Virus record (IMG/VR): IMGVR_UViG_3300045988_090863
Origin: a virus
DNA: 57,803 nucleotides
Reading direction: 5' to 3' (one strand)
The translations under genes and the position numbers were made by a program. The notes under the pieces are model-generated. The model was given only the letters and a program-made list of their open reading frames with translations, was not told where the DNA came from and did not search any database. This document shows positions 1-57,803 of the stretch, one piece after another (position 1 is the stretch's first letter; the number at the start of each line of letters is the position of its first letter).

Positions 1-55
1 GTTTAGGAAACTTATAACCTATCTTTGATTATCAGCCTTTTACAAGGGCTTTTCC
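1..55. repeat. Terminal direct repeat, copy 1 (identical to 57749-57803)
   Basis: Read directly: gtttaggaaacttataacctatctttgattatcagccttttacaagggcttttcc occurs flush with both window ends. Confidence 0.95.
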
Positions 56-60
56 ATTTT

Positions 61-80
61 TTGTAGAACTATTGTAGAAC
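61..80 (+). repeat. Tandem direct 9-mers TTGTAGAAC (61-69 and 72-80), candidate integrase arm-type sites
   Basis: Two exact copies 11 bp apart. A matching pair CTGTAGAAT/TTGTAGAAC with the same 11-bp spacing lies at 57498-57517 on the other side of the tRNA. Confidence 0.4.
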
Positions 81-205
81 TTCTGCATTTTTTTTGAAAT
101 CCCTGCCCCTTGGAAAGCCCAGGGAACAGGGATAATGCAACACCGATTTTCAGATCGGTGCACAAAGATAATCATAATTTTGTAACTATAAAAAAATGCC
201 AAAGA

Positions 206-814
206 TTATCTACATTTTTTCTTATCCTTAAGTTCAATGTATTCCGTATATACTATTTTGGTGTGAGGATTGCTACTGATTATCTCCTGTCTGATTGCTT
301 TTGTACCCCAACGGAAAAACCACCATTTTTTAGGAACACGGTGTACGATCTGAACCAAAGTATCAACGCTGTTTATTTTAAGTTCCAGTTTCCTGTCTGG
401 ATAAAGAACTCCTTTTACTTTAACCCATGGATCCATCCAGTCTATAGCCTGGATCTTAACAAATGAAGTATCTCTGTATATTATGCTGTCACGAACAGAT
501 GTGCTAATATCAATATCCGTTTCTGTTGCAGTAGTTGAAGCAGCCTCCAGCCTTTTTACTTTTATATTCAACTGATCAATAGTCTGCATAAGATCCGAAC
601 AATGTTCCTCCAGATCTGATTTACTCAGTTCAAGTTTCTGAACAGATGCTGCTGATTTACCAGCTTCTGTTTGGTAAAACTCAATCTTTTCCATCAGTGC
701 TTGCTGGTTTCCAGATAGCCTTTCTTTTTCGTCTTTCAGCTTTCCTACATAGGAAAATAGTGCAGTGGAAACAATTCCAAGAACCACACATATTATAATA
801 AGGTATTTGTTCAT
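206..814 (-). CDS. Membrane-anchored coiled-coil protein, possible spanin-like lysis accessory
   Basis: N-terminal TM segment (YLIIICVVLGIVSTALFSYV) followed by a coiled-coil-like region. 4-nt overlap with the amidase gene. Last gene of the late operon. Confidence 0.4.
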   Translation of the reverse strand: MNKYLIIICVVLGIVSTALFSYVGKLKDEKERLSGNQQALMEKIEFYQTEAGKSAASVQKLELSKSDLEEHCSDLMQTIDQLNIKVKRLEAASTTATETDIDISTSVRDSIIYRDTSFVKIQAIDWMDPWVKVKGVLYPDRKLELKINSVDTLVQIVHRVPKKWWFFRWGTKAIRQEIISSNPHTKIVYTEYIELKDKKKCR

Positions 815-1407
815 CTTGAAAAGAATCTAATAATACCCTCAACATGCGTTCTTACAATGGCATTCCTGCCATCAGCAGACTGTAGATATTCTACATCATC
901 TTTATTATCCATGAAAAAGTTCTCAGTAAGAACTGCTGGGCATTTTGTCTTTTGGAGAATATAGAAGTTTTCCTCCCAATCTGGATCACCATCTGAGTAT
1001 TCGTCCTTTCTTAATTTCTGCCCTTTCATGTTATTTTCAGCAGCATCATACAGGCATGTAGCGAGATAATCAGCTTTTGTTTCTCCCTTAGATGTGTAAG
1101 CCGACCATCCTGTAGCTGTCATCCATTTACTTCCATCCCCAGCAGCATTGCAGTGAATAGAAACAAGGATAACATTACTTGTGCCATATTTACCGCAAAT
1201 TTCATTTACCCTGCGTGCCCTTTCGGTCAAAGAGACATCTATATTCTCTTTTACGATCCTTTCAGCTTCATATCCCAGCTTTTTGAGTTCACGCACAATA
1301 TCATCTGCGATTTCACGTGCAAATTTGTATTCAAGAAATTTTCCATCTGGAGATCTTTTACCTTTGGTATTTTCTCCGTGTCCGTTGTCAATAAGAATTT
1401 TTTTCAT
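811..1407 (-). CDS. N-acetylmuramoyl-L-alanine amidase (endolysin, Amidase_3-like)
   Basis: Motifs DNGHGENTKGKRSPDG, SIHCNAAG and ENFFMDN are typical of MurNAc-LAA zinc amidases. Sits at the late-operon end. Confidence 0.8.
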   Translation of the reverse strand: MKKILIDNGHGENTKGKRSPDGKFLEYKFAREIADDIVRELKKLGYEAERIVKENIDVSLTERARRVNEICGKYGTSNVILVSIHCNAAGDGSKWMTATGWSAYTSKGETKADYLATCLYDAAENNMKGQKLRKDEYSDGDPDWEENFYILQKTKCPAVLTENFFMDNKDDVEYLQSADGRNAIVRTHVEGIIRFFSR

Positions 1408-2009
1408 TGATTTAATCTGTGATAAAAGTCTAACTTAATGTTTTCATAAACAGCAGAAACATTTGTATATGCTCTACCATTGTTTGCTCCAGCTTCATTG
1501 TATAGCTCATCCTCTATAACCTTAGCAACCCATTCTATCCATTCTGGATTACAGTATTCTGACAACTTTTTACCTCTATACCTGTAAAAATCAAATCTAC
1601 TGTTCCTGTCATTATATAGATTGGTTAGCAATTTTCGGATCTTTGCTTTTGTGGCTTCTTTATCAATGATATGATTTTCCTCTCTGATTTTTTTTATCAT
1701 TCGGCAAACTTTCTCTGTTGCAAGATCGAAATAAACGCCACTGGTATTTTTGATCCTTAACTGTGTTTCAGGCATAAGCCCCTCTGCAATATCAACCATT
1801 ACCTCACCGTTTCTATTTGCAGTCTGCTGCAATGTTTCAAGCTGAGCTGAGAAGTCTTTTATTATTTGCTCAATTATTCCTTTGAACCACTTAAAGGAAA
1901 CTATCATCAATGATGCTGAAAGAATAAGGAATATTGAACAGACTATAGTCATAAATCCAAATTCCGAAATTCCTTGTGCAATTTTCAAAGTGCTTTCTAC
2001 TTCATTCAT
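1404..2009 (-). CDS. Membrane protein of unknown function (possible lysis-associated)
   Basis: One N-proximal TM segment (FGFMTIVCSIFLILSASLMIVSF). 4-nt overlaps with both neighbours. Confidence 0.35.
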   Translation of the reverse strand: MNEVESTLKIAQGISEFGFMTIVCSIFLILSASLMIVSFKWFKGIIEQIIKDFSAQLETLQQTANRNGEVMVDIAEGLMPETQLRIKNTSGVYFDLATEKVCRMIKKIREENHIIDKEATKAKIRKLLTNLYNDRNSRFDFYRYRGKKLSEYCNPEWIEWVAKVIEDELYNEAGANNGRAYTNVSAVYENIKLDFYHRLNQ

Positions 2010-2380
2010 CTATTCCTCCTGTGTTTACTCTTTTTGTAAAACTCAAAATTAGATCTATCATCTTGTGTTATTTCAGAGTTCGGAGAAAAGAATTTGAATC
2101 CATACATATTACCATATCTGACAACTTTAATTATTGCACGAAAAGGGAATTTCCTATTTGGATCCATAACCGTATCTTTCAATTTTTTACTATCAGTAAA
2201 GAATGCAGATCGGTTAACTCCATCGCCATAAGCAATTAGAGTTCTGGTGCCATTCTCTGTTTGAGCCTCCTTACACCCAGTAAATACTGTAACCTCATTG
2301 ATTACAGCATCTACTGAGGTATATTCACAATCAAAAAGATCATCGTTGACTACTTCGTTTTCCTCAAAATCTACAATCAT
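2006..2380 (-). CDS. Hypothetical protein
   Basis: 124-aa ORF translationally coupled (4-nt overlaps) in the chain between the RT and the lysis genes. Confidence 0.5.
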   Translation of the reverse strand: MIVDFEENEVVNDDLFDCEYTSVDAVINEVTVFTGCKEAQTENGTRTLIAYGDGVNRSAFFTDSKKLKDTVMDPNRKFPFRAIIKVVRYGNMYGFKFFSPNSEITQDDRSNFEFYKKSKHRRNR

Positions 2381-2805
2381 AAATCTGTAGGTATATTATA
2401 GGTTTCACAATCGGCATCTACCATAGATCTGATAGCCAGCCTATCCCTTAAGAAGTTCTCATAAGGAATTTTTGCTTCCTCTGACATGATACCAAGAACA
2501 GCACTCTGGTATTCATTCATAAGTTTGCTTTCTGTTTTGGCAGGATATTTTGCAGTAAGTAGTGTGCTGAAAATGTTGTCCGCTGTTTTAGGGTATTCAA
2601 CACGTACACTATCATACTGCCATCTTTTGCCTGTAGCTTCTTCCTCCAGCAACGTGATAGCAACACCACCATGTTCATCTTCAACAACAGATACCTCCTT
2701 GATATTGTGATTATATAGGAATGTACCTTGACCGTTGTTCAGTTCGTCAATTACTACTGGTTTTTCTTTTGCCAGTAGTTCTGTTGATAATACGTTTGTT
2801 TCCAT
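2377..2805 (-). CDS. Hypothetical acidic protein
   Basis: 142-aa ORF. Its start overlaps the last about 19 codons of the RT gene. No recognisable motif, and it does not look like an Avd four-helix protein. Confidence 0.5.
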   Translation of the reverse strand: METNVLSTELLAKEKPVVIDELNNGQGTFLYNHNIKEVSVVEDEHGGVAITLLEEEATGKRWQYDSVRVEYPKTADNIFSTLLTAKYPAKTESKLMNEYQSAVLGIMSEEAKIPYENFLRDRLAIRSMVDADCETYNIPTDL

Positions 2806-3877
2806 TTTTTATGCAATTATTAAAAATAAACTTACTATGCACCTCAGAACATCTGCTTATCCAGCCATATTCAGATGGAAATAAGTGCTTTATTTTACTC
2901 ATATCATCTATCTCATGTGTTCTTGAAATCTTATTGAACTTTGCGTAAAATCTTTTTAGAATGCTTTTCCTCAACAGTATTCCATAATGGTTTTGTACAA
3001 ATCCAACGAAATCAATACCACGAGAATCAACTGGAAATATCTGCCAGTTAGGTTTAATCTCAACTTTCAATTCAGCAGCCAGATACAAGCCAATCATATC
3101 AAGTATATTATGAAGTTCGTCCTTGCTACCCGACAACACCACTATATCATCCATATATCTATAGTAATATTTAACCTTTAGATCCTCCTTGACAAAGTGA
3201 TCAAAATAAGCCAGGTATAAATTAGCCAGGTATTGACTTGTATAGTTCCCTATAGGCAGACCGACATCTTTACCGTTACTATCAATGATCTTATCCAACA
3301 GTCTTAACAACTGATCATCTGCTATTGTATAGCGGATAATTTTCTTAAGGCACCCATGATCTACATTATCATAGAATTTCCTTATATCTATTTTCAGACA
3401 GTATTTAGTACCTCTTTTGTCAGATAATAGAGCCTTATTGACATCTTCCATACATTTGTGTATTCCTCTCCCTTTGATACAAGCATAAGTATTGCTTATG
3501 AGTATATTAGTCCAGAACTCACCAAGCACATTTATTATGCAGTGGTGAACGATCCTATCAGGGAAAAATGGAGCTATCATAATAATTCTTTCTTTTGGCT
3601 CATATATTGTTTTAATACGATACTCACCTGGTGAAAATGTTTCATCCTTAAGAGATGTATATAGTGACATAAGATTTTCCAACAGATTATCATTAAAGCG
3701 TTTTATCTCAGTTCTATCACGTTTTCCGAGTTGAGCTTTATATTGCGCATTAACAATATTTCTGCTATCATATATCAAATGATATACGTTCCTGAGCTTT
3801 TTAGAAGTTTTTCTCAGTAACGGAGTATCATCAATATCAGAATACTGAATAAACCTTGTATTACTACTATATCCCAT
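2747..3877 (-). CDS. DGR reverse transcriptase
   Basis: RT motifs including YRYMDDIVVL (YMDD box) and LPIGNYTSQYLANLYL (the I/LGxxxSQ motif characteristic of DGR RTs). Lies immediately downstream of a TR that matches two VRs. Confidence 0.93.
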   Translation of the reverse strand: MGYSSNTRFIQYSDIDDTPLLRKTSKKLRNVYHLIYDSRNIVNAQYKAQLGKRDRTEIKRFNDNLLENLMSLYTSLKDETFSPGEYRIKTIYEPKERIIMIAPFFPDRIVHHCIINVLGEFWTNILISNTYACIKGRGIHKCMEDVNKALLSDKRGTKYCLKIDIRKFYDNVDHGCLKKIIRYTIADDQLLRLLDKIIDSNGKDVGLPIGNYTSQYLANLYLAYFDHFVKEDLKVKYYYRYMDDIVVLSGSKDELHNILDMIGLYLAAELKVEIKPNWQIFPVDSRGIDFVGFVQNHYGILLRKSILKRFYAKFNKISRTHEIDDMSKIKHLFPSEYGWISRCSEVHSKFIFNNCIKNGNKRIINRTTGKRKTSSN

Positions 3878-4020
3878 TGTGCCGTTGGTCTAAATTGGAG
3901 TTTTCGACTATGCTACTCACACCGATCTAATTCGTATTATTTTACCAGTTATCAGCGTACCGATAACCCTTGTGTGGTAAGGTAGAAGCGATCACAGTAT
4001 ATTGTTTTAAGTAAAATACC

Positions 4021-4137
4021 ACGGTATAAGCGGAACCCAATGTTCGCATTCGCATTCGAGGAGCGATTATTCGTATTCAGATAACCGAACCCCGCATTCG
4101 TACCATTATTCGCATTAGCAGACAGGAGGGCACCCCT
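4021..4137 (-). repeat. DGR template repeat (TR)
   Basis: Aligns to 4214-4327 and to 48549-48663. Every mismatch is a plus-strand T here (coding-strand A). Translation is Asn-rich (ANANNGTNAGFGYLNTNNRSSNANANIGFRLY). Confidence 0.9.
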
Positions 4138-4207
4138 GATCACTTCCACCAATATTTTCAAATTTTCAAGTCTCTATATTTTTCGTTGCCCCGTGTTTTG
4201 CAGTCCG

Positions 4208-5572
4208 TTAAAAACGGCACAAGCGGAACCCAATGTACGCATTCGCATTCGAGGAGCGATCATTCGCAATCAGACAACCGAACCCCGCATACGTACCATG
4301 ATACGCAGTAGCAGACAGGAGGGCACCATACCAGCCTGGAGAACTCCAGCCTGAATCATCTACACAAGTATAGAAGTAATCACAGAACCCCTTGTTACTT
4401 GAACCTCCAGTAGTATTGTCTGGGAAAGTATATCCTTTCATAGACATGGCAGAAGTAAGGATATACCCGTCTTTACGTGGTAAATCAGTCATGGCTACAT
4501 ATCCATCAGGGATAGCTGTAGAAGAATCAGAATGTGAAGTGAACTTTGTCGGATCCTCACACAGGTAAGCTACACTCTTATCAGTTCCATGGTGAACGAG
4601 AACATCATCAGCAAGCATCCAGAGATATTCAAAAGGAGCCTCCAGTCCTCTGTAAGATGTTACCTGAATAACCTTATCACCTCCAGTCCAGCCTTTGATT
4701 GTGTATGAAACCTTTCCTGTATTGTTGCCAAGTACTGCAGTAACACCACAAGGTACAAAAGGTTTGTAACCTTCCCATGTATTCCATTGACCGCCATCCA
4801 CCGTGCAACCATTACCAAGTCCACCTTGATGGAAACCATCATCAGTAAGGCTTTCATTGTATGCGTCCTGGCAGTGTAAAGATGCGTATTCAATTCTTTG
4901 CAACCAGGCTATTTCATTGTACGCCCTGTATGCACCGATATGAGTACCATGTTTACACCATGGTCTGACTGTTGCCTTTGATACAGAAGTACGAGCCATT
5001 CCGAGCTGAGAATTATATGTGCCATCTTTTGAAGCATCAGATGCACCAGAACCGCCCCTGAATTGAGCAGCATTATCTTTCAATTTCACAATACCATTTT
5101 CATCACGTGCGATCTCATTTCCGTTCCACGTTAACCAGCATCCAGATACAGCCTCACCAGTTGTAGTGTCCTGTGTTGCGAACCATGGAGAAATAGCCTT
5201 TTTCTCCATCTTAATAAACCCAGGCAAAGGGTATTCTGAGATAGCATAGATCCATTTCGTTCCAGAAATTTCAATCTTAATATAATACTCTGGCTTTTCA
5301 AGCATTACATTACCATCAGTACTATCAATGATAGCTGTTGCTCCACTTTCCTTTTTACGGCTATCGTTCTGGTGAAGATAGTATTTCACGGATCCATCCG
5401 TGTTTTCTACATATCGTCTTAATTTCGCCTGAACAGGTAGTGTTCTGTGAAGATCCAAATTACCAACTCTTGTAAGTTTGTAATCACTACTTGTAAAGTC
5501 TCCTTGAACGCCATACCACTGATCATACGGATATTGCGGTTTGGTTGATCCACTTCCTAAAATTAGTCCCAT
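4208..5572 (-). CDS. DGR target protein 1, probable receptor-binding tail protein with C-terminal CLec/FGE-type variable domain
   Basis: 454 aa, C-terminus GALLSATAYHGTYAGFGCLIANDRSSNANAYIGFRLCRF carries VR1. Located directly after the tail-tip genes. Confidence 0.88.
   Translation of the reverse strand: MGLILGSGSTKPQYPYDQWYGVQGDFTSSDYKLTRVGNLDLHRTLPVQAKLRRYVENTDGSVKYYLHQNDSRKKESGATAIIDSTDGNVMLEKPEYYIKIEISGTKWIYAISEYPLPGFIKMEKKAISPWFATQDTTTGEAVSGCWLTWNGNEIARDENGIVKLKDNAAQFRGGSGASDASKDGTYNSQLGMARTSVSKATVRPWCKHGTHIGAYRAYNEIAWLQRIEYASLHCQDAYNESLTDDGFHQGGLGNGCTVDGGQWNTWEGYKPFVPCGVTAVLGNNTGKVSYTIKGWTGGDKVIQVTSYRGLEAPFEYLWMLADDVLVHHGTDKSVAYLCEDPTKFTSHSDSSTAIPDGYVAMTDLPRKDGYILTSAMSMKGYTFPDNTTGGSSNKGFCDYFYTCVDDSGWSSPGWYGALLSATAYHGTYAGFGCLIANDRSSNANAYIGFRLCRF
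4214..4327 (-). repeat. DGR variable repeat 1 (VR1)
   Basis: 114 positions aligned to TR 4021-4134 with 11 mismatches, all at TR adenines (coding strand). Forms the last about 38 codons of the target gene. Confidence 0.9.
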
Positions 5573-5577
5573 ATTTT

Positions 5578-5871
5578 TTATTTTTTGATAGTTTCACCTG
5601 CACCCCAGTAAATTTCAAACTTTTCAAGATCTATAGCACCTGGAGATAAACTAACTATAAATCCTGGTGTCCAGTCACCAATAGGAACTGGGAAATCCCC
5701 ATCCTCTTTGTCGCAAATCAGTTTACACCTGATAAGCACATTTGTTTCCATTGTGTTCTCTTTTGGTCTAACAAAAACAGAAAATGGAGTACCAGAGAGA
5801 CTAAACCCATTATCAAGGTTTTCAATCTTTCCTTTTGATTGTATTCTTAAACTATACATTGTTGCATCCAT
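5578..5871 (-). CDS. Hypothetical protein (first gene of the DGR/lysis transcription unit)
   Basis: 97-aa ORF 5 nt upstream of target 1. Preceded by a promoter-like block at 5895-5925. Confidence 0.5.
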   Translation of the reverse strand: MDATMYSLRIQSKGKIENLDNGFSLSGTPFSVFVRPKENTMETNVLIRCKLICDKEDGDFPVPIGDWTPGFIVSLSPGAIDLEKFEIYWGAGETIKK

Positions 5872-5894
5872 ATCAATTTACTTAGTAAACACTG

Positions 5895-5925
5895 CAAATA
5901 TAATAAATCTGTGTCTGACAAACAC
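5895..5925 (-). promoter_or_regulatory. Promoter-like block: -7 box TATATTTG (5902->5895) preceded by palindrome GTGTCTGACAAACAC (5911-5925)
   Basis: Same architecture (palindrome, 8 nt, TAnnTTTG) and about 40 nt of sequence similarity with 41477-41507. Confidence 0.5.
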
Positions 5926-5963
5926 ACTTTTACACACAAACTTTGTTTTTTCAAGCAAACATT

Positions 5964-6209
5964 CTACATAAATTCACCTCCTTTCAATATAATGTAAATT
6001 ACTAACAACTGTAATAGTTGCCCTATAATTCCTCCCATTATGGTAGCAATGAGATCCAGCCAATCCCATTTACCACCATATTGTTTGTCCTTAAATTCCA
6101 TTCCTACAGCTAACCCTGTTGCAAATAGAATTGTGAACAAGAAAGCACTTGGTATAGCATAAATAAAGTGCTTTGGTCTGTTACTTTCTAAAAACCATTT
6201 CATAATCAT
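5964..6209 (-). CDS. Small two-TM membrane protein (holin candidate)
   Basis: 81 aa with two hydrophobic segments (FIYAIPSAFLFTILFATGLAV and IATIMGGIIGQLLQLLVIYIIL). 4-nt overlap with the tail-tip gene. Function inferred only from size and topology. Confidence 0.35.
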   Translation of the reverse strand: MIMKWFLESNRPKHFIYAIPSAFLFTILFATGLAVGMEFKDKQYGGKWDWLDLIATIMGGIIGQLLQLLVIYIILKGGEFM

Positions 6210-9200
6210 TTCATATTATAGTCCCAATCTGGCGCAAAAATCACAAATTCACAAGATCCATCATTAGCGGAGGCATCATCTGATAGTAAAACATCGAAGT
6301 ATGAAGATGTTTTTGAATACAAGCAAGCCTTAACAGGATTGCTTCCACCCCATATAGCACCATAACCAGTAGCCATAACAGTATATCCGCTTGGGCATGA
6401 AGAACAGTAAACACGATATTTACCAGTTCCTAATCTTGAAACGCTAAATACGCTTGACAAGCTACGTCCATCGTAATAAGTTCCAGAAAGTGAGGCACCT
6501 GAGTTAGTTCCGTTAATCCTACCTATAGCAAGTATTCTTGCATACCGTCCTTTCGCACCACTTTTATAAAAATCTTCGTGTGAAAACCTACTTGTTATAT
6601 CCCATCTTCCTTTTTTTGAGGTTGATGTTGATCCAGGTTCTTCAAAGCAAGTCATTTCTACAACTTCCTGTGGTTTTACTACTGCATAATAATCAAGCTG
6701 ACTCCATGACATTCCATCTTCTGCTGTAAAACTATATGCTCCTATCATATAATCAGCACCACCGAAAGGGCTACTATTGTATAGCCTGCATACCTTACCA
6801 ATATCATCAGCATCTTGCCCCATGCTGATATATTTAGTAGAGGTTACAGATGGCAGATAGAATATGTTAACATCTGAAAAAGCTCCAGAAAAACCTGTGG
6901 ATAATTGCATTGTACCTTTGACACGAACAACGCCATTAACCCCATCCAGGTAAACGCTTCCATCCTGAGCTTCCAGCCTGTTATTCTTAAATACCCATCC
7001 TGCTATGTTGGCATTCTCAGCAAGCAATAGATCAGTGGCTATAGATTCAAACTGGGCACCGAAATTATTCCACTTACTTGTGTTTGTAGGAATTACACCA
7101 GTGAAAGTACCAGCGTCAATCCTGGCAACATAATACACCCCATTGTACTTTACAACATCTAACCTGTATTTGGTACCATAGTATGTTTTACTGCTGTCAT
7201 AAACGCCTCTGAATACCGTTGCTGGGCTTTCTCCCTTTTGTCCCTGATCTCCAGGTTCTCCCTTGTCTCCTTTTGATCCAGTTACACAGATAGGTGCAGT
7301 TGTTGTAGAAGTTCCATTTGTGTATGTAATTACCGATCTCGTCCAGATATACCATTTGTCTTTCCATGTAGGTCTTGTAGTACTCCATGATCCATTTAAT
7401 AGTGAAGTAGCAGAGCTTGATAGATAATATTGTTCTACTATAGTCTTTACACCATTACCAGGAGATCCAGTACTTCCCTTTCCTCCTGTTATACATGCTG
7501 CCTTAGTAGTTGTGCTTGTACCGTCCGTGTATGTTACCTTTGTTCTACTCCATATATAATATCCATCTTTCCAGGCTGGGGCTGTTGTTTGCCATCCGCT
7601 TGTCGGTGCTACACTATTAGATGTACTTTGCGCATATTCAACATCTGTAGTGCTAACTCCTACACCTGGCTTTCCATCTATACCATCATAAGGATTTACC
7701 CTTATAGGAGTGCTCCAATGTTGTATCAGTTCATCAGCAGTACCTTGCATTATTTTCTCAATATCTGATACTGGCAAAGCACTATCAAGCAATCTAACAT
7801 CATCAAACATTGAACTGGATCCAAACATATTATCATCATAAATGGCAAATCCATCTATCTTTTCATTAACTGATCCGTAATTATATTGAACTCCATTTAT
7901 AAATACAGTAACAGTTTTATCAGAAAATCTTAATGCTACATGAAACCATACTCCAGGAGTTGTATTGATTGTGTTTTCAACATATTCACGACCATTATAT
8001 CCGTTCAGCATCCATTTCACATACTTTTGATCTGTTTTCATCCAGAAGCACAAAGTAAAGTTCTTTCCAAAAGGCAGATCGTAAGGTATTCTACACTCCT
8101 TTTCATACGACAAGTCAAAAGCGTAACGATTTCCATCTTTTACAATACATTCTGGCTTATTATATGTTGCCATATACTCACCTGTCTGATCCATTATCCT
8201 TAATTCCCCCCTGTTCTGATAATCAGTCTCAGATATAGGGTAATTAAAAGATGTTCTATCTACAATTCCAGACTTTTTAGCCATAGTACACCAGACATAT
8301 TCAAATGCACCAGGTTTAGGCATTTCAGTACTCCATCCTGCTGGATTGGGTGATGATAGATCTATAGCTGGAGGTGTAGATGTAGATCCATTCTTTGCGT
8401 ACCTATATTCATAATAAACGCCAGATTCAGCATCAGTTCCTCCTGTTCCAGGATCTCCCTTGATTCTACTCCAGGTATAATCTGCTGGGTTATCACTGTC
8501 TTTTTTCTCAAAGTCTGTATATTGTCCGATATACGCACCTGGCGTTTCTCCATTGTTTGCAGTGAAAGACAAACCACCATTATCACTATATTTGATATGA
8601 AGATATGACGTTTTCCCATCTTCACCAGGTTTACCAGGTGTACCATCTTCTCCTTTTGTATCATTCCAGGTGTAATCTGCTGGGTTATCACTGTCTGATT
8701 GCGACTGGTTTACAAGAACTCCCATCCACCTACCAGGTACTTCTCCATTTCCATCAGTGAATGTTTTGCCACCATCATCAGAATATTTGATATGTAGATA
8801 ACTGCTTTTGCCATCTTCTCCTTTTATCTTACCTACATTCGTCCACCCTGATCCATCCCAAATATAAAGATTCTCACCAATGATATAGGCATCACCTGGC
8901 TTATTATCAACTACAGGTAACTGTGAAACATCATCTTTACTACCTTTGATAGTGATACTTGTACCATCAGCACCTCTTACCCTAAATGGAGATCCCCATG
9001 ATCCACTGTTAATATCAGCAGCAGACTTGATACTCATCCAAACAACGCTTTCCGTTGATTCTGTGTGCCATCCATTTGTATTTCCTGCTCCAGTAGGAGT
9101 GTTTGGTTTTTCCTGGCTGTCATTATATGTGTAGAATATAGAGTTACCCTTTTCTCCAGGAGATCCCTTAGCTATGAGCTGCCAATAAGTTGAGTTTGTA

Positions 9201-11620
9201 GGTAGTATTCCCATACTCGGCTCATTGTTTATATATCTGTATGTGCATACTTCGTTAGATGCTTCATAACTGACTTCATCCCCCTTATAGTACACATATT
9301 TGCTGTTATATGTACCTCTATAAACTCCTATATGAGAAACATCGCCACTATCAGACAAAAGTCTAACATTATGCAATGTTAGTTGCTTTCTTGCAGTCAC
9401 ATTCCAATCTATAGAGCTTGTTGCGTCACCTATCCTGAAAGCATTTCCATCAAGATCCAAGTAACACTCACCATCAGACGTTATTATTTTACCAGTAGTA
9501 ATTGTATTACCGTTTATTCTGGTGAAACCGTATGTTGTTACAAAATCCCTGAAATTATCATCAGCCCTCAATGATGATAGAATACCTACCTGAAAATAGT
9601 AGTTGTTCGGATCTTCAACTGGTTCAAACTTCAACTGTTCACGTGTAAGATACCAAGTACCTGTTGTTCCTTTTTTAGAGCATTTTGCGAACAGATAATA
9701 ACCGCCTGATTCAGACATTGTGAACTCAGCACCAGACATATTCCACTGTTTAATCTCAGCCTCATCAATAGTCAAGTGCGCCAATATTCCAGACGTTGCA
9801 TCAAACCTGTTAGGAAGTCCATTAACATTAGGATTGAAAACTACATCAACAAGTACAAACTGCTGGCTTTTAGATCCTACAGTCAACATGTTTGTATCAA
9901 TGGAGTTTGGGCGTATATTTTCAGGATCAAAGTAACCATCAGTATCATACACCATGGTTCTCAGTTCCTCTGTTGTACGCCATCCTCTACGTGCCTTATT
10001 AAGATCCCTCAGCCTGTTACTTTCAATCACTTGCTCATGCCCTATTACATCTATAACAGTCTGATTTATTATAGATATACTTGTAGTGTCGGACAAAGTA
10101 ATGCTGTAGTCGTGCTTAAGCATCAGGTTCCTGCTTACTTTCTGGATCCTGATAGTCTTTTCAATTCCAAAGCGTTCATCCTTAACGGGTACATAATCAC
10201 CTACTTTGAACAGGCATACATTACTATCGTCTGGAGTTGTATCAAGGAAATATTTTCTGTCGAAATTAAGTACATACTGAGCCTTAGCCTGTGTACGTGG
10301 CTTAAATTCATTATACCCCTCATACCAGAGATCTTCTTCTGCATTCTGTTCGTAAGATTCAGGCAGATTTATATCTGTTATTTTATATGTGTCTCCCTCA
10401 GAAATCCTATAAGCCTCACTGTCTGTTGTAGGTATAGTTAAGCCTCTTTCATCCGTAAATGGAATTATAGTGAACAGCTTTTTAGCATGATCATAACCAT
10501 TCTTAGCAGCAAGTTCAAACTGTTGACCAGCAAGTTTTCCTGTTATGAATGTGATCTTTGCAGTCACATCTTGTATCAAGTACTTAGTTCCATTCTCATC
10601 TGATTCAGCAAGATCAAAGTCCATAGTATCGTCATAGAACGAGTTTATATCAGCACCAATAGCTGTTACAACTCCAGTTCTTTTAGGATATATATCATCA
10701 TACTGAGCACCATCCTCATCACTACCTAAAAGATCCCTCAGATCAGCATCCTCAATATATCTGTTATCATCATCATCTATACCGATCATTTCTGTTCCAG
10801 GAGCCACAACGGTACCATCATACAGCTTATGTTCTCTTTTATTTAATCTCTTAGGATATGGAAGCTGTAACCTTTCTGAATAGTTCCTATAGTCCTTTCT
10901 GATATTGGTAGTTCCACCCTCAACCCAGAGCCTTGTAATAATAGCCTTATCATCTACCTTTTGTTCTTTAAGTGTGTATAAGCCATTACCTTTGCCCCAT
11001 TCAAAATAATCATTACCGCCAGGAGGATTTATCCTTTCGCCAAACTTTCCTATATGTATTGTTCTTACACCGTCATTTTGGGTAATCTGGAACTCCAGGT
11101 TAAACTGATCCTTACTACATAACGCCTGTAAAACTTGCAAACAGTTCTGCCTTGAAAACTGAATAGTGCGAGGTTCTGTATCAGGACAATTAGCCTCATC
11201 GAATTTCCACAGCCCAGGATAGTCCCTGTTTACATTATAGATAATCACTTTTACAAAATCCTTAATGCTATAGGTGAGATCAAACGTACTTGAAGTAGAT
11301 TTTCCATTAGCATCAGTATTTCTGTATAGGCTTTTCATCAACTCATACATAACACCATAGAAAACAGCGTCATAGGTGTAGTAGTCATCAGATAGCTTTT
11401 CACGAGTTACCTTTGTCCTTATTGTGTACTCATCGCCATCAATTATGATCTTGTCACCTTTCTGAAAATCTATCAGTTCCGTTGATACGATATTCAGTTG
11501 TACCTGATCATCACCCATAAGAGTTATATTCTGTACCGCTGTTTTAACGGTACAGAAAGGTTCTCTTGACATCAACAGGATTTTTGATCCGTCTCTTTTT
11601 ATTACTTCAATTTGTCCCAT
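6206..11620 (-). CDS. Tail-tip / tail fibre protein (Tal-like N-terminus, collagen-like G-X-Y stretches, internal repeats, LamG-like domain)
   Basis: 1804 aa downstream of the Dit-like gene. Duplicated modules SYLHIKYSD..NPADYTW and W(Q/S)TT.P.WKD..YIW.R..(V/I)TYT(D/N)GTSTTT. G-X-Y runs (GEPGDQGQKGE). LamG-like FTLCFWMK...WFHVALRF. Confidence 0.75.
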   Translation of the reverse strand: MGQIEVIKRDGSKILLMSREPFCTVKTAVQNITLMGDDQVQLNIVSTELIDFQKGDKIIIDGDEYTIRTKVTREKLSDDYYTYDAVFYGVMYELMKSLYRNTDANGKSTSSTFDLTYSIKDFVKVIIYNVNRDYPGLWKFDEANCPDTEPRTIQFSRQNCLQVLQALCSKDQFNLEFQITQNDGVRTIHIGKFGERINPPGGNDYFEWGKGNGLYTLKEQKVDDKAIITRLWVEGGTTNIRKDYRNYSERLQLPYPKRLNKREHKLYDGTVVAPGTEMIGIDDDDNRYIEDADLRDLLGSDEDGAQYDDIYPKRTGVVTAIGADINSFYDDTMDFDLAESDENGTKYLIQDVTAKITFITGKLAGQQFELAAKNGYDHAKKLFTIIPFTDERGLTIPTTDSEAYRISEGDTYKITDINLPESYEQNAEEDLWYEGYNEFKPRTQAKAQYVLNFDRKYFLDTTPDDSNVCLFKVGDYVPVKDERFGIEKTIRIQKVSRNLMLKHDYSITLSDTTSISIINQTVIDVIGHEQVIESNRLRDLNKARRGWRTTEELRTMVYDTDGYFDPENIRPNSIDTNMLTVGSKSQQFVLVDVVFNPNVNGLPNRFDATSGILAHLTIDEAEIKQWNMSGAEFTMSESGGYYLFAKCSKKGTTGTWYLTREQLKFEPVEDPNNYYFQVGILSSLRADDNFRDFVTTYGFTRINGNTITTGKIITSDGECYLDLDGNAFRIGDATSSIDWNVTARKQLTLHNVRLLSDSGDVSHIGVYRGTYNSKYVYYKGDEVSYEASNEVCTYRYINNEPSMGILPTNSTYWQLIAKGSPGEKGNSIFYTYNDSQEKPNTPTGAGNTNGWHTESTESVVWMSIKSAADINSGSWGSPFRVRGADGTSITIKGSKDDVSQLPVVDNKPGDAYIIGENLYIWDGSGWTNVGKIKGEDGKSSYLHIKYSDDGGKTFTDGNGEVPGRWMGVLVNQSQSDSDNPADYTWNDTKGEDGTPGKPGEDGKTSYLHIKYSDNGGLSFTANNGETPGAYIGQYTDFEKKDSDNPADYTWSRIKGDPGTGGTDAESGVYYEYRYAKNGSTSTPPAIDLSSPNPAGWSTEMPKPGAFEYVWCTMAKKSGIVDRTSFNYPISETDYQNRGELRIMDQTGEYMATYNKPECIVKDGNRYAFDLSYEKECRIPYDLPFGKNFTLCFWMKTDQKYVKWMLNGYNGREYVENTINTTPGVWFHVALRFSDKTVTVFINGVQYNYGSVNEKIDGFAIYDDNMFGSSSMFDDVRLLDSALPVSDIEKIMQGTADELIQHWSTPIRVNPYDGIDGKPGVGVSTTDVEYAQSTSNSVAPTSGWQTTAPAWKDGYYIWSRTKVTYTDGTSTTTKAACITGGKGSTGSPGNGVKTIVEQYYLSSSATSLLNGSWSTTRPTWKDKWYIWTRSVITYTNGTSTTTAPICVTGSKGDKGEPGDQGQKGESPATVFRGVYDSSKTYYGTKYRLDVVKYNGVYYVARIDAGTFTGVIPTNTSKWNNFGAQFESIATDLLLAENANIAGWVFKNNRLEAQDGSVYLDGVNGVVRVKGTMQLSTGFSGAFSDVNIFYLPSVTSTKYISMGQDADDIGKVCRLYNSSPFGGADYMIGAYSFTAEDGMSWSQLDYYAVVKPQEVVEMTCFEEPGSTSTSKKGRWDITSRFSHEDFYKSGAKGRYARILAIGRINGTNSGASLSGTYYDGRSLSSVFSVSRLGTGKYRVYCSSCPSGYTVMATGYGAIWGGSNPVKACLYSKTSSYFDVLLSDDASANDGSCEFVIFAPDWDYNMK

Positions 11621-12789
11621 ACTACAATAGCATTAGTGGAAAAACTTTCAATATCCTCTATTACACCAGTAATGACAATATCATACTCACCAGGATCAGC
11701 GTATGTATGTTCTACTGTTTTATTGTTTCCTGATACGTTGTATGTATGAGTTCCATCCCCCCAGTATATATTTAGCATACTGTAGGTAGTCACTGTAATT
11801 GAGGCTTCTGAATTTGCAGTATTGCTTATGTGTCTCAGAACTTTTTTTACAGGCTCATCCTCCATCAGTTTGAGCTTGAACGTACCGATCATAAGTTCAT
11901 TATTATACAATCCCCATTTCTTATCAGGATCCACGCTATCATGTAGCTCAACCTCATATACAAGTGGTTTCACCTTTCCGTCATACTCAACGACAAACCT
12001 ATGGTTCCCCTCACCATCAAACTCATCAAGAAAAAGATTAAGCCATTCGACAAACTTAGATCTGCTGGAGGCTTCAATGAAACATGAAAGCGTGATAGTC
12101 CTTTCCTTGAAACGAGGTCTTTTCTTATCCCTGACAATTCCATGGTAATTATCCCAGTCAACTTGTAGCGTCTCTTTACGTTCAAGCCTACCGACAAGCC
12201 CCTCAGAATCCGATACGAATACACCAAATTCCTTGAAGTTCTTACCATTGATATAATATTCAACGTCTGTATTCTGTTGCATCATTAGTACATCTTTATA
12301 CTCCTTAGCCACATTATACAGCTTTACTTCGTCTATCAATGTATAGCAACCAGATAGAGAGTTTTCATTTATTGACATTCCTACAGGAGTACCAGGAAGT
12401 GATTGATTATAAACAGCCTTATCACCAAGGTACACAGTAAGTATAGATCCTGATTTTACAAAACACAGGAATACCCATTCATTAGGAGTTACATTTATCC
12501 ACTGTTCTACATAGTTGTCTATACCATTCATATTGACCAACCATCCAATTTTATTAGTGGACGGTTTTACATACATAGATAGAGTAAAATCAGAGCTGAA
12601 AGGAATTGATCTTTCTGTCAAACACTCACCGTTCCCATTCAGATCCAGTGATTTTCCACTGTTCGCATCTCTACTAAATATGGCACCATTTGACAATGTA
12701 GCATCTGATCTGTTGTATGAATAATCATAAGCCTTATTACCGTCTGGATCATCAAAAGGCAAATGCAGAATTAAATTTTTATCAATCAT
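11602..12789 (-). CDS. Distal tail protein (Dit-like) with N-terminal LamG-like and C-terminal PKD-like modules
   Basis: 395 aa between the tape-measure-proximal gene and Tal. PKD-like WGDGTHTYNVSGNNKTVEHTYADPGEYDIVITG. LamG-like LHLPFDD...FTLSMYVKP...WVFLCFVKSG. Confidence 0.55.
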   Translation of the reverse strand: MIDKNLILHLPFDDPDGNKAYDYSYNRSDATLSNGAIFSRDANSGKSLDLNGNGECLTERSIPFSSDFTLSMYVKPSTNKIGWLVNMNGIDNYVEQWINVTPNEWVFLCFVKSGSILTVYLGDKAVYNQSLPGTPVGMSINENSLSGCYTLIDEVKLYNVAKEYKDVLMMQQNTDVEYYINGKNFKEFGVFVSDSEGLVGRLERKETLQVDWDNYHGIVRDKKRPRFKERTITLSCFIEASSRSKFVEWLNLFLDEFDGEGNHRFVVEYDGKVKPLVYEVELHDSVDPDKKWGLYNNELMIGTFKLKLMEDEPVKKVLRHISNTANSEASITVTTYSMLNIYWGDGTHTYNVSGNNKTVEHTYADPGEYDIVITGVIEDIESFSTNAIVVWDKLK

Positions 12790-13301
12790 ATCCGATATGT
12801 TTTTTTGTTGTTATACTTTACTTTTATACCATCACCGATACACCTAACAGTGGAATCTCCATACATGTTTACCATCACCTGAGCATCTTTGCCAGCTACA
12901 GCTACCACAAGATCAGCATTATCAAAGGCATCTATAGTGACTATGGCATGATCCGAAACATTAATAGACACCTTAGAATTATGCCTTACAAAAACACGGC
13001 TAACTGTATATCCATCATATTCCATCATGGCTTTGCAGTCTCCATTCATAACAACGTCTGGTAAATTTCTTATGGATCTTTCCTCATCATCAACGAATAC
13101 CCCATACTGTTCACACTTACCTTTGAAATTAGTCCTGATAAAGTCTAAAGTAGGATAGTCATTGATAATACAGAAATCAATACCACGAACATACAGTTTT
13201 GCAAGCTCATCAACATTAAGACCTGGCTTAAGTTTCATTTGCCATAAACGGCACAAACCCTTGTTAATACCGTCATTCTTAAGTTCTTTTATTACGTCCA
13301 T
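12786..13301 (-). CDS. Hypothetical tail-associated protein
   Basis: 171-aa ORF; its start codon shares 1 nt (13301) with the tape measure stop codon and its end overlaps the Dit-like gene by 4 nt. Confidence 0.45.
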   Translation of the reverse strand: MDVIKELKNDGINKGLCRLWQMKLKPGLNVDELAKLYVRGIDFCIINDYPTLDFIRTNFKGKCEQYGVFVDDEERSIRNLPDVVMNGDCKAMMEYDGYTVSRVFVRHNSKVSINVSDHAIVTIDAFDNADLVVAVAGKDAQVMVNMYGDSTVRCIGDGIKVKYNNKKTYRI

Positions 13302-16300
13302 TAGCTTATACCTTGTGATAAAAGTGAGTTATCTTTATTTTCAATTCTCTTTAACGTGCTTTTAATCTCAGCAAGCTCAGCAGCAGAAGTTTTTGTATTT
13401 GCTGCTATTTCAGCCTGATAAACAAGCGAGGATCTCATAATCACTATCTGATCACTTTGATTGATAATGAAAGTGTTTAATCGTCCTGCTATAACGCCAC
13501 CAGTTTCCTCACTCATAGAGGTTACAGCACCTTTCAGAGGATCAGTACTTTCAGCAGCATCTTCTTCAACATCTTTTATCCAGTCTCCAACGCTTTCAAG
13601 TGCCATGTTGAAAGTTTCACCAGCAGCATCTATCATTGCTTCAAATTTAGTCTTTTCACTGTCTGATAATACACCGTCTTTCATTGATTCTCCGAGATAT
13701 GCCATAGCATCACTAATAGCCTTTGCAAGGAACTCCCTTTTCAGAGCTTCAACTACAGCCTTTTTGAGAATATCCTTTGTTTTGGTACCAAGGGCTTCTG
13801 CTGCATCTTCTCCCTGGCAGTAAGCATCCACAAGGGCATCAGCAAACTCATCAATAGCACTCTGAGTGTCGGTACCAGCAAGAGTTTCAAGCATACTCCT
13901 TTCCATATCCTCAATCTGAGTATCTATATCCTTGATCGCTTCCTCCCAGTCATTAATCTTGCCCCAGTCCGTATCTTTCTTGTCTTTTTCTGCTGCGATC
14001 TGCTGCCTTATATCCTCTTGCTGTTGTCTGAGGTAATCTTTCTGCAATTCATACAACTGAAACATATCTCCATTAGACTGTTCCTTTTCAAGTGCATATT
14101 TCAGTTCCTTGATCTGTTTAGTCAATTCAGCATATCTGACAAAATCCCAGCTTTGTTGAGCAACAATTTTCTGAGCTTCCAAGGCAGCGATCTCATCCTT
14201 AATAGCCTGTACTCTCTGGTTGTGAGCTTGTCTTTCCTCATCTGAATAAACCCAGTAAGTGTGTTCAGCAGCGTTCTGCAGTCGATCGAAAGCATTAGAT
14301 AGATTATCTATGTGCTGCTGTATATTCTGTATCTTTTCCTCCAGCTCATCATCATTATTGAAAAGATTTGCCACGAATTGAACAGCCTGTAATGATATAG
14401 ATATAGCAGCAAGGATAATACTACCTTTTTCTGCTGTCTGTATGGCTGCTGCCATTGCTATACCAGCAGTAGTTATACCTTGTAGCATTCCAAGTGTAGC
14501 TTTCCCATTTTCGCCAATAAGATCACCAAGGACATCACAGCTATCAATGGCATCATTCACAAAACTAAATACTCCCTCTGTTGAACTTGCAAGGTTAGAC
14601 CAGTCTGTCTTAATCTGCTTAGATGTTTTCTGCGATCCCGATTCTGTTTTCTTGAAAACGTCTGAAAGGGCGTTACCCATAGCCTTGAACGGATTCACAT
14701 CAAGAACTTTCTTTTTAGCCTCATCCAGCTTATCAAGAACAGCCTTAAGATCTGCTGGATTCAAATCCAGGTTAGAAGTATTCATTTTTTGCTGAATATC
14801 ATTGATCAGCTTATCAATCTGTTCAACAGTAAGACTATCAAGATCCGTGAATAGATTTTTCCAGCTTTCGCTTTGCATGAGCATCTGAGCATTCAAAGCA
14901 CTTAACGCCTCTGCTTCACCCTGATTCACCAGGTTAATACGTTCCTGGTTGTTCTCTTTAAGAGCCTCATTCCTCAATACAGCATATTCATCCTGGATCG
15001 CCTTTTTCTGTTCCTCATAAGTCCTGTAGTCATTGATAAGTCTTTCCTGAATTTCTTTCTGTAGCTTCTCATCTTCTTCCGTCACGAAAAGAGCTGCCTC
15101 CGATTGCTCATCAGCACCGACAAGTCCAGAGCTGCCATTACTCAGCCTTTCCTTAGCAGCAGCGACCGCTTCAATCTTATCAGCAAGACTTTGAGCCTGG
15201 CTAATAGCATTTGTAACGGATTCTTTGAAAGCGTCCATAGCTGTTTTAGCACCAGTAATTTCATTGTATTGCATATTAAGGGAAATCAGGTAATTGCCCT
15301 CACCCTCAGTAAGCCCCTGGTTACTCTGTTTCTCTTTCAGCATGTTGATCTGATTCTGAACGAACTCTTTATATGATTCTCCATCTTTCAACAGCTCAGA
15401 GAAATGAGACCTGGCAACATCTTCACCCATTGTTCTTACCCAACGGAAATACAAGTCATACTGTTTTTTCTTGTATTCTATTTCACCATCAAAAAGCTCA
15501 TTTTGTGCATCAGTATAGGATTTATTCTCAATGCTTCTCCTTTCGTCAAACCCTGCTTTCTGATCATCAGTAAGCCCACCTTTTCCAGCATCTTTCCTGG
15601 CTTTCTCCAGCTCCTTTTCTTCTTTATCAATACGATCAAGATTCTGCTTATGCTGTAGATCAAGCATCGCCTTTCTTTTCTCATATCCCTCACTCATTAC
15701 AGAGATACGATCTTCTTCAAGTTTCCTTTCTGCCTCCAGTTGTTTCCTGGATAACTCATCAGCTTTTTGGGCTGCATTGTTATTTGATTTTGGCAGACGT
15801 GATTCAAGAGAATTGATAGTTTTTGTCAGCTCCTTATACTTTGAACTGTTTATCTCAACATTCGATCTTTCGTCCTTAAGTTGCTTGATCCTGTCGTTAA
15901 TTCCAGCCTCAGTATTCAGGTTCTCCGTTTTCTGGTTAACAGCAGAATTGATCTCCTTTAGTGTAGAAAGAAGCTCATTAAGTTTGCTTGTGTCTGCATC
16001 TACCTTAACCTTTTTGGCGTTTATTGCGTCAATCTCCTTTTGAGTGTCTTTTGCCTTTTTATCAAGTTCCTCAAATGACATTGACACATAATCAACAGCC
16101 TCAGACGTTTTGGAACTATCCTTTGGCGCAAAGAAAGCGGAAAGCTGCTGATCTACCTTTGAGATCTTATCCTGTGCCATGTTAGCAGAACTCACCACAT
16201 CTGATAGATATTTACTCAGTGTGGATCTGAAACTATCCATTTCCTTATCTGTTGCTCCAGTTGATTTTGCAACGGCTTTGACAATCCTGTCAAGAGACTG

Positions 16301-18649
16301 ATTAAAAGCGTCTGTATAGGCTTCTCCTGTAAGCCCTTTTAATCTCTCAGCAGCATCAGTTGACATTGATTCTACAGCCTCCCAAACAGCCCCAGTAGCC
16401 TGTTGTATAGAACGAGCATCAACATCAACCACTTTAGATACAGAAACCCAGGCACCATCATATTGCATAGTTTCCTGAATATCCTTATAAGTTGCATCCT
16501 TAGCAGCCTTTTTAAGTTCCTCCAGTGCATCAGTTTGAGACTGGATCATTTCTTGCATAGCCTGTTCGGTGTACTTTGCTTTGATTTTTTCTGCTGTGTT
16601 ATTCTGTATCGCAGCAGTCAGTTCCTCATATTTCAACTTCTGAATATCCAGAGTAGCATTCTCATCAAGCAGTGTCTTATTGTACTCTTTGCAAATGGCA
16701 TTTATTTTCTCAATGGCATCCTTATGTGTCTTAGTTCCTTTCTCAGCATTCTGCAAAACAGAGAACAACAGGTTTAAGCTGTCAATCTCTTTTTTTGTAG
16801 TGTCCTGGAACTCTCCCATAGCATCTGTAGCTTCTTCTTCTGTTCCTGAGAAAAGAGTTAACGCACTAACCAGGGCACCAACGAGACCGATCACCCATCC
16901 AATAGGATTCGACATCATGGAAGCCCATAATGTTTTCATTGCGAGTGTGGCTTTTGTTGTTATTGCAGTCAGCATTGAGGTGGTTGTAGCATTCGTAGCC
17001 TTTGCAACAGTATCAGCAGTAGTAGCAACAGTTGACTGTCTCACAGCAGCAGCTTCCAGGGCTTTTTTCTTCGTATGGAAATCAGTCTGAGCAGACAAAG
17101 CAGCCTTTCTTGCTATAGCCTGGTTTTCCTGAGCACCCTCCAGTTTCTTTTCAGCAGTAGCTATTCTTGTAGCGTCACCAGACTGTTTAGCCCAATACAC
17201 CTCATACCTCGCAGCCTCAGTAGCTTGCATTGTAGCTATGGCTGTCTGTTTAGAAGCCTCCACTTTAGCAGCAGCAGCACTGACCTCTGCACGCATAGCA
17301 TTAAGCGTTGAAACCTGGTTCTGATTCTTCTTTATAACCTCCTGTTCCAGAGCAGCACGGTAAACAGCACTCTTAGCACTCAGATCCGTTTTACTCAAAG
17401 CAGCCCTCTGTTCAACAGAAAGAACACTCATCGCTACAGCCTCATAGTTTGCACTTGAAGCCGTGAGATTCAAATTTGATAGATATTCCTGCTGTTGTGC
17501 TGTTAGTAGTTGCTGTATTGTAGCAATACGCAAACTTTTTACAAGGTTAGCATGTTCCTCAGCAGTTAGCTGCTTTTGTAATGATATAATGTGAGCCTCC
17601 TGAGCTGCTGTCATTGCCTTTGTCTGAGCAGACACCTGACCACTCAACTGAGCATCAATCTTAAGCAGTGCTATTTTCGCCTGGCGTGCTGTATTGTCAA
17701 GTAACGCTACACCAGTATATCCTTTTGTAGCAAGCGTATTAAGTACTATGGCTGCCTTATAGCTTCCGTATGCAACGGTAATAGCCTGTATTATACGCAA
17801 TATCTCATCATAGTTTTCTACAAGGCCAATTGCCCCCTGGATCCCAGACGCAAAAAGATCCTGGTTGTCTGTACCAATCTTATTCAGCGCACTATCCCAG
17901 GCATCACCAAGGTTAGAGATCATACCAGTAAGTGATTTACTTTGCTCCTGCATGAGGTTGTAGTAAACACCGCTTGAACTTGTCATGTTCTTGAAAGCCT
18001 GTTCTACTTCTGTAAATCCTACCTTTCCCTCTGTTATCAGAGCACTCACCTCATCTTTTGAAACTCCTATAACCTTAGCCAGTTCCTCATAGATAGGAAT
18101 ACCACGACCAGCGAACTGTCTAATATCTACAGCATAAGCCCTGCCTTGCGCCCTCAGTGTACCATACAGATAAGCAATTTCTCCCAATGGTGCACCTACA
18201 CCAGATGCAACATTACCAAGCATTACAATCTCATCAACAACAGTTTCAACAGATGATCCGTATGCTAACATCTGTTTTGTTGAACTCGCTATACCTTGAA
18301 GATCGAAAGGAGTTTTTGCAGCCGTTTCGACAAGCTGATCCATGAGCGTCTTTGACTTAGTGCCACTCCTTAGCATCGTTTCAAATGCTATTTCAAGCTG
18401 CTGGAATTGCCCACGTGTAGTTACTATGCTTTGCAATAAACTACCCATACCCTGACCGACAAGGTATGAGACAATATATTTAGCTCCATTCTGAGCCATA
18501 TTCTGTAGCGATTGCTCCATCATAGCTGATTCTGCAATGGTGGTATTAGACACCTGCTTAATGTGCCTTTCCATAGCCTGAGCAGACACATTAAAATCAT
18601 CTATATCAAGAGTGGCTTTGAATGCCAATCCTCCATTTACATTATCCAT
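13301..18649 (-). CDS. Tail tape measure protein
   Basis: 1782 aa, Ala/Gln/Glu/Lys-rich with long helical/coiled-coil character. Canonical position after the tail chaperone. Confidence 0.85.
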   Translation of the reverse strand: MDNVNGGLAFKATLDIDDFNVSAQAMERHIKQVSNTTIAESAMMEQSLQNMAQNGAKYIVSYLVGQGMGSLLQSIVTTRGQFQQLEIAFETMLRSGTKSKTLMDQLVETAAKTPFDLQGIASSTKQMLAYGSSVETVVDEIVMLGNVASGVGAPLGEIAYLYGTLRAQGRAYAVDIRQFAGRGIPIYEELAKVIGVSKDEVSALITEGKVGFTEVEQAFKNMTSSSGVYYNLMQEQSKSLTGMISNLGDAWDSALNKIGTDNQDLFASGIQGAIGLVENYDEILRIIQAITVAYGSYKAAIVLNTLATKGYTGVALLDNTARQAKIALLKIDAQLSGQVSAQTKAMTAAQEAHIISLQKQLTAEEHANLVKSLRIATIQQLLTAQQQEYLSNLNLTASSANYEAVAMSVLSVEQRAALSKTDLSAKSAVYRAALEQEVIKKNQNQVSTLNAMRAEVSAAAAKVEASKQTAIATMQATEAARYEVYWAKQSGDATRIATAEKKLEGAQENQAIARKAALSAQTDFHTKKKALEAAAVRQSTVATTADTVAKATNATTTSMLTAITTKATLAMKTLWASMMSNPIGWVIGLVGALVSALTLFSGTEEEATDAMGEFQDTTKKEIDSLNLLFSVLQNAEKGTKTHKDAIEKINAICKEYNKTLLDENATLDIQKLKYEELTAAIQNNTAEKIKAKYTEQAMQEMIQSQTDALEELKKAAKDATYKDIQETMQYDGAWVSVSKVVDVDARSIQQATGAVWEAVESMSTDAAERLKGLTGEAYTDAFNQSLDRIVKAVAKSTGATDKEMDSFRSTLSKYLSDVVSSANMAQDKISKVDQQLSAFFAPKDSSKTSEAVDYVSMSFEELDKKAKDTQKEIDAINAKKVKVDADTSKLNELLSTLKEINSAVNQKTENLNTEAGINDRIKQLKDERSNVEINSSKYKELTKTINSLESRLPKSNNNAAQKADELSRKQLEAERKLEEDRISVMSEGYEKRKAMLDLQHKQNLDRIDKEEKELEKARKDAGKGGLTDDQKAGFDERRSIENKSYTDAQNELFDGEIEYKKKQYDLYFRWVRTMGEDVARSHFSELLKDGESYKEFVQNQINMLKEKQSNQGLTEGEGNYLISLNMQYNEITGAKTAMDAFKESVTNAISQAQSLADKIEAVAAAKERLSNGSSGLVGADEQSEAALFVTEEDEKLQKEIQERLINDYRTYEEQKKAIQDEYAVLRNEALKENNQERINLVNQGEAEALSALNAQMLMQSESWKNLFTDLDSLTVEQIDKLINDIQQKMNTSNLDLNPADLKAVLDKLDEAKKKVLDVNPFKAMGNALSDVFKKTESGSQKTSKQIKTDWSNLASSTEGVFSFVNDAIDSCDVLGDLIGENGKATLGMLQGITTAGIAMAAAIQTAEKGSIILAAISISLQAVQFVANLFNNDDELEEKIQNIQQHIDNLSNAFDRLQNAAEHTYWVYSDEERQAHNQRVQAIKDEIAALEAQKIVAQQSWDFVRYAELTKQIKELKYALEKEQSNGDMFQLYELQKDYLRQQQEDIRQQIAAEKDKKDTDWGKINDWEEAIKDIDTQIEDMERSMLETLAGTDTQSAIDEFADALVDAYCQGEDAAEALGTKTKDILKKAVVEALKREFLAKAISDAMAYLGESMKDGVLSDSEKTKFEAMIDAAGETFNMALESVGDWIKDVEEDAAESTDPLKGAVTSMSEETGGVIAGRLNTFIINQSDQIVIMRSSLVYQAEIAANTKTSAAELAEIKSTLKRIENKDNSLLSQGIS

Positions 18650-18650
18650 A

Positions 18651-19522
18651 TTACATAAGCCCTTTTATATAATTCCTAATTTCGTCTTTCGTTTTCAACT
18701 CTACATGAACAGTTTCTTCTTCCTCATCATTCTTAGACGCTTCTATTTTTGGTGCATCAGCAATGATGATTTGAATGTTCATCCAGGAAATACCCCAAAG
18801 CAGATAATCATAACTCCATCCATAAGCCTTAATAATTTCGCCACGATTACCCCAAGGGCTGTTTAGCCCTATTACTCTATCAGATTTGCTTTGGGCTTCG
18901 TCATTCCCACTTCCCTTATGGATCTGATAGAGGAGGTAAAACCCCCAGGATTCATCATCTGGCTTATGACATCAGATAGTTTCTTAAGCCTGGCTACAGT
19001 AAGGTGATTGATAAAGAAAGTCTTAAGCTGTTCAACTTCCTTTGATCTCTTATTTGTGATTTCAGGGCTGTTGATTACTGCAACGGCAGCTATTTCAGCC
19101 ATAAGAGGTATGTATTTGAACAGCTTCTTACTTTCCTGGATAGGCTGTTCTTGAATATCTTTCTCATTGTATTCTATCTGTATATACAGCTTTCTGAGAT
19201 AGTCTATAGTTCCGAGATACAAAGGTTTGATATGAAAATTTCTCATATACATATCAACCATTTTACCCTTATCTGCATCTGGCACCTCCATTACAGATAC
19301 GTCCCAATCAACAGGGATCCTTTTGTCCCTCCAGATTCTTGCCATCTTAGGGAATGTTCTATTCCACCATAAAACCCTCTTAGGAGGTTTTACTGGGTAA
19401 ATTTTTAGAGGAACGGAAAACTTAACACCAAGTTGCAGAAGTGCTTCAATAGCTTTTTCTTCCAGTTCTAATCTTTCCTCTTTTGTAAGATCTTTTATGT
19501 CTCTTATTTCTTTCTGATCCAT
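18651..19522 (-). CDS. Tail assembly chaperone, -1 frameshift-extended product (GT-like, about 290 aa)
   Basis: Heptamer G GGT TTT (minus strand, 18944->18938) is in X XXY YYZ phase. The -1 frame is open for 95 codons and stops at 18651-18653, 1 nt before the tape measure ATG, filling an otherwise empty 222-nt gap. Confidence 0.55.
18872..19522 (-). CDS. Tail assembly chaperone (G-like, zero-frame product)
   Basis: 216 aa between the major tail and tape measure genes. Contains an in-phase slippery heptamer near its 3' end. Confidence 0.6.
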   Translation of the reverse strand: MDQKEIRDIKDLTKEERLELEEKAIEALLQLGVKFSVPLKIYPVKPPKRVLWWNRTFPKMARIWRDKRIPVDWDVSVMEVPDADKGKMVDMYMRNFHIKPLYLGTIDYLRKLYIQIEYNEKDIQEQPIQESKKLFKYIPLMAEIAAVAVINSPEITNKRSKEVEQLKTFFINHLTVARLKKLSDVISQMMNPGGFTSSIRSIREVGMTKPKANLIE

Positions 19523-19526
19523 AGTC

Positions 19527-19566
19527 TAAAAAAAATAAAAGCCCCCCATCCTGGGGATAGGAGGCT
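19527..19566 (-). terminator. Rho-independent terminator after the major tail gene
   Basis: Minus strand AGCCTCCTATCCCCAGGATGGGGGGCT hairpin followed by TTTTATTTTTTTT. Confidence 0.7.
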
Positions 19567-19585
19567 GTTTTCTCATTGATTTTTA

Positions 19586-20089
19586 CTATTCCTCTGGCAT
19601 AGTCGGATTCTCACTGTACGTTATAACACCGTTTGGATTCGCTGTTACATCAAGCAATGAAATACCCTTAGCTGAGTAAGTAGTATTTTTCTTTGCCGAC
19701 ACAGTAGCACAAGGAATGTTAAGTACGAGACCTTCCATAGGGAAAACCTTGAAAGCAAGTTCTATATTCTTAACAGTTTCAGGTTCCGTGTATGTATTGT
19801 AACTTCCATCGGTACCTTTTTCACCGCCCTCAAAAGCAACCCTTTCATCAATGGATGGATCCATGATTGAGAAAACTAAATCTGATCCCTCTTTTGACTT
19901 CTGGATAATCTTCTTAGATGATGTTTCAGACTTGTGTGTAGTGATTGTAGCATCCTTATCTACAAACGTACAAGTGTCCTGGTACACATCTACAGGCTTC
20001 CAACCACTTTCGGGCATTTTCTTTGGATCAGTTTGGTTAATGGGAGCATAATACAATGCTTTGATTCCCACTGTTGATAATACTGGCAT
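19586..20089 (-). CDS. Major tail protein
   Basis: 167 aa, position immediately upstream of chaperone/tape measure. Followed by a strong (likely leaky) terminator, as is common for highly expressed tail tube genes. Confidence 0.55.
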   Translation of the reverse strand: MPVLSTVGIKALYYAPINQTDPKKMPESGWKPVDVYQDTCTFVDKDATITTHKSETSSKKIIQKSKEGSDLVFSIMDPSIDERVAFEGGEKGTDGSYNTYTEPETVKNIELAFKVFPMEGLVLNIPCATVSAKKNTTYSAKGISLLDVTANPNGVITYSENPTMPEE

Positions 20090-20108
20090 AATCTTTTAAT
20101 TTTATGTT

Positions 20109-20516
20109 TTACTTTTGTCTTACAGTTATTTCAAGACCTAAAGAAACAAAGTGTTCATTATGGTTTTGTTCCTTGATAGGAGGATTGAGCTTACCTATAG
20201 TCCAGTTGTAGCCCTTACCTACCTCGCAATGATTCTGCAAAACCTCGATAACCTTTGCCCTTATGTCTATCAGTCTTTGGAAATTAGTACTATAAACAGA
20301 CTTGCTTTTGTTTGCAATATCAGGAACATGAATGTTCACCTTGATTTCTCCGAACCTTACAGATCCCTCGCCATCAATAGTGTGAGGAACGATAACAACG
20401 CCCTCCTTTGCATAGTCGTTTCTTTCGTAACCAATAACTCCGTTAATCATAGTTTTAACCTCGCTTTCCTGGAGTAACTGGTAAACTCTTACAGCTATTT
20501 CCTCAGTAGTTATCAT
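20109..20516 (-). CDS. Tail completion / tail terminator-like protein
   Basis: 135 aa between the gp10-like gene and the major tail gene. Call is by synteny only. Confidence 0.4.
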   Translation of the reverse strand: MITTEEIAVRVYQLLQESEVKTMINGVIGYERNDYAKEGVVIVPHTIDGEGSVRFGEIKVNIHVPDIANKSKSVYSTNFQRLIDIRAKVIEVLQNHCEVGKGYNWTIGKLNPPIKEQNHNEHFVSLGLEITVRQK

Positions 20517-20977
20517 ATTCCAAATAATTCGTTTGCTTTACTTTTTGCTTTTTCCATCAATCTATTCATGGCAGCAGGAAAATCTTTCTTTGCTTTCAGT
20601 TCAGCAGGGAGGATAACATTGTACCCCTTAGCTTCAACATAGGCAGCGTAATTCATTCCAGCTACTATGATGAGTGAATATGTGTCTTGCATATCCTGGG
20701 CATACTTCATTGCAGTCTCCAGGGCAGCATCGGCACCTACTCCAGGCTGGTTTGTCCCACCATAGTAAACTATCTCTTTATTACGAACCACAGCATAACC
20801 AATGGAGTTTGTCAGATTTCCTGTCTGATCGGTGTAATTGTGCTGTTCCTTTGCGTACTTAGCAAGATCCTCACCAAGGTGTTTCAGCATAAACAAAACT
20901 GCTTTATCCAGATTCCTCTGGAATGCTTCAACCTTAGCAAGTATTACACCGCTACCAAATTCAGGTTTTATCCCCAT
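20513..20977 (-). CDS. HK97 gp10-like head-tail joining protein
   Basis: 154 aa. The segment YTDQTGNLTNSIGY resembles the gp10-family TG.L..SI motif. Synteny agrees. Confidence 0.5.
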   Translation of the reverse strand: MGIKPEFGSGVILAKVEAFQRNLDKAVLFMLKHLGEDLAKYAKEQHNYTDQTGNLTNSIGYAVVRNKEIVYYGGTNQPGVGADAALETAMKYAQDMQDTYSLIIVAGMNYAAYVEAKGYNVILPAELKAKKDFPAAMNRLMEKAKSKANELFGI

Positions 20978-21294
20978 ATCTCAATATACCTCCTGTTTAA
21001 GTTGTCAATTCCCTGTATAGAGAACTCATCAGTACCCCCATCATCAAACACAAGCATGATCTTTGTTCCGATAGATAGTTCGCCTTTGAAATGCTTAGGA
21101 ATAAATACATCATAAGTGTATGCGTATGTTATTCCATCAGTTCCAACATATTGTTTTGCTGGTATTGACTTGTCTATCTGGCATTCACAGCCTTTCTGCC
21201 ATTCAGTATTATCCTGTTCCTGGTAAAATCCAGTCTCAGGATCCTGAACAGCTTCCTGTAAGATGCTATATTGGAAAGTACCGTTTGTTCTCAT
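20968..21294 (-). CDS. Head closure / head-tail adaptor protein
   Basis: 108 aa, synteny only. Confidence 0.4.
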   Translation of the reverse strand: MRTNGTFQYSILQEAVQDPETGFYQEQDNTEWQKGCECQIDKSIPAKQYVGTDGITYAYTYDVFIPKHFKGELSIGTKIMLVFDDGGTDEFSIQGIDNLNRRYIEIWG

Positions 21295-21295
21295 A

Positions 21296-21631
21296 TTACC
21301 ACAAGTTAGATCCGTCTGTTATAGATGAGACCTTGACAAACTCCGAAACGTCAAGACCGTTTTCACGGCAAAGATCTTTTATCCTATCCTCCAACTTTTC
21401 AACACTGTAGCCCTGTGAGGATTTTCCAAGGCTGTCATTTGTAAGCACTATCATTTTCTTAAGAACCTTGATAGCTGCTATAGCAATGCCAACCTTATCC
21501 TTTTCAGGATCATACTCACTGTCAAGATCGCTAACCTTAGCATCCAACAGAGCTTTCTGCAATGTCGTTCTACCTGGAACATAAGGATCAAGTTCACCAA
21601 GTAACGCTTCGTATTTTGTCAATGTCTCCAT
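21296..21631 (-). CDS. Head-tail connector (gp6-like) protein
   Basis: 111 aa, synteny only. Confidence 0.4.
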   Translation of the reverse strand: METLTKYEALLGELDPYVPGRTTLQKALLDAKVSDLDSEYDPEKDKVGIAIAAIKVLKKMIVLTNDSLGKSSQGYSVEKLEDRIKDLCRENGLDVSEFVKVSSITDGSNLW

Positions 21632-21634
21632 AAC

Positions 21635-21988
21635 TTACTTTTCCTTTTCAAGTTCAACAACCAATGATTCAACCTGTTCCTCATTAAGTCTTGCTACAGC
21701 GTTTGATACGCCCTTAACTCCAGCATTCTGAGCAACAGGAGATCCGATAGCCTCCAGTGCAATCTTTACGTCAAGCAAAGCATAATCTTTTCCTGACACA
21801 TTCACTACTTCTGACTTATCCTCTCTTTTCTTTTCCTCATTGATTGCCGTAATCACACAAATACCACGTGATACGAGATCATTTACACGATCAAGATCTG
21901 AGACTTCAAGAGTTTCACCAACATTGTAGATTTTACTCCTGTTTGTTTTGTCCCTAAACTTCTTTTTTGTACAAAGAACAATTCCCAT
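21635..21988 (-). CDS. Hypothetical head-associated protein
   Basis: 117-aa ORF 3 nt downstream of the capsid gene. Confidence 0.45.
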   Translation of the reverse strand: MGIVLCTKKKFRDKTNRSKIYNVGETLEVSDLDRVNDLVSRGICVITAINEEKKREDKSEVVNVSGKDYALLDVKIALEAIGSPVAQNAGVKGVSNAVARLNEEQVESLVVELEKEK

Positions 21989-21991
21989 ATT

Positions 21992-23221
21992 TTAGCCCTC
22001 CAATGCTATATTGTCAAATTCCTCTTTTGTACAATAGAGACGAGCTTCTCCATTATCAGTATCAGGAATTACTTCTTCATCGTAACCACGCACCTGTAAA
22101 CATACGATAGCACCGATTTCAGTGATAAGTGGCAACAATCTACCAGAACCCTGTGTGTATTCTGCTGCTGTTTGACCAGTAGATTCACCAGTGATCCATT
22201 TAGCGATCCTGATACCGTCACCAGCATTGATATAATCAACGCCATCTTCCTCCATCAGCTCACTATCTTCAATAGCTGGCTGGATTTCACCGATAACACC
22301 AGCAGGTTTAATGCAGACAAAGTTGTGATTCCACGGATCAATAGAGTGACGTTTTCCATCCTTGTCAATACCCATCTTTCGTGTTACAACTGTAACAGGA
22401 GGTATCTGGTTTTCAGTCAACAAAGATTCAAACTGAGATACGGTAACAGTTTGAGCACTCTTATCCTGACCATGAACAAGCAGACGTGTAGTCTGGTCAT
22501 TACGCAACCAGAAATAAAGATCCTGGCTCATAACGATTTCACCTGGCTCAATACCACGGTTTCTGAGGTCGGCACAAATTGCAGCCAAAACAAGGATTGG
22601 TGATACCTTTCCTGCTTTTGTGTTTGCAGAAGTCCATGCAAACGAACTGATCAATTTATTTGATTCAGGCATCATGTAATCAACCTCATAAGTACGTCCA
22701 CCTGGGTTGTTTACTTCTGGAGTGAATTGTGCTACTCCCCATCCAGAGAATGCAGACAAAAGAATGAAGTCCATAACGTCCTTGCATCCAAGATAAGCAT
22801 CCTCAATTTCGTGCTTCAATGTTTTTTCGATCTGTTTTACCTTATCAGCTTCTTTCAAACGTGGATTTTCGTAAACCTCCATAAGTTTACGCAAGTCACG
22901 AGCTGGCATAGGGAACTTGTGACCTACACGTGGGATTTCTTTAGTCCAAATATCGAAACCATCAGAACGCCTCAATGGTGTAGGAGATTCATCACCGATC
23001 AAAGTAGCCATCAAACGCAAATTATATTTGCCGACAATAGCCTCAGCAGTCAATGACATTTGAGGTGTATTGTAAGTACACCACTGATCAGAATACATTT
23101 TCTGGAACAGTGTTACTTCACGTTCTGAGGCTTTATCAAACGTCTTTCTCCATGTAGCCAGGAGATCCAAAGGCTTTCCATCTTTATTAAGCCCACTAAA
23201 TTTTTGATAAATAGATTTCAT
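21992..23221 (-). CDS. Major capsid protein (lambda gpE-like placement)
   Basis: 409 aa, in the order scaffold / 212-aa protein / this gene, mirroring lambda Nu3-D-E. No catalytic motifs. Confidence 0.65.
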   Translation of the reverse strand: MKSIYQKFSGLNKDGKPLDLLATWRKTFDKASEREVTLFQKMYSDQWCTYNTPQMSLTAEAIVGKYNLRLMATLIGDESPTPLRRSDGFDIWTKEIPRVGHKFPMPARDLRKLMEVYENPRLKEADKVKQIEKTLKHEIEDAYLGCKDVMDFILLSAFSGWGVAQFTPEVNNPGGRTYEVDYMMPESNKLISSFAWTSANTKAGKVSPILVLAAICADLRNRGIEPGEIVMSQDLYFWLRNDQTTRLLVHGQDKSAQTVTVSQFESLLTENQIPPVTVVTRKMGIDKDGKRHSIDPWNHNFVCIKPAGVIGEIQPAIEDSELMEEDGVDYINAGDGIRIAKWITGESTGQTAAEYTQGSGRLLPLITEIGAIVCLQVRGYDEEVIPDTDNGEARLYCTKEEFDNIALEG

Positions 23222-23239
23222 TTTCTAACCTCTTTTTCG

Positions 23240-23878
23240 TTAATAAGACTGAGTTAATTTCACATGAGGATTGTTTTTCAGAAAAGCACCTGTAGCATCT
23301 TTCTGTGACGCTGGGATAGGAGGAACACGCCTTTCGTACATTTCGTATTGCATTGTATCAGCGGTAACATCTACAGAAACTTCAAATTCGCTAACAAAAA
23401 CATCAGCAACCAAAGCACTGTTAGACATACCTCTTGAAGCTGCGTTTGACGAACTATCAACAACTTCCTCAATTACATTATCCTTTGCAAGACCAGAGAT
23501 CTCAGCAGAAAGATAAATCACATAATTTGTTCCACTCTTTTCAATTTTTGTAATTGACGGAGCAGCTTCAAACGTACCAGAGATCGCATCAGTTTTAAGT
23601 ACCTTGTCTCCAAGTGCAAAGCACGGAGCATAGAACTCATCAACATACAAAGTGACTTTCTTTTTGTCCTCAGCATCAACTTCAAGAACTTTTGCAGTCT
23701 TGATAACCTGAACTTTTCTTGTTTTCTCATCCTTGATAGCAAGGGTTCCAGCAGGGATAGTATCACCTGGCATGAAATTCTGTTTTTCCTTATCCAGGTT
23801 AAATCCTCCCATAACCAATGACGGACTGCCAGTGAAGATCGGGCGTGTCCCAGTAAAAGAATCTGTTTTCCTTTTCAT
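23240..23878 (-). CDS. Head protein of unknown role (possible decoration protein)
   Basis: 212 aa between the scaffold and capsid genes. Confidence 0.35.
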   Translation of the reverse strand: MKRKTDSFTGTRPIFTGSPSLVMGGFNLDKEKQNFMPGDTIPAGTLAIKDEKTRKVQVIKTAKVLEVDAEDKKKVTLYVDEFYAPCFALGDKVLKTDAISGTFEAAPSITKIEKSGTNYVIYLSAEISGLAKDNVIEEVVDSSSNAASRGMSNSALVADVFVSEFEVSVDVTADTMQYEMYERRVPPIPASQKDATGAFLKNNPHVKLTQSY

Positions 23879-23885
23879 TTTACTT

Positions 23886-24509
23886 TTATTTTACGGTTAT
23901 TGATTTGAGCAAATCATCAGCAGCTTCATCTATCTGCTTCTCACTTGCTGCTTTTGTACCCTCTGAATCAGCAGATACAAGACCATTTGTAATGAGATCC
24001 TGTTTGAACGAAGCAACAGCAGCATCAATATCCTCAGCGTCATCTGCGATGTTGAGCTTATCACGCAAGAATGATGGAATTTTGTGTTTTTCCATTGCAT
24101 CTGAAATTGCTTTTGAACGCTGGTTTTTCGCCTTTTCATTCTTAAGCTCATCCAGTTCTTTTCTGATCGCTTTCAGTTCTTCGCTTTCCTGATCTCTTTT
24201 TCCAGATTTGCCACCTTTTCCACCTTTGTTTTCTTCTTCTTCTTCCTCTTCCTCTTCCTCTTCTTCCTCTTCCTCGGTTTCTTTCGGTTTCTTCTTCTGG
24301 CTTTTCTTGTTTACCCATCTTGTAGCCTCACCCTGGCTTTCTTTTGCCACCTCAGCTATTAGATTTGCAGTCGTTTCAATAGCCTCATCATCAGTCGAAT
24401 CATCTTCAATGCTACCACCCATTTTTTCGGTTATCGCCTGGAGATACTTCTCTGAAAGACCTGTGTCTGTACACTTAGTCTTGACTTTTTCAAAGAGTTT
24501 TCTATTCAT
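23886..24509 (-). CDS. Scaffolding protein with poly-Glu tract
   Basis: 207 aa, highly charged and helical, with a 21-residue Glu run. Immediately upstream of the capsid genes. Confidence 0.6.
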   Translation of the reverse strand: MNRKLFEKVKTKCTDTGLSEKYLQAITEKMGGSIEDDSTDDEAIETTANLIAEVAKESQGEATRWVNKKSQKKKPKETEEEEEEEEEEEEEEENKGGKGGKSGKRDQESEELKAIRKELDELKNEKAKNQRSKAISDAMEKHKIPSFLRDKLNIADDAEDIDAAVASFKQDLITNGLVSADSEGTKAASEKQIDEAADDLLKSITVK

Positions 24510-24547
24510 ATACTTATAATTTATTGATATTGTTATTTCTATAACCG

Positions 24548-24589
24548 CAAAGATAGAAATAAAATCGGTAAAATGTGTTTGATAAACAC
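24548..24589 (-). promoter_or_regulatory. -7 box TATCTTTG (24555->24548) with upstream palindrome GTGTTTGATAAACAC (24575-24589)
   Basis: TAnnTTTG match 39 nt upstream of the scaffold ATG. The palindrome lies 19 nt further upstream. Confidence 0.45.
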
Positions 24590-24673
24590 AGAAATTTAAC
24601 CAGGTAAATTCACTATAAATCAGCGTTTTGTGTTAACTGAGTAAATTTGTACAGAAAAAAAGTCGGTAAATTA

Positions 24674-24724
24674 TTTGTTTTATTTAATATAACAAACTAT
24701 ATTTGCAATGTGTTTGAGAAACAC
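24674..24724 (+). promoter_or_regulatory. Bacteroidota-type promoter (-33 TTTG 24674-24677, -7 TATATTTG 24698-24705) followed by palindrome GTGTTTGAGAAACAC (24710-24724)
   Basis: Exact 20-nt spacer between the boxes. The palindrome covers the expected transcription start. First gene of the plus-strand island starts at 24758. Confidence 0.55.
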
Positions 24725-24757
24725 AGATAATAAATGCAACATTAAAATAGATCGGAT

Positions 24758-25123
24758 ATGACACAAAAAGAATTTGAAGAAAGAACAGGGCTAAAGCTGA
24801 ATGCTGAGGGCTATGCTGAGGTAGAACAAATATACATGAATACAGACCTTGATAAAGATCTGTTTTGTAAATTATGGATTGAGAATCCTACAGCACTGAA
24901 AGAGATTGAGCGTAAAACTGTTCTTGTTCGTGAACTTTACGAGGAAAGAAAAAGCCTCTCAAACTTTCTTATAGATCAGGCTGAAAAATGGAGTGCATCA
25001 GATCTGAGAGAAAAGGCAATATCCATGATAGGAGATAAGGAGTATATCAGAAGAAAATTAGCAAAAGGATATAATCTTTGGAGTGCTGATAAAGAGTTAT
25101 TAGACAATATATTAAGAAACTAA
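24758..25123 (+). CDS. Hypothetical protein
   Basis: 121-aa ORF, first of a same-strand array. No recognisable motif. Confidence 0.55.
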   Translation: MTQKEFEERTGLKLNAEGYAEVEQIYMNTDLDKDLFCKLWIENPTALKEIERKTVLVRELYEERKSLSNFLIDQAEKWSASDLREKAISMIGDKEYIRRKLAKGYNLWSADKELLDNILRN

Positions 25124-25173
25124 CAATTAAATATAAACCGTGTGACGAAAGCCACACATAATGCAACACCGAT

Positions 25174-25548
25174 ATGGAAATAACAATCAAACAAGTTGAG
25201 AAAATTGTATCAGTACTAACATCAGAACAGCAGCAGCTTCTTAAGGACACAATTAGATACGGTTCATGGGGCGATGCAGATTATGATTTTTTGACTGAGA
25301 ACGGAGATACAGAAACAGTTTCAATGTTCGGATATTGTACAAATGACGCTAAAATGGCTGGTAATTTCTCAGGTCGTAAAATATCTGCTATGTTCCGTTC
25401 AATATATAAAAAACTATGCCCAGCCAATAACAATAAGATAGGCAGATATATTTCACACTGTAGGGACTGGTGGGGGGATGGTTCTGGTGATATGCTATTT
25501 ATTAGGACTGGTTACTACCAGGTTTTTGAGGAATGGGCAATAAAATAA
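25174..25548 (+). CDS. Hypothetical protein
   Basis: 124-aa ORF. The ATG is directly preceded by the leader motif ATGCAACACCGAT. Confidence 0.55.
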   Translation: MEITIKQVEKIVSVLTSEQQQLLKDTIRYGSWGDADYDFLTENGDTETVSMFGYCTNDAKMAGNFSGRKISAMFRSIYKKLCPANNNKIGRYISHCRDWWGDGSGDMLFIRTGYYQVFEEWAIK

Positions 25549-25597
25549 ATATCAAACCAGGAGGGGGATATACCCCTCCTACAATGCAACACTGATT

Positions 25598-25858
25598 ATG
25601 GCAACAAATTTTATTTCAATAAGAGTATTACAGCATGATAATGGCGATCAGATCCGCATAGGTTCAGAAAGATATATTTACGAGGATCAACTTGATAAGG
25701 CAGTACAGGACACTATAGCACAATACGAGAAAAAATCGGAATGGTGCGGAGGTTTCCAGATTGCTTGTGAAAAGTACTATAAGCGTATAGCTATAGTTAA
25801 CGGTGAAACACTGGAGGTTATTAGGCTAATATATCCAGCAAAAAAGGAGGGAAAATGA
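25598..25858 (+). CDS. Hypothetical protein
   Basis: 86-aa ORF. The ATG is preceded by ATGCAACACTGAT. Confidence 0.5.
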   Translation: MATNFISIRVLQHDNGDQIRIGSERYIYEDQLDKAVQDTIAQYEKKSEWCGGFQIACEKYYKRIAIVNGETLEVIRLIYPAKKEGK

Positions 25859-26040
25859 AAATACACATATCAGAACTTTCCAGCATTAAAATGAGTGTAA
25901 ATCCTCCAAAGGAGGTTGAGAGAGCTGGATTTAGAGTTATCCATAACGGAGTTGTAAAGTGTTGGGTTGGAATAGGATGGGTAACAGAGGAAAAAGCAAA
26001 ACCAGAAGATTATAAAACCATACCAGAAGTAATAGAATGA
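25855..26040 (+). CDS. Hypothetical protein
   Basis: 61-aa ORF with a 4-nt overlap with the upstream gene. Confidence 0.45.
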   Translation: MKIHISELSSIKMSVNPPKEVERAGFRVIHNGVVKCWVGIGWVTEEKAKPEDYKTIPEVIE

Positions 26041-26043
26041 GAT

Positions 26044-26265
26044 ATGACGGACTATAATTTATACATGATATTGGATGCTATTACCTGTGAAAAGGTAAAA
26101 TCAGCATTACATATAGCTCACGAAATGGCAAAAGAAAGCTATCCTCATTTAGTTGATGAGATTGATTTTGCTATCAGTAGAATGGTTGATAATACTGAAA
26201 CATTTGTCGGATCACAGAATAAACCAAAAACAAAGAAAGCATACAAGAAAGGAGGTGAAAAATGA
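26044..26265 (+). CDS. Hypothetical protein
   Basis: 73-aa ORF in the array. Confidence 0.45.
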   Translation: MTDYNLYMILDAITCEKVKSALHIAHEMAKESYPHLVDEIDFAISRMVDNTETFVGSQNKPKTKKAYKKGGEK

Positions 26266-26687
26266 ATACATACGTTTTTGCTGCTTTTGATGCAGATGGT
26301 ATCAGGATCGGAGAAACACAGCTTAATGATGATGCCTTGCCAGGACACCTTAACACATGTATGAGTGTTCTATGTAGAAATAGCAAAGCGAAAACATACA
26401 GGATGGTTACAGAAAAAGGATCATTACTTGATCCTTTACCTGTAAATCCAGAGAGATACCTATCACACGAGTTCAGGAACATTCTAACACAGTGTGATAA
26501 CGCCTGGTTCGGTGCTGTTGTAAAGCTACAGACAGGGCAAAAAGTAAAGCTCACAGGTTTTGGAGATAGCATATTTGATAAAAGCTATCATTTTACAGCC
26601 TATCACAATTCAGAATACCTTTTGCTAAAAAGTAAGGATCTTGTAAATGCAAAGGTGATAGAAAAAGGATATGATTACAAATACTAA
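26262..26687 (+). CDS. Hypothetical protein
   Basis: 141-aa ORF with a 4-nt overlap with the upstream gene. Confidence 0.5.
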   Translation: MNTYVFAAFDADGIRIGETQLNDDALPGHLNTCMSVLCRNSKAKTYRMVTEKGSLLDPLPVNPERYLSHEFRNILTQCDNAWFGAVVKLQTGQKVKLTGFGDSIFDKSYHFTAYHNSEYLLLKSKDLVNAKVIEKGYDYKY

Positions 26688-26698
26688 AACATGATAAT

Positions 26699-26974
26699 AT
26701 GGCAACACTGATAAAAGCAGACGGTACGATTAAAGAGATTAAGCCTGAGAACGGAACAGACTTTCAACTGGAGGAACTTCAAAAGTATGTTCATGGCTAC
26801 ATAGAAATCATTGATCTTAGAAATGGTGAGATCCTGGTTGTAAATGACGATGGAAAGGATCGCTACGAGACAAACAAAGCAGCCACACAGTTAGCACACG
26901 ATAACAGAGCCATATTCGGATGGGATTGGATTGATGGCGATGTTGTTCACTGCAAAACAGAAGAAGTAAAATAG
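26699..26974 (+). CDS. Hypothetical protein
   Basis: 91-aa ORF in the array. Confidence 0.5.
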   Translation: MATLIKADGTIKEIKPENGTDFQLEELQKYVHGYIEIIDLRNGEILVVNDDGKDRYETNKAATQLAHDNRAIFGWDWIDGDVVHCKTEEVK

Positions 26975-26987
26975 AAAGGAGGATTCA

Positions 26988-27566
26988 ATGCTAAAGTTAT
27001 CAAACGAATTAAGAGACGAAATACATGCCATTGCCGTTGAACACGGCTGGCATGAAACAAAGCAACCCAGTTCACACTGGCTATGCCTGGTTATATCAGA
27101 ACTTATGGAGGCTGTAGAAGCTGACAGGACTAATTTCAGAACAGACTTATCAATTATTCCACACTTCACATTTGAAAGATACAAAGAGAACGGTAATATG
27201 GATCTGTTTAAGGATCACTTTGAAAGGTATATCAAGAACAGGGTAGAAGATGAGCTTGCTGATGCCGTTATACGCTTACTTGATTTTGCTGGAGAAACAG
27301 GTACGGATATAGACCTTATGGCAAACCTATTACAGCAACATGAGCGTTATATTGCTACAGCAGACACACGCTTTACAGGTTTCATATTTGCCCTGTGTGG
27401 TATATTGACAAACAATGAGAGAAACATTGATTGGGTGATCCGAAACTCACTTCAAAGAATAGATTATATCTGTAGGAGCCTTGGGATAGATCTCAATCCA
27501 TTTATAAGACTTAAGATAGAGTATAACAGGTTAAGACCATACAAGCATGGGAAAAAAGAGTACTAA
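26988..27566 (+). CDS. MazG-like nucleotide pyrophosphohydrolase (all-alpha NTP-PPase)
   Basis: ISELMEAVEADR and EDELADAVIRLLDFAGETG resemble the paired EExxE/D metal-binding helices of MazG-family enzymes. AAGGAGG-like sequence upstream. Confidence 0.55.
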   Translation: MLKLSNELRDEIHAIAVEHGWHETKQPSSHWLCLVISELMEAVEADRTNFRTDLSIIPHFTFERYKENGNMDLFKDHFERYIKNRVEDELADAVIRLLDFAGETGTDIDLMANLLQQHERYIATADTRFTGFIFALCGILTNNERNIDWVIRNSLQRIDYICRSLGIDLNPFIRLKIEYNRLRPYKHGKKEY

Positions 27567-27681
27567 ACGAAAAAGAAAGCCATATAGACATAGTTTATAT
27601 GACATTATGAGAGAAAATAAAGACCTTGGTAGATACATAAATCCACTTGGTAAATTATCTAAATATGCACTTCCGTTTTAA
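27547..27681 (+). CDS. Possible small basic protein (44 aa), below the ORF-track cutoff
   Basis: ATG..TAA read by hand (MGKKSTKRKRKPYRHS...). Fills the gap between 27566 and 27693. No other support. Confidence 0.25.
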   Translation: MGKKSTKRKRKPYRHSLYDIMRENKDLGRYINPLGKLSKYALPF

Positions 27682-27692
27682 TACTGGATATT

Positions 27693-28856
27693 ATGAAAAC
27701 AACAGTACATTTCACACTTGGGGAAAACGCTGGCGATCTACTTGTAAGTATAGCAAGAGAACACTTGATATATTCTCTGAACCCACAAAAAGCACTTGAA
27801 ACTATAAAAGGCAGCCTTATAGGTTGCCCAGATAATATTGCACTTGATATTCTAATTGGTAGGACTATCCTTGAAACTTCTGATGATCGTGTTTCTTTTA
27901 ATGCAATACAGTACACTCCAGACATGAAAGATAAACATGAGCCACTGGATATAGAAGCATGGGCTGAAAGAACACTGTTATCCATGAAAAAAGATGCTAA
28001 CGAATGGGATCAGGTTATACTTGAACTACGAAACTCAGTAATTAAGAATGATGGAAAATTTGACATAACAGTAAAGTATAACGATCTTATAAGAGCTATT
28101 TATGATGGGGACACAAGCAGTCTTTTTGATAATTCCGAAATAAGCGATACAATCCAAAGTCTAAAATATACCATTATTGGAATAAGGGATTTTATATCAA
28201 AATGTTTTAAGAAAATTGAGGTTATTAAATGGCTATATAACTATTATCCAGGAGAAATACCAGACGGATTCTTGGTTATGCCTACAGAAGTAAAAGGGCT
28301 TAATTTAAGACTAACAGACCTGATGCTAAAAGATGGTGAAGTAGAAAGATATATAAACCAGAATAGATACAGGGATGATCTTGTGACAAGGTATATTGAA
28401 AATGAAAGAAACATAGATAAGATCATATCAAAAGGAATACAGCCTGTAGATATAACAATGAATTATAGTGCTGGATGGTTAGCACCTAACGGAGATTATT
28501 ATGCCTTAAATGGGGATATTGCAAATATGCTGCACAATCAGATAGCTACAGCATTATGGGATGCTAAAATAATTCCTCATAACGATGATTATAAGAACAA
28601 TCCAGATCAATGGTTAGGAGAACATGGTTGGGTAAAAATACATGGAAATCATATATTGTATGAGGGATATATGCAAAGTAGATATGGCATTCCACTTGTT
28701 AGAATAACTGATGAGCAACGTAAAAAGATAGCACTTTATGGTAGAATTTGCCACGGAGGAACTCTTAACTTTGGGCTTAAATATATGCCTGTAACAGTTG
28801 CCAAATTTGAAATGATGGATAGTATTATGGTTGGTAAAATATTTGATTTTGAATAA
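27693..28856 (+). CDS. Hypothetical protein (387 aa)
   Basis: Largest ORF in the island. No motif recognised. Confidence 0.55.
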   Translation: MKTTVHFTLGENAGDLLVSIAREHLIYSLNPQKALETIKGSLIGCPDNIALDILIGRTILETSDDRVSFNAIQYTPDMKDKHEPLDIEAWAERTLLSMKKDANEWDQVILELRNSVIKNDGKFDITVKYNDLIRAIYDGDTSSLFDNSEISDTIQSLKYTIIGIRDFISKCFKKIEVIKWLYNYYPGEIPDGFLVMPTEVKGLNLRLTDLMLKDGEVERYINQNRYRDDLVTRYIENERNIDKIISKGIQPVDITMNYSAGWLAPNGDYYALNGDIANMLHNQIATALWDAKIIPHNDDYKNNPDQWLGEHGWVKIHGNHILYEGYMQSRYGIPLVRITDEQRKKIALYGRICHGGTLNFGLKYMPVTVAKFEMMDSIMVGKIFDFE

Positions 28857-28857
28857 C

Positions 28858-37083: not shown

Positions 37084-38535
37084 TTATAATCCTAATCTTC
37101 TTTCTATATCATCTGGTATCTCATACTCATTATAATCAAACCAGGATCTCATCAAGAAAAGATCCCTCCAGTCTGGTGAGCATCCTATTTCTGATTTTAT
37201 TTCCTCTTTTGGTTTTATCTTTAGAGTTCCATCATCATCAACTTTCCATGTTTGCAGTTGTTCAAGCTGTCTGATTATATCCTCACGTTCAGCACCACTT
37301 ACAAGATCCTCATCAATGCCAACATCAGAACCGTTTATATGCTCAGCCAGTTTGTAACCACACTGAGCTTGTAAGTTCTGGTAGTTTTCACCGTTGAATG
37401 GAGTGGAATTATTCACAAATCCTTTTATATCGCAATTATCAACAACACCACCGCCAACACCATCCTCATCCACAATACACCTGTAGTTAGGAATACGGTA
37501 TTTCTTTTGTCTGTATCTTATCCAGTCCTGGATCTCGGTTAGCTTGCTTTTGGGGAAACCTATAACCTCAACTATGTGCCAACCGTCCCAAACTGCTAAC
37601 CTGGCATAGTCAGCTCCGAAACGTGCAATATCTCCAGTTATATAGTGTATGCCTGTTCTCTTTGATATTTTGTTTCCGAATATCTCACAGATAGCATCAT
37701 GTGAACATAAAGCATTAGGGTTATCATCATATTCCCAGTTTCCTTTCAGAAGTCGTTCCCTCTTTACCTTATCTTTCGTTGTCCTCAATCCCTCTATATA
37801 ATCAGGATCAATGAAAGGATTTTCCTGTACAAGACACGCCAGGTATGACATGTAACCTGGTAAATTTTTAGCCATTGACGGCTTATAGAATGTATCATAC
37901 ATCCAGTTCTTTTTAGGGTTACATGTGATAAACAGCTTTCTCTTTAGGCTTAATTCTGCGTTTAGGTGCCTACCAATACGAGTTTTAAGAGTATCATAAG
38001 CTCCAAAGTTAACCTCTCCACCTTCTTCAATCCATCCACCAGTGTACTCAATAGATCCGTATCTCTCATACAGTGGATCGCCTGGCTTAAACTGTAGATC
38101 CAACAAGTCAATCCTGGAACCATTATAAAACTCAATGAAATTATATTGACCGTTATACTTATACAGAGTATCATCAACTCCATACTGTGAACAAACCTTG
38201 TAAAATGTGATCAGTGTTGACTGTGTAATTCTTTTCAGCTCAGCACGTCCGATAAACCATTTGGTACCAGCATACGCCAGACACATAAAAAGAAGCCAGG
38301 CAGCACCAGTCCAAGACTTAGCACCACCAGCAGCACCGCCATACAGAAACTCTGAATGTTCGTTATCTGTTAGGATCTTTAATGCCTGTTCTTGCTTTTC
38401 ATGTTTCTTTCCATCCTTGCATGTTATGAAGTCAAAGCAACCACGTTTGAACAGTTCAACCTTGACTGCAACGTGCATAGGAACAGATGATACCTTACTT
38501 TTTGCCATTTCCGTTGAGTTTATCCAGAAGTGCAT
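37084..38535 (-). CDS. terL: Terminase large subunit
   Basis: Walker-A-like GGAAGGAKSW, nuclease-type acidic block CIVDEDGVGGG, position between small terminase and portal. The true start may be the ATG at 38508 (MAKSK). Confidence 0.85.
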   Translation of the reverse strand: MHFWINSTEMAKSKVSSVPMHVAVKVELFKRGCFDFITCKDGKKHEKQEQALKILTDNEHSEFLYGGAAGGAKSWTGAAWLLFMCLAYAGTKWFIGRAELKRITQSTLITFYKVCSQYGVDDTLYKYNGQYNFIEFYNGSRIDLLDLQFKPGDPLYERYGSIEYTGGWIEEGGEVNFGAYDTLKTRIGRHLNAELSLKRKLFITCNPKKNWMYDTFYKPSMAKNLPGYMSYLACLVQENPFIDPDYIEGLRTTKDKVKRERLLKGNWEYDDNPNALCSHDAICEIFGNKISKRTGIHYITGDIARFGADYARLAVWDGWHIVEVIGFPKSKLTEIQDWIRYRQKKYRIPNYRCIVDEDGVGGGVVDNCDIKGFVNNSTPFNGENYQNLQAQCGYKLAEHINGSDVGIDEDLVSGAEREDIIRQLEQLQTWKVDDDGTLKIKPKEEIKSEIGCSPDWRDLFLMRSWFDYNEYEIPDDIERRLGL

Positions 38536-38968
38536 TATACTGTATCAGTTCCTCCGTTGTGAGTGCTGATAGATCTACACTGTTATTTGTCACCTGAGCA
38601 TTAACCTCACTCTCTATAGTCAAAGAGGCTTTTCCGAATATACGATCAAAGATCATTTCAACAGTTGAAGTTCTACCATACCTCATATCTGTGTTTAATG
38701 CTGACACGATATTTAGCAACCAAAGAGGCGTTTCCTTATTTGCTTTACCATCAGCACCCTTAACGATCTTTTCCAGGTCTGCTGGGGTTTGCTCCATTAC
38801 CCAGCGTATAATATTGAAATAGTCCTCCTGCTCCAGCTCATAGCCTACACTTTTACCTGTTATTGCTTTGAGTTTCTTGTACAAGGATGGCTTCCTGCCT
38901 CTGTTGCAAGGCTGGTTTTCGCTGGTAAATCTGTTACCTGTTTTATTTCCTTTTTCAAATCTTGCCAT
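38495..38968 (-). CDS. Terminase small subunit
   Basis: 157 aa with a basic N-terminus (GNRFTSENQPCNRGRKPS), directly upstream of and overlapping terL. Confidence 0.5.
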   Translation of the reverse strand: MARFEKGNKTGNRFTSENQPCNRGRKPSLYKKLKAITGKSVGYELEQEDYFNIIRWVMEQTPADLEKIVKGADGKANKETPLWLLNIVSALNTDMRYGRTSTVEMIFDRIFGKASLTIESEVNAQVTNNSVDLSALTTEELIQYNALLDKLNGNGKK

Positions 38969-38995
38969 CCGTTGTTTTCCCGTTGTTTGTTATAT

Positions 38996-39010
38996 GTGTT
39001 CAATAAACAC
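38996..39010. promoter_or_regulatory. Palindrome GTGTTCAATAAACAC upstream of the terminase operon
   Basis: Variant of GTGTTTGATAAACAC, 28 nt upstream of the small terminase ATG, with the shared flank ACACACTT. Confidence 0.4.
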
Positions 39011-39068
39011 ACTTATGAAACAAAGAAAATCAGGTATTAAGAAAAACACCTGATTCCCTCTTTAATTA

Positions 39069-39293
39069 TCACTCAGAAACCGCCTGTGATTTATACTTAC
39101 CATAGAACCACTTGATAAGATCATCACCCATTTCATCATAAGCGTCCAGCTCATCCAGAAGTGCTTCCGCTTTGTCAATAACGCCAGTAAGCAAAACCTG
39201 TTGTTCCTCTGTTGCTGTACTGATTTCGATCTCTCCGTTAATTTGCTGTTCGATCACCTTAATCTCATCAGCAGATAATTCAATTTTTTTCAT
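39069..39293 (-). CDS. Hypothetical acidic protein
   Basis: 74-aa ORF. Confidence 0.45.
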   Translation of the reverse strand: MKKIELSADEIKVIEQQINGEIEISTATEEQQVLLTGVIDKAEALLDELDAYDEMGDDLIKWFYGKYKSQAVSE

Positions 39294-39325
39294 ATATTGT
39301 CTGTTTATACGTTACAAATTTAGCC

Positions 39326-39931
39326 TTAAAGTTTATATTTCTTACAAATCTCTTTCACTTTAGTTGTGTACTTGTCGGATTTACCATGAACCGCTTTTGT
39401 GACTGTTTCAGCCCAGAACTCATCAACATTAGTAGTTGCATATTTACCGTACCCAGTTTTCTTTTTGTCTTTCATCCACGTTTTATACAGGGATCTGATT
39501 TCCTTTCCTGCTGCTTTATGGTTTGCTCCAGACAAAGAAGTGTTCCAGGTTGCATGTCCGAGTTCGTGCGTTACAGTATGAGCCAGTGGCTTATTTGTCT
39601 GAGTGTGCCATCCGCTTGCATATCCTTTCTTTGTTTGTCCGAGAACAGCACTCTTACTTTGATTGAACACCTTTTTGTTAAGGTAGATCGCCTCACTCTT
39701 ACCACCAGAGGAAACCTGAACGCCCAAAGTTCCATCAGATAGTGTTGCCAGTTTGATATTTTTCTCCCTTACACCGAGCACTGAATGAAACCTTGAAATT
39801 GCCGATTTTGTTTCTTTGTACATCTGAGGATCTTTCATGTTAACCAGAGGCTCAACACCTGTTATCTTTCCCTTATAGTTGCTATCACCAGGTTGCAAGC
39901 CACCTCTTGATCCGCTTGAATTTCTTCCCAT
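39326..39931 (-). CDS. Putative zinc metalloprotease (HExxH, lethal-factor-like)
   Basis: HTVTHELGHATW plus downstream DEFWAETV (third-ligand-like E-x-x-x-AE). Confidence 0.45.
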   Translation of the reverse strand: MGRNSSGSRGGLQPGDSNYKGKITGVEPLVNMKDPQMYKETKSAISRFHSVLGVREKNIKLATLSDGTLGVQVSSGGKSEAIYLNKKVFNQSKSAVLGQTKKGYASGWHTQTNKPLAHTVTHELGHATWNTSLSGANHKAAGKEIRSLYKTWMKDKKKTGYGKYATTNVDEFWAETVTKAVHGKSDKYTTKVKEICKKYKL

Positions 39932-39933
39932 AA

Positions 39934-40998
39934 CTACTTTTTCTTAGCGTTAATAAAATCAGTTACATATAGTAGCCCATGCTTTCTACAGAACTCTTTA
40001 ATCTCATCACCGCCACCATATACCAGCAGATTAGGTTTTTCAAGCCCTGATATTTCCTGAGCTACCTGGAGATCCGATTTAAGGCTTTCCATCCATCCGT
40101 CCAGCCCACGGGTGAAAAAAGCGTTATAGCCTTTCGGTATTCCCATTTTATTGTATTCAATAAATTTGTGCGAAACATTAAGATCGGCATAAACCTTGAT
40201 ACCACACTCCTGTAGGTATCTGCTCAGCCAGCGTTTTTTGTATATTAGCTGAATACCCATCGCAATAGGAGTTTGATCATGGCAGCTACAATTTGGCTCA
40301 ACGATAGCCTTGCATCCGCTTGTCAATAGGTTGATAGGATCTTTCCAGAGTTTTTCAAACCTATAATCATCAACATAGAAGTGATAAGTTACAACATCTT
40401 TCCTCAGTCTGCTATTAGCTCCCCAGGGACTAAAAGGCAGCTCCAGTTTTCCAGCTTGCTGTTCTATCAGCAAATTAGGTATCTCAAAGATATTATCACT
40501 TTCATATAGTACGTCTTTCACTTCGTATGATATAGGATCATCTTCCGAGAACTCCGCTTCTGAATCAGGATCCTCAATTTCCTCCTGCTTTTTCTTCGAT
40601 TTCTTTTCTTTCTCCTTTGGCATTTCAAGCCCTATAAAATCAAAGTTTACATCTTGCCAAATATCATCTACTTTCAGAGCGTTAAAATCCCACTCTCCGT
40701 TATTGATATTCCCACGCAAAATGATTTCAGCCCTCTCATCATCATCAAGATCCGAATAAAGCACTGTAGGAACCTTTTCAAGTTTCAGCTTGTTGGCAGC
40801 TTTCAGCCTTTGATTTCCATCCAGGACAACCAGCTTACCATCACGATCCTCAATAGCCAAAGGTCTATGCTTGTAGAAACCGTTAACCTTGATACTGTCA
40901 ACCAGCTTTTGCAGTTGTGCTTTTGTGATAGTCCTTGGATTCTCAGGCAAAGGAGAAAGATCAGCAGGATTTCTATAGATTACTTCACCGCATTTCAT
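39934..40998 (-). CDS. ParB-like nuclease domain protein
   Basis: N-terminal LVVLDGNQRLKAA (the ParB/Srx DGxxR core) with an acidic linker and a large C-terminal domain. Confidence 0.7.
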   Translation of the reverse strand: MKCGEVIYRNPADLSPLPENPRTITKAQLQKLVDSIKVNGFYKHRPLAIEDRDGKLVVLDGNQRLKAANKLKLEKVPTVLYSDLDDDERAEIILRGNINNGEWDFNALKVDDIWQDVNFDFIGLEMPKEKEKKSKKKQEEIEDPDSEAEFSEDDPISYEVKDVLYESDNIFEIPNLLIEQQAGKLELPFSPWGANSRLRKDVVTYHFYVDDYRFEKLWKDPINLLTSGCKAIVEPNCSCHDQTPIAMGIQLIYKKRWLSRYLQECGIKVYADLNVSHKFIEYNKMGIPKGYNAFFTRGLDGWMESLKSDLQVAQEISGLEKPNLLVYGGGDEIKEFCRKHGLLYVTDFINAKKK

Positions 40999-41450
40999 AG
41001 ACTATCCCCCTCAGTATTTCCTGTTTCAACAGCTTCTTCCTTATCATCCTCTCCATCGAAAGGCAACATCTGATCATCATCAAGAACCGAAAAGGCTTTT
41101 CTTATGATCTCAGCAGCTTTCACATAACGATAGTATTTCTTATTCTTAAGATAGATCAGCTTACTACCATCGCTTGTGTCAACTCCTACAGCGTAAAACT
41201 TTCCCCTGTAGTCAACAGGCAAAGGCACCTTACCATATATGACAACTTTATCTGCTGAAATATCAGTTATTGTAGCTTTCCTGTTATACTTACCATTCAG
41301 GAATATTTCAGCTTTATCATTCAACCTGATAGGATCGCCAGGGAACAGCCCCATAAGCATATCTCCAACAGTTTCCTTAAGCCCTCCATAAATCCACCAG
41401 AGAACCATTACAGCCACGAAAACAGCCGATAAAATAATAATTGCTATCAT
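40995..41450 (-). CDS. Membrane-anchored hypothetical protein
   Basis: N-terminal TM segment (MIAIIILSAVFVAVMVLWWIYGG). First gene downstream of the promoter block at 41477-41507. Confidence 0.5.
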   Translation of the reverse strand: MIAIIILSAVFVAVMVLWWIYGGLKETVGDMLMGLFPGDPIRLNDKAEIFLNGKYNRKATITDISADKVVIYGKVPLPVDYRGKFYAVGVDTSDGSKLIYLKNKKYYRYVKAAEIIRKAFSVLDDDQMLPFDGEDDKEEAVETGNTEGDSL

Positions 41451-41476
41451 AACAGTTATTTACTTGGTTAATAATG

Positions 41477-41507
41477 CAAAGATAATAAATATGTGTTTGT
41501 AAAACAC
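41477..41507 (-). promoter_or_regulatory. Promoter-like block: -7 box TATCTTTG (41484->41477) preceded by palindrome GTGTTTGTAAAACAC (41493-41507)
   Basis: Palindrome, 8 nt, then TAnnTTTG, the same layout as 5895-5925. The outer arm of the palindrome sits where a -33 TTTG would be. Confidence 0.5.
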
Positions 41508-41524
41508 ACTTTTAGACGAAAAAA

Positions 41525-41965
41525 TCAGAACCCAAAAACAAGCATGGCAGCATCCCTGTTATGCTCATTTGTCGGTTGCGTCCATCCTGTATATTTCGTG
41601 AAACTTTCCTTGCTTAATTTCGTCATGTTGTTTTTAGGTGCAACCATTTCAAACTCTATTCCCAGATCGGTTAGAAAGTCTTGCCATACAACAGCATCAC
41701 GCTTTACAGATCCAACGCCCTGTAGCTTCTTTCTTTCTTCTTCACGTGACATTCTTTCAGTACCGAACCACTTTCTTTGCCTTGGATCCTCAACTCTTAC
41801 AATAACCCTTTCACCGCAACCAGCCTTATACTGTTCAGCATAAGACTTGACAATATCCATAGCCTTATGGATTTTCATTGTCTTTACGAGCAACAGAGAT
41901 CGCTTTCTGTTGTCCCATACAGCGATCCCTGTGTTTACTCCTGTATCAATACCGATATAGATCAT
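41525..41965 (-). CDS. RuvC-like Holliday junction resolvase
   Basis: MIYIGIDTGVNTGIAVWD, VRVED and NEHNRDAAML match the RuvC-fold catalytic acidic residues. Confidence 0.72.
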   Translation of the reverse strand: MIYIGIDTGVNTGIAVWDNRKRSLLLVKTMKIHKAMDIVKSYAEQYKAGCGERVIVRVEDPRQRKWFGTERMSREEERKKLQGVGSVKRDAVVWQDFLTDLGIEFEMVAPKNNMTKLSKESFTKYTGWTQPTNEHNRDAAMLVFGF

Positions 41966-42330
41966 TGTTCACTCTCATTATTGGTTGGTATTTCCATCAG
42001 GATAACGCCATCAAGCTGATCCTCATGTTTTCTGGTGCCCAGAACCATAGCCACCTCAATATCGCCAGGAATGAATTTATTTCTTACCTCCTTAATCATT
42101 GGCATACCGATAGGCTGTTCAGACCATATATGAGCCACCCACAAGTTATTTTCAAGCTCAACGGTTACAATAGTGTTTCTGTGTAGGAATGTTCCTGGTT
42201 TATATGATCCGTACTCATCAGAAACGACCGCCTCCCTTTCTGCAGTCTCAGACAATTTATCACTCAGTTCCTTTGAAATTCTGTTCTTTCTTTTAGCCCA
42301 GTATTCAGGGTAATTCACTTTTACATTCAT
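41962..42330 (-). CDS. Hypothetical protein
   Basis: 122-aa ORF with 4-nt overlaps. Confidence 0.5.
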   Translation of the reverse strand: MNVKVNYPEYWAKRKNRISKELSDKLSETAEREAVVSDEYGSYKPGTFLHRNTIVTVELENNLWVAHIWSEQPIGMPMIKEVRNKFIPGDIEVAMVLGTRKHEDQLDGVILMEIPTNNESEQ

Positions 42331-42662
42331 AAGTTTTCAGTTTTAATTGATATTCTAATAGATGGTTTAGTTTCGCTATTCACAACATATTTCTCATAGA
42401 GATCAGCATGTTCCTCCTGGAACTTTGCGTTATCAAATACTTTCCTAACAGACGGTGCAATGTACGAAACTCTGATATAATCATTCTCTGCCTTTTTCAG
42501 ATTATTGTTCTGCATTGACAACAGGATCGTACTCTGTAGTTCCGCTTTTCTATCCTCCAGCCTTTTAATATCATTCACGAGCTTAATATATTCGTCCTGG
42601 AGCGTTAAAATATCGTCTGGTATAGGAATATACTCCTTTGCTTTTTTCTTTGCCATAATCAA
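42327..42662 (-). CDS. Hypothetical protein
   Basis: 111-aa ORF with 4-nt overlaps. Confidence 0.5.
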   Translation of the reverse strand: MIMAKKKAKEYIPIPDDILTLQDEYIKLVNDIKRLEDRKAELQSTILLSMQNNNLKKAENDYIRVSYIAPSVRKVFDNAKFQEEHADLYEKYVVNSETKPSIRISIKTENL

Positions 42663-43240
42663 ACATAATCAGTTCTACGAGGTGAAACAATATCATGTAT
42701 CTGCTTGCAGATCTCAATATCGTACAAAGCATCATGCAATTTTGTATCATCAACAGTGATACCGAGTGCTTTTGCAACAGTGCCCTGCTTGAAGTTTTCC
42801 ATTTCAGCACGCTGTTCAGAAAGATACGGTGTAGCCAGTACCATTACATCAAAGCAGTTACTCCAGAACCAGGATCCAAAATATTTATCACCATTCTGTA
42901 GGAACCATGCCCTAAGAAAGGCATTATCAAAAGATGCTATATTGTAGCCAGCCAGGAAAAACTTGTCTTTCTTATTGTATCTGTCAACGTACTTTGATAG
43001 CATATCAATGAACTTTCTGTAAATCTCACCCATAGGAGGATATGCCATAATCTGTTCCTTTGTCACTCCAGCAACATCAAGAGCTTCCTGTACGATCTCA
43101 GCCTTTGGATTTGGCTGTACCTTGAAATCGAACTTTTCCTTAACTTCTCCGTCAACTACGATCATACCACTGAGCTGATGGATCCCATGTTTGTTTACAA
43201 GCGTGCCTGTTGTCTCCAGGTCAAAAAATAAAACTTTCAT
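42659..43240 (-). CDS. DEDDh 3'-5' exonuclease (DnaQ-like)
   Basis: FFDLETTG, GYNIASFDNAFL and HDALYD correspond to Exo motifs I, II and III. Confidence 0.8.
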   Translation of the reverse strand: MKVLFFDLETTGTLVNKHGIHQLSGMIVVDGEVKEKFDFKVQPNPKAEIVQEALDVAGVTKEQIMAYPPMGEIYRKFIDMLSKYVDRYNKKDKFFLAGYNIASFDNAFLRAWFLQNGDKYFGSWFWSNCFDVMVLATPYLSEQRAEMENFKQGTVAKALGITVDDTKLHDALYDIEICKQIHDIVSPRRTDYV

Positions 43241-43273
43241 ATCATTGTTTTTATAACGTGAATAAATCCTTTG

Positions 43274-43693
43274 TCAAAACACTACTACCATAGATGGAAA
43301 AGGAGCTGAGTTTTTTGAACCTCCAAACTTCAATCTGCCTTTTATGAATCTTATTTCCTTTGCTTTATGGTAGATAAACTCATGGAAATACCTGGTATCT
43401 GTTCTTGCTGGTATCAGCATCACGACTGTTGTATCAGGTTTTCTACTCTCATTGTAGCACTTCTTCACCCAGTCATACAGTTTTCTACCATAAGGAGGGT
43501 TACAAAATGTCACATACCCCCCCCAATTTTGTGACAATCCGTCAGTTTCAGGAGTGAAATATTTACTACATTTAGCATTCTCAGGTAACGCACAAGGATC
43601 CAAATTAAAATGGAACTCCTTATCAAGCTCATCAAAGAACTCTTGTGGTGTAGCCCATACCTCATTTGCGCTTGAAAATAAAACTTTATCCAT
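43274..43693 (-). CDS. Phage Dam-like DNA N6-adenine methyltransferase
   Basis: FCNPPYGR catalytic motif, small (139 aa) phage N6A-MTase architecture, no cognate nuclease nearby. Confidence 0.8.
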   Translation of the reverse strand: MDKVLFSSANEVWATPQEFFDELDKEFHFNLDPCALPENAKCSKYFTPETDGLSQNWGGYVTFCNPPYGRKLYDWVKKCYNESRKPDTTVVMLIPARTDTRYFHEFIYHKAKEIRFIKGRLKFGGSKNSAPFPSMVVVF

Positions 43694-43696
43694 CTG

Positions 43697-44503
43697 TCAA
43701 TTCTGTTTTTTATATTCTCTAATTGCTTTACTTAAACTTTCTGTTTTATCCAGGAGGTTAGCCATCTTATCAATATCAATCATAACCTCACCATCCATCC
43801 ACGCCCAGACCTTTCTAAGAGCTTCAGATATTGCTTTCGCCTCTTTGCTATCTTTCAGGGAATTAAGTACCTCCTTATTTGTCGCTGTAGCCCTGCCATT
43901 TTCCTGAGCTGTCTGAACTGCTGTTTTTGCAGCCTTTACCTGTTCTTTCTCGCTGTCATAGCTGTTTGCTATCTCTTTTGCTGCCTTAACCGACAACTCG
44001 CCTTTTACGATCTTGTCTTGAATGTATTGAGGCAAATCCAGAAGTGAAAGGCATTTGCTCACATAAGCCGTTGACTTTTTGAACTTATCAGCGATCTCAA
44101 CCTGAGAATAGCCAAATTCCTCTTTGAACCTACGAAACATGATAGCACATTCATATTCCGTAAATCTCTTACCCTCATTACGCATCATCTGTTCGATATA
44201 AAGATCCTCCAGTGAAGCATCCCTGGGAGCCTTAAGAGCTTTGATATATTGTATGTCGGCACCCTCTTTTATTGCTTGCATTGTAGCACGGTAACGCCTT
44301 TCTCCATCAACCAGCTTATATTTTTCAATGCCATCCTCTTTGAAAGGAATAACCGTTACAGGATTGAGAACCCCTTTTGCTTTGATCTGTTCCTTAAGCT
44401 CATCCAGATCAAAATCCATACGGACGTTGAAATTATCAACAACAACTATATTTCGTGGATCTATAAGAAATATATCAGTCCTTTTTGTCACATTCGTTTC
44501 CAT
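43697..44503 (-). CDS. ParB-like DNA-binding protein
   Basis: ParB N-terminal box KLVDGERRYRA followed by an HTH-like GYSQVEIADKFKKSTAYVSKCL. Confidence 0.75.
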   Translation of the reverse strand: METNVTKRTDIFLIDPRNIVVVDNFNVRMDFDLDELKEQIKAKGVLNPVTVIPFKEDGIEKYKLVDGERRYRATMQAIKEGADIQYIKALKAPRDASLEDLYIEQMMRNEGKRFTEYECAIMFRRFKEEFGYSQVEIADKFKKSTAYVSKCLSLLDLPQYIQDKIVKGELSVKAAKEIANSYDSEKEQVKAAKTAVQTAQENGRATATNKEVLNSLKDSKEAKAISEALRKVWAWMDGEVMIDIDKMANLLDKTESLSKAIREYKKQN

Positions 44504-44648
44504 CTTTCGTATAATAGTTTTTATAATATTTACATGGTTTCTTTCTCGCTGTTATTTTCTTTTGTAGCTTACAACAGTACATCTGCGCACACTGAGGATT
44601 AGACCAGAAGTATTCGCAATCGCTACAGTGTCTAATTTCTTCACTCAT
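44475..44648 (-). CDS. Small Cys-rich protein (57 aa)
   Basis: MSEEIRHCSDCEYFW...CCK...C. The ATG overlaps the stop of the upstream small ORF (ATGAGTGA). The longer ORF-track start at 44735 runs out of frame through that ORF. Confidence 0.4.
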   Translation of the reverse strand: MSEEIRHCSDCEYFWSNPQCAQMYCCKLQKKITARKKPCKYYKNYYTKDGNECDKKD

Positions 44649-44814
44649 CACTATCAAAGAATTGCTCATTTTCATCCATAAAATACTCATAGGCTTCTTC
44701 ACAATAAGAACCCTCACACAAAGAATCACAACCATGATCTATTTCTCCATTTTTCCAAGGGCAAAAATCGCAAAGATCATCACCTAAAAGTTCTTTTGCT
44801 TCTTCCAAATCCAT
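44641..44814 (-). CDS. Small acidic Cys-rich protein (57 aa), below the ORF-track cutoff
   Basis: Read by hand: MDLEEAKELLGDDLCDFCPWKNGEIDHGCDSLCEGSYCEEAYEYFMDENEQFFDSDE. The ATG lies 1 nt after the upstream stop. Confidence 0.4.
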   Translation of the reverse strand: MDLEEAKELLGDDLCDFCPWKNGEIDHGCDSLCEGSYCEEAYEYFMDENEQFFDSDE

Positions 44815-44815
44815 A

Positions 44816-45271
44816 TCAATACCTAAAATCAGTGAAGTGAATTATAACGCCATCAAATACATTTCCCTTATTACAGCCAAAAAACCATTCAGTAAAATCT
44901 TCAACACTCAAACCGTCATTCTTTGCCAGATCATAAGCGGAAACGTGTTTTCCATCAACCCAACATTGTGGAGCTTCATCAGTGCTGCTATATGTCATTG
45001 TTATCTTCTGCAGTCCTATTTTATCATACCTGGCAAACTCTCTCTGTTCAGAATTATACGGTCTGCCAGTCCACTCTCTAACACTCAGATATTTCTTACT
45101 TTTAGAAATATCATTGTATCTTTTATCCCATACATCTTTAGCGTTGTATCGTATGGTATGTTTCTTTATTCCATTTTTCAGCTTTTGTTCAAAGCCTGTT
45201 TTTTCACCAGCTCTGGAATGTGTTACTGGGAAAACCTTACATAAGGTCAGTATTACTTTTTTCTTATCCAT
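44816..45271 (-). CDS. Hypothetical protein
   Basis: 151-aa ORF. Confidence 0.5.
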   Translation of the reverse strand: MDKKKVILTLCKVFPVTHSRAGEKTGFEQKLKNGIKKHTIRYNAKDVWDKRYNDISKSKKYLSVREWTGRPYNSEQREFARYDKIGLQKITMTYSSTDEAPQCWVDGKHVSAYDLAKNDGLSVEDFTEWFFGCNKGNVFDGVIIHFTDFRY

Positions 45272-45303
45272 GATCCGAAAATTTATGTTGCAATTTACCT
45301 GGT

Positions 45304-46101
45304 TTATTTTCTTCTACTACCTCCGTGTAGTTCTATTACATTGAATGATTTGAAACGATCAACCAAACGCCCCTCAAATCGCTCCTTAAGATCCTTAACA
45401 GATAGGTTGCTTGTGATATGATACTTTTTTCCTAACTGTTGGTAAATCTCATATCTTGCAAAAAGAAACTCATCTGTTACCTGTGTAAGTGTAGTTCCAT
45501 AGCTCTTTTGATTTTCAGTCATAAGCCCAAGGTCATTCAAACACACATTGAAAGGAGATCCCTCAAAGCTGTCTTTATTTGCCCCCTCATTGTATGTATA
45601 TTTATCTATGTGCCCATTCAGCTTATAATAGTTCATTAGCTGTGTAGAACTTATATTCTGAAAGCTGTTTTCATTTCGTGTCATTTTAAGATAATCAGAA
45701 AAGATCTGCATTATCATAGTCTTTCCTGTTCCTGGCTCACCGACAAGTAAAATGTTCTTGTGAATTTTATAGTGTTCGTTTGGAAATACTTCCTCAGCAC
45801 GTTTACACCCATTGAAATAGTAAAGCAGAAAACGTAGTACATTTCTGTTATGATCATCTATATCAAATTGTGAAAACTCTCTGAACATATAACTATTACC
45901 AATCTCTTTAATCATTGCGGAATGCAAAGAGTACTGAGATTCATCGGTCATGTCATACTTAAAACCTCTGAGAATAGTCTTTCGGTGTTTCCATATCTCC
46001 ATGTTCGCCTGTTGACTGGTTAGCATATTGCGTTCCTCCTGGAACAGCTTTATTGCCTGAATTATTTGTTCCTCCGTGAGTTTGCATCCATTGAGTTCCA
46101 T
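45304..46101 (-). CDS. AAA+ ATPase, DnaC/IstB-like helicase loader
   Basis: Walker A LLVGEPGTGKT. Follows the replication-organiser gene. The annotated start overlaps the upstream gene by 143 nt, so the true start may be an internal ATG (for example 45951). Confidence 0.62.
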   Translation of the reverse strand: MELNGCKLTEEQIIQAIKLFQEERNMLTSQQANMEIWKHRKTILRGFKYDMTDESQYSLHSAMIKEIGNSYMFREFSQFDIDDHNRNVLRFLLYYFNGCKRAEEVFPNEHYKIHKNILLVGEPGTGKTMIMQIFSDYLKMTRNENSFQNISSTQLMNYYKLNGHIDKYTYNEGANKDSFEGSPFNVCLNDLGLMTENQKSYGTTLTQVTDEFLFARYEIYQQLGKKYHITSNLSVKDLKERFEGRLVDRFKSFNVIELHGGSRRK

Positions 46102-46828
46102 TTTTATTTACCTCCTCATAATATCTATCAACTACCCAATTAAGAATAGTTCTATAGTCTGATTTATATTTTTTACCTTTTGATCCTTTGTAATTATCAA
46201 GGATTTCTATCATTCTTTTAGCAGCAGGCTCAGTATATTTATCAACCAGCTTTTTGTACTCATCATCTGTAAGAGTTACAAATTCAGCATAGTTCTTTTT
46301 CTTAACTTTTTCTGTTTTCTTCTGTTGCTGGTCTGTAGGTGGTGGCTGTTGTGGATCATTATCAAACAGATCAGGAACCTCTGGTATTGCAGTCGGAGCG
46401 TTTATATTAGCCGATAACTTTTCTTTTGTTTTATTACCTCCCTTTTTACCAGCCTCACGCCTTTTTGAGCTTATTTCATTAAGCCTTACCATCCTCCTAC
46501 TGTAGTATGCACCATCCTCCCTGATCGCACAAAGTCCAGAACTACAAAGAATGTCTATCCAACTGCTACCTCCATCTGAATCATATCCTACAAGTCTTAA
46601 GATCTCATCTTTTGTATAGATTTCCTGGTTAGGTTTAAGCATAACGCCACGTTCTGCGCTCTCCCACATATAGCACAACATATCTATCCACATACCTCTA
46701 ACACATGGAGCCAGGGATCTTACTACTGGATCCTTAAGCCAGATAGAAGTATTGAAAGGCATACTTGGAATAGCTGTTTTTTTCGCCATATTAGAGTTTT
46801 TATAAGTGGGGTGAGCAAAAGCCCACAC
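45959..46828 (-). CDS. Replication initiation / replisome organiser protein
   Basis: 289 aa. The N-terminal conserved block (WLKDPVVRSLAPCVRGMWIDMLCYMW) is DUF1376-like and the C-terminal part is DnaD-like. Located upstream of the helicase loader. Confidence 0.45.
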   Translation of the reverse strand: MWAFAHPTYKNSNMAKKTAIPSMPFNTSIWLKDPVVRSLAPCVRGMWIDMLCYMWESAERGVMLKPNQEIYTKDEILRLVGYDSDGGSSWIDILCSSGLCAIREDGAYYSRRMVRLNEISSKRREAGKKGGNKTKEKLSANINAPTAIPEVPDLFDNDPQQPPPTDQQQKKTEKVKKKNYAEFVTLTDDEYKKLVDKYTEPAAKRMIEILDNYKGSKGKKYKSDYRTILNWVVDRYYEEVNKNGTQWMQTHGGTNNSGNKAVPGGTQYANQSTGEHGDMETPKDYSQRF

Positions 46829-46843
46829 CCACGCTGTTAATGC

Positions 46844-47605
46844 TTATACTTCCAAAACAGGTATATCTGTAGCGATCTTACGGATCTTTTCAATCACATC
46901 ATCCAAACATCTGTCTCTGTATTCCTCACAAAGCTCATTTGCGCCTGGAGAAACGAGCTGTAGAAGTACTTCTCCATTGCTCAGGTAGTGATCAAATTCT
47001 ACTTCAATATTTGTCTTAGCTGTTCCCTTGAAAATAGGAATATTCACAGTGAATGATTTTGGCAGATTGCTTTCTACCTGGCTACGGTACACCTCAGCCA
47101 TGGAGCCAGATGGATCACGCTGTTTCTGGATCTCAGTTTTTGCTTTTGCCGTAAAGTTCTTAAGGGTAGAAACGAGAACCATGCACTTTTCCTTGTCCTC
47201 AAATACACCTCTGTTCAATCTCAGGAATTGCCCCAGTTTTGACGGAACCCAGCCACTTTCAGCATTGTTAATTCCGAACTTCTCAAACACATCAGAAAAT
47301 TCAACAGTACCTTTGATAATGCCTCTTGAATACTCATCATTTTCATTCACAGTAAGAGTGATTTCCATCTTTTCACGGTTAACCACCAGTGTAGCACGTT
47401 TCTGATCAATGGTATCAATTCTCTTTTCCAGCCAATCGAAAGGAGTTGAAATAACACCTGAAATGTTTGTTTTGATAGGAGCCTTAGTCGGCAGACTTTC
47501 TACAGCCTTAGCAGCTTCACCTGTTCTAAACTCAATCTGAATAGGTTTTTCACCTGTGTAGTGTTCAATGTTTACTGTCAAACCTTTTTCTTTCAATTCT
47601 TCCAT
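46844..47605 (-). CDS. Hypothetical protein
   Basis: 253-aa ORF. Confidence 0.5.
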   Translation of the reverse strand: MEELKEKGLTVNIEHYTGEKPIQIEFRTGEAAKAVESLPTKAPIKTNISGVISTPFDWLEKRIDTIDQKRATLVVNREKMEITLTVNENDEYSRGIIKGTVEFSDVFEKFGINNAESGWVPSKLGQFLRLNRGVFEDKEKCMVLVSTLKNFTAKAKTEIQKQRDPSGSMAEVYRSQVESNLPKSFTVNIPIFKGTAKTNIEVEFDHYLSNGEVLLQLVSPGANELCEEYRDRCLDDVIEKIRKIATDIPVLEV

Positions 47606-47631
47606 TTTGAATAAAATTTTAGCGTTAATAA

Positions 47632-48075
47632 TTAGTTATCTGTTCCTGTTTTTTCAGCAGAAGTTTCACGGATCATCCTGAACACATTCTTTTGCTTTTC
47701 CTCTTGTGTCATAGGACGTGCATCAAGCAAATGTCCCTCTGGGCTATAGAATCCAACCATACCCTCATCTTCAAACACGAATTTGAAACAGTCTCCCTTA
47801 ACCCAGTCACCACCAGCCTTAAGCTCATCACGTAATTTAACGATCCTTTCTTGCAGTGGTTTGATACGCCCTTTGTAGTCAGCCCTGATTTCAGCAAGTT
47901 CCTGTTCCAGATCCGCAATCTGAATTGATACATTTGCCAGTGATGCACGCCTCTCATTGATTTCCTGCTGGTCAAACCTCCTGGTATAACTTCTCTCTAC
48001 AATCTGATCACAACTATCACGCAAGATCTGTTCTCGCTGTTCGATAGGAGTGTCTGCTAACATAATGCCTTTCAT
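47632..48075 (-). CDS. Hypothetical coiled-coil protein
   Basis: 147-aa ORF. Confidence 0.5.
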   Translation of the reverse strand: MKGIMLADTPIEQREQILRDSCDQIVERSYTRRFDQQEINERRASLANVSIQIADLEQELAEIRADYKGRIKPLQERIVKLRDELKAGGDWVKGDCFKFVFEDEGMVGFYSPEGHLLDARPMTQEEKQKNVFRMIRETSAEKTGTDN

Positions 48076-48446
48076 CCTACAATAAGTTTAATTGTTTGTA
48101 AATCAAAATCTATATGAAAGTGATATTTGTTGAGAATGACAAATAACAAAACCATAATGCTTATTACACCATCAATGATACGCCATACTATATGACGTTT
48201 TGAGAACAGGCTTAAAATCAGAATCAGAATGAAACATACCCATTGCGAACTCATCAAGCCAACAATACATGCAAGGAAATAAATCACATTTACTACAACA
48301 TAGGTTGCGAAAGTTGCACTCATATCCTGTACATTTGACAAATCTCTGTATTTATTCACAGAAGCATGTATTTTCTTCACAGCAAACAGAGATAGGATCT
48401 CAAACGCCAGGAAAAAGGACACCAGTAAGTAAAATACATGTTCCAT
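48072..48446 (-). CDS. Multi-pass membrane protein (about 4 TM)
   Basis: 124 aa, mostly hydrophobic. Its start codon lies 1 nt after the stop of DGR target 2. Confidence 0.5.
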   Translation of the reverse strand: MEHVFYLLVSFFLAFEILSLFAVKKIHASVNKYRDLSNVQDMSATFATYVVVNVIYFLACIVGLMSSQWVCFILILILSLFSKRHIVWRIIDGVISIMVLLFVILNKYHFHIDFDLQTIKLIVG

Positions 48447-48447
48447 A

Positions 48448-49026
48448 TTACTTTATCCTTTCTCCAGTTGTAAAGTTGTAAGACAGGTATTCAGCCCACA
48501 ATTCTATAAACTGAGCACCGAAATACTGAGCCTTTTCCTCTGTTTCCTGGCACAAGCGGAACCCAACGTACGCACTCGCAAGCGAGGAGCGACTATTCGT
48601 ACTCAGACAACCGAACCCCGCAGACGTACCATGAGTCGCAGAAGCAGACAGGAGGGCACCCCTTTGAACTTCATTAAGTCTTTCAATCTCATCCTTAGTG
48701 TATAGCGCAAAGAACGGGTACCAATAGCATTTTTCTCCTTTTGGATCTGGCATAGGATCAAAGTTTTTACCCCATAAAGCCTTACTTACAGTCTCCAGCT
48801 TCATCAATGCTACAACATGTTTTGGCAAGTTCATATCAGGCTTAATAGTAGGTACACCAAGAGCCTCACAAGCATCCTCATAAGACTTGATAGTCTTATA
48901 ATTATCCAAAGTAGGAGCTTCACGCTTGCAAAACAAAGCAGCCAGGACTTCTTTCATTTCATCAGTTTTAGCAGCCTGGAAAGCAGCCTTAACATCATTT
49001 TCTGTTACTTCAATTACTTTGTTCAT
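48448..49026 (-). CDS. DGR target protein 2 (small, non-structural context)
   Basis: 192 aa. GALLSASATHGTSAGFGCLSTNSRSSLASAYVGFRLC is encoded by VR2, and 33 further codons follow. No signal peptide or TM seen. Confidence 0.85.
   Translation of the reverse strand: MNKVIEVTENDVKAAFQAAKTDEMKEVLAALFCKREAPTLDNYKTIKSYEDACEALGVPTIKPDMNLPKHVVALMKLETVSKALWGKNFDPMPDPKGEKCYWYPFFALYTKDEIERLNEVQRGALLSASATHGTSAGFGCLSTNSRSSLASAYVGFRLCQETEEKAQYFGAQFIELWAEYLSYNFTTGERIK
48549..48663 (-). repeat. DGR variable repeat 2 (VR2), remote from the TR
   Basis: 115 positions aligned to TR 4023-4137 with 16 mismatches, all at plus-strand T of the TR (coding-strand A). Confidence 0.9.
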
Positions 49027-49112
49027 CTTTCAATTTTTTTAATTTGGTTACTAATTTCTTTGATAATCTTATTGCATTTCCAACCCTTGTACTATGGTTA
49101 GGTGGAATGTTC

Positions 49113-49589
49113 TCAATCAACACAGGAATCAATCTGATCAATTCCGATACTACAGCATTTGGTATTCTTTTCATTTGTTTTCCAGTAGCGATCAGGATCT
49201 GGTATCTCTATTGAAAGGTATTCCCTGGCATACTCTCTTAGCTTTTCGCAATAAGTTGAGAATGTAACAGTGTCCATTGTTGCAGTAGAACCAGGGAACT
49301 CTATTATTTCACCTGTATGCTTGTTTACAACTTTATCTGCTGTCATTTGAGACTTGAAAAACTCATGTACCTGTTCAACAGAAACGAACTCCCAACCAGC
49401 ATCCAGTAAAGCGTCAAGCAGCATAGGATATATACACCCCCACAACCATCCATTTTGATCATTAGAACGAGGCTTACGGACTTTCTTAACTTCCACCCGA
49501 TATATTCCATCACAAACAGAGCAGAACCAGTTATAAAGCGGCTTAAGATCGAACAGCCCATTCTTTTTTTCTACCAGAACCTTAGACAT
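49113..49589 (-). CDS. Hypothetical protein, possibly NinB/Orf-like recombination mediator
   Basis: KPRSNDQNGWLWG resembles the RS..QN...W motif of the NinB family. Weak. Confidence 0.3.
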   Translation of the reverse strand: MSKVLVEKKNGLFDLKPLYNWFCSVCDGIYRVEVKKVRKPRSNDQNGWLWGCIYPMLLDALLDAGWEFVSVEQVHEFFKSQMTADKVVNKHTGEIIEFPGSTATMDTVTFSTYCEKLREYAREYLSIEIPDPDRYWKTNEKNTKCCSIGIDQIDSCVD

Positions 49590-49590
49590 A

Positions 49591-50328
49591 TCAAATCCTG
49601 TTTATATTGATTACAAGACCTGGGTTAGCGGCATACACTACTTTTCCTGTTAATCTTTCAATTTCCGATACAAATAGCCTTTCATCAGAGTTGTTATCCG
49701 ACATGTGAAGTAAGACAATATTCATACAGGATGATAGATCACATTCACTCAGGTAATTTTTACACGTATTAAGCTCCATGTGAGATACCATTAAGCGATC
49801 TTTTTGTGATTTCAAAGTTCTGCCAGCGTTAATAGCATCCATCAGCTTCACCATAGAATAATTACACTCAATCAAAACATGCGATAAACCGCCAAACATA
49901 TAATCACATCTACAGCTATCAGTAAGAAATAGGATCTTTCCGCAATCAGGATGATCTATGTGATAGCCAACACAGGGTACATCATGGTTTGCCTCAAATG
50001 GCAATATTTTGAAGTTTCCAAGTTTATACCCTTTACCAGGCACAACAGGAATAGAACGTGTTTCGCTGTATATTCCTTTTGCAGTCCATACCTCTGGTAA
50101 AGCCAGCGTATAGAAGCCATTATCAACCATTGATTTTATGAATTTGGCATGATCGTTATGCTGGTGAGTGATAAGGCAGCCCACCACTTTCCTGATATTG
50201 AAATCAAGAGCCTTTTTCACCTCAGCAAAGCGTATTCCAGCTTCAATGATTAAAGCCTCTTTTCCATTGTCAAGAATGTAACAATTACCGCTGGATGAGC
50301 TACCTAACACTTTCAATTCCATAATCAA
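49591..50328 (-). CDS. Metallo-beta-lactamase-fold hydrolase (probable nuclease partner of RecT)
   Basis: HQHNDH (HxHxDH) motif. 4-nt overlap with recT. Confidence 0.7.
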   Translation of the reverse strand: MIMELKVLGSSSSGNCYILDNGKEALIIEAGIRFAEVKKALDFNIRKVVGCLITHQHNDHAKFIKSMVDNGFYTLALPEVWTAKGIYSETRSIPVVPGKGYKLGNFKILPFEANHDVPCVGYHIDHPDCGKILFLTDSCRCDYMFGGLSHVLIECNYSMVKLMDAINAGRTLKSQKDRLMVSHMELNTCKNYLSECDLSSCMNIVLLHMSDNNSDERLFVSEIERLTGKVVYAANPGLVININRI

Positions 50329-51299
50329 TAACCTGGATCATCATCATTATTAGCTGGCGCAACACTGGAATGAGATACGTCCTCATAAGCTACAGATTCA
50401 GCATCTATCACCTTAACAGGCTGATCATCCACCTGTAGTACATTATCATCATAAGTTTCACCAGCAAAATCATTAGCAATAGCATTCTGCATTTCGATAG
50501 ACAAGTAGCCATATTTACTTAGTAAAATTCGGATAACAGTCTTAATCGCCATACCGTGAAAGTTACCCATCCATCCTACAGTATTACTATCTGGCATAAC
50601 AGGAGCACTTGCAAGTGCTATGAGACTTTCCACTGTAGTGTCTCTTTTAAGCCCCTTAGAGTACTTCTTAGCGTGCGTTGCCATCTGTTCAACCGTCATG
50701 TACAAAGTCTTAGAAAAGCCATTGAGAAGTTCAAAATAGCAGAAGTAACCAACAACCTTATCAGACAGCTTTTCTCCATCGAAAGCAATCTCACCAGTCA
50801 ACTTATTGACCTTTCTTAGTTCACCCTCATATACAGCATCAGCATTCAGAGTTCTGTATTGACCTGTACGCATAGCAAGCTGTATATATCCTTTGTACCC
50901 CATTTGGAATGTTGGCACCATAACTTTGTCATAGATAGGCTTTCGTGTATTCGGATCAATAACCACATTTCCATTCTGATCAATTCTTTTAACTGACAAG
51001 TTGTATGGAATGATATAGGCATATCCAAGAGCCTTGTTTATAGGCAAATGCAATACAGCAGCTTTCAACGCCTCACTAACAACTGTTTTAGGATCGCAAA
51101 GCTGGAGATTACTATCTCCATTATACAAGTCAATTACGGAAGCAACGAATGTTCCAGAGTTTTTACCTAAAGCATTCTTGAACTGAGCCTGAACACTATC
51201 TGCATTGAGAATACCTTTCAGGACATCTACCTTTTTGGGCTGTTTAGCAACCGCCCCGCCATTTGCAGCCACATGGACTGCGGTTGATTGTGTAGTCAT
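50325..51299 (-). CDS. recT: RecT-family single-strand annealing protein
   Basis: 324 aa with RecT-like blocks (CDPKTVVSEALKAAVLHLPINKALGYAYIIPY, GYKGYIQLAMRTGQY). Confidence 0.78.
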   Translation of the reverse strand: MTTQSTAVHVAANGGAVAKQPKKVDVLKGILNADSVQAQFKNALGKNSGTFVASVIDLYNGDSNLQLCDPKTVVSEALKAAVLHLPINKALGYAYIIPYNLSVKRIDQNGNVVIDPNTRKPIYDKVMVPTFQMGYKGYIQLAMRTGQYRTLNADAVYEGELRKVNKLTGEIAFDGEKLSDKVVGYFCYFELLNGFSKTLYMTVEQMATHAKKYSKGLKRDTTVESLIALASAPVMPDSNTVGWMGNFHGMAIKTVIRILLSKYGYLSIEMQNAIANDFAGETYDDNVLQVDDQPVKVIDAESVAYEDVSHSSVAPANNDDDPGY

Positions 51300-51305
51300 A
51301 TCTTA

Positions 51306-53267
51306 TTAGTTTACTGTTAGTTTATCTTTTGAAACGACCAAATTTATCACCTGAGATACAGTAGGAATAATCTTGTTAACTGATTCGCTGTTGTCAATAA
51401 AGATCGGTGCTGAAACTCCCTTGTATCGGCATATTGCGTTGATAATATCAAGACCAGCGTTAACCTTACCAGCAGTATTTACATCAGGATATGGAGTTCC
51501 GTTCACAGTACAAACGCATGTAAGTTTTTCACCACCATTAAGCTGTTCACTAACGAATGAGAAGTTAACCACCTCAAACATACCGTTGATCTTTTCCATG
51601 AGCTTTGCATCCTTATCCTTTTGGAAGGAGATCGCTGTAAATTCCCATTTTTCCAGATCAGCAAGAGCCTGGTTATTCTGGATTCTCTTTTCCTCCAGTT
51701 CCTCAATCTCCTTTTGAGATCGTTCTATCAGATCACGCTTAGCAAGTCTTTTATACAACTCCTGGATATTCTCATCCAAAGATGATTTAGCAAAACGAAG
51801 ATCGCTAACATCTACAGGCTTAGATTCAACATTAAGCTGATTGTTAAGATCTGCTATTTCATTATTCAAGCTGATACATGTAGGATCATTCTTGATCATT
51901 GCATCAACATCAGGAGTTTCAGGGATATTAGCTTTCTGAACTTCGATTTCTCTCTCAATCAGTACGATTCTATCCTCTGATTCCTTGATTTTAGCGAGAA
52001 TACCATCACGCTCAGCCTCTTTCCTTTTTTTCAATTCAACCAGTGAAAAACCTTTGTCCTTATTTTCTTTTAATCTTTTAGCCTTATTCTGATTGAAATT
52101 AGCAAGCAGCTCATTCTGCTTTGCCTCAATATCATCAACCTCTAACTGGCGTTTACATGTTGGGCAAACAAAGGCACCCTCTGGGTATTGTATTGTTTCT
52201 GCATTGATCTGCCTGTATTCATTTCTCAGAACAGACAGATTTTCTTCGATTCTCTGTATTTCTGATTCACAGTTTGCCAGTGAACTACGATTCAGTTCAA
52301 GTTCCCTGGTTTCTGTTTTATGGTTATACTCCAGATCTTGTAATTTCATCATAACCTTATTTCTCTCAGATCCAGCAGCAGCCTTGATCTCATTCTGACG
52401 GCTAACCAGGGACATCCTTTTGTCTCCTATTGTTCTTTGTATTCCAAGTTTACGCTGGCTTTCCTGTTCGTTAATCTTAGACTTATCAGCGATCTGATTA
52501 TCTATCTCAGAAACACGTTGTTTCTTCTGTTGCAGTTCAACTTCAAGAGCTTCCCAATCTTCTGATTCTGGCATCAGTTTTCTGGCTGTATCTATTTGTG
52601 ACGGAATAACAGCAAGAACATCTTTACATGCCTTTTTCTTAGCAGCTACTTCTTTGGAGAACTGGGAAAGACTTCTACCAGACAACTGAGACAAAAGTTC
52701 AATATATTCAGGCTTAATAGCAGCCACTTCATCATCAGATATACCGCCAGCCATATCAAGCAGAAGTTCTTTTTGTACGTCTGCCTTAAGAGAAGTGAAA
52801 TAGAAAGGATTTGTTACCATCCTGAAAAGATCCTCAGTAAGAATAGCATCTACTTCACTTTCATACTCTTTCTTTGTCGCCAGCTTAACATCGTTAAGAT
52901 AAAATTCAGTCTCATGGTTCTTTAGAGTTTCCTCAGTAGTACCCCTGGGCTTAACCCATTTCTCAACATAGTTACGCTGGAATTTCATTTCCTTTCCGTC
53001 AACACTAATTACACCAGCAACATAATGCTCCAGGCGTAGGATAGGTCTCTTTGTAGCTGGATCAATGGTTTTGATATTGAAATTACTGTCAGACCTGCCT
53101 GTACTATCTTTTCCGAAAAACAGCCATGTAAAAGCGTCAAAAATAGTAGTCTTACCTGTTCCATTGTCCCCACTGATTACAGTTACCCGATCTGAGAAGT
53201 TTACTTCCAGGTTTCTTACACCCTTGAAATTTACCAGGTGTAACGATTTTAGTTTAATTTCTCTCAT
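51306..53267 (-). CDS. Rad50/SbcC-like AAA ATPase with coiled coil and CxxC zinc hook
   Basis: Walker A GDNGTGKTT, long coiled-coil middle region with CPTCKRQL, C-terminal signature region. Confidence 0.75.
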   Translation of the reverse strand: MREIKLKSLHLVNFKGVRNLEVNFSDRVTVISGDNGTGKTTIFDAFTWLFFGKDSTGRSDSNFNIKTIDPATKRPILRLEHYVAGVISVDGKEMKFQRNYVEKWVKPRGTTEETLKNHETEFYLNDVKLATKKEYESEVDAILTEDLFRMVTNPFYFTSLKADVQKELLLDMAGGISDDEVAAIKPEYIELLSQLSGRSLSQFSKEVAAKKKACKDVLAVIPSQIDTARKLMPESEDWEALEVELQQKKQRVSEIDNQIADKSKINEQESQRKLGIQRTIGDKRMSLVSRQNEIKAAAGSERNKVMMKLQDLEYNHKTETRELELNRSSLANCESEIQRIEENLSVLRNEYRQINAETIQYPEGAFVCPTCKRQLEVDDIEAKQNELLANFNQNKAKRLKENKDKGFSLVELKKRKEAERDGILAKIKESEDRIVLIEREIEVQKANIPETPDVDAMIKNDPTCISLNNEIADLNNQLNVESKPVDVSDLRFAKSSLDENIQELYKRLAKRDLIERSQKEIEELEEKRIQNNQALADLEKWEFTAISFQKDKDAKLMEKINGMFEVVNFSFVSEQLNGGEKLTCVCTVNGTPYPDVNTAGKVNAGLDIINAICRYKGVSAPIFIDNSESVNKIIPTVSQVINLVVSKDKLTVN

Positions 53268-53268
53268 G

Positions 53269-53553
53269 TTACTTATTGATTATTGAATTGATTTTTTCTG
53301 ATTTGTCAGCAGCTAAAAGATCTGCCATTGAATAGAGTACTTTGGATCTACTACTACTTCCAGATCTCATAGGTGAAACAGTACCATTATACACCCACCT
53401 TTTCACTCTGCTTTCCTGGAATAGCCTGTAAGCCTCACGCTGTGATATAAGATCATCACCTGGCTTTGTCTGCTTTATGTAGTTAGCAGCCCCAAGCTCA
53501 GCCATTTCCTTACAGATATTCTTTATTTCGTATAGTTCCAAAGTTATTGCCAT
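53269..53553 (-). CDS. Hypothetical protein (possible small DNA-binding protein)
   Basis: 94-aa ORF. Confidence 0.45.
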   Translation of the reverse strand: MAITLELYEIKNICKEMAELGAANYIKQTKPGDDLISQREAYRLFQESRVKRWVYNGTVSPMRSGSSSRSKVLYSMADLLAADKSEKINSIINK

Positions 53554-53554
53554 A

Positions 53555-53812
53555 TTATTTATTCCTTATTCTTTTGAAATATGATCTAACACTCTCTGTT
53601 CCATACATATCATCCGTATAGAATACATAAGAAAGAATTAAACAGAAAAAAGCAGTGAAATAATGCCACCAGGCATGGAAAAAGATTGCTCCAATTAGAG
53701 CGAAAATACCAAAGGCAAATGATATTACCCCTTGTACTAAATTCATTAAAGTTTCTGATTTCATCGGTGTTGCATTTTTAGATGTTAAACAATTCATTTT
53801 CTGGAACTCCAA
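53555..53812 (-). CDS. Small two-TM membrane protein
   Basis: 85 aa with two hydrophobic segments. Confidence 0.45.
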   Translation of the reverse strand: MEFQKMNCLTSKNATPMKSETLMNLVQGVISFAFGIFALIGAIFFHAWWHYFTAFFCLILSYVFYTDDMYGTESVRSYFKRIRNK

Positions 53813-53996
53813 GTTCTTTAGAGATTATGGAGATTTTGAGTGCATCAGGCTTTTGTGTGCCTGCCAGCCAGCATCTAACAGTAGTAGGGTGTACCTTGCA
53901 GATTTCTGCCATCCTCCTTACAAAGTCAGCTTTCGGTGCTTCAACCTTTCGGTTAGGTAGTCGGTCATAAATTTTTCTGAATGTACTTTTTTTCAT
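53778..53996 (-). CDS. Cro-like HTH regulator
   Basis: 72 aa with HTH-like MAEICKVHPTTVRCWLAG. Divergent from the CI-like gene. Confidence 0.55.
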   Translation of the reverse strand: MKKSTFRKIYDRLPNRKVEAPKADFVRRMAEICKVHPTTVRCWLAGTQKPDALKISIISKELGVPENELFNI

Positions 53997-54036
53997 TTTT
54001 TACTCGGTTTAATACGCTCCGCAAACACATTTTAGC

Positions 54037-54077
54037 TATATTTGCACCATTACTATTATTATCATGTTGCAAATATA
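54037..54077. promoter_or_regulatory. Immunity-region inverted repeat TATATTTGCA-N21-TGCAAATATA (each arm contains a TAnnTTTG -7 box, one per strand)
   Basis: Read directly. 54037-54046 is the exact reverse complement of 54068-54077. Confidence 0.5.
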
Positions 54078-54127
54078 CAGAATTTAATTCTAATAAAACA
54101 AGAATTTACGGAGTTATTTTCAGAATA

Positions 54128-54139
54128 TTTTGCGCAAAA
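54128..54139. promoter_or_regulatory. Perfect 12-bp palindrome TTTTGCGCAAAA in the CI leader
   Basis: Read directly. Shares the TTTGC/GCAAA half-sites with the nine-copy palindrome array. Confidence 0.4.
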
Positions 54140-54182
54140 AATGTAACACTTTGATTTTCAATTAGAAATAAACTCGGTAAAA

Positions 54183-54845
54183 ATGAGCAAAACAAAAGAT
54201 AGATTACTGGAGTTTCTGAAATACAAGAAGCTCGGACAACAGAAATTTGAAATATCTATAGGGATGAGTAACGGATGGGCAAACAAGGTCGGTGACAACA
54301 TACGTGAAACCACACTAAATAAGATAAAAGAAGTTTATCCAGAATTAAACATAGCATGGCTTAAGGCTGGTATTGGCTCAATGCTTATCAATGGAGATAA
54401 TGAGGTAACTTTAGAAACTCCAGAAGATGATAACCAGGAAACGACTGCAAAGCTCGTACCCCTTTTGCCGATAGCAGCACAAGGTGGAAGTCTTAACGAT
54501 TTTGTTGTATCAGTAAAAGATAGTGATTGTGAAAAGGTAGTATCTCCGATAAAAGGTGCTCAGTTTGCTATGCCTGTAAGTGGTGATAGTATGGCTCCAG
54601 AATATCCTAACGGATCACAGATCTTTATCAAACGTATAAATGAAAAGGCATTTATAGAGTGGGGTAAGGTGTATGTACTTGACACTTGCAACGGAACAGT
54701 TATAAAGATATTGGTTCCGTCTGAAAAAGATGGATATGTTCGCTGTTTATCAATCAATAAAGATCCTATCTTTGCACCATTTGATGTTTCCTGGAGTGAC
54801 GTTTATGGAGTGTACAGAGTTCTATTATGTATGTCAGTAAAATAA
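54183..54845 (+). CDS. CI/LexA-like repressor (N-terminal HTH, C-terminal S24 peptidase)
   Basis: GDSMAPEYPNGSQIFIKR (S24 Ser region) and a later Lys region. N-terminal CI-type HTH ending AWLKAGIG. Confidence 0.85.
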   Translation: MSKTKDRLLEFLKYKKLGQQKFEISIGMSNGWANKVGDNIRETTLNKIKEVYPELNIAWLKAGIGSMLINGDNEVTLETPEDDNQETTAKLVPLLPIAAQGGSLNDFVVSVKDSDCEKVVSPIKGAQFAMPVSGDSMAPEYPNGSQIFIKRINEKAFIEWGKVYVLDTCNGTVIKILVPSEKDGYVRCLSINKDPIFAPFDVSWSDVYGVYRVLLCMSVK

Positions 54846-54851
54846 ACAGTC

Positions 54852-55043
54852 ATGGAAAAGTATTACACAATGGTAATGGATCTCTATAGGGATGCCATTA
54901 CAGGAAATTACCAGGTAAATCAATCTACAGATGTAAAAAAAGAGTTGTATTGTGCCATAACAGCATCCAGGATAAAAGGAGAAAAAACAGAGGTGCTGGA
55001 GGACTTAATCAAGAGAATTAACGAACTGGAGGAAAAACAATGA
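54852..55043 (+). CDS. Hypothetical protein
   Basis: 63-aa ORF with a 4-nt overlap with the next gene. Confidence 0.45.
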   Translation: MEKYYTMVMDLYRDAITGNYQVNQSTDVKKELYCAITASRIKGEKTEVLEDLIKRINELEEKQ

Positions 55044-55357
55044 AAAAAACTATATTAGCAGCATTGATGGTTGCATTCTTATCAGGATGCTCAAAAGAGG
55101 ACAATACGGTTACAATAACCAATTTATCAGGTAAATCATGGTATGAAACACAGGTTTGGTTCCGACAAACAGAAGATGGTGAGTTGTCTGGATATACAGA
55201 GGTTGGAACTGTTGATGTCGGATCATCGTGTGTTGTCGAAACGGACGATCCTATCTTTTACATATACGCAAAAGACAATAGAGGAAAAATGATCATGTCT
55301 AAAAACATACATATCAATGGAAGCAAAGCCACAGTTAAAGAAAGTGATTTATACTAA
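55040..55357 (+). CDS. Lipoprotein (possible superinfection-exclusion factor)
   Basis: Signal peptide with lipobox AFLSGCSKED. Located in the lysogeny-expressed operon after CI. Confidence 0.6.
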   Translation: MKKTILAALMVAFLSGCSKEDNTVTITNLSGKSWYETQVWFRQTEDGELSGYTEVGTVDVGSSCVVETDDPIFYIYAKDNRGKMIMSKNIHINGSKATVKESDLY

Positions 55358-55608
55358 TGAATACAAATGTGAGCAAACAGATTATAGAAAGATTCTATTC
55401 AGCCCTGGACGCAATCATAGAAGCGAAAAAGATCAGAGGCGTTAACACATACTGTAGGTTGTATGATATAGATAGGAGAAACTTTATTGCACAAAGGAAA
55501 GATCTTGATCGTGGCTGGTTTCAGGTTTCCTGGCTACAGCCCATGGTACGTGAATATGGTGTTAGTGCAAGATGGCTACTTACTGGATATGGTAAAATGT
55601 TTGAATAA
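55357..55608 (+). CDS. HTH DNA-binding protein (CI-type HTH only)
   Basis: 83 aa. The C-terminal VSARWLLTGYGKMF resembles the end of CI-type HTH domains. Confidence 0.45.
   Translation: MNTNVSKQIIERFYSALDAIIEAKKIRGVNTYCRLYDIDRRNFIAQRKDLDRGWFQVSWLQPMVREYGVSARWLLTGYGKMFE

Positions 55609-57803: not shown

Follow-up and report, generated by a model that had tools for sequence, protein, structure and literature searches.

Those phage targets of diversity-generating retroelements (DGRs) that are understood are nearly all receptor-binding proteins (PMC8144416, PMC10743442), and the survey of Roux et al. 2021 was unable to detect remote targets (PMC8144416). DGRs with two variable repeats (VRs), one structural and one distal, were described in Quimbyvirus by Benler et al. 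2021 (PMC8008677). The gene with the distal VR lies there among nuclease, methyltransferase and tRNA-ligase genes, an arrangement that was termed unprecedented, and a non-structural or counter-defence role was speculated for this distal target (PMC8008677). Using BLAST with the template repeat (TR), Dahlman et al. 2025 found a second distal VR in four prophage species, and related these second VRs, which belong to temperate gut Bacteroidota phages, to the arms race between phage and host (PMC12629997). That study includes no analysis of target protein families, and it cites Benler et al. 2021 together with the LoVEphage description for LoVEphage (PMC12629997).

The DNA analysed here, which we call the window, is a whole stretch of 57,803 nt from a virus (IMG/VR record IMGVR_UViG_3300045988_090863). 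The 55 nt at its start recur unchanged at its end, which shows that the assembly, of about 57.75 kb, is circular. An integrase gene and a divergent gene for an S24-type repressor mark the phage as temperate; it is of the gut Bacteroides type. The original prediction held that one DGR template in this genome serves a tail-module gene and also a small, remote, non-structural gene, and it implied that such an arrangement was new. The novelty was overstated: a dual-target DGR with a distal target is a kind of system already published, preceded by Quimbyvirus (PMC8008677), by a LoVEphage homologue of the small protein and by the four prophage species (PMC12629997), and the window adds Versailles-like phages of roughly 57 kb. 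New here is that the remote targets of LoVEphage and the Versailles-like phages form a single conserved protein family, with similarity to the tail target that is confined to the VR, a fold that is not recognisably that of a C-type lectin (CLec), and a conserved slot in the recombination module.

One template and two variable repeats

The element in the window is a DGR, with a DGR-type reverse transcriptase (RT), adenine-specific TR/VR pairs and an invariant TR (Table 1). The RT has the [LIV]GxxxSQ and YxDD motifs of the DGR clade, an assignment read from motifs and Pfam; an identical copy of the protein is indexed in 172 blocks of a public collection. All genes concerned lie on the minus strand. 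The TR has 27 adenines in its 115 nt, 26 of them at codon positions 1 or 2, and ten AAY codons. A blastn search found three copies of the TR in the whole window, namely the TR itself, VR1 and VR2.

VR1 belongs to a gene directly downstream of the gene for a 1804-aa tail protein, and over 112 aligned positions each of its 11 mismatches to the TR falls at a TR adenine. The TR and VR2 align without gaps over 115 positions with 16 mismatches, every one at a plus-strand T of the TR, i.e. at an A of the coding (minus) strand; given 27 A in 115 nt, the chance of such an outcome is about 8.5e-11. The computed alignment thus gives the same length, count and coding-strand A rule as the hand alignment of the original prediction, with 0 mismatches at non-adenine TR positions. 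The distance of about 13.1 kb between TR and VR2 across the circular junction is likewise correct, since the identical 55-nt ends make the window circular. Independent diversification of VR1 and VR2 from the one TR, also claimed, is supported: the mismatches of both are at A only, the two VRs differ mutually at many TR-adenine positions, and their mismatch sets are largely distinct.

The two 3'-most TR/VR mismatches (TR positions 4025 and 4027) call for a different reading. The TR has GCTTATACC at this site and the VRs have GCTTGTGCC, which is found in VR1, in VR2 and in 27/27 population copies examined. Because they are identical in every VR copy, these differences are a fixed marker of the IMH versus IMH* type and not mutagenesis; the count of 16 mismatches at A stands, but the last two of them do not stand as products of mutagenesis. 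The 18-nt end TTGGGTTCCGCTTGTGCC of both VRs, set against the corresponding TR end, has the arrangement expected of an IMH/IMH* pair, which would determine in which direction transfer proceeds, as judged from sequence. An analogous two-position difference between TR and VR is present at the 3' end in Versailles and LoVEphage.

The accessory protein Avd is common among DGRs, though not universal. None was recognisable by Pfam, NCBIfam or PADLOC in the small ORFs that lie beside the RT and beside the VR2 target. Two conserved ORFs of unknown function, at 2377-2805 and 5578-5871, are the remaining Avd candidates. Potential DNA hairpins 3' of VR1 and VR2, in both the window and Versailles, were like those of shuffled sequences (z-scores -0.55 to +0.58).

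Table 1. Coordinates of the DGR components, their two targets and neighbouring genes in the window
Feature	Coordinates	Strand	Evidence or remark
DGR reverse transcriptase, 376 aa	2747..3877	-	Pfam RVT_1, 1.1e-18; IGNYTSQ at residue 209; YMDD at 241
Template repeat (TR), encodes RGALLSANANNGTNAGFGYLNTNNRSSNANANIGFRLY	4023..4137	-	145 nt upstream of RT start; invariant in 14 genomes
TR 3' end, IMH*-like, TTGGGTTCCGCTTATACC	4023..4040	-	two fixed positions unlike both VRs
VR1 target, 454-aa tail-module protein	4208..5572	-	phrog_5302 'tail protein', PHROGs 1.7e-115
VR1, C-terminus of the 454-aa protein	4216..4330 (TR-aligned 4216-4327)	-	11 mismatches, all at TR adenines
4-TM protein gene, 124 aa (context only)	48072..48446	-	start 1 nt past the VR2-target stop
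VR2 target, 192-aa acidic soluble protein	48448..49026	-	phrog_11581 (no known function), PHROGs 4.8e-67
VR2, remote variable repeat, residues 122-159 of the 192-aa protein	48549..48663	-	16/16 mismatches at TR adenines
VR2 3' end, IMH-like, TTGGGTTCCGCTTGTGCC	48549..48566	-	identical to VR1 4216-4233; two distinguishing G's fixed
NinB/Orf-like recombination mediator, conserved upstream neighbour	49113..49589	-	phrog_72, 7.4e-21

The remote repeat is active

Twelve further genomes were added to the window for comparison of VR2. Ten of these came from different samples and were reached by way of the 124-aa neighbour gene, identical in them, which is indexed in 325 collection blocks. Retrieval was protein-guided because an exact 35-nt flank search of IMG/VR found a single locus. 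Compared between assembled genomes of different samples, VR2 of these 13 genomes varies at 24/27 TR-adenine positions and at 8/88 others, in flanks that are 95.8% identical on average. For VR1 the figures in 14 genomes with identical RT are 24/27 A positions and 5/88 non-A positions; the TR has 0 variable columns in the same 14 genomes. With 24 of the 27 A positions variable in each, the VR1 and VR2 targets are diversified to the same extent. At the protein level, the 43 closest homologues (at least 89% identity) are essentially invariant over residues 1-100 and 155-192, and the 12 hypervariable columns of their alignment (129, 131, 132, 135, 140, 142, 144, 145, 149, 151, 153 and 154) are those whose TR codons contain A.

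Transfer from the TR can also be followed between lineages. Seven IMG/VR contigs contain both the small gene and the RT locus, and in each of them the VR of the small gene fits the TR of its own contig (7/7), with mismatches at A only, save one C in one contig. The TRs of these seven lineages have 3 to 15 non-adenine differences each from the window TR, and at such lineage-specific non-A sites VR1 and VR2 both carry the base of their own TR, at 74/74 sites. This concerted evolution is direct evidence for continued overwriting of VR2 from the TR ever since these lineages diverged. These data show TR-to-VR transfer that is unidirectional and adenine-specific, from one TR to two VRs.

VR2 might instead be a fossil or a tolerated off-target, a TR-like segment left by past homing or recombination and no longer diversified or selected; this would suit two observations on the proteins (below), that homology between the two targets ends exactly at the VR borders, as in a grafted segment, and that the VR is without confident structure in either structural model. 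A fossil was to be suspected, according to the original prediction, if VR2 failed to vary where VR1 varies; between assembled genomes the two have the same number of variable A positions. The concentration of this variation at TR adenines, together with the tracking of its own TR by VR2 in seven lineages, leaves the fossil reading with very little probability. It is opposed further by the IMH-like end, which is kept in the window, Versailles and LoVEphage, by the ORF, which is intact without a stop codon in any copy of the 13 genomes, and by the family alignment, in which members at 30-40% identity still align over the C-terminal helices and the region equivalent to the VR. By its population variation and its concerted evolution, VR2 is active and not a fossil.

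A conserved family that shares only the VR with the tail protein

The 192-aa protein is hydrophilic, with a pI of 5.55 and no hydrophobic segment. Neither a signal peptide nor a TM segment was detected in it, in agreement with the original prediction, or in 150 listed family representatives. Its family has 2920 database homologues, in 483 clusters at 50% identity (E at most 0.001), and listed members are mostly 150-220 aa. The 33 residues C-terminal of VR2 (QETEEKAQYF...), correctly anticipated from the ORF, form two confident helices (pLDDT 91-94) in a tail that is kept in the family. The VR of this target is therefore not at the extreme C-terminus, where it is expected in the Mtd/TvpA/TaqVP class.

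A nucleotide search with the region 47000-50500 against GenBank phages gave no match, and in the phage collection the whole window has a single nucleotide-level relative, Bacteroides phage Versailles, at about 74% identity. Versailles (ON453897.1, 58,097 bp) has the same TR/VR1 layout, and its VR2 lies in a syntenic gene whose 193-aa product is 65% identical to the window target. In LoVEphage (MW660583), QVQ57199.1 is a full-length homologue of the 192-aa protein at about 36-39% identity; its VR differs from the LoVEphage TR by 19 A mismatches and 1 G mismatch, and its gene has methyltransferases, an RtcB tRNA ligase and a repair nuclease as neighbours. From this genomic context we infer that the LoVEphage homologue is the distal ORF of Benler et al.

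The match of the 192-aa protein to phrog_5302, the tail protein family, covers residues 119-160 only, i.e. the VR, which explains why the Versailles gene is labelled 'tail protein' in its record; that annotation was rejected as a sign of a structural role. Between the families of the VR1 and VR2 targets, both BLASTP and profile-profile comparison (hhalign, 39 columns) find homology over 38-39 VR residues only. At the protein level, VR2 and the tail-module VR have 74% identity. Homology restricted to the VR is the outcome to be expected from continual overwriting by one TR, whether the scaffolds are related or not.

In both of two AF2 models, built from alignments of 60 and 135 sequences (mean pLDDT 80.6 and 77.3), the scaffold is confident and mostly helical, and residues 124-152, in the VR, are at pLDDT <50. 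Foldseek searches with both models found nothing in PDB at E below 5, and a search of BFVD gave uncharacterised phage homologues only. Pfam had no match in 60 family members and no informative domain in 10 longer members with N-terminal extensions. Sequence and profile searches of PDB gave chance-level matches only, both for the 192-aa protein and its family profile and for the VR1 target and its family profile. The motifs YEDACxALG, WYPxFxL and GFRLC of the 192-aa protein may resemble CLec elements. A C-type lectin fold, the usual scaffold of DGR targets, for which the original prediction had suggested an AlphaFold check, is neither confirmed nor contradicted by these models: the scaffold is predicted with confidence, but the VR is not, and the CLec fold was not recovered.

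Neighbourhood of the remote target

The VR2 target belongs to a minus-strand operon with genes for SbcC-like, RecT, MBL nuclease, NinB/Orf-like, target, p147, p253, replisome organizer, DnaC-like, ParB and Dam proteins in this order, and continuing on to terminase. The location among RecT, nuclease and replication genes was well described in the original prediction and is more than a feature of one genome, as 22/24 related viral loci have the same gene order, RecT-MBL-NinB-[target]-p147-p253-replisome organizer. If lambdoid phages are a guide, such an order would make the target 'early' and 'non-structural'. A scan of 44000-54500 for sigma-70 promoters and terminators gave chance-level results, with a promoter model that may not suit the host group. 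Pfam, NCBIfam and PADLOC returned nothing for the 192-aa protein, p147, p253 and the 4-TM protein, and no PADLOC match for defence or counter-defence genes near the target passed E 0.001. The Dam methylase is about 5 kb downstream of the target, with recombination and replication genes as the close neighbours. The nearest genes of the window target are thus those of recombination and replication rather than obvious counter-defence genes.

The position bears on whether the 192-aa protein could be a component of the virion, a second receptor-binding or adhesion module (e.g. a tail or capsid accessory protein) encoded outside the structural module, such that the DGR diversifies two adsorption surfaces. 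Precedent would favour a virion role, in that the phage DGR targets understood from experiments bind receptors (PMC8144416, PMC10743442), and tentaclin phages have one TR with two unrelated targets, each proposed to be a binder on the particle (PMC10743442); so would the high identity of VR2 to the tail-module VR. The missing signal peptide does not discriminate here, as virion proteins need none. We nevertheless consider a virion component unlikely. The fixed slot between RecT-nuclease-NinB and the replisome organizer lies a long way from the tail genes, the LoVEphage homologue is placed among methyltransferase and repair genes, homology to tail proteins is absent outside the VR, and the protein has no recognisable attachment domain.

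The adjoining 4-TM gene raises another alternative, in which the target and the 4-TM protein work together, either at the cell envelope or in the lysogen, with superinfection exclusion as one example. The single nucleotide between the two genes suggests translational coupling in this genome, and the adjacency that the original prediction noted is real in the window. The 4-TM gene is, however, present only in the window lineage and one other locus; it is missing from 20/22 syntenic loci and from Versailles, all of which retain the diversified target, and is therefore a lineage-specific insertion and no conserved partner. Functional coupling of the VR2 target with the 4-TM gene was rejected on this ground. 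The target gene is moreover on the lytic-operon strand, downstream of the repressor and early switch region, so expression in the lysogen would not be expected. A function in exclusion at the envelope or in the lysogen is thus improbable.

A proposed role and its significance

We conclude that one DGR serves two VRs and that the 192-aa product is probably an early intracellular hypervariable binder. By analogy with Bordetella phage BPP-1, a transcript of the TR would be converted by the RT into an adenine-mutagenised cDNA, and this diffusible cDNA would replace any VR with an IMH, at any location. Being diffusible, the cDNA may home to the remote VR2 as well. It would thereby reach both the VR1 target beside the cassette and the VR2 target, which is 13.1 kb off on the circle in the recombination/replication operon. 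Judging by its context, the 192-aa product would be made alongside the early recombination and replication genes and would not be exported, and its 12 hypervariable residues may form a ligand-binding surface directed against a variable target in the infected cell. The ligand would most plausibly be a host defence protein or a protein of a rival phage, a guess common to the published literature.

A fuller version of this proposal can be offered only tentatively, and we regard it as unlikely in its entirety. Here the 192-aa protein would be an intracellular DGR-diversified binder on a non-CLec scaffold, sharing only a 38-residue VR module with the tail protein, and would provide an antibody-like counter-defence repertoire against variable host-defence or rival-phage proteins across a clade of gut Bacteroidota phages.

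What gives the proposed early intracellular binder its interest is that many abundant gut Bacteroidota phages retain a soluble, hypervariable protein in their recombination/replication operon. Diversification of the VR2 target is as heavy as that of the tail target, which points to a second use of targeted hypermutation. Bacteroides caecimuris is the named host of Versailles and is in culture, and cultured isolates have yielded LoVEphage members on induction (PMC12629997); experiments should therefore be able to address what the VR2 target does.

Comparison with known systems

The window shares with BPP-1 the adenine-specific transfer from TR to VR, a TR rich in AAY, an IMH-type asymmetry at the VR 3' end and an RT with the GxxxSQ motif. 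BPP-1 has, however, a single target, Mtd, the tail-fibre tip with a solved CLec fold, whereas the window has two. BPP-1 also has Avd and a hairpin/cruciform 3' of the VR, and neither could be detected in the window; the BPP-1 VR ends Mtd, while 33 residues follow VR2 in the window target.

Tentaclin-type DGRs (PMC10743442) resemble the window in that one TR has two targets without similarity outside the VR. Both tentaclin-type targets lie inside the cassette, are predicted to be CLec proteins and have a proposed virion role; the second target of the window instead lies at a distance of 13 kb, and its fold is not recognisable.

The closest systems are those of Quimbyvirus and LoVEphage. The Quimbyvirus RT is encoded in three overlapping frames (Benler et al.), and that of the window in a single ORF. 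LoVEphage represents a lineage of about 71 kb, against 57.7 kb for the window, and its target gene is found among methyltransferases and a tRNA ligase, in contrast to the RecT/NinB/replisome-organizer block of the window. With both, the window has in common one RT and TR, a tail-module VR by the cassette, and a second VR in a distant small protein.

Variation within the two variable repeats

At residue 153 of the 192-aa protein carrying VR2, the remote variable repeat (48549-48663), the template codon AAC (Asn) has become TAC (Tyr) in most population copies; the same template codon is likewise TAC (Tyr) in most population copies of VR1 (4216-4330), the repeat of the tail-module target, and the same residue is therefore favoured there in both targets. 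Indels or scrambled stretches inside a VR are not expected products of DGR homing. In the databases the 192-aa protein has a handful of variants (P0004, P0010 and P0042 in alignment A2, which holds its 43 closest relatives) whose VR bears 2-aa indels or a scrambled stretch, and these putative assembly artefacts probably arose from mixed VR populations.

DGR cassette and genome ends

No recognisable Avd accessory gene was found within the DGR cassette of the window, and the only candidates are two conserved ORFs flanking it (see table). Directly upstream of the cassette lies the gene for a 1804-aa tail-module protein, with a counterpart in the related Bacteroides phage Versailles. The 55 nt at window positions 1-55 are identical to those at 57749-57803; this is a circular-assembly overlap, and the true genome is therefore ~57,748 bp.

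Genes flanking the DGR cassette and the VR2 target
Feature	Coordinates	Strand	Family match	Position
142-aa conserved ORF	2377-2805	-	phrog_11557	overlaps 3' end of RT
97-aa conserved ORF	5578-5871	-	phrog_22750	upstream of VR1 target
1804-aa tail-module protein	6206-11620	-	weak Laminin_G_3/concanavalin-like	
124-aa 4-TM protein	48072-48446	-		between VR2 target and p147

Neighbourhood and annotation of the VR2 target

The 4-TM gene is a lineage-specific insertion, present only in the window lineage and at one other locus (L022), whereas Versailles and 20 further syntenic loci lack it; its 124-aa product has a family match in none of the libraries searched. Between NinB and the VR2 target there is a putative ORF of ~54 aa that overlaps the target start (window region 49000-49170(-)), and it is called in several public contigs (among them L029:8605-8769) and in Versailles (WAK79126.1). 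Two genes resembling phrog_11581, the family of the VR2 target, stand side by side in a distant relative, IMGVR_UViG_3300025718_000015 (L027:3001-3889). The Versailles homologue of the target (WAK79127.1, L001:4998-5579) is labelled 'tail protein' in the public record. Judging from the sequence matches, the shared VR probably gave rise to this annotation as an artefact, because the match of the VR2 target to the tail-protein family phrog_5302 is restricted to the VR (residues 119-160).
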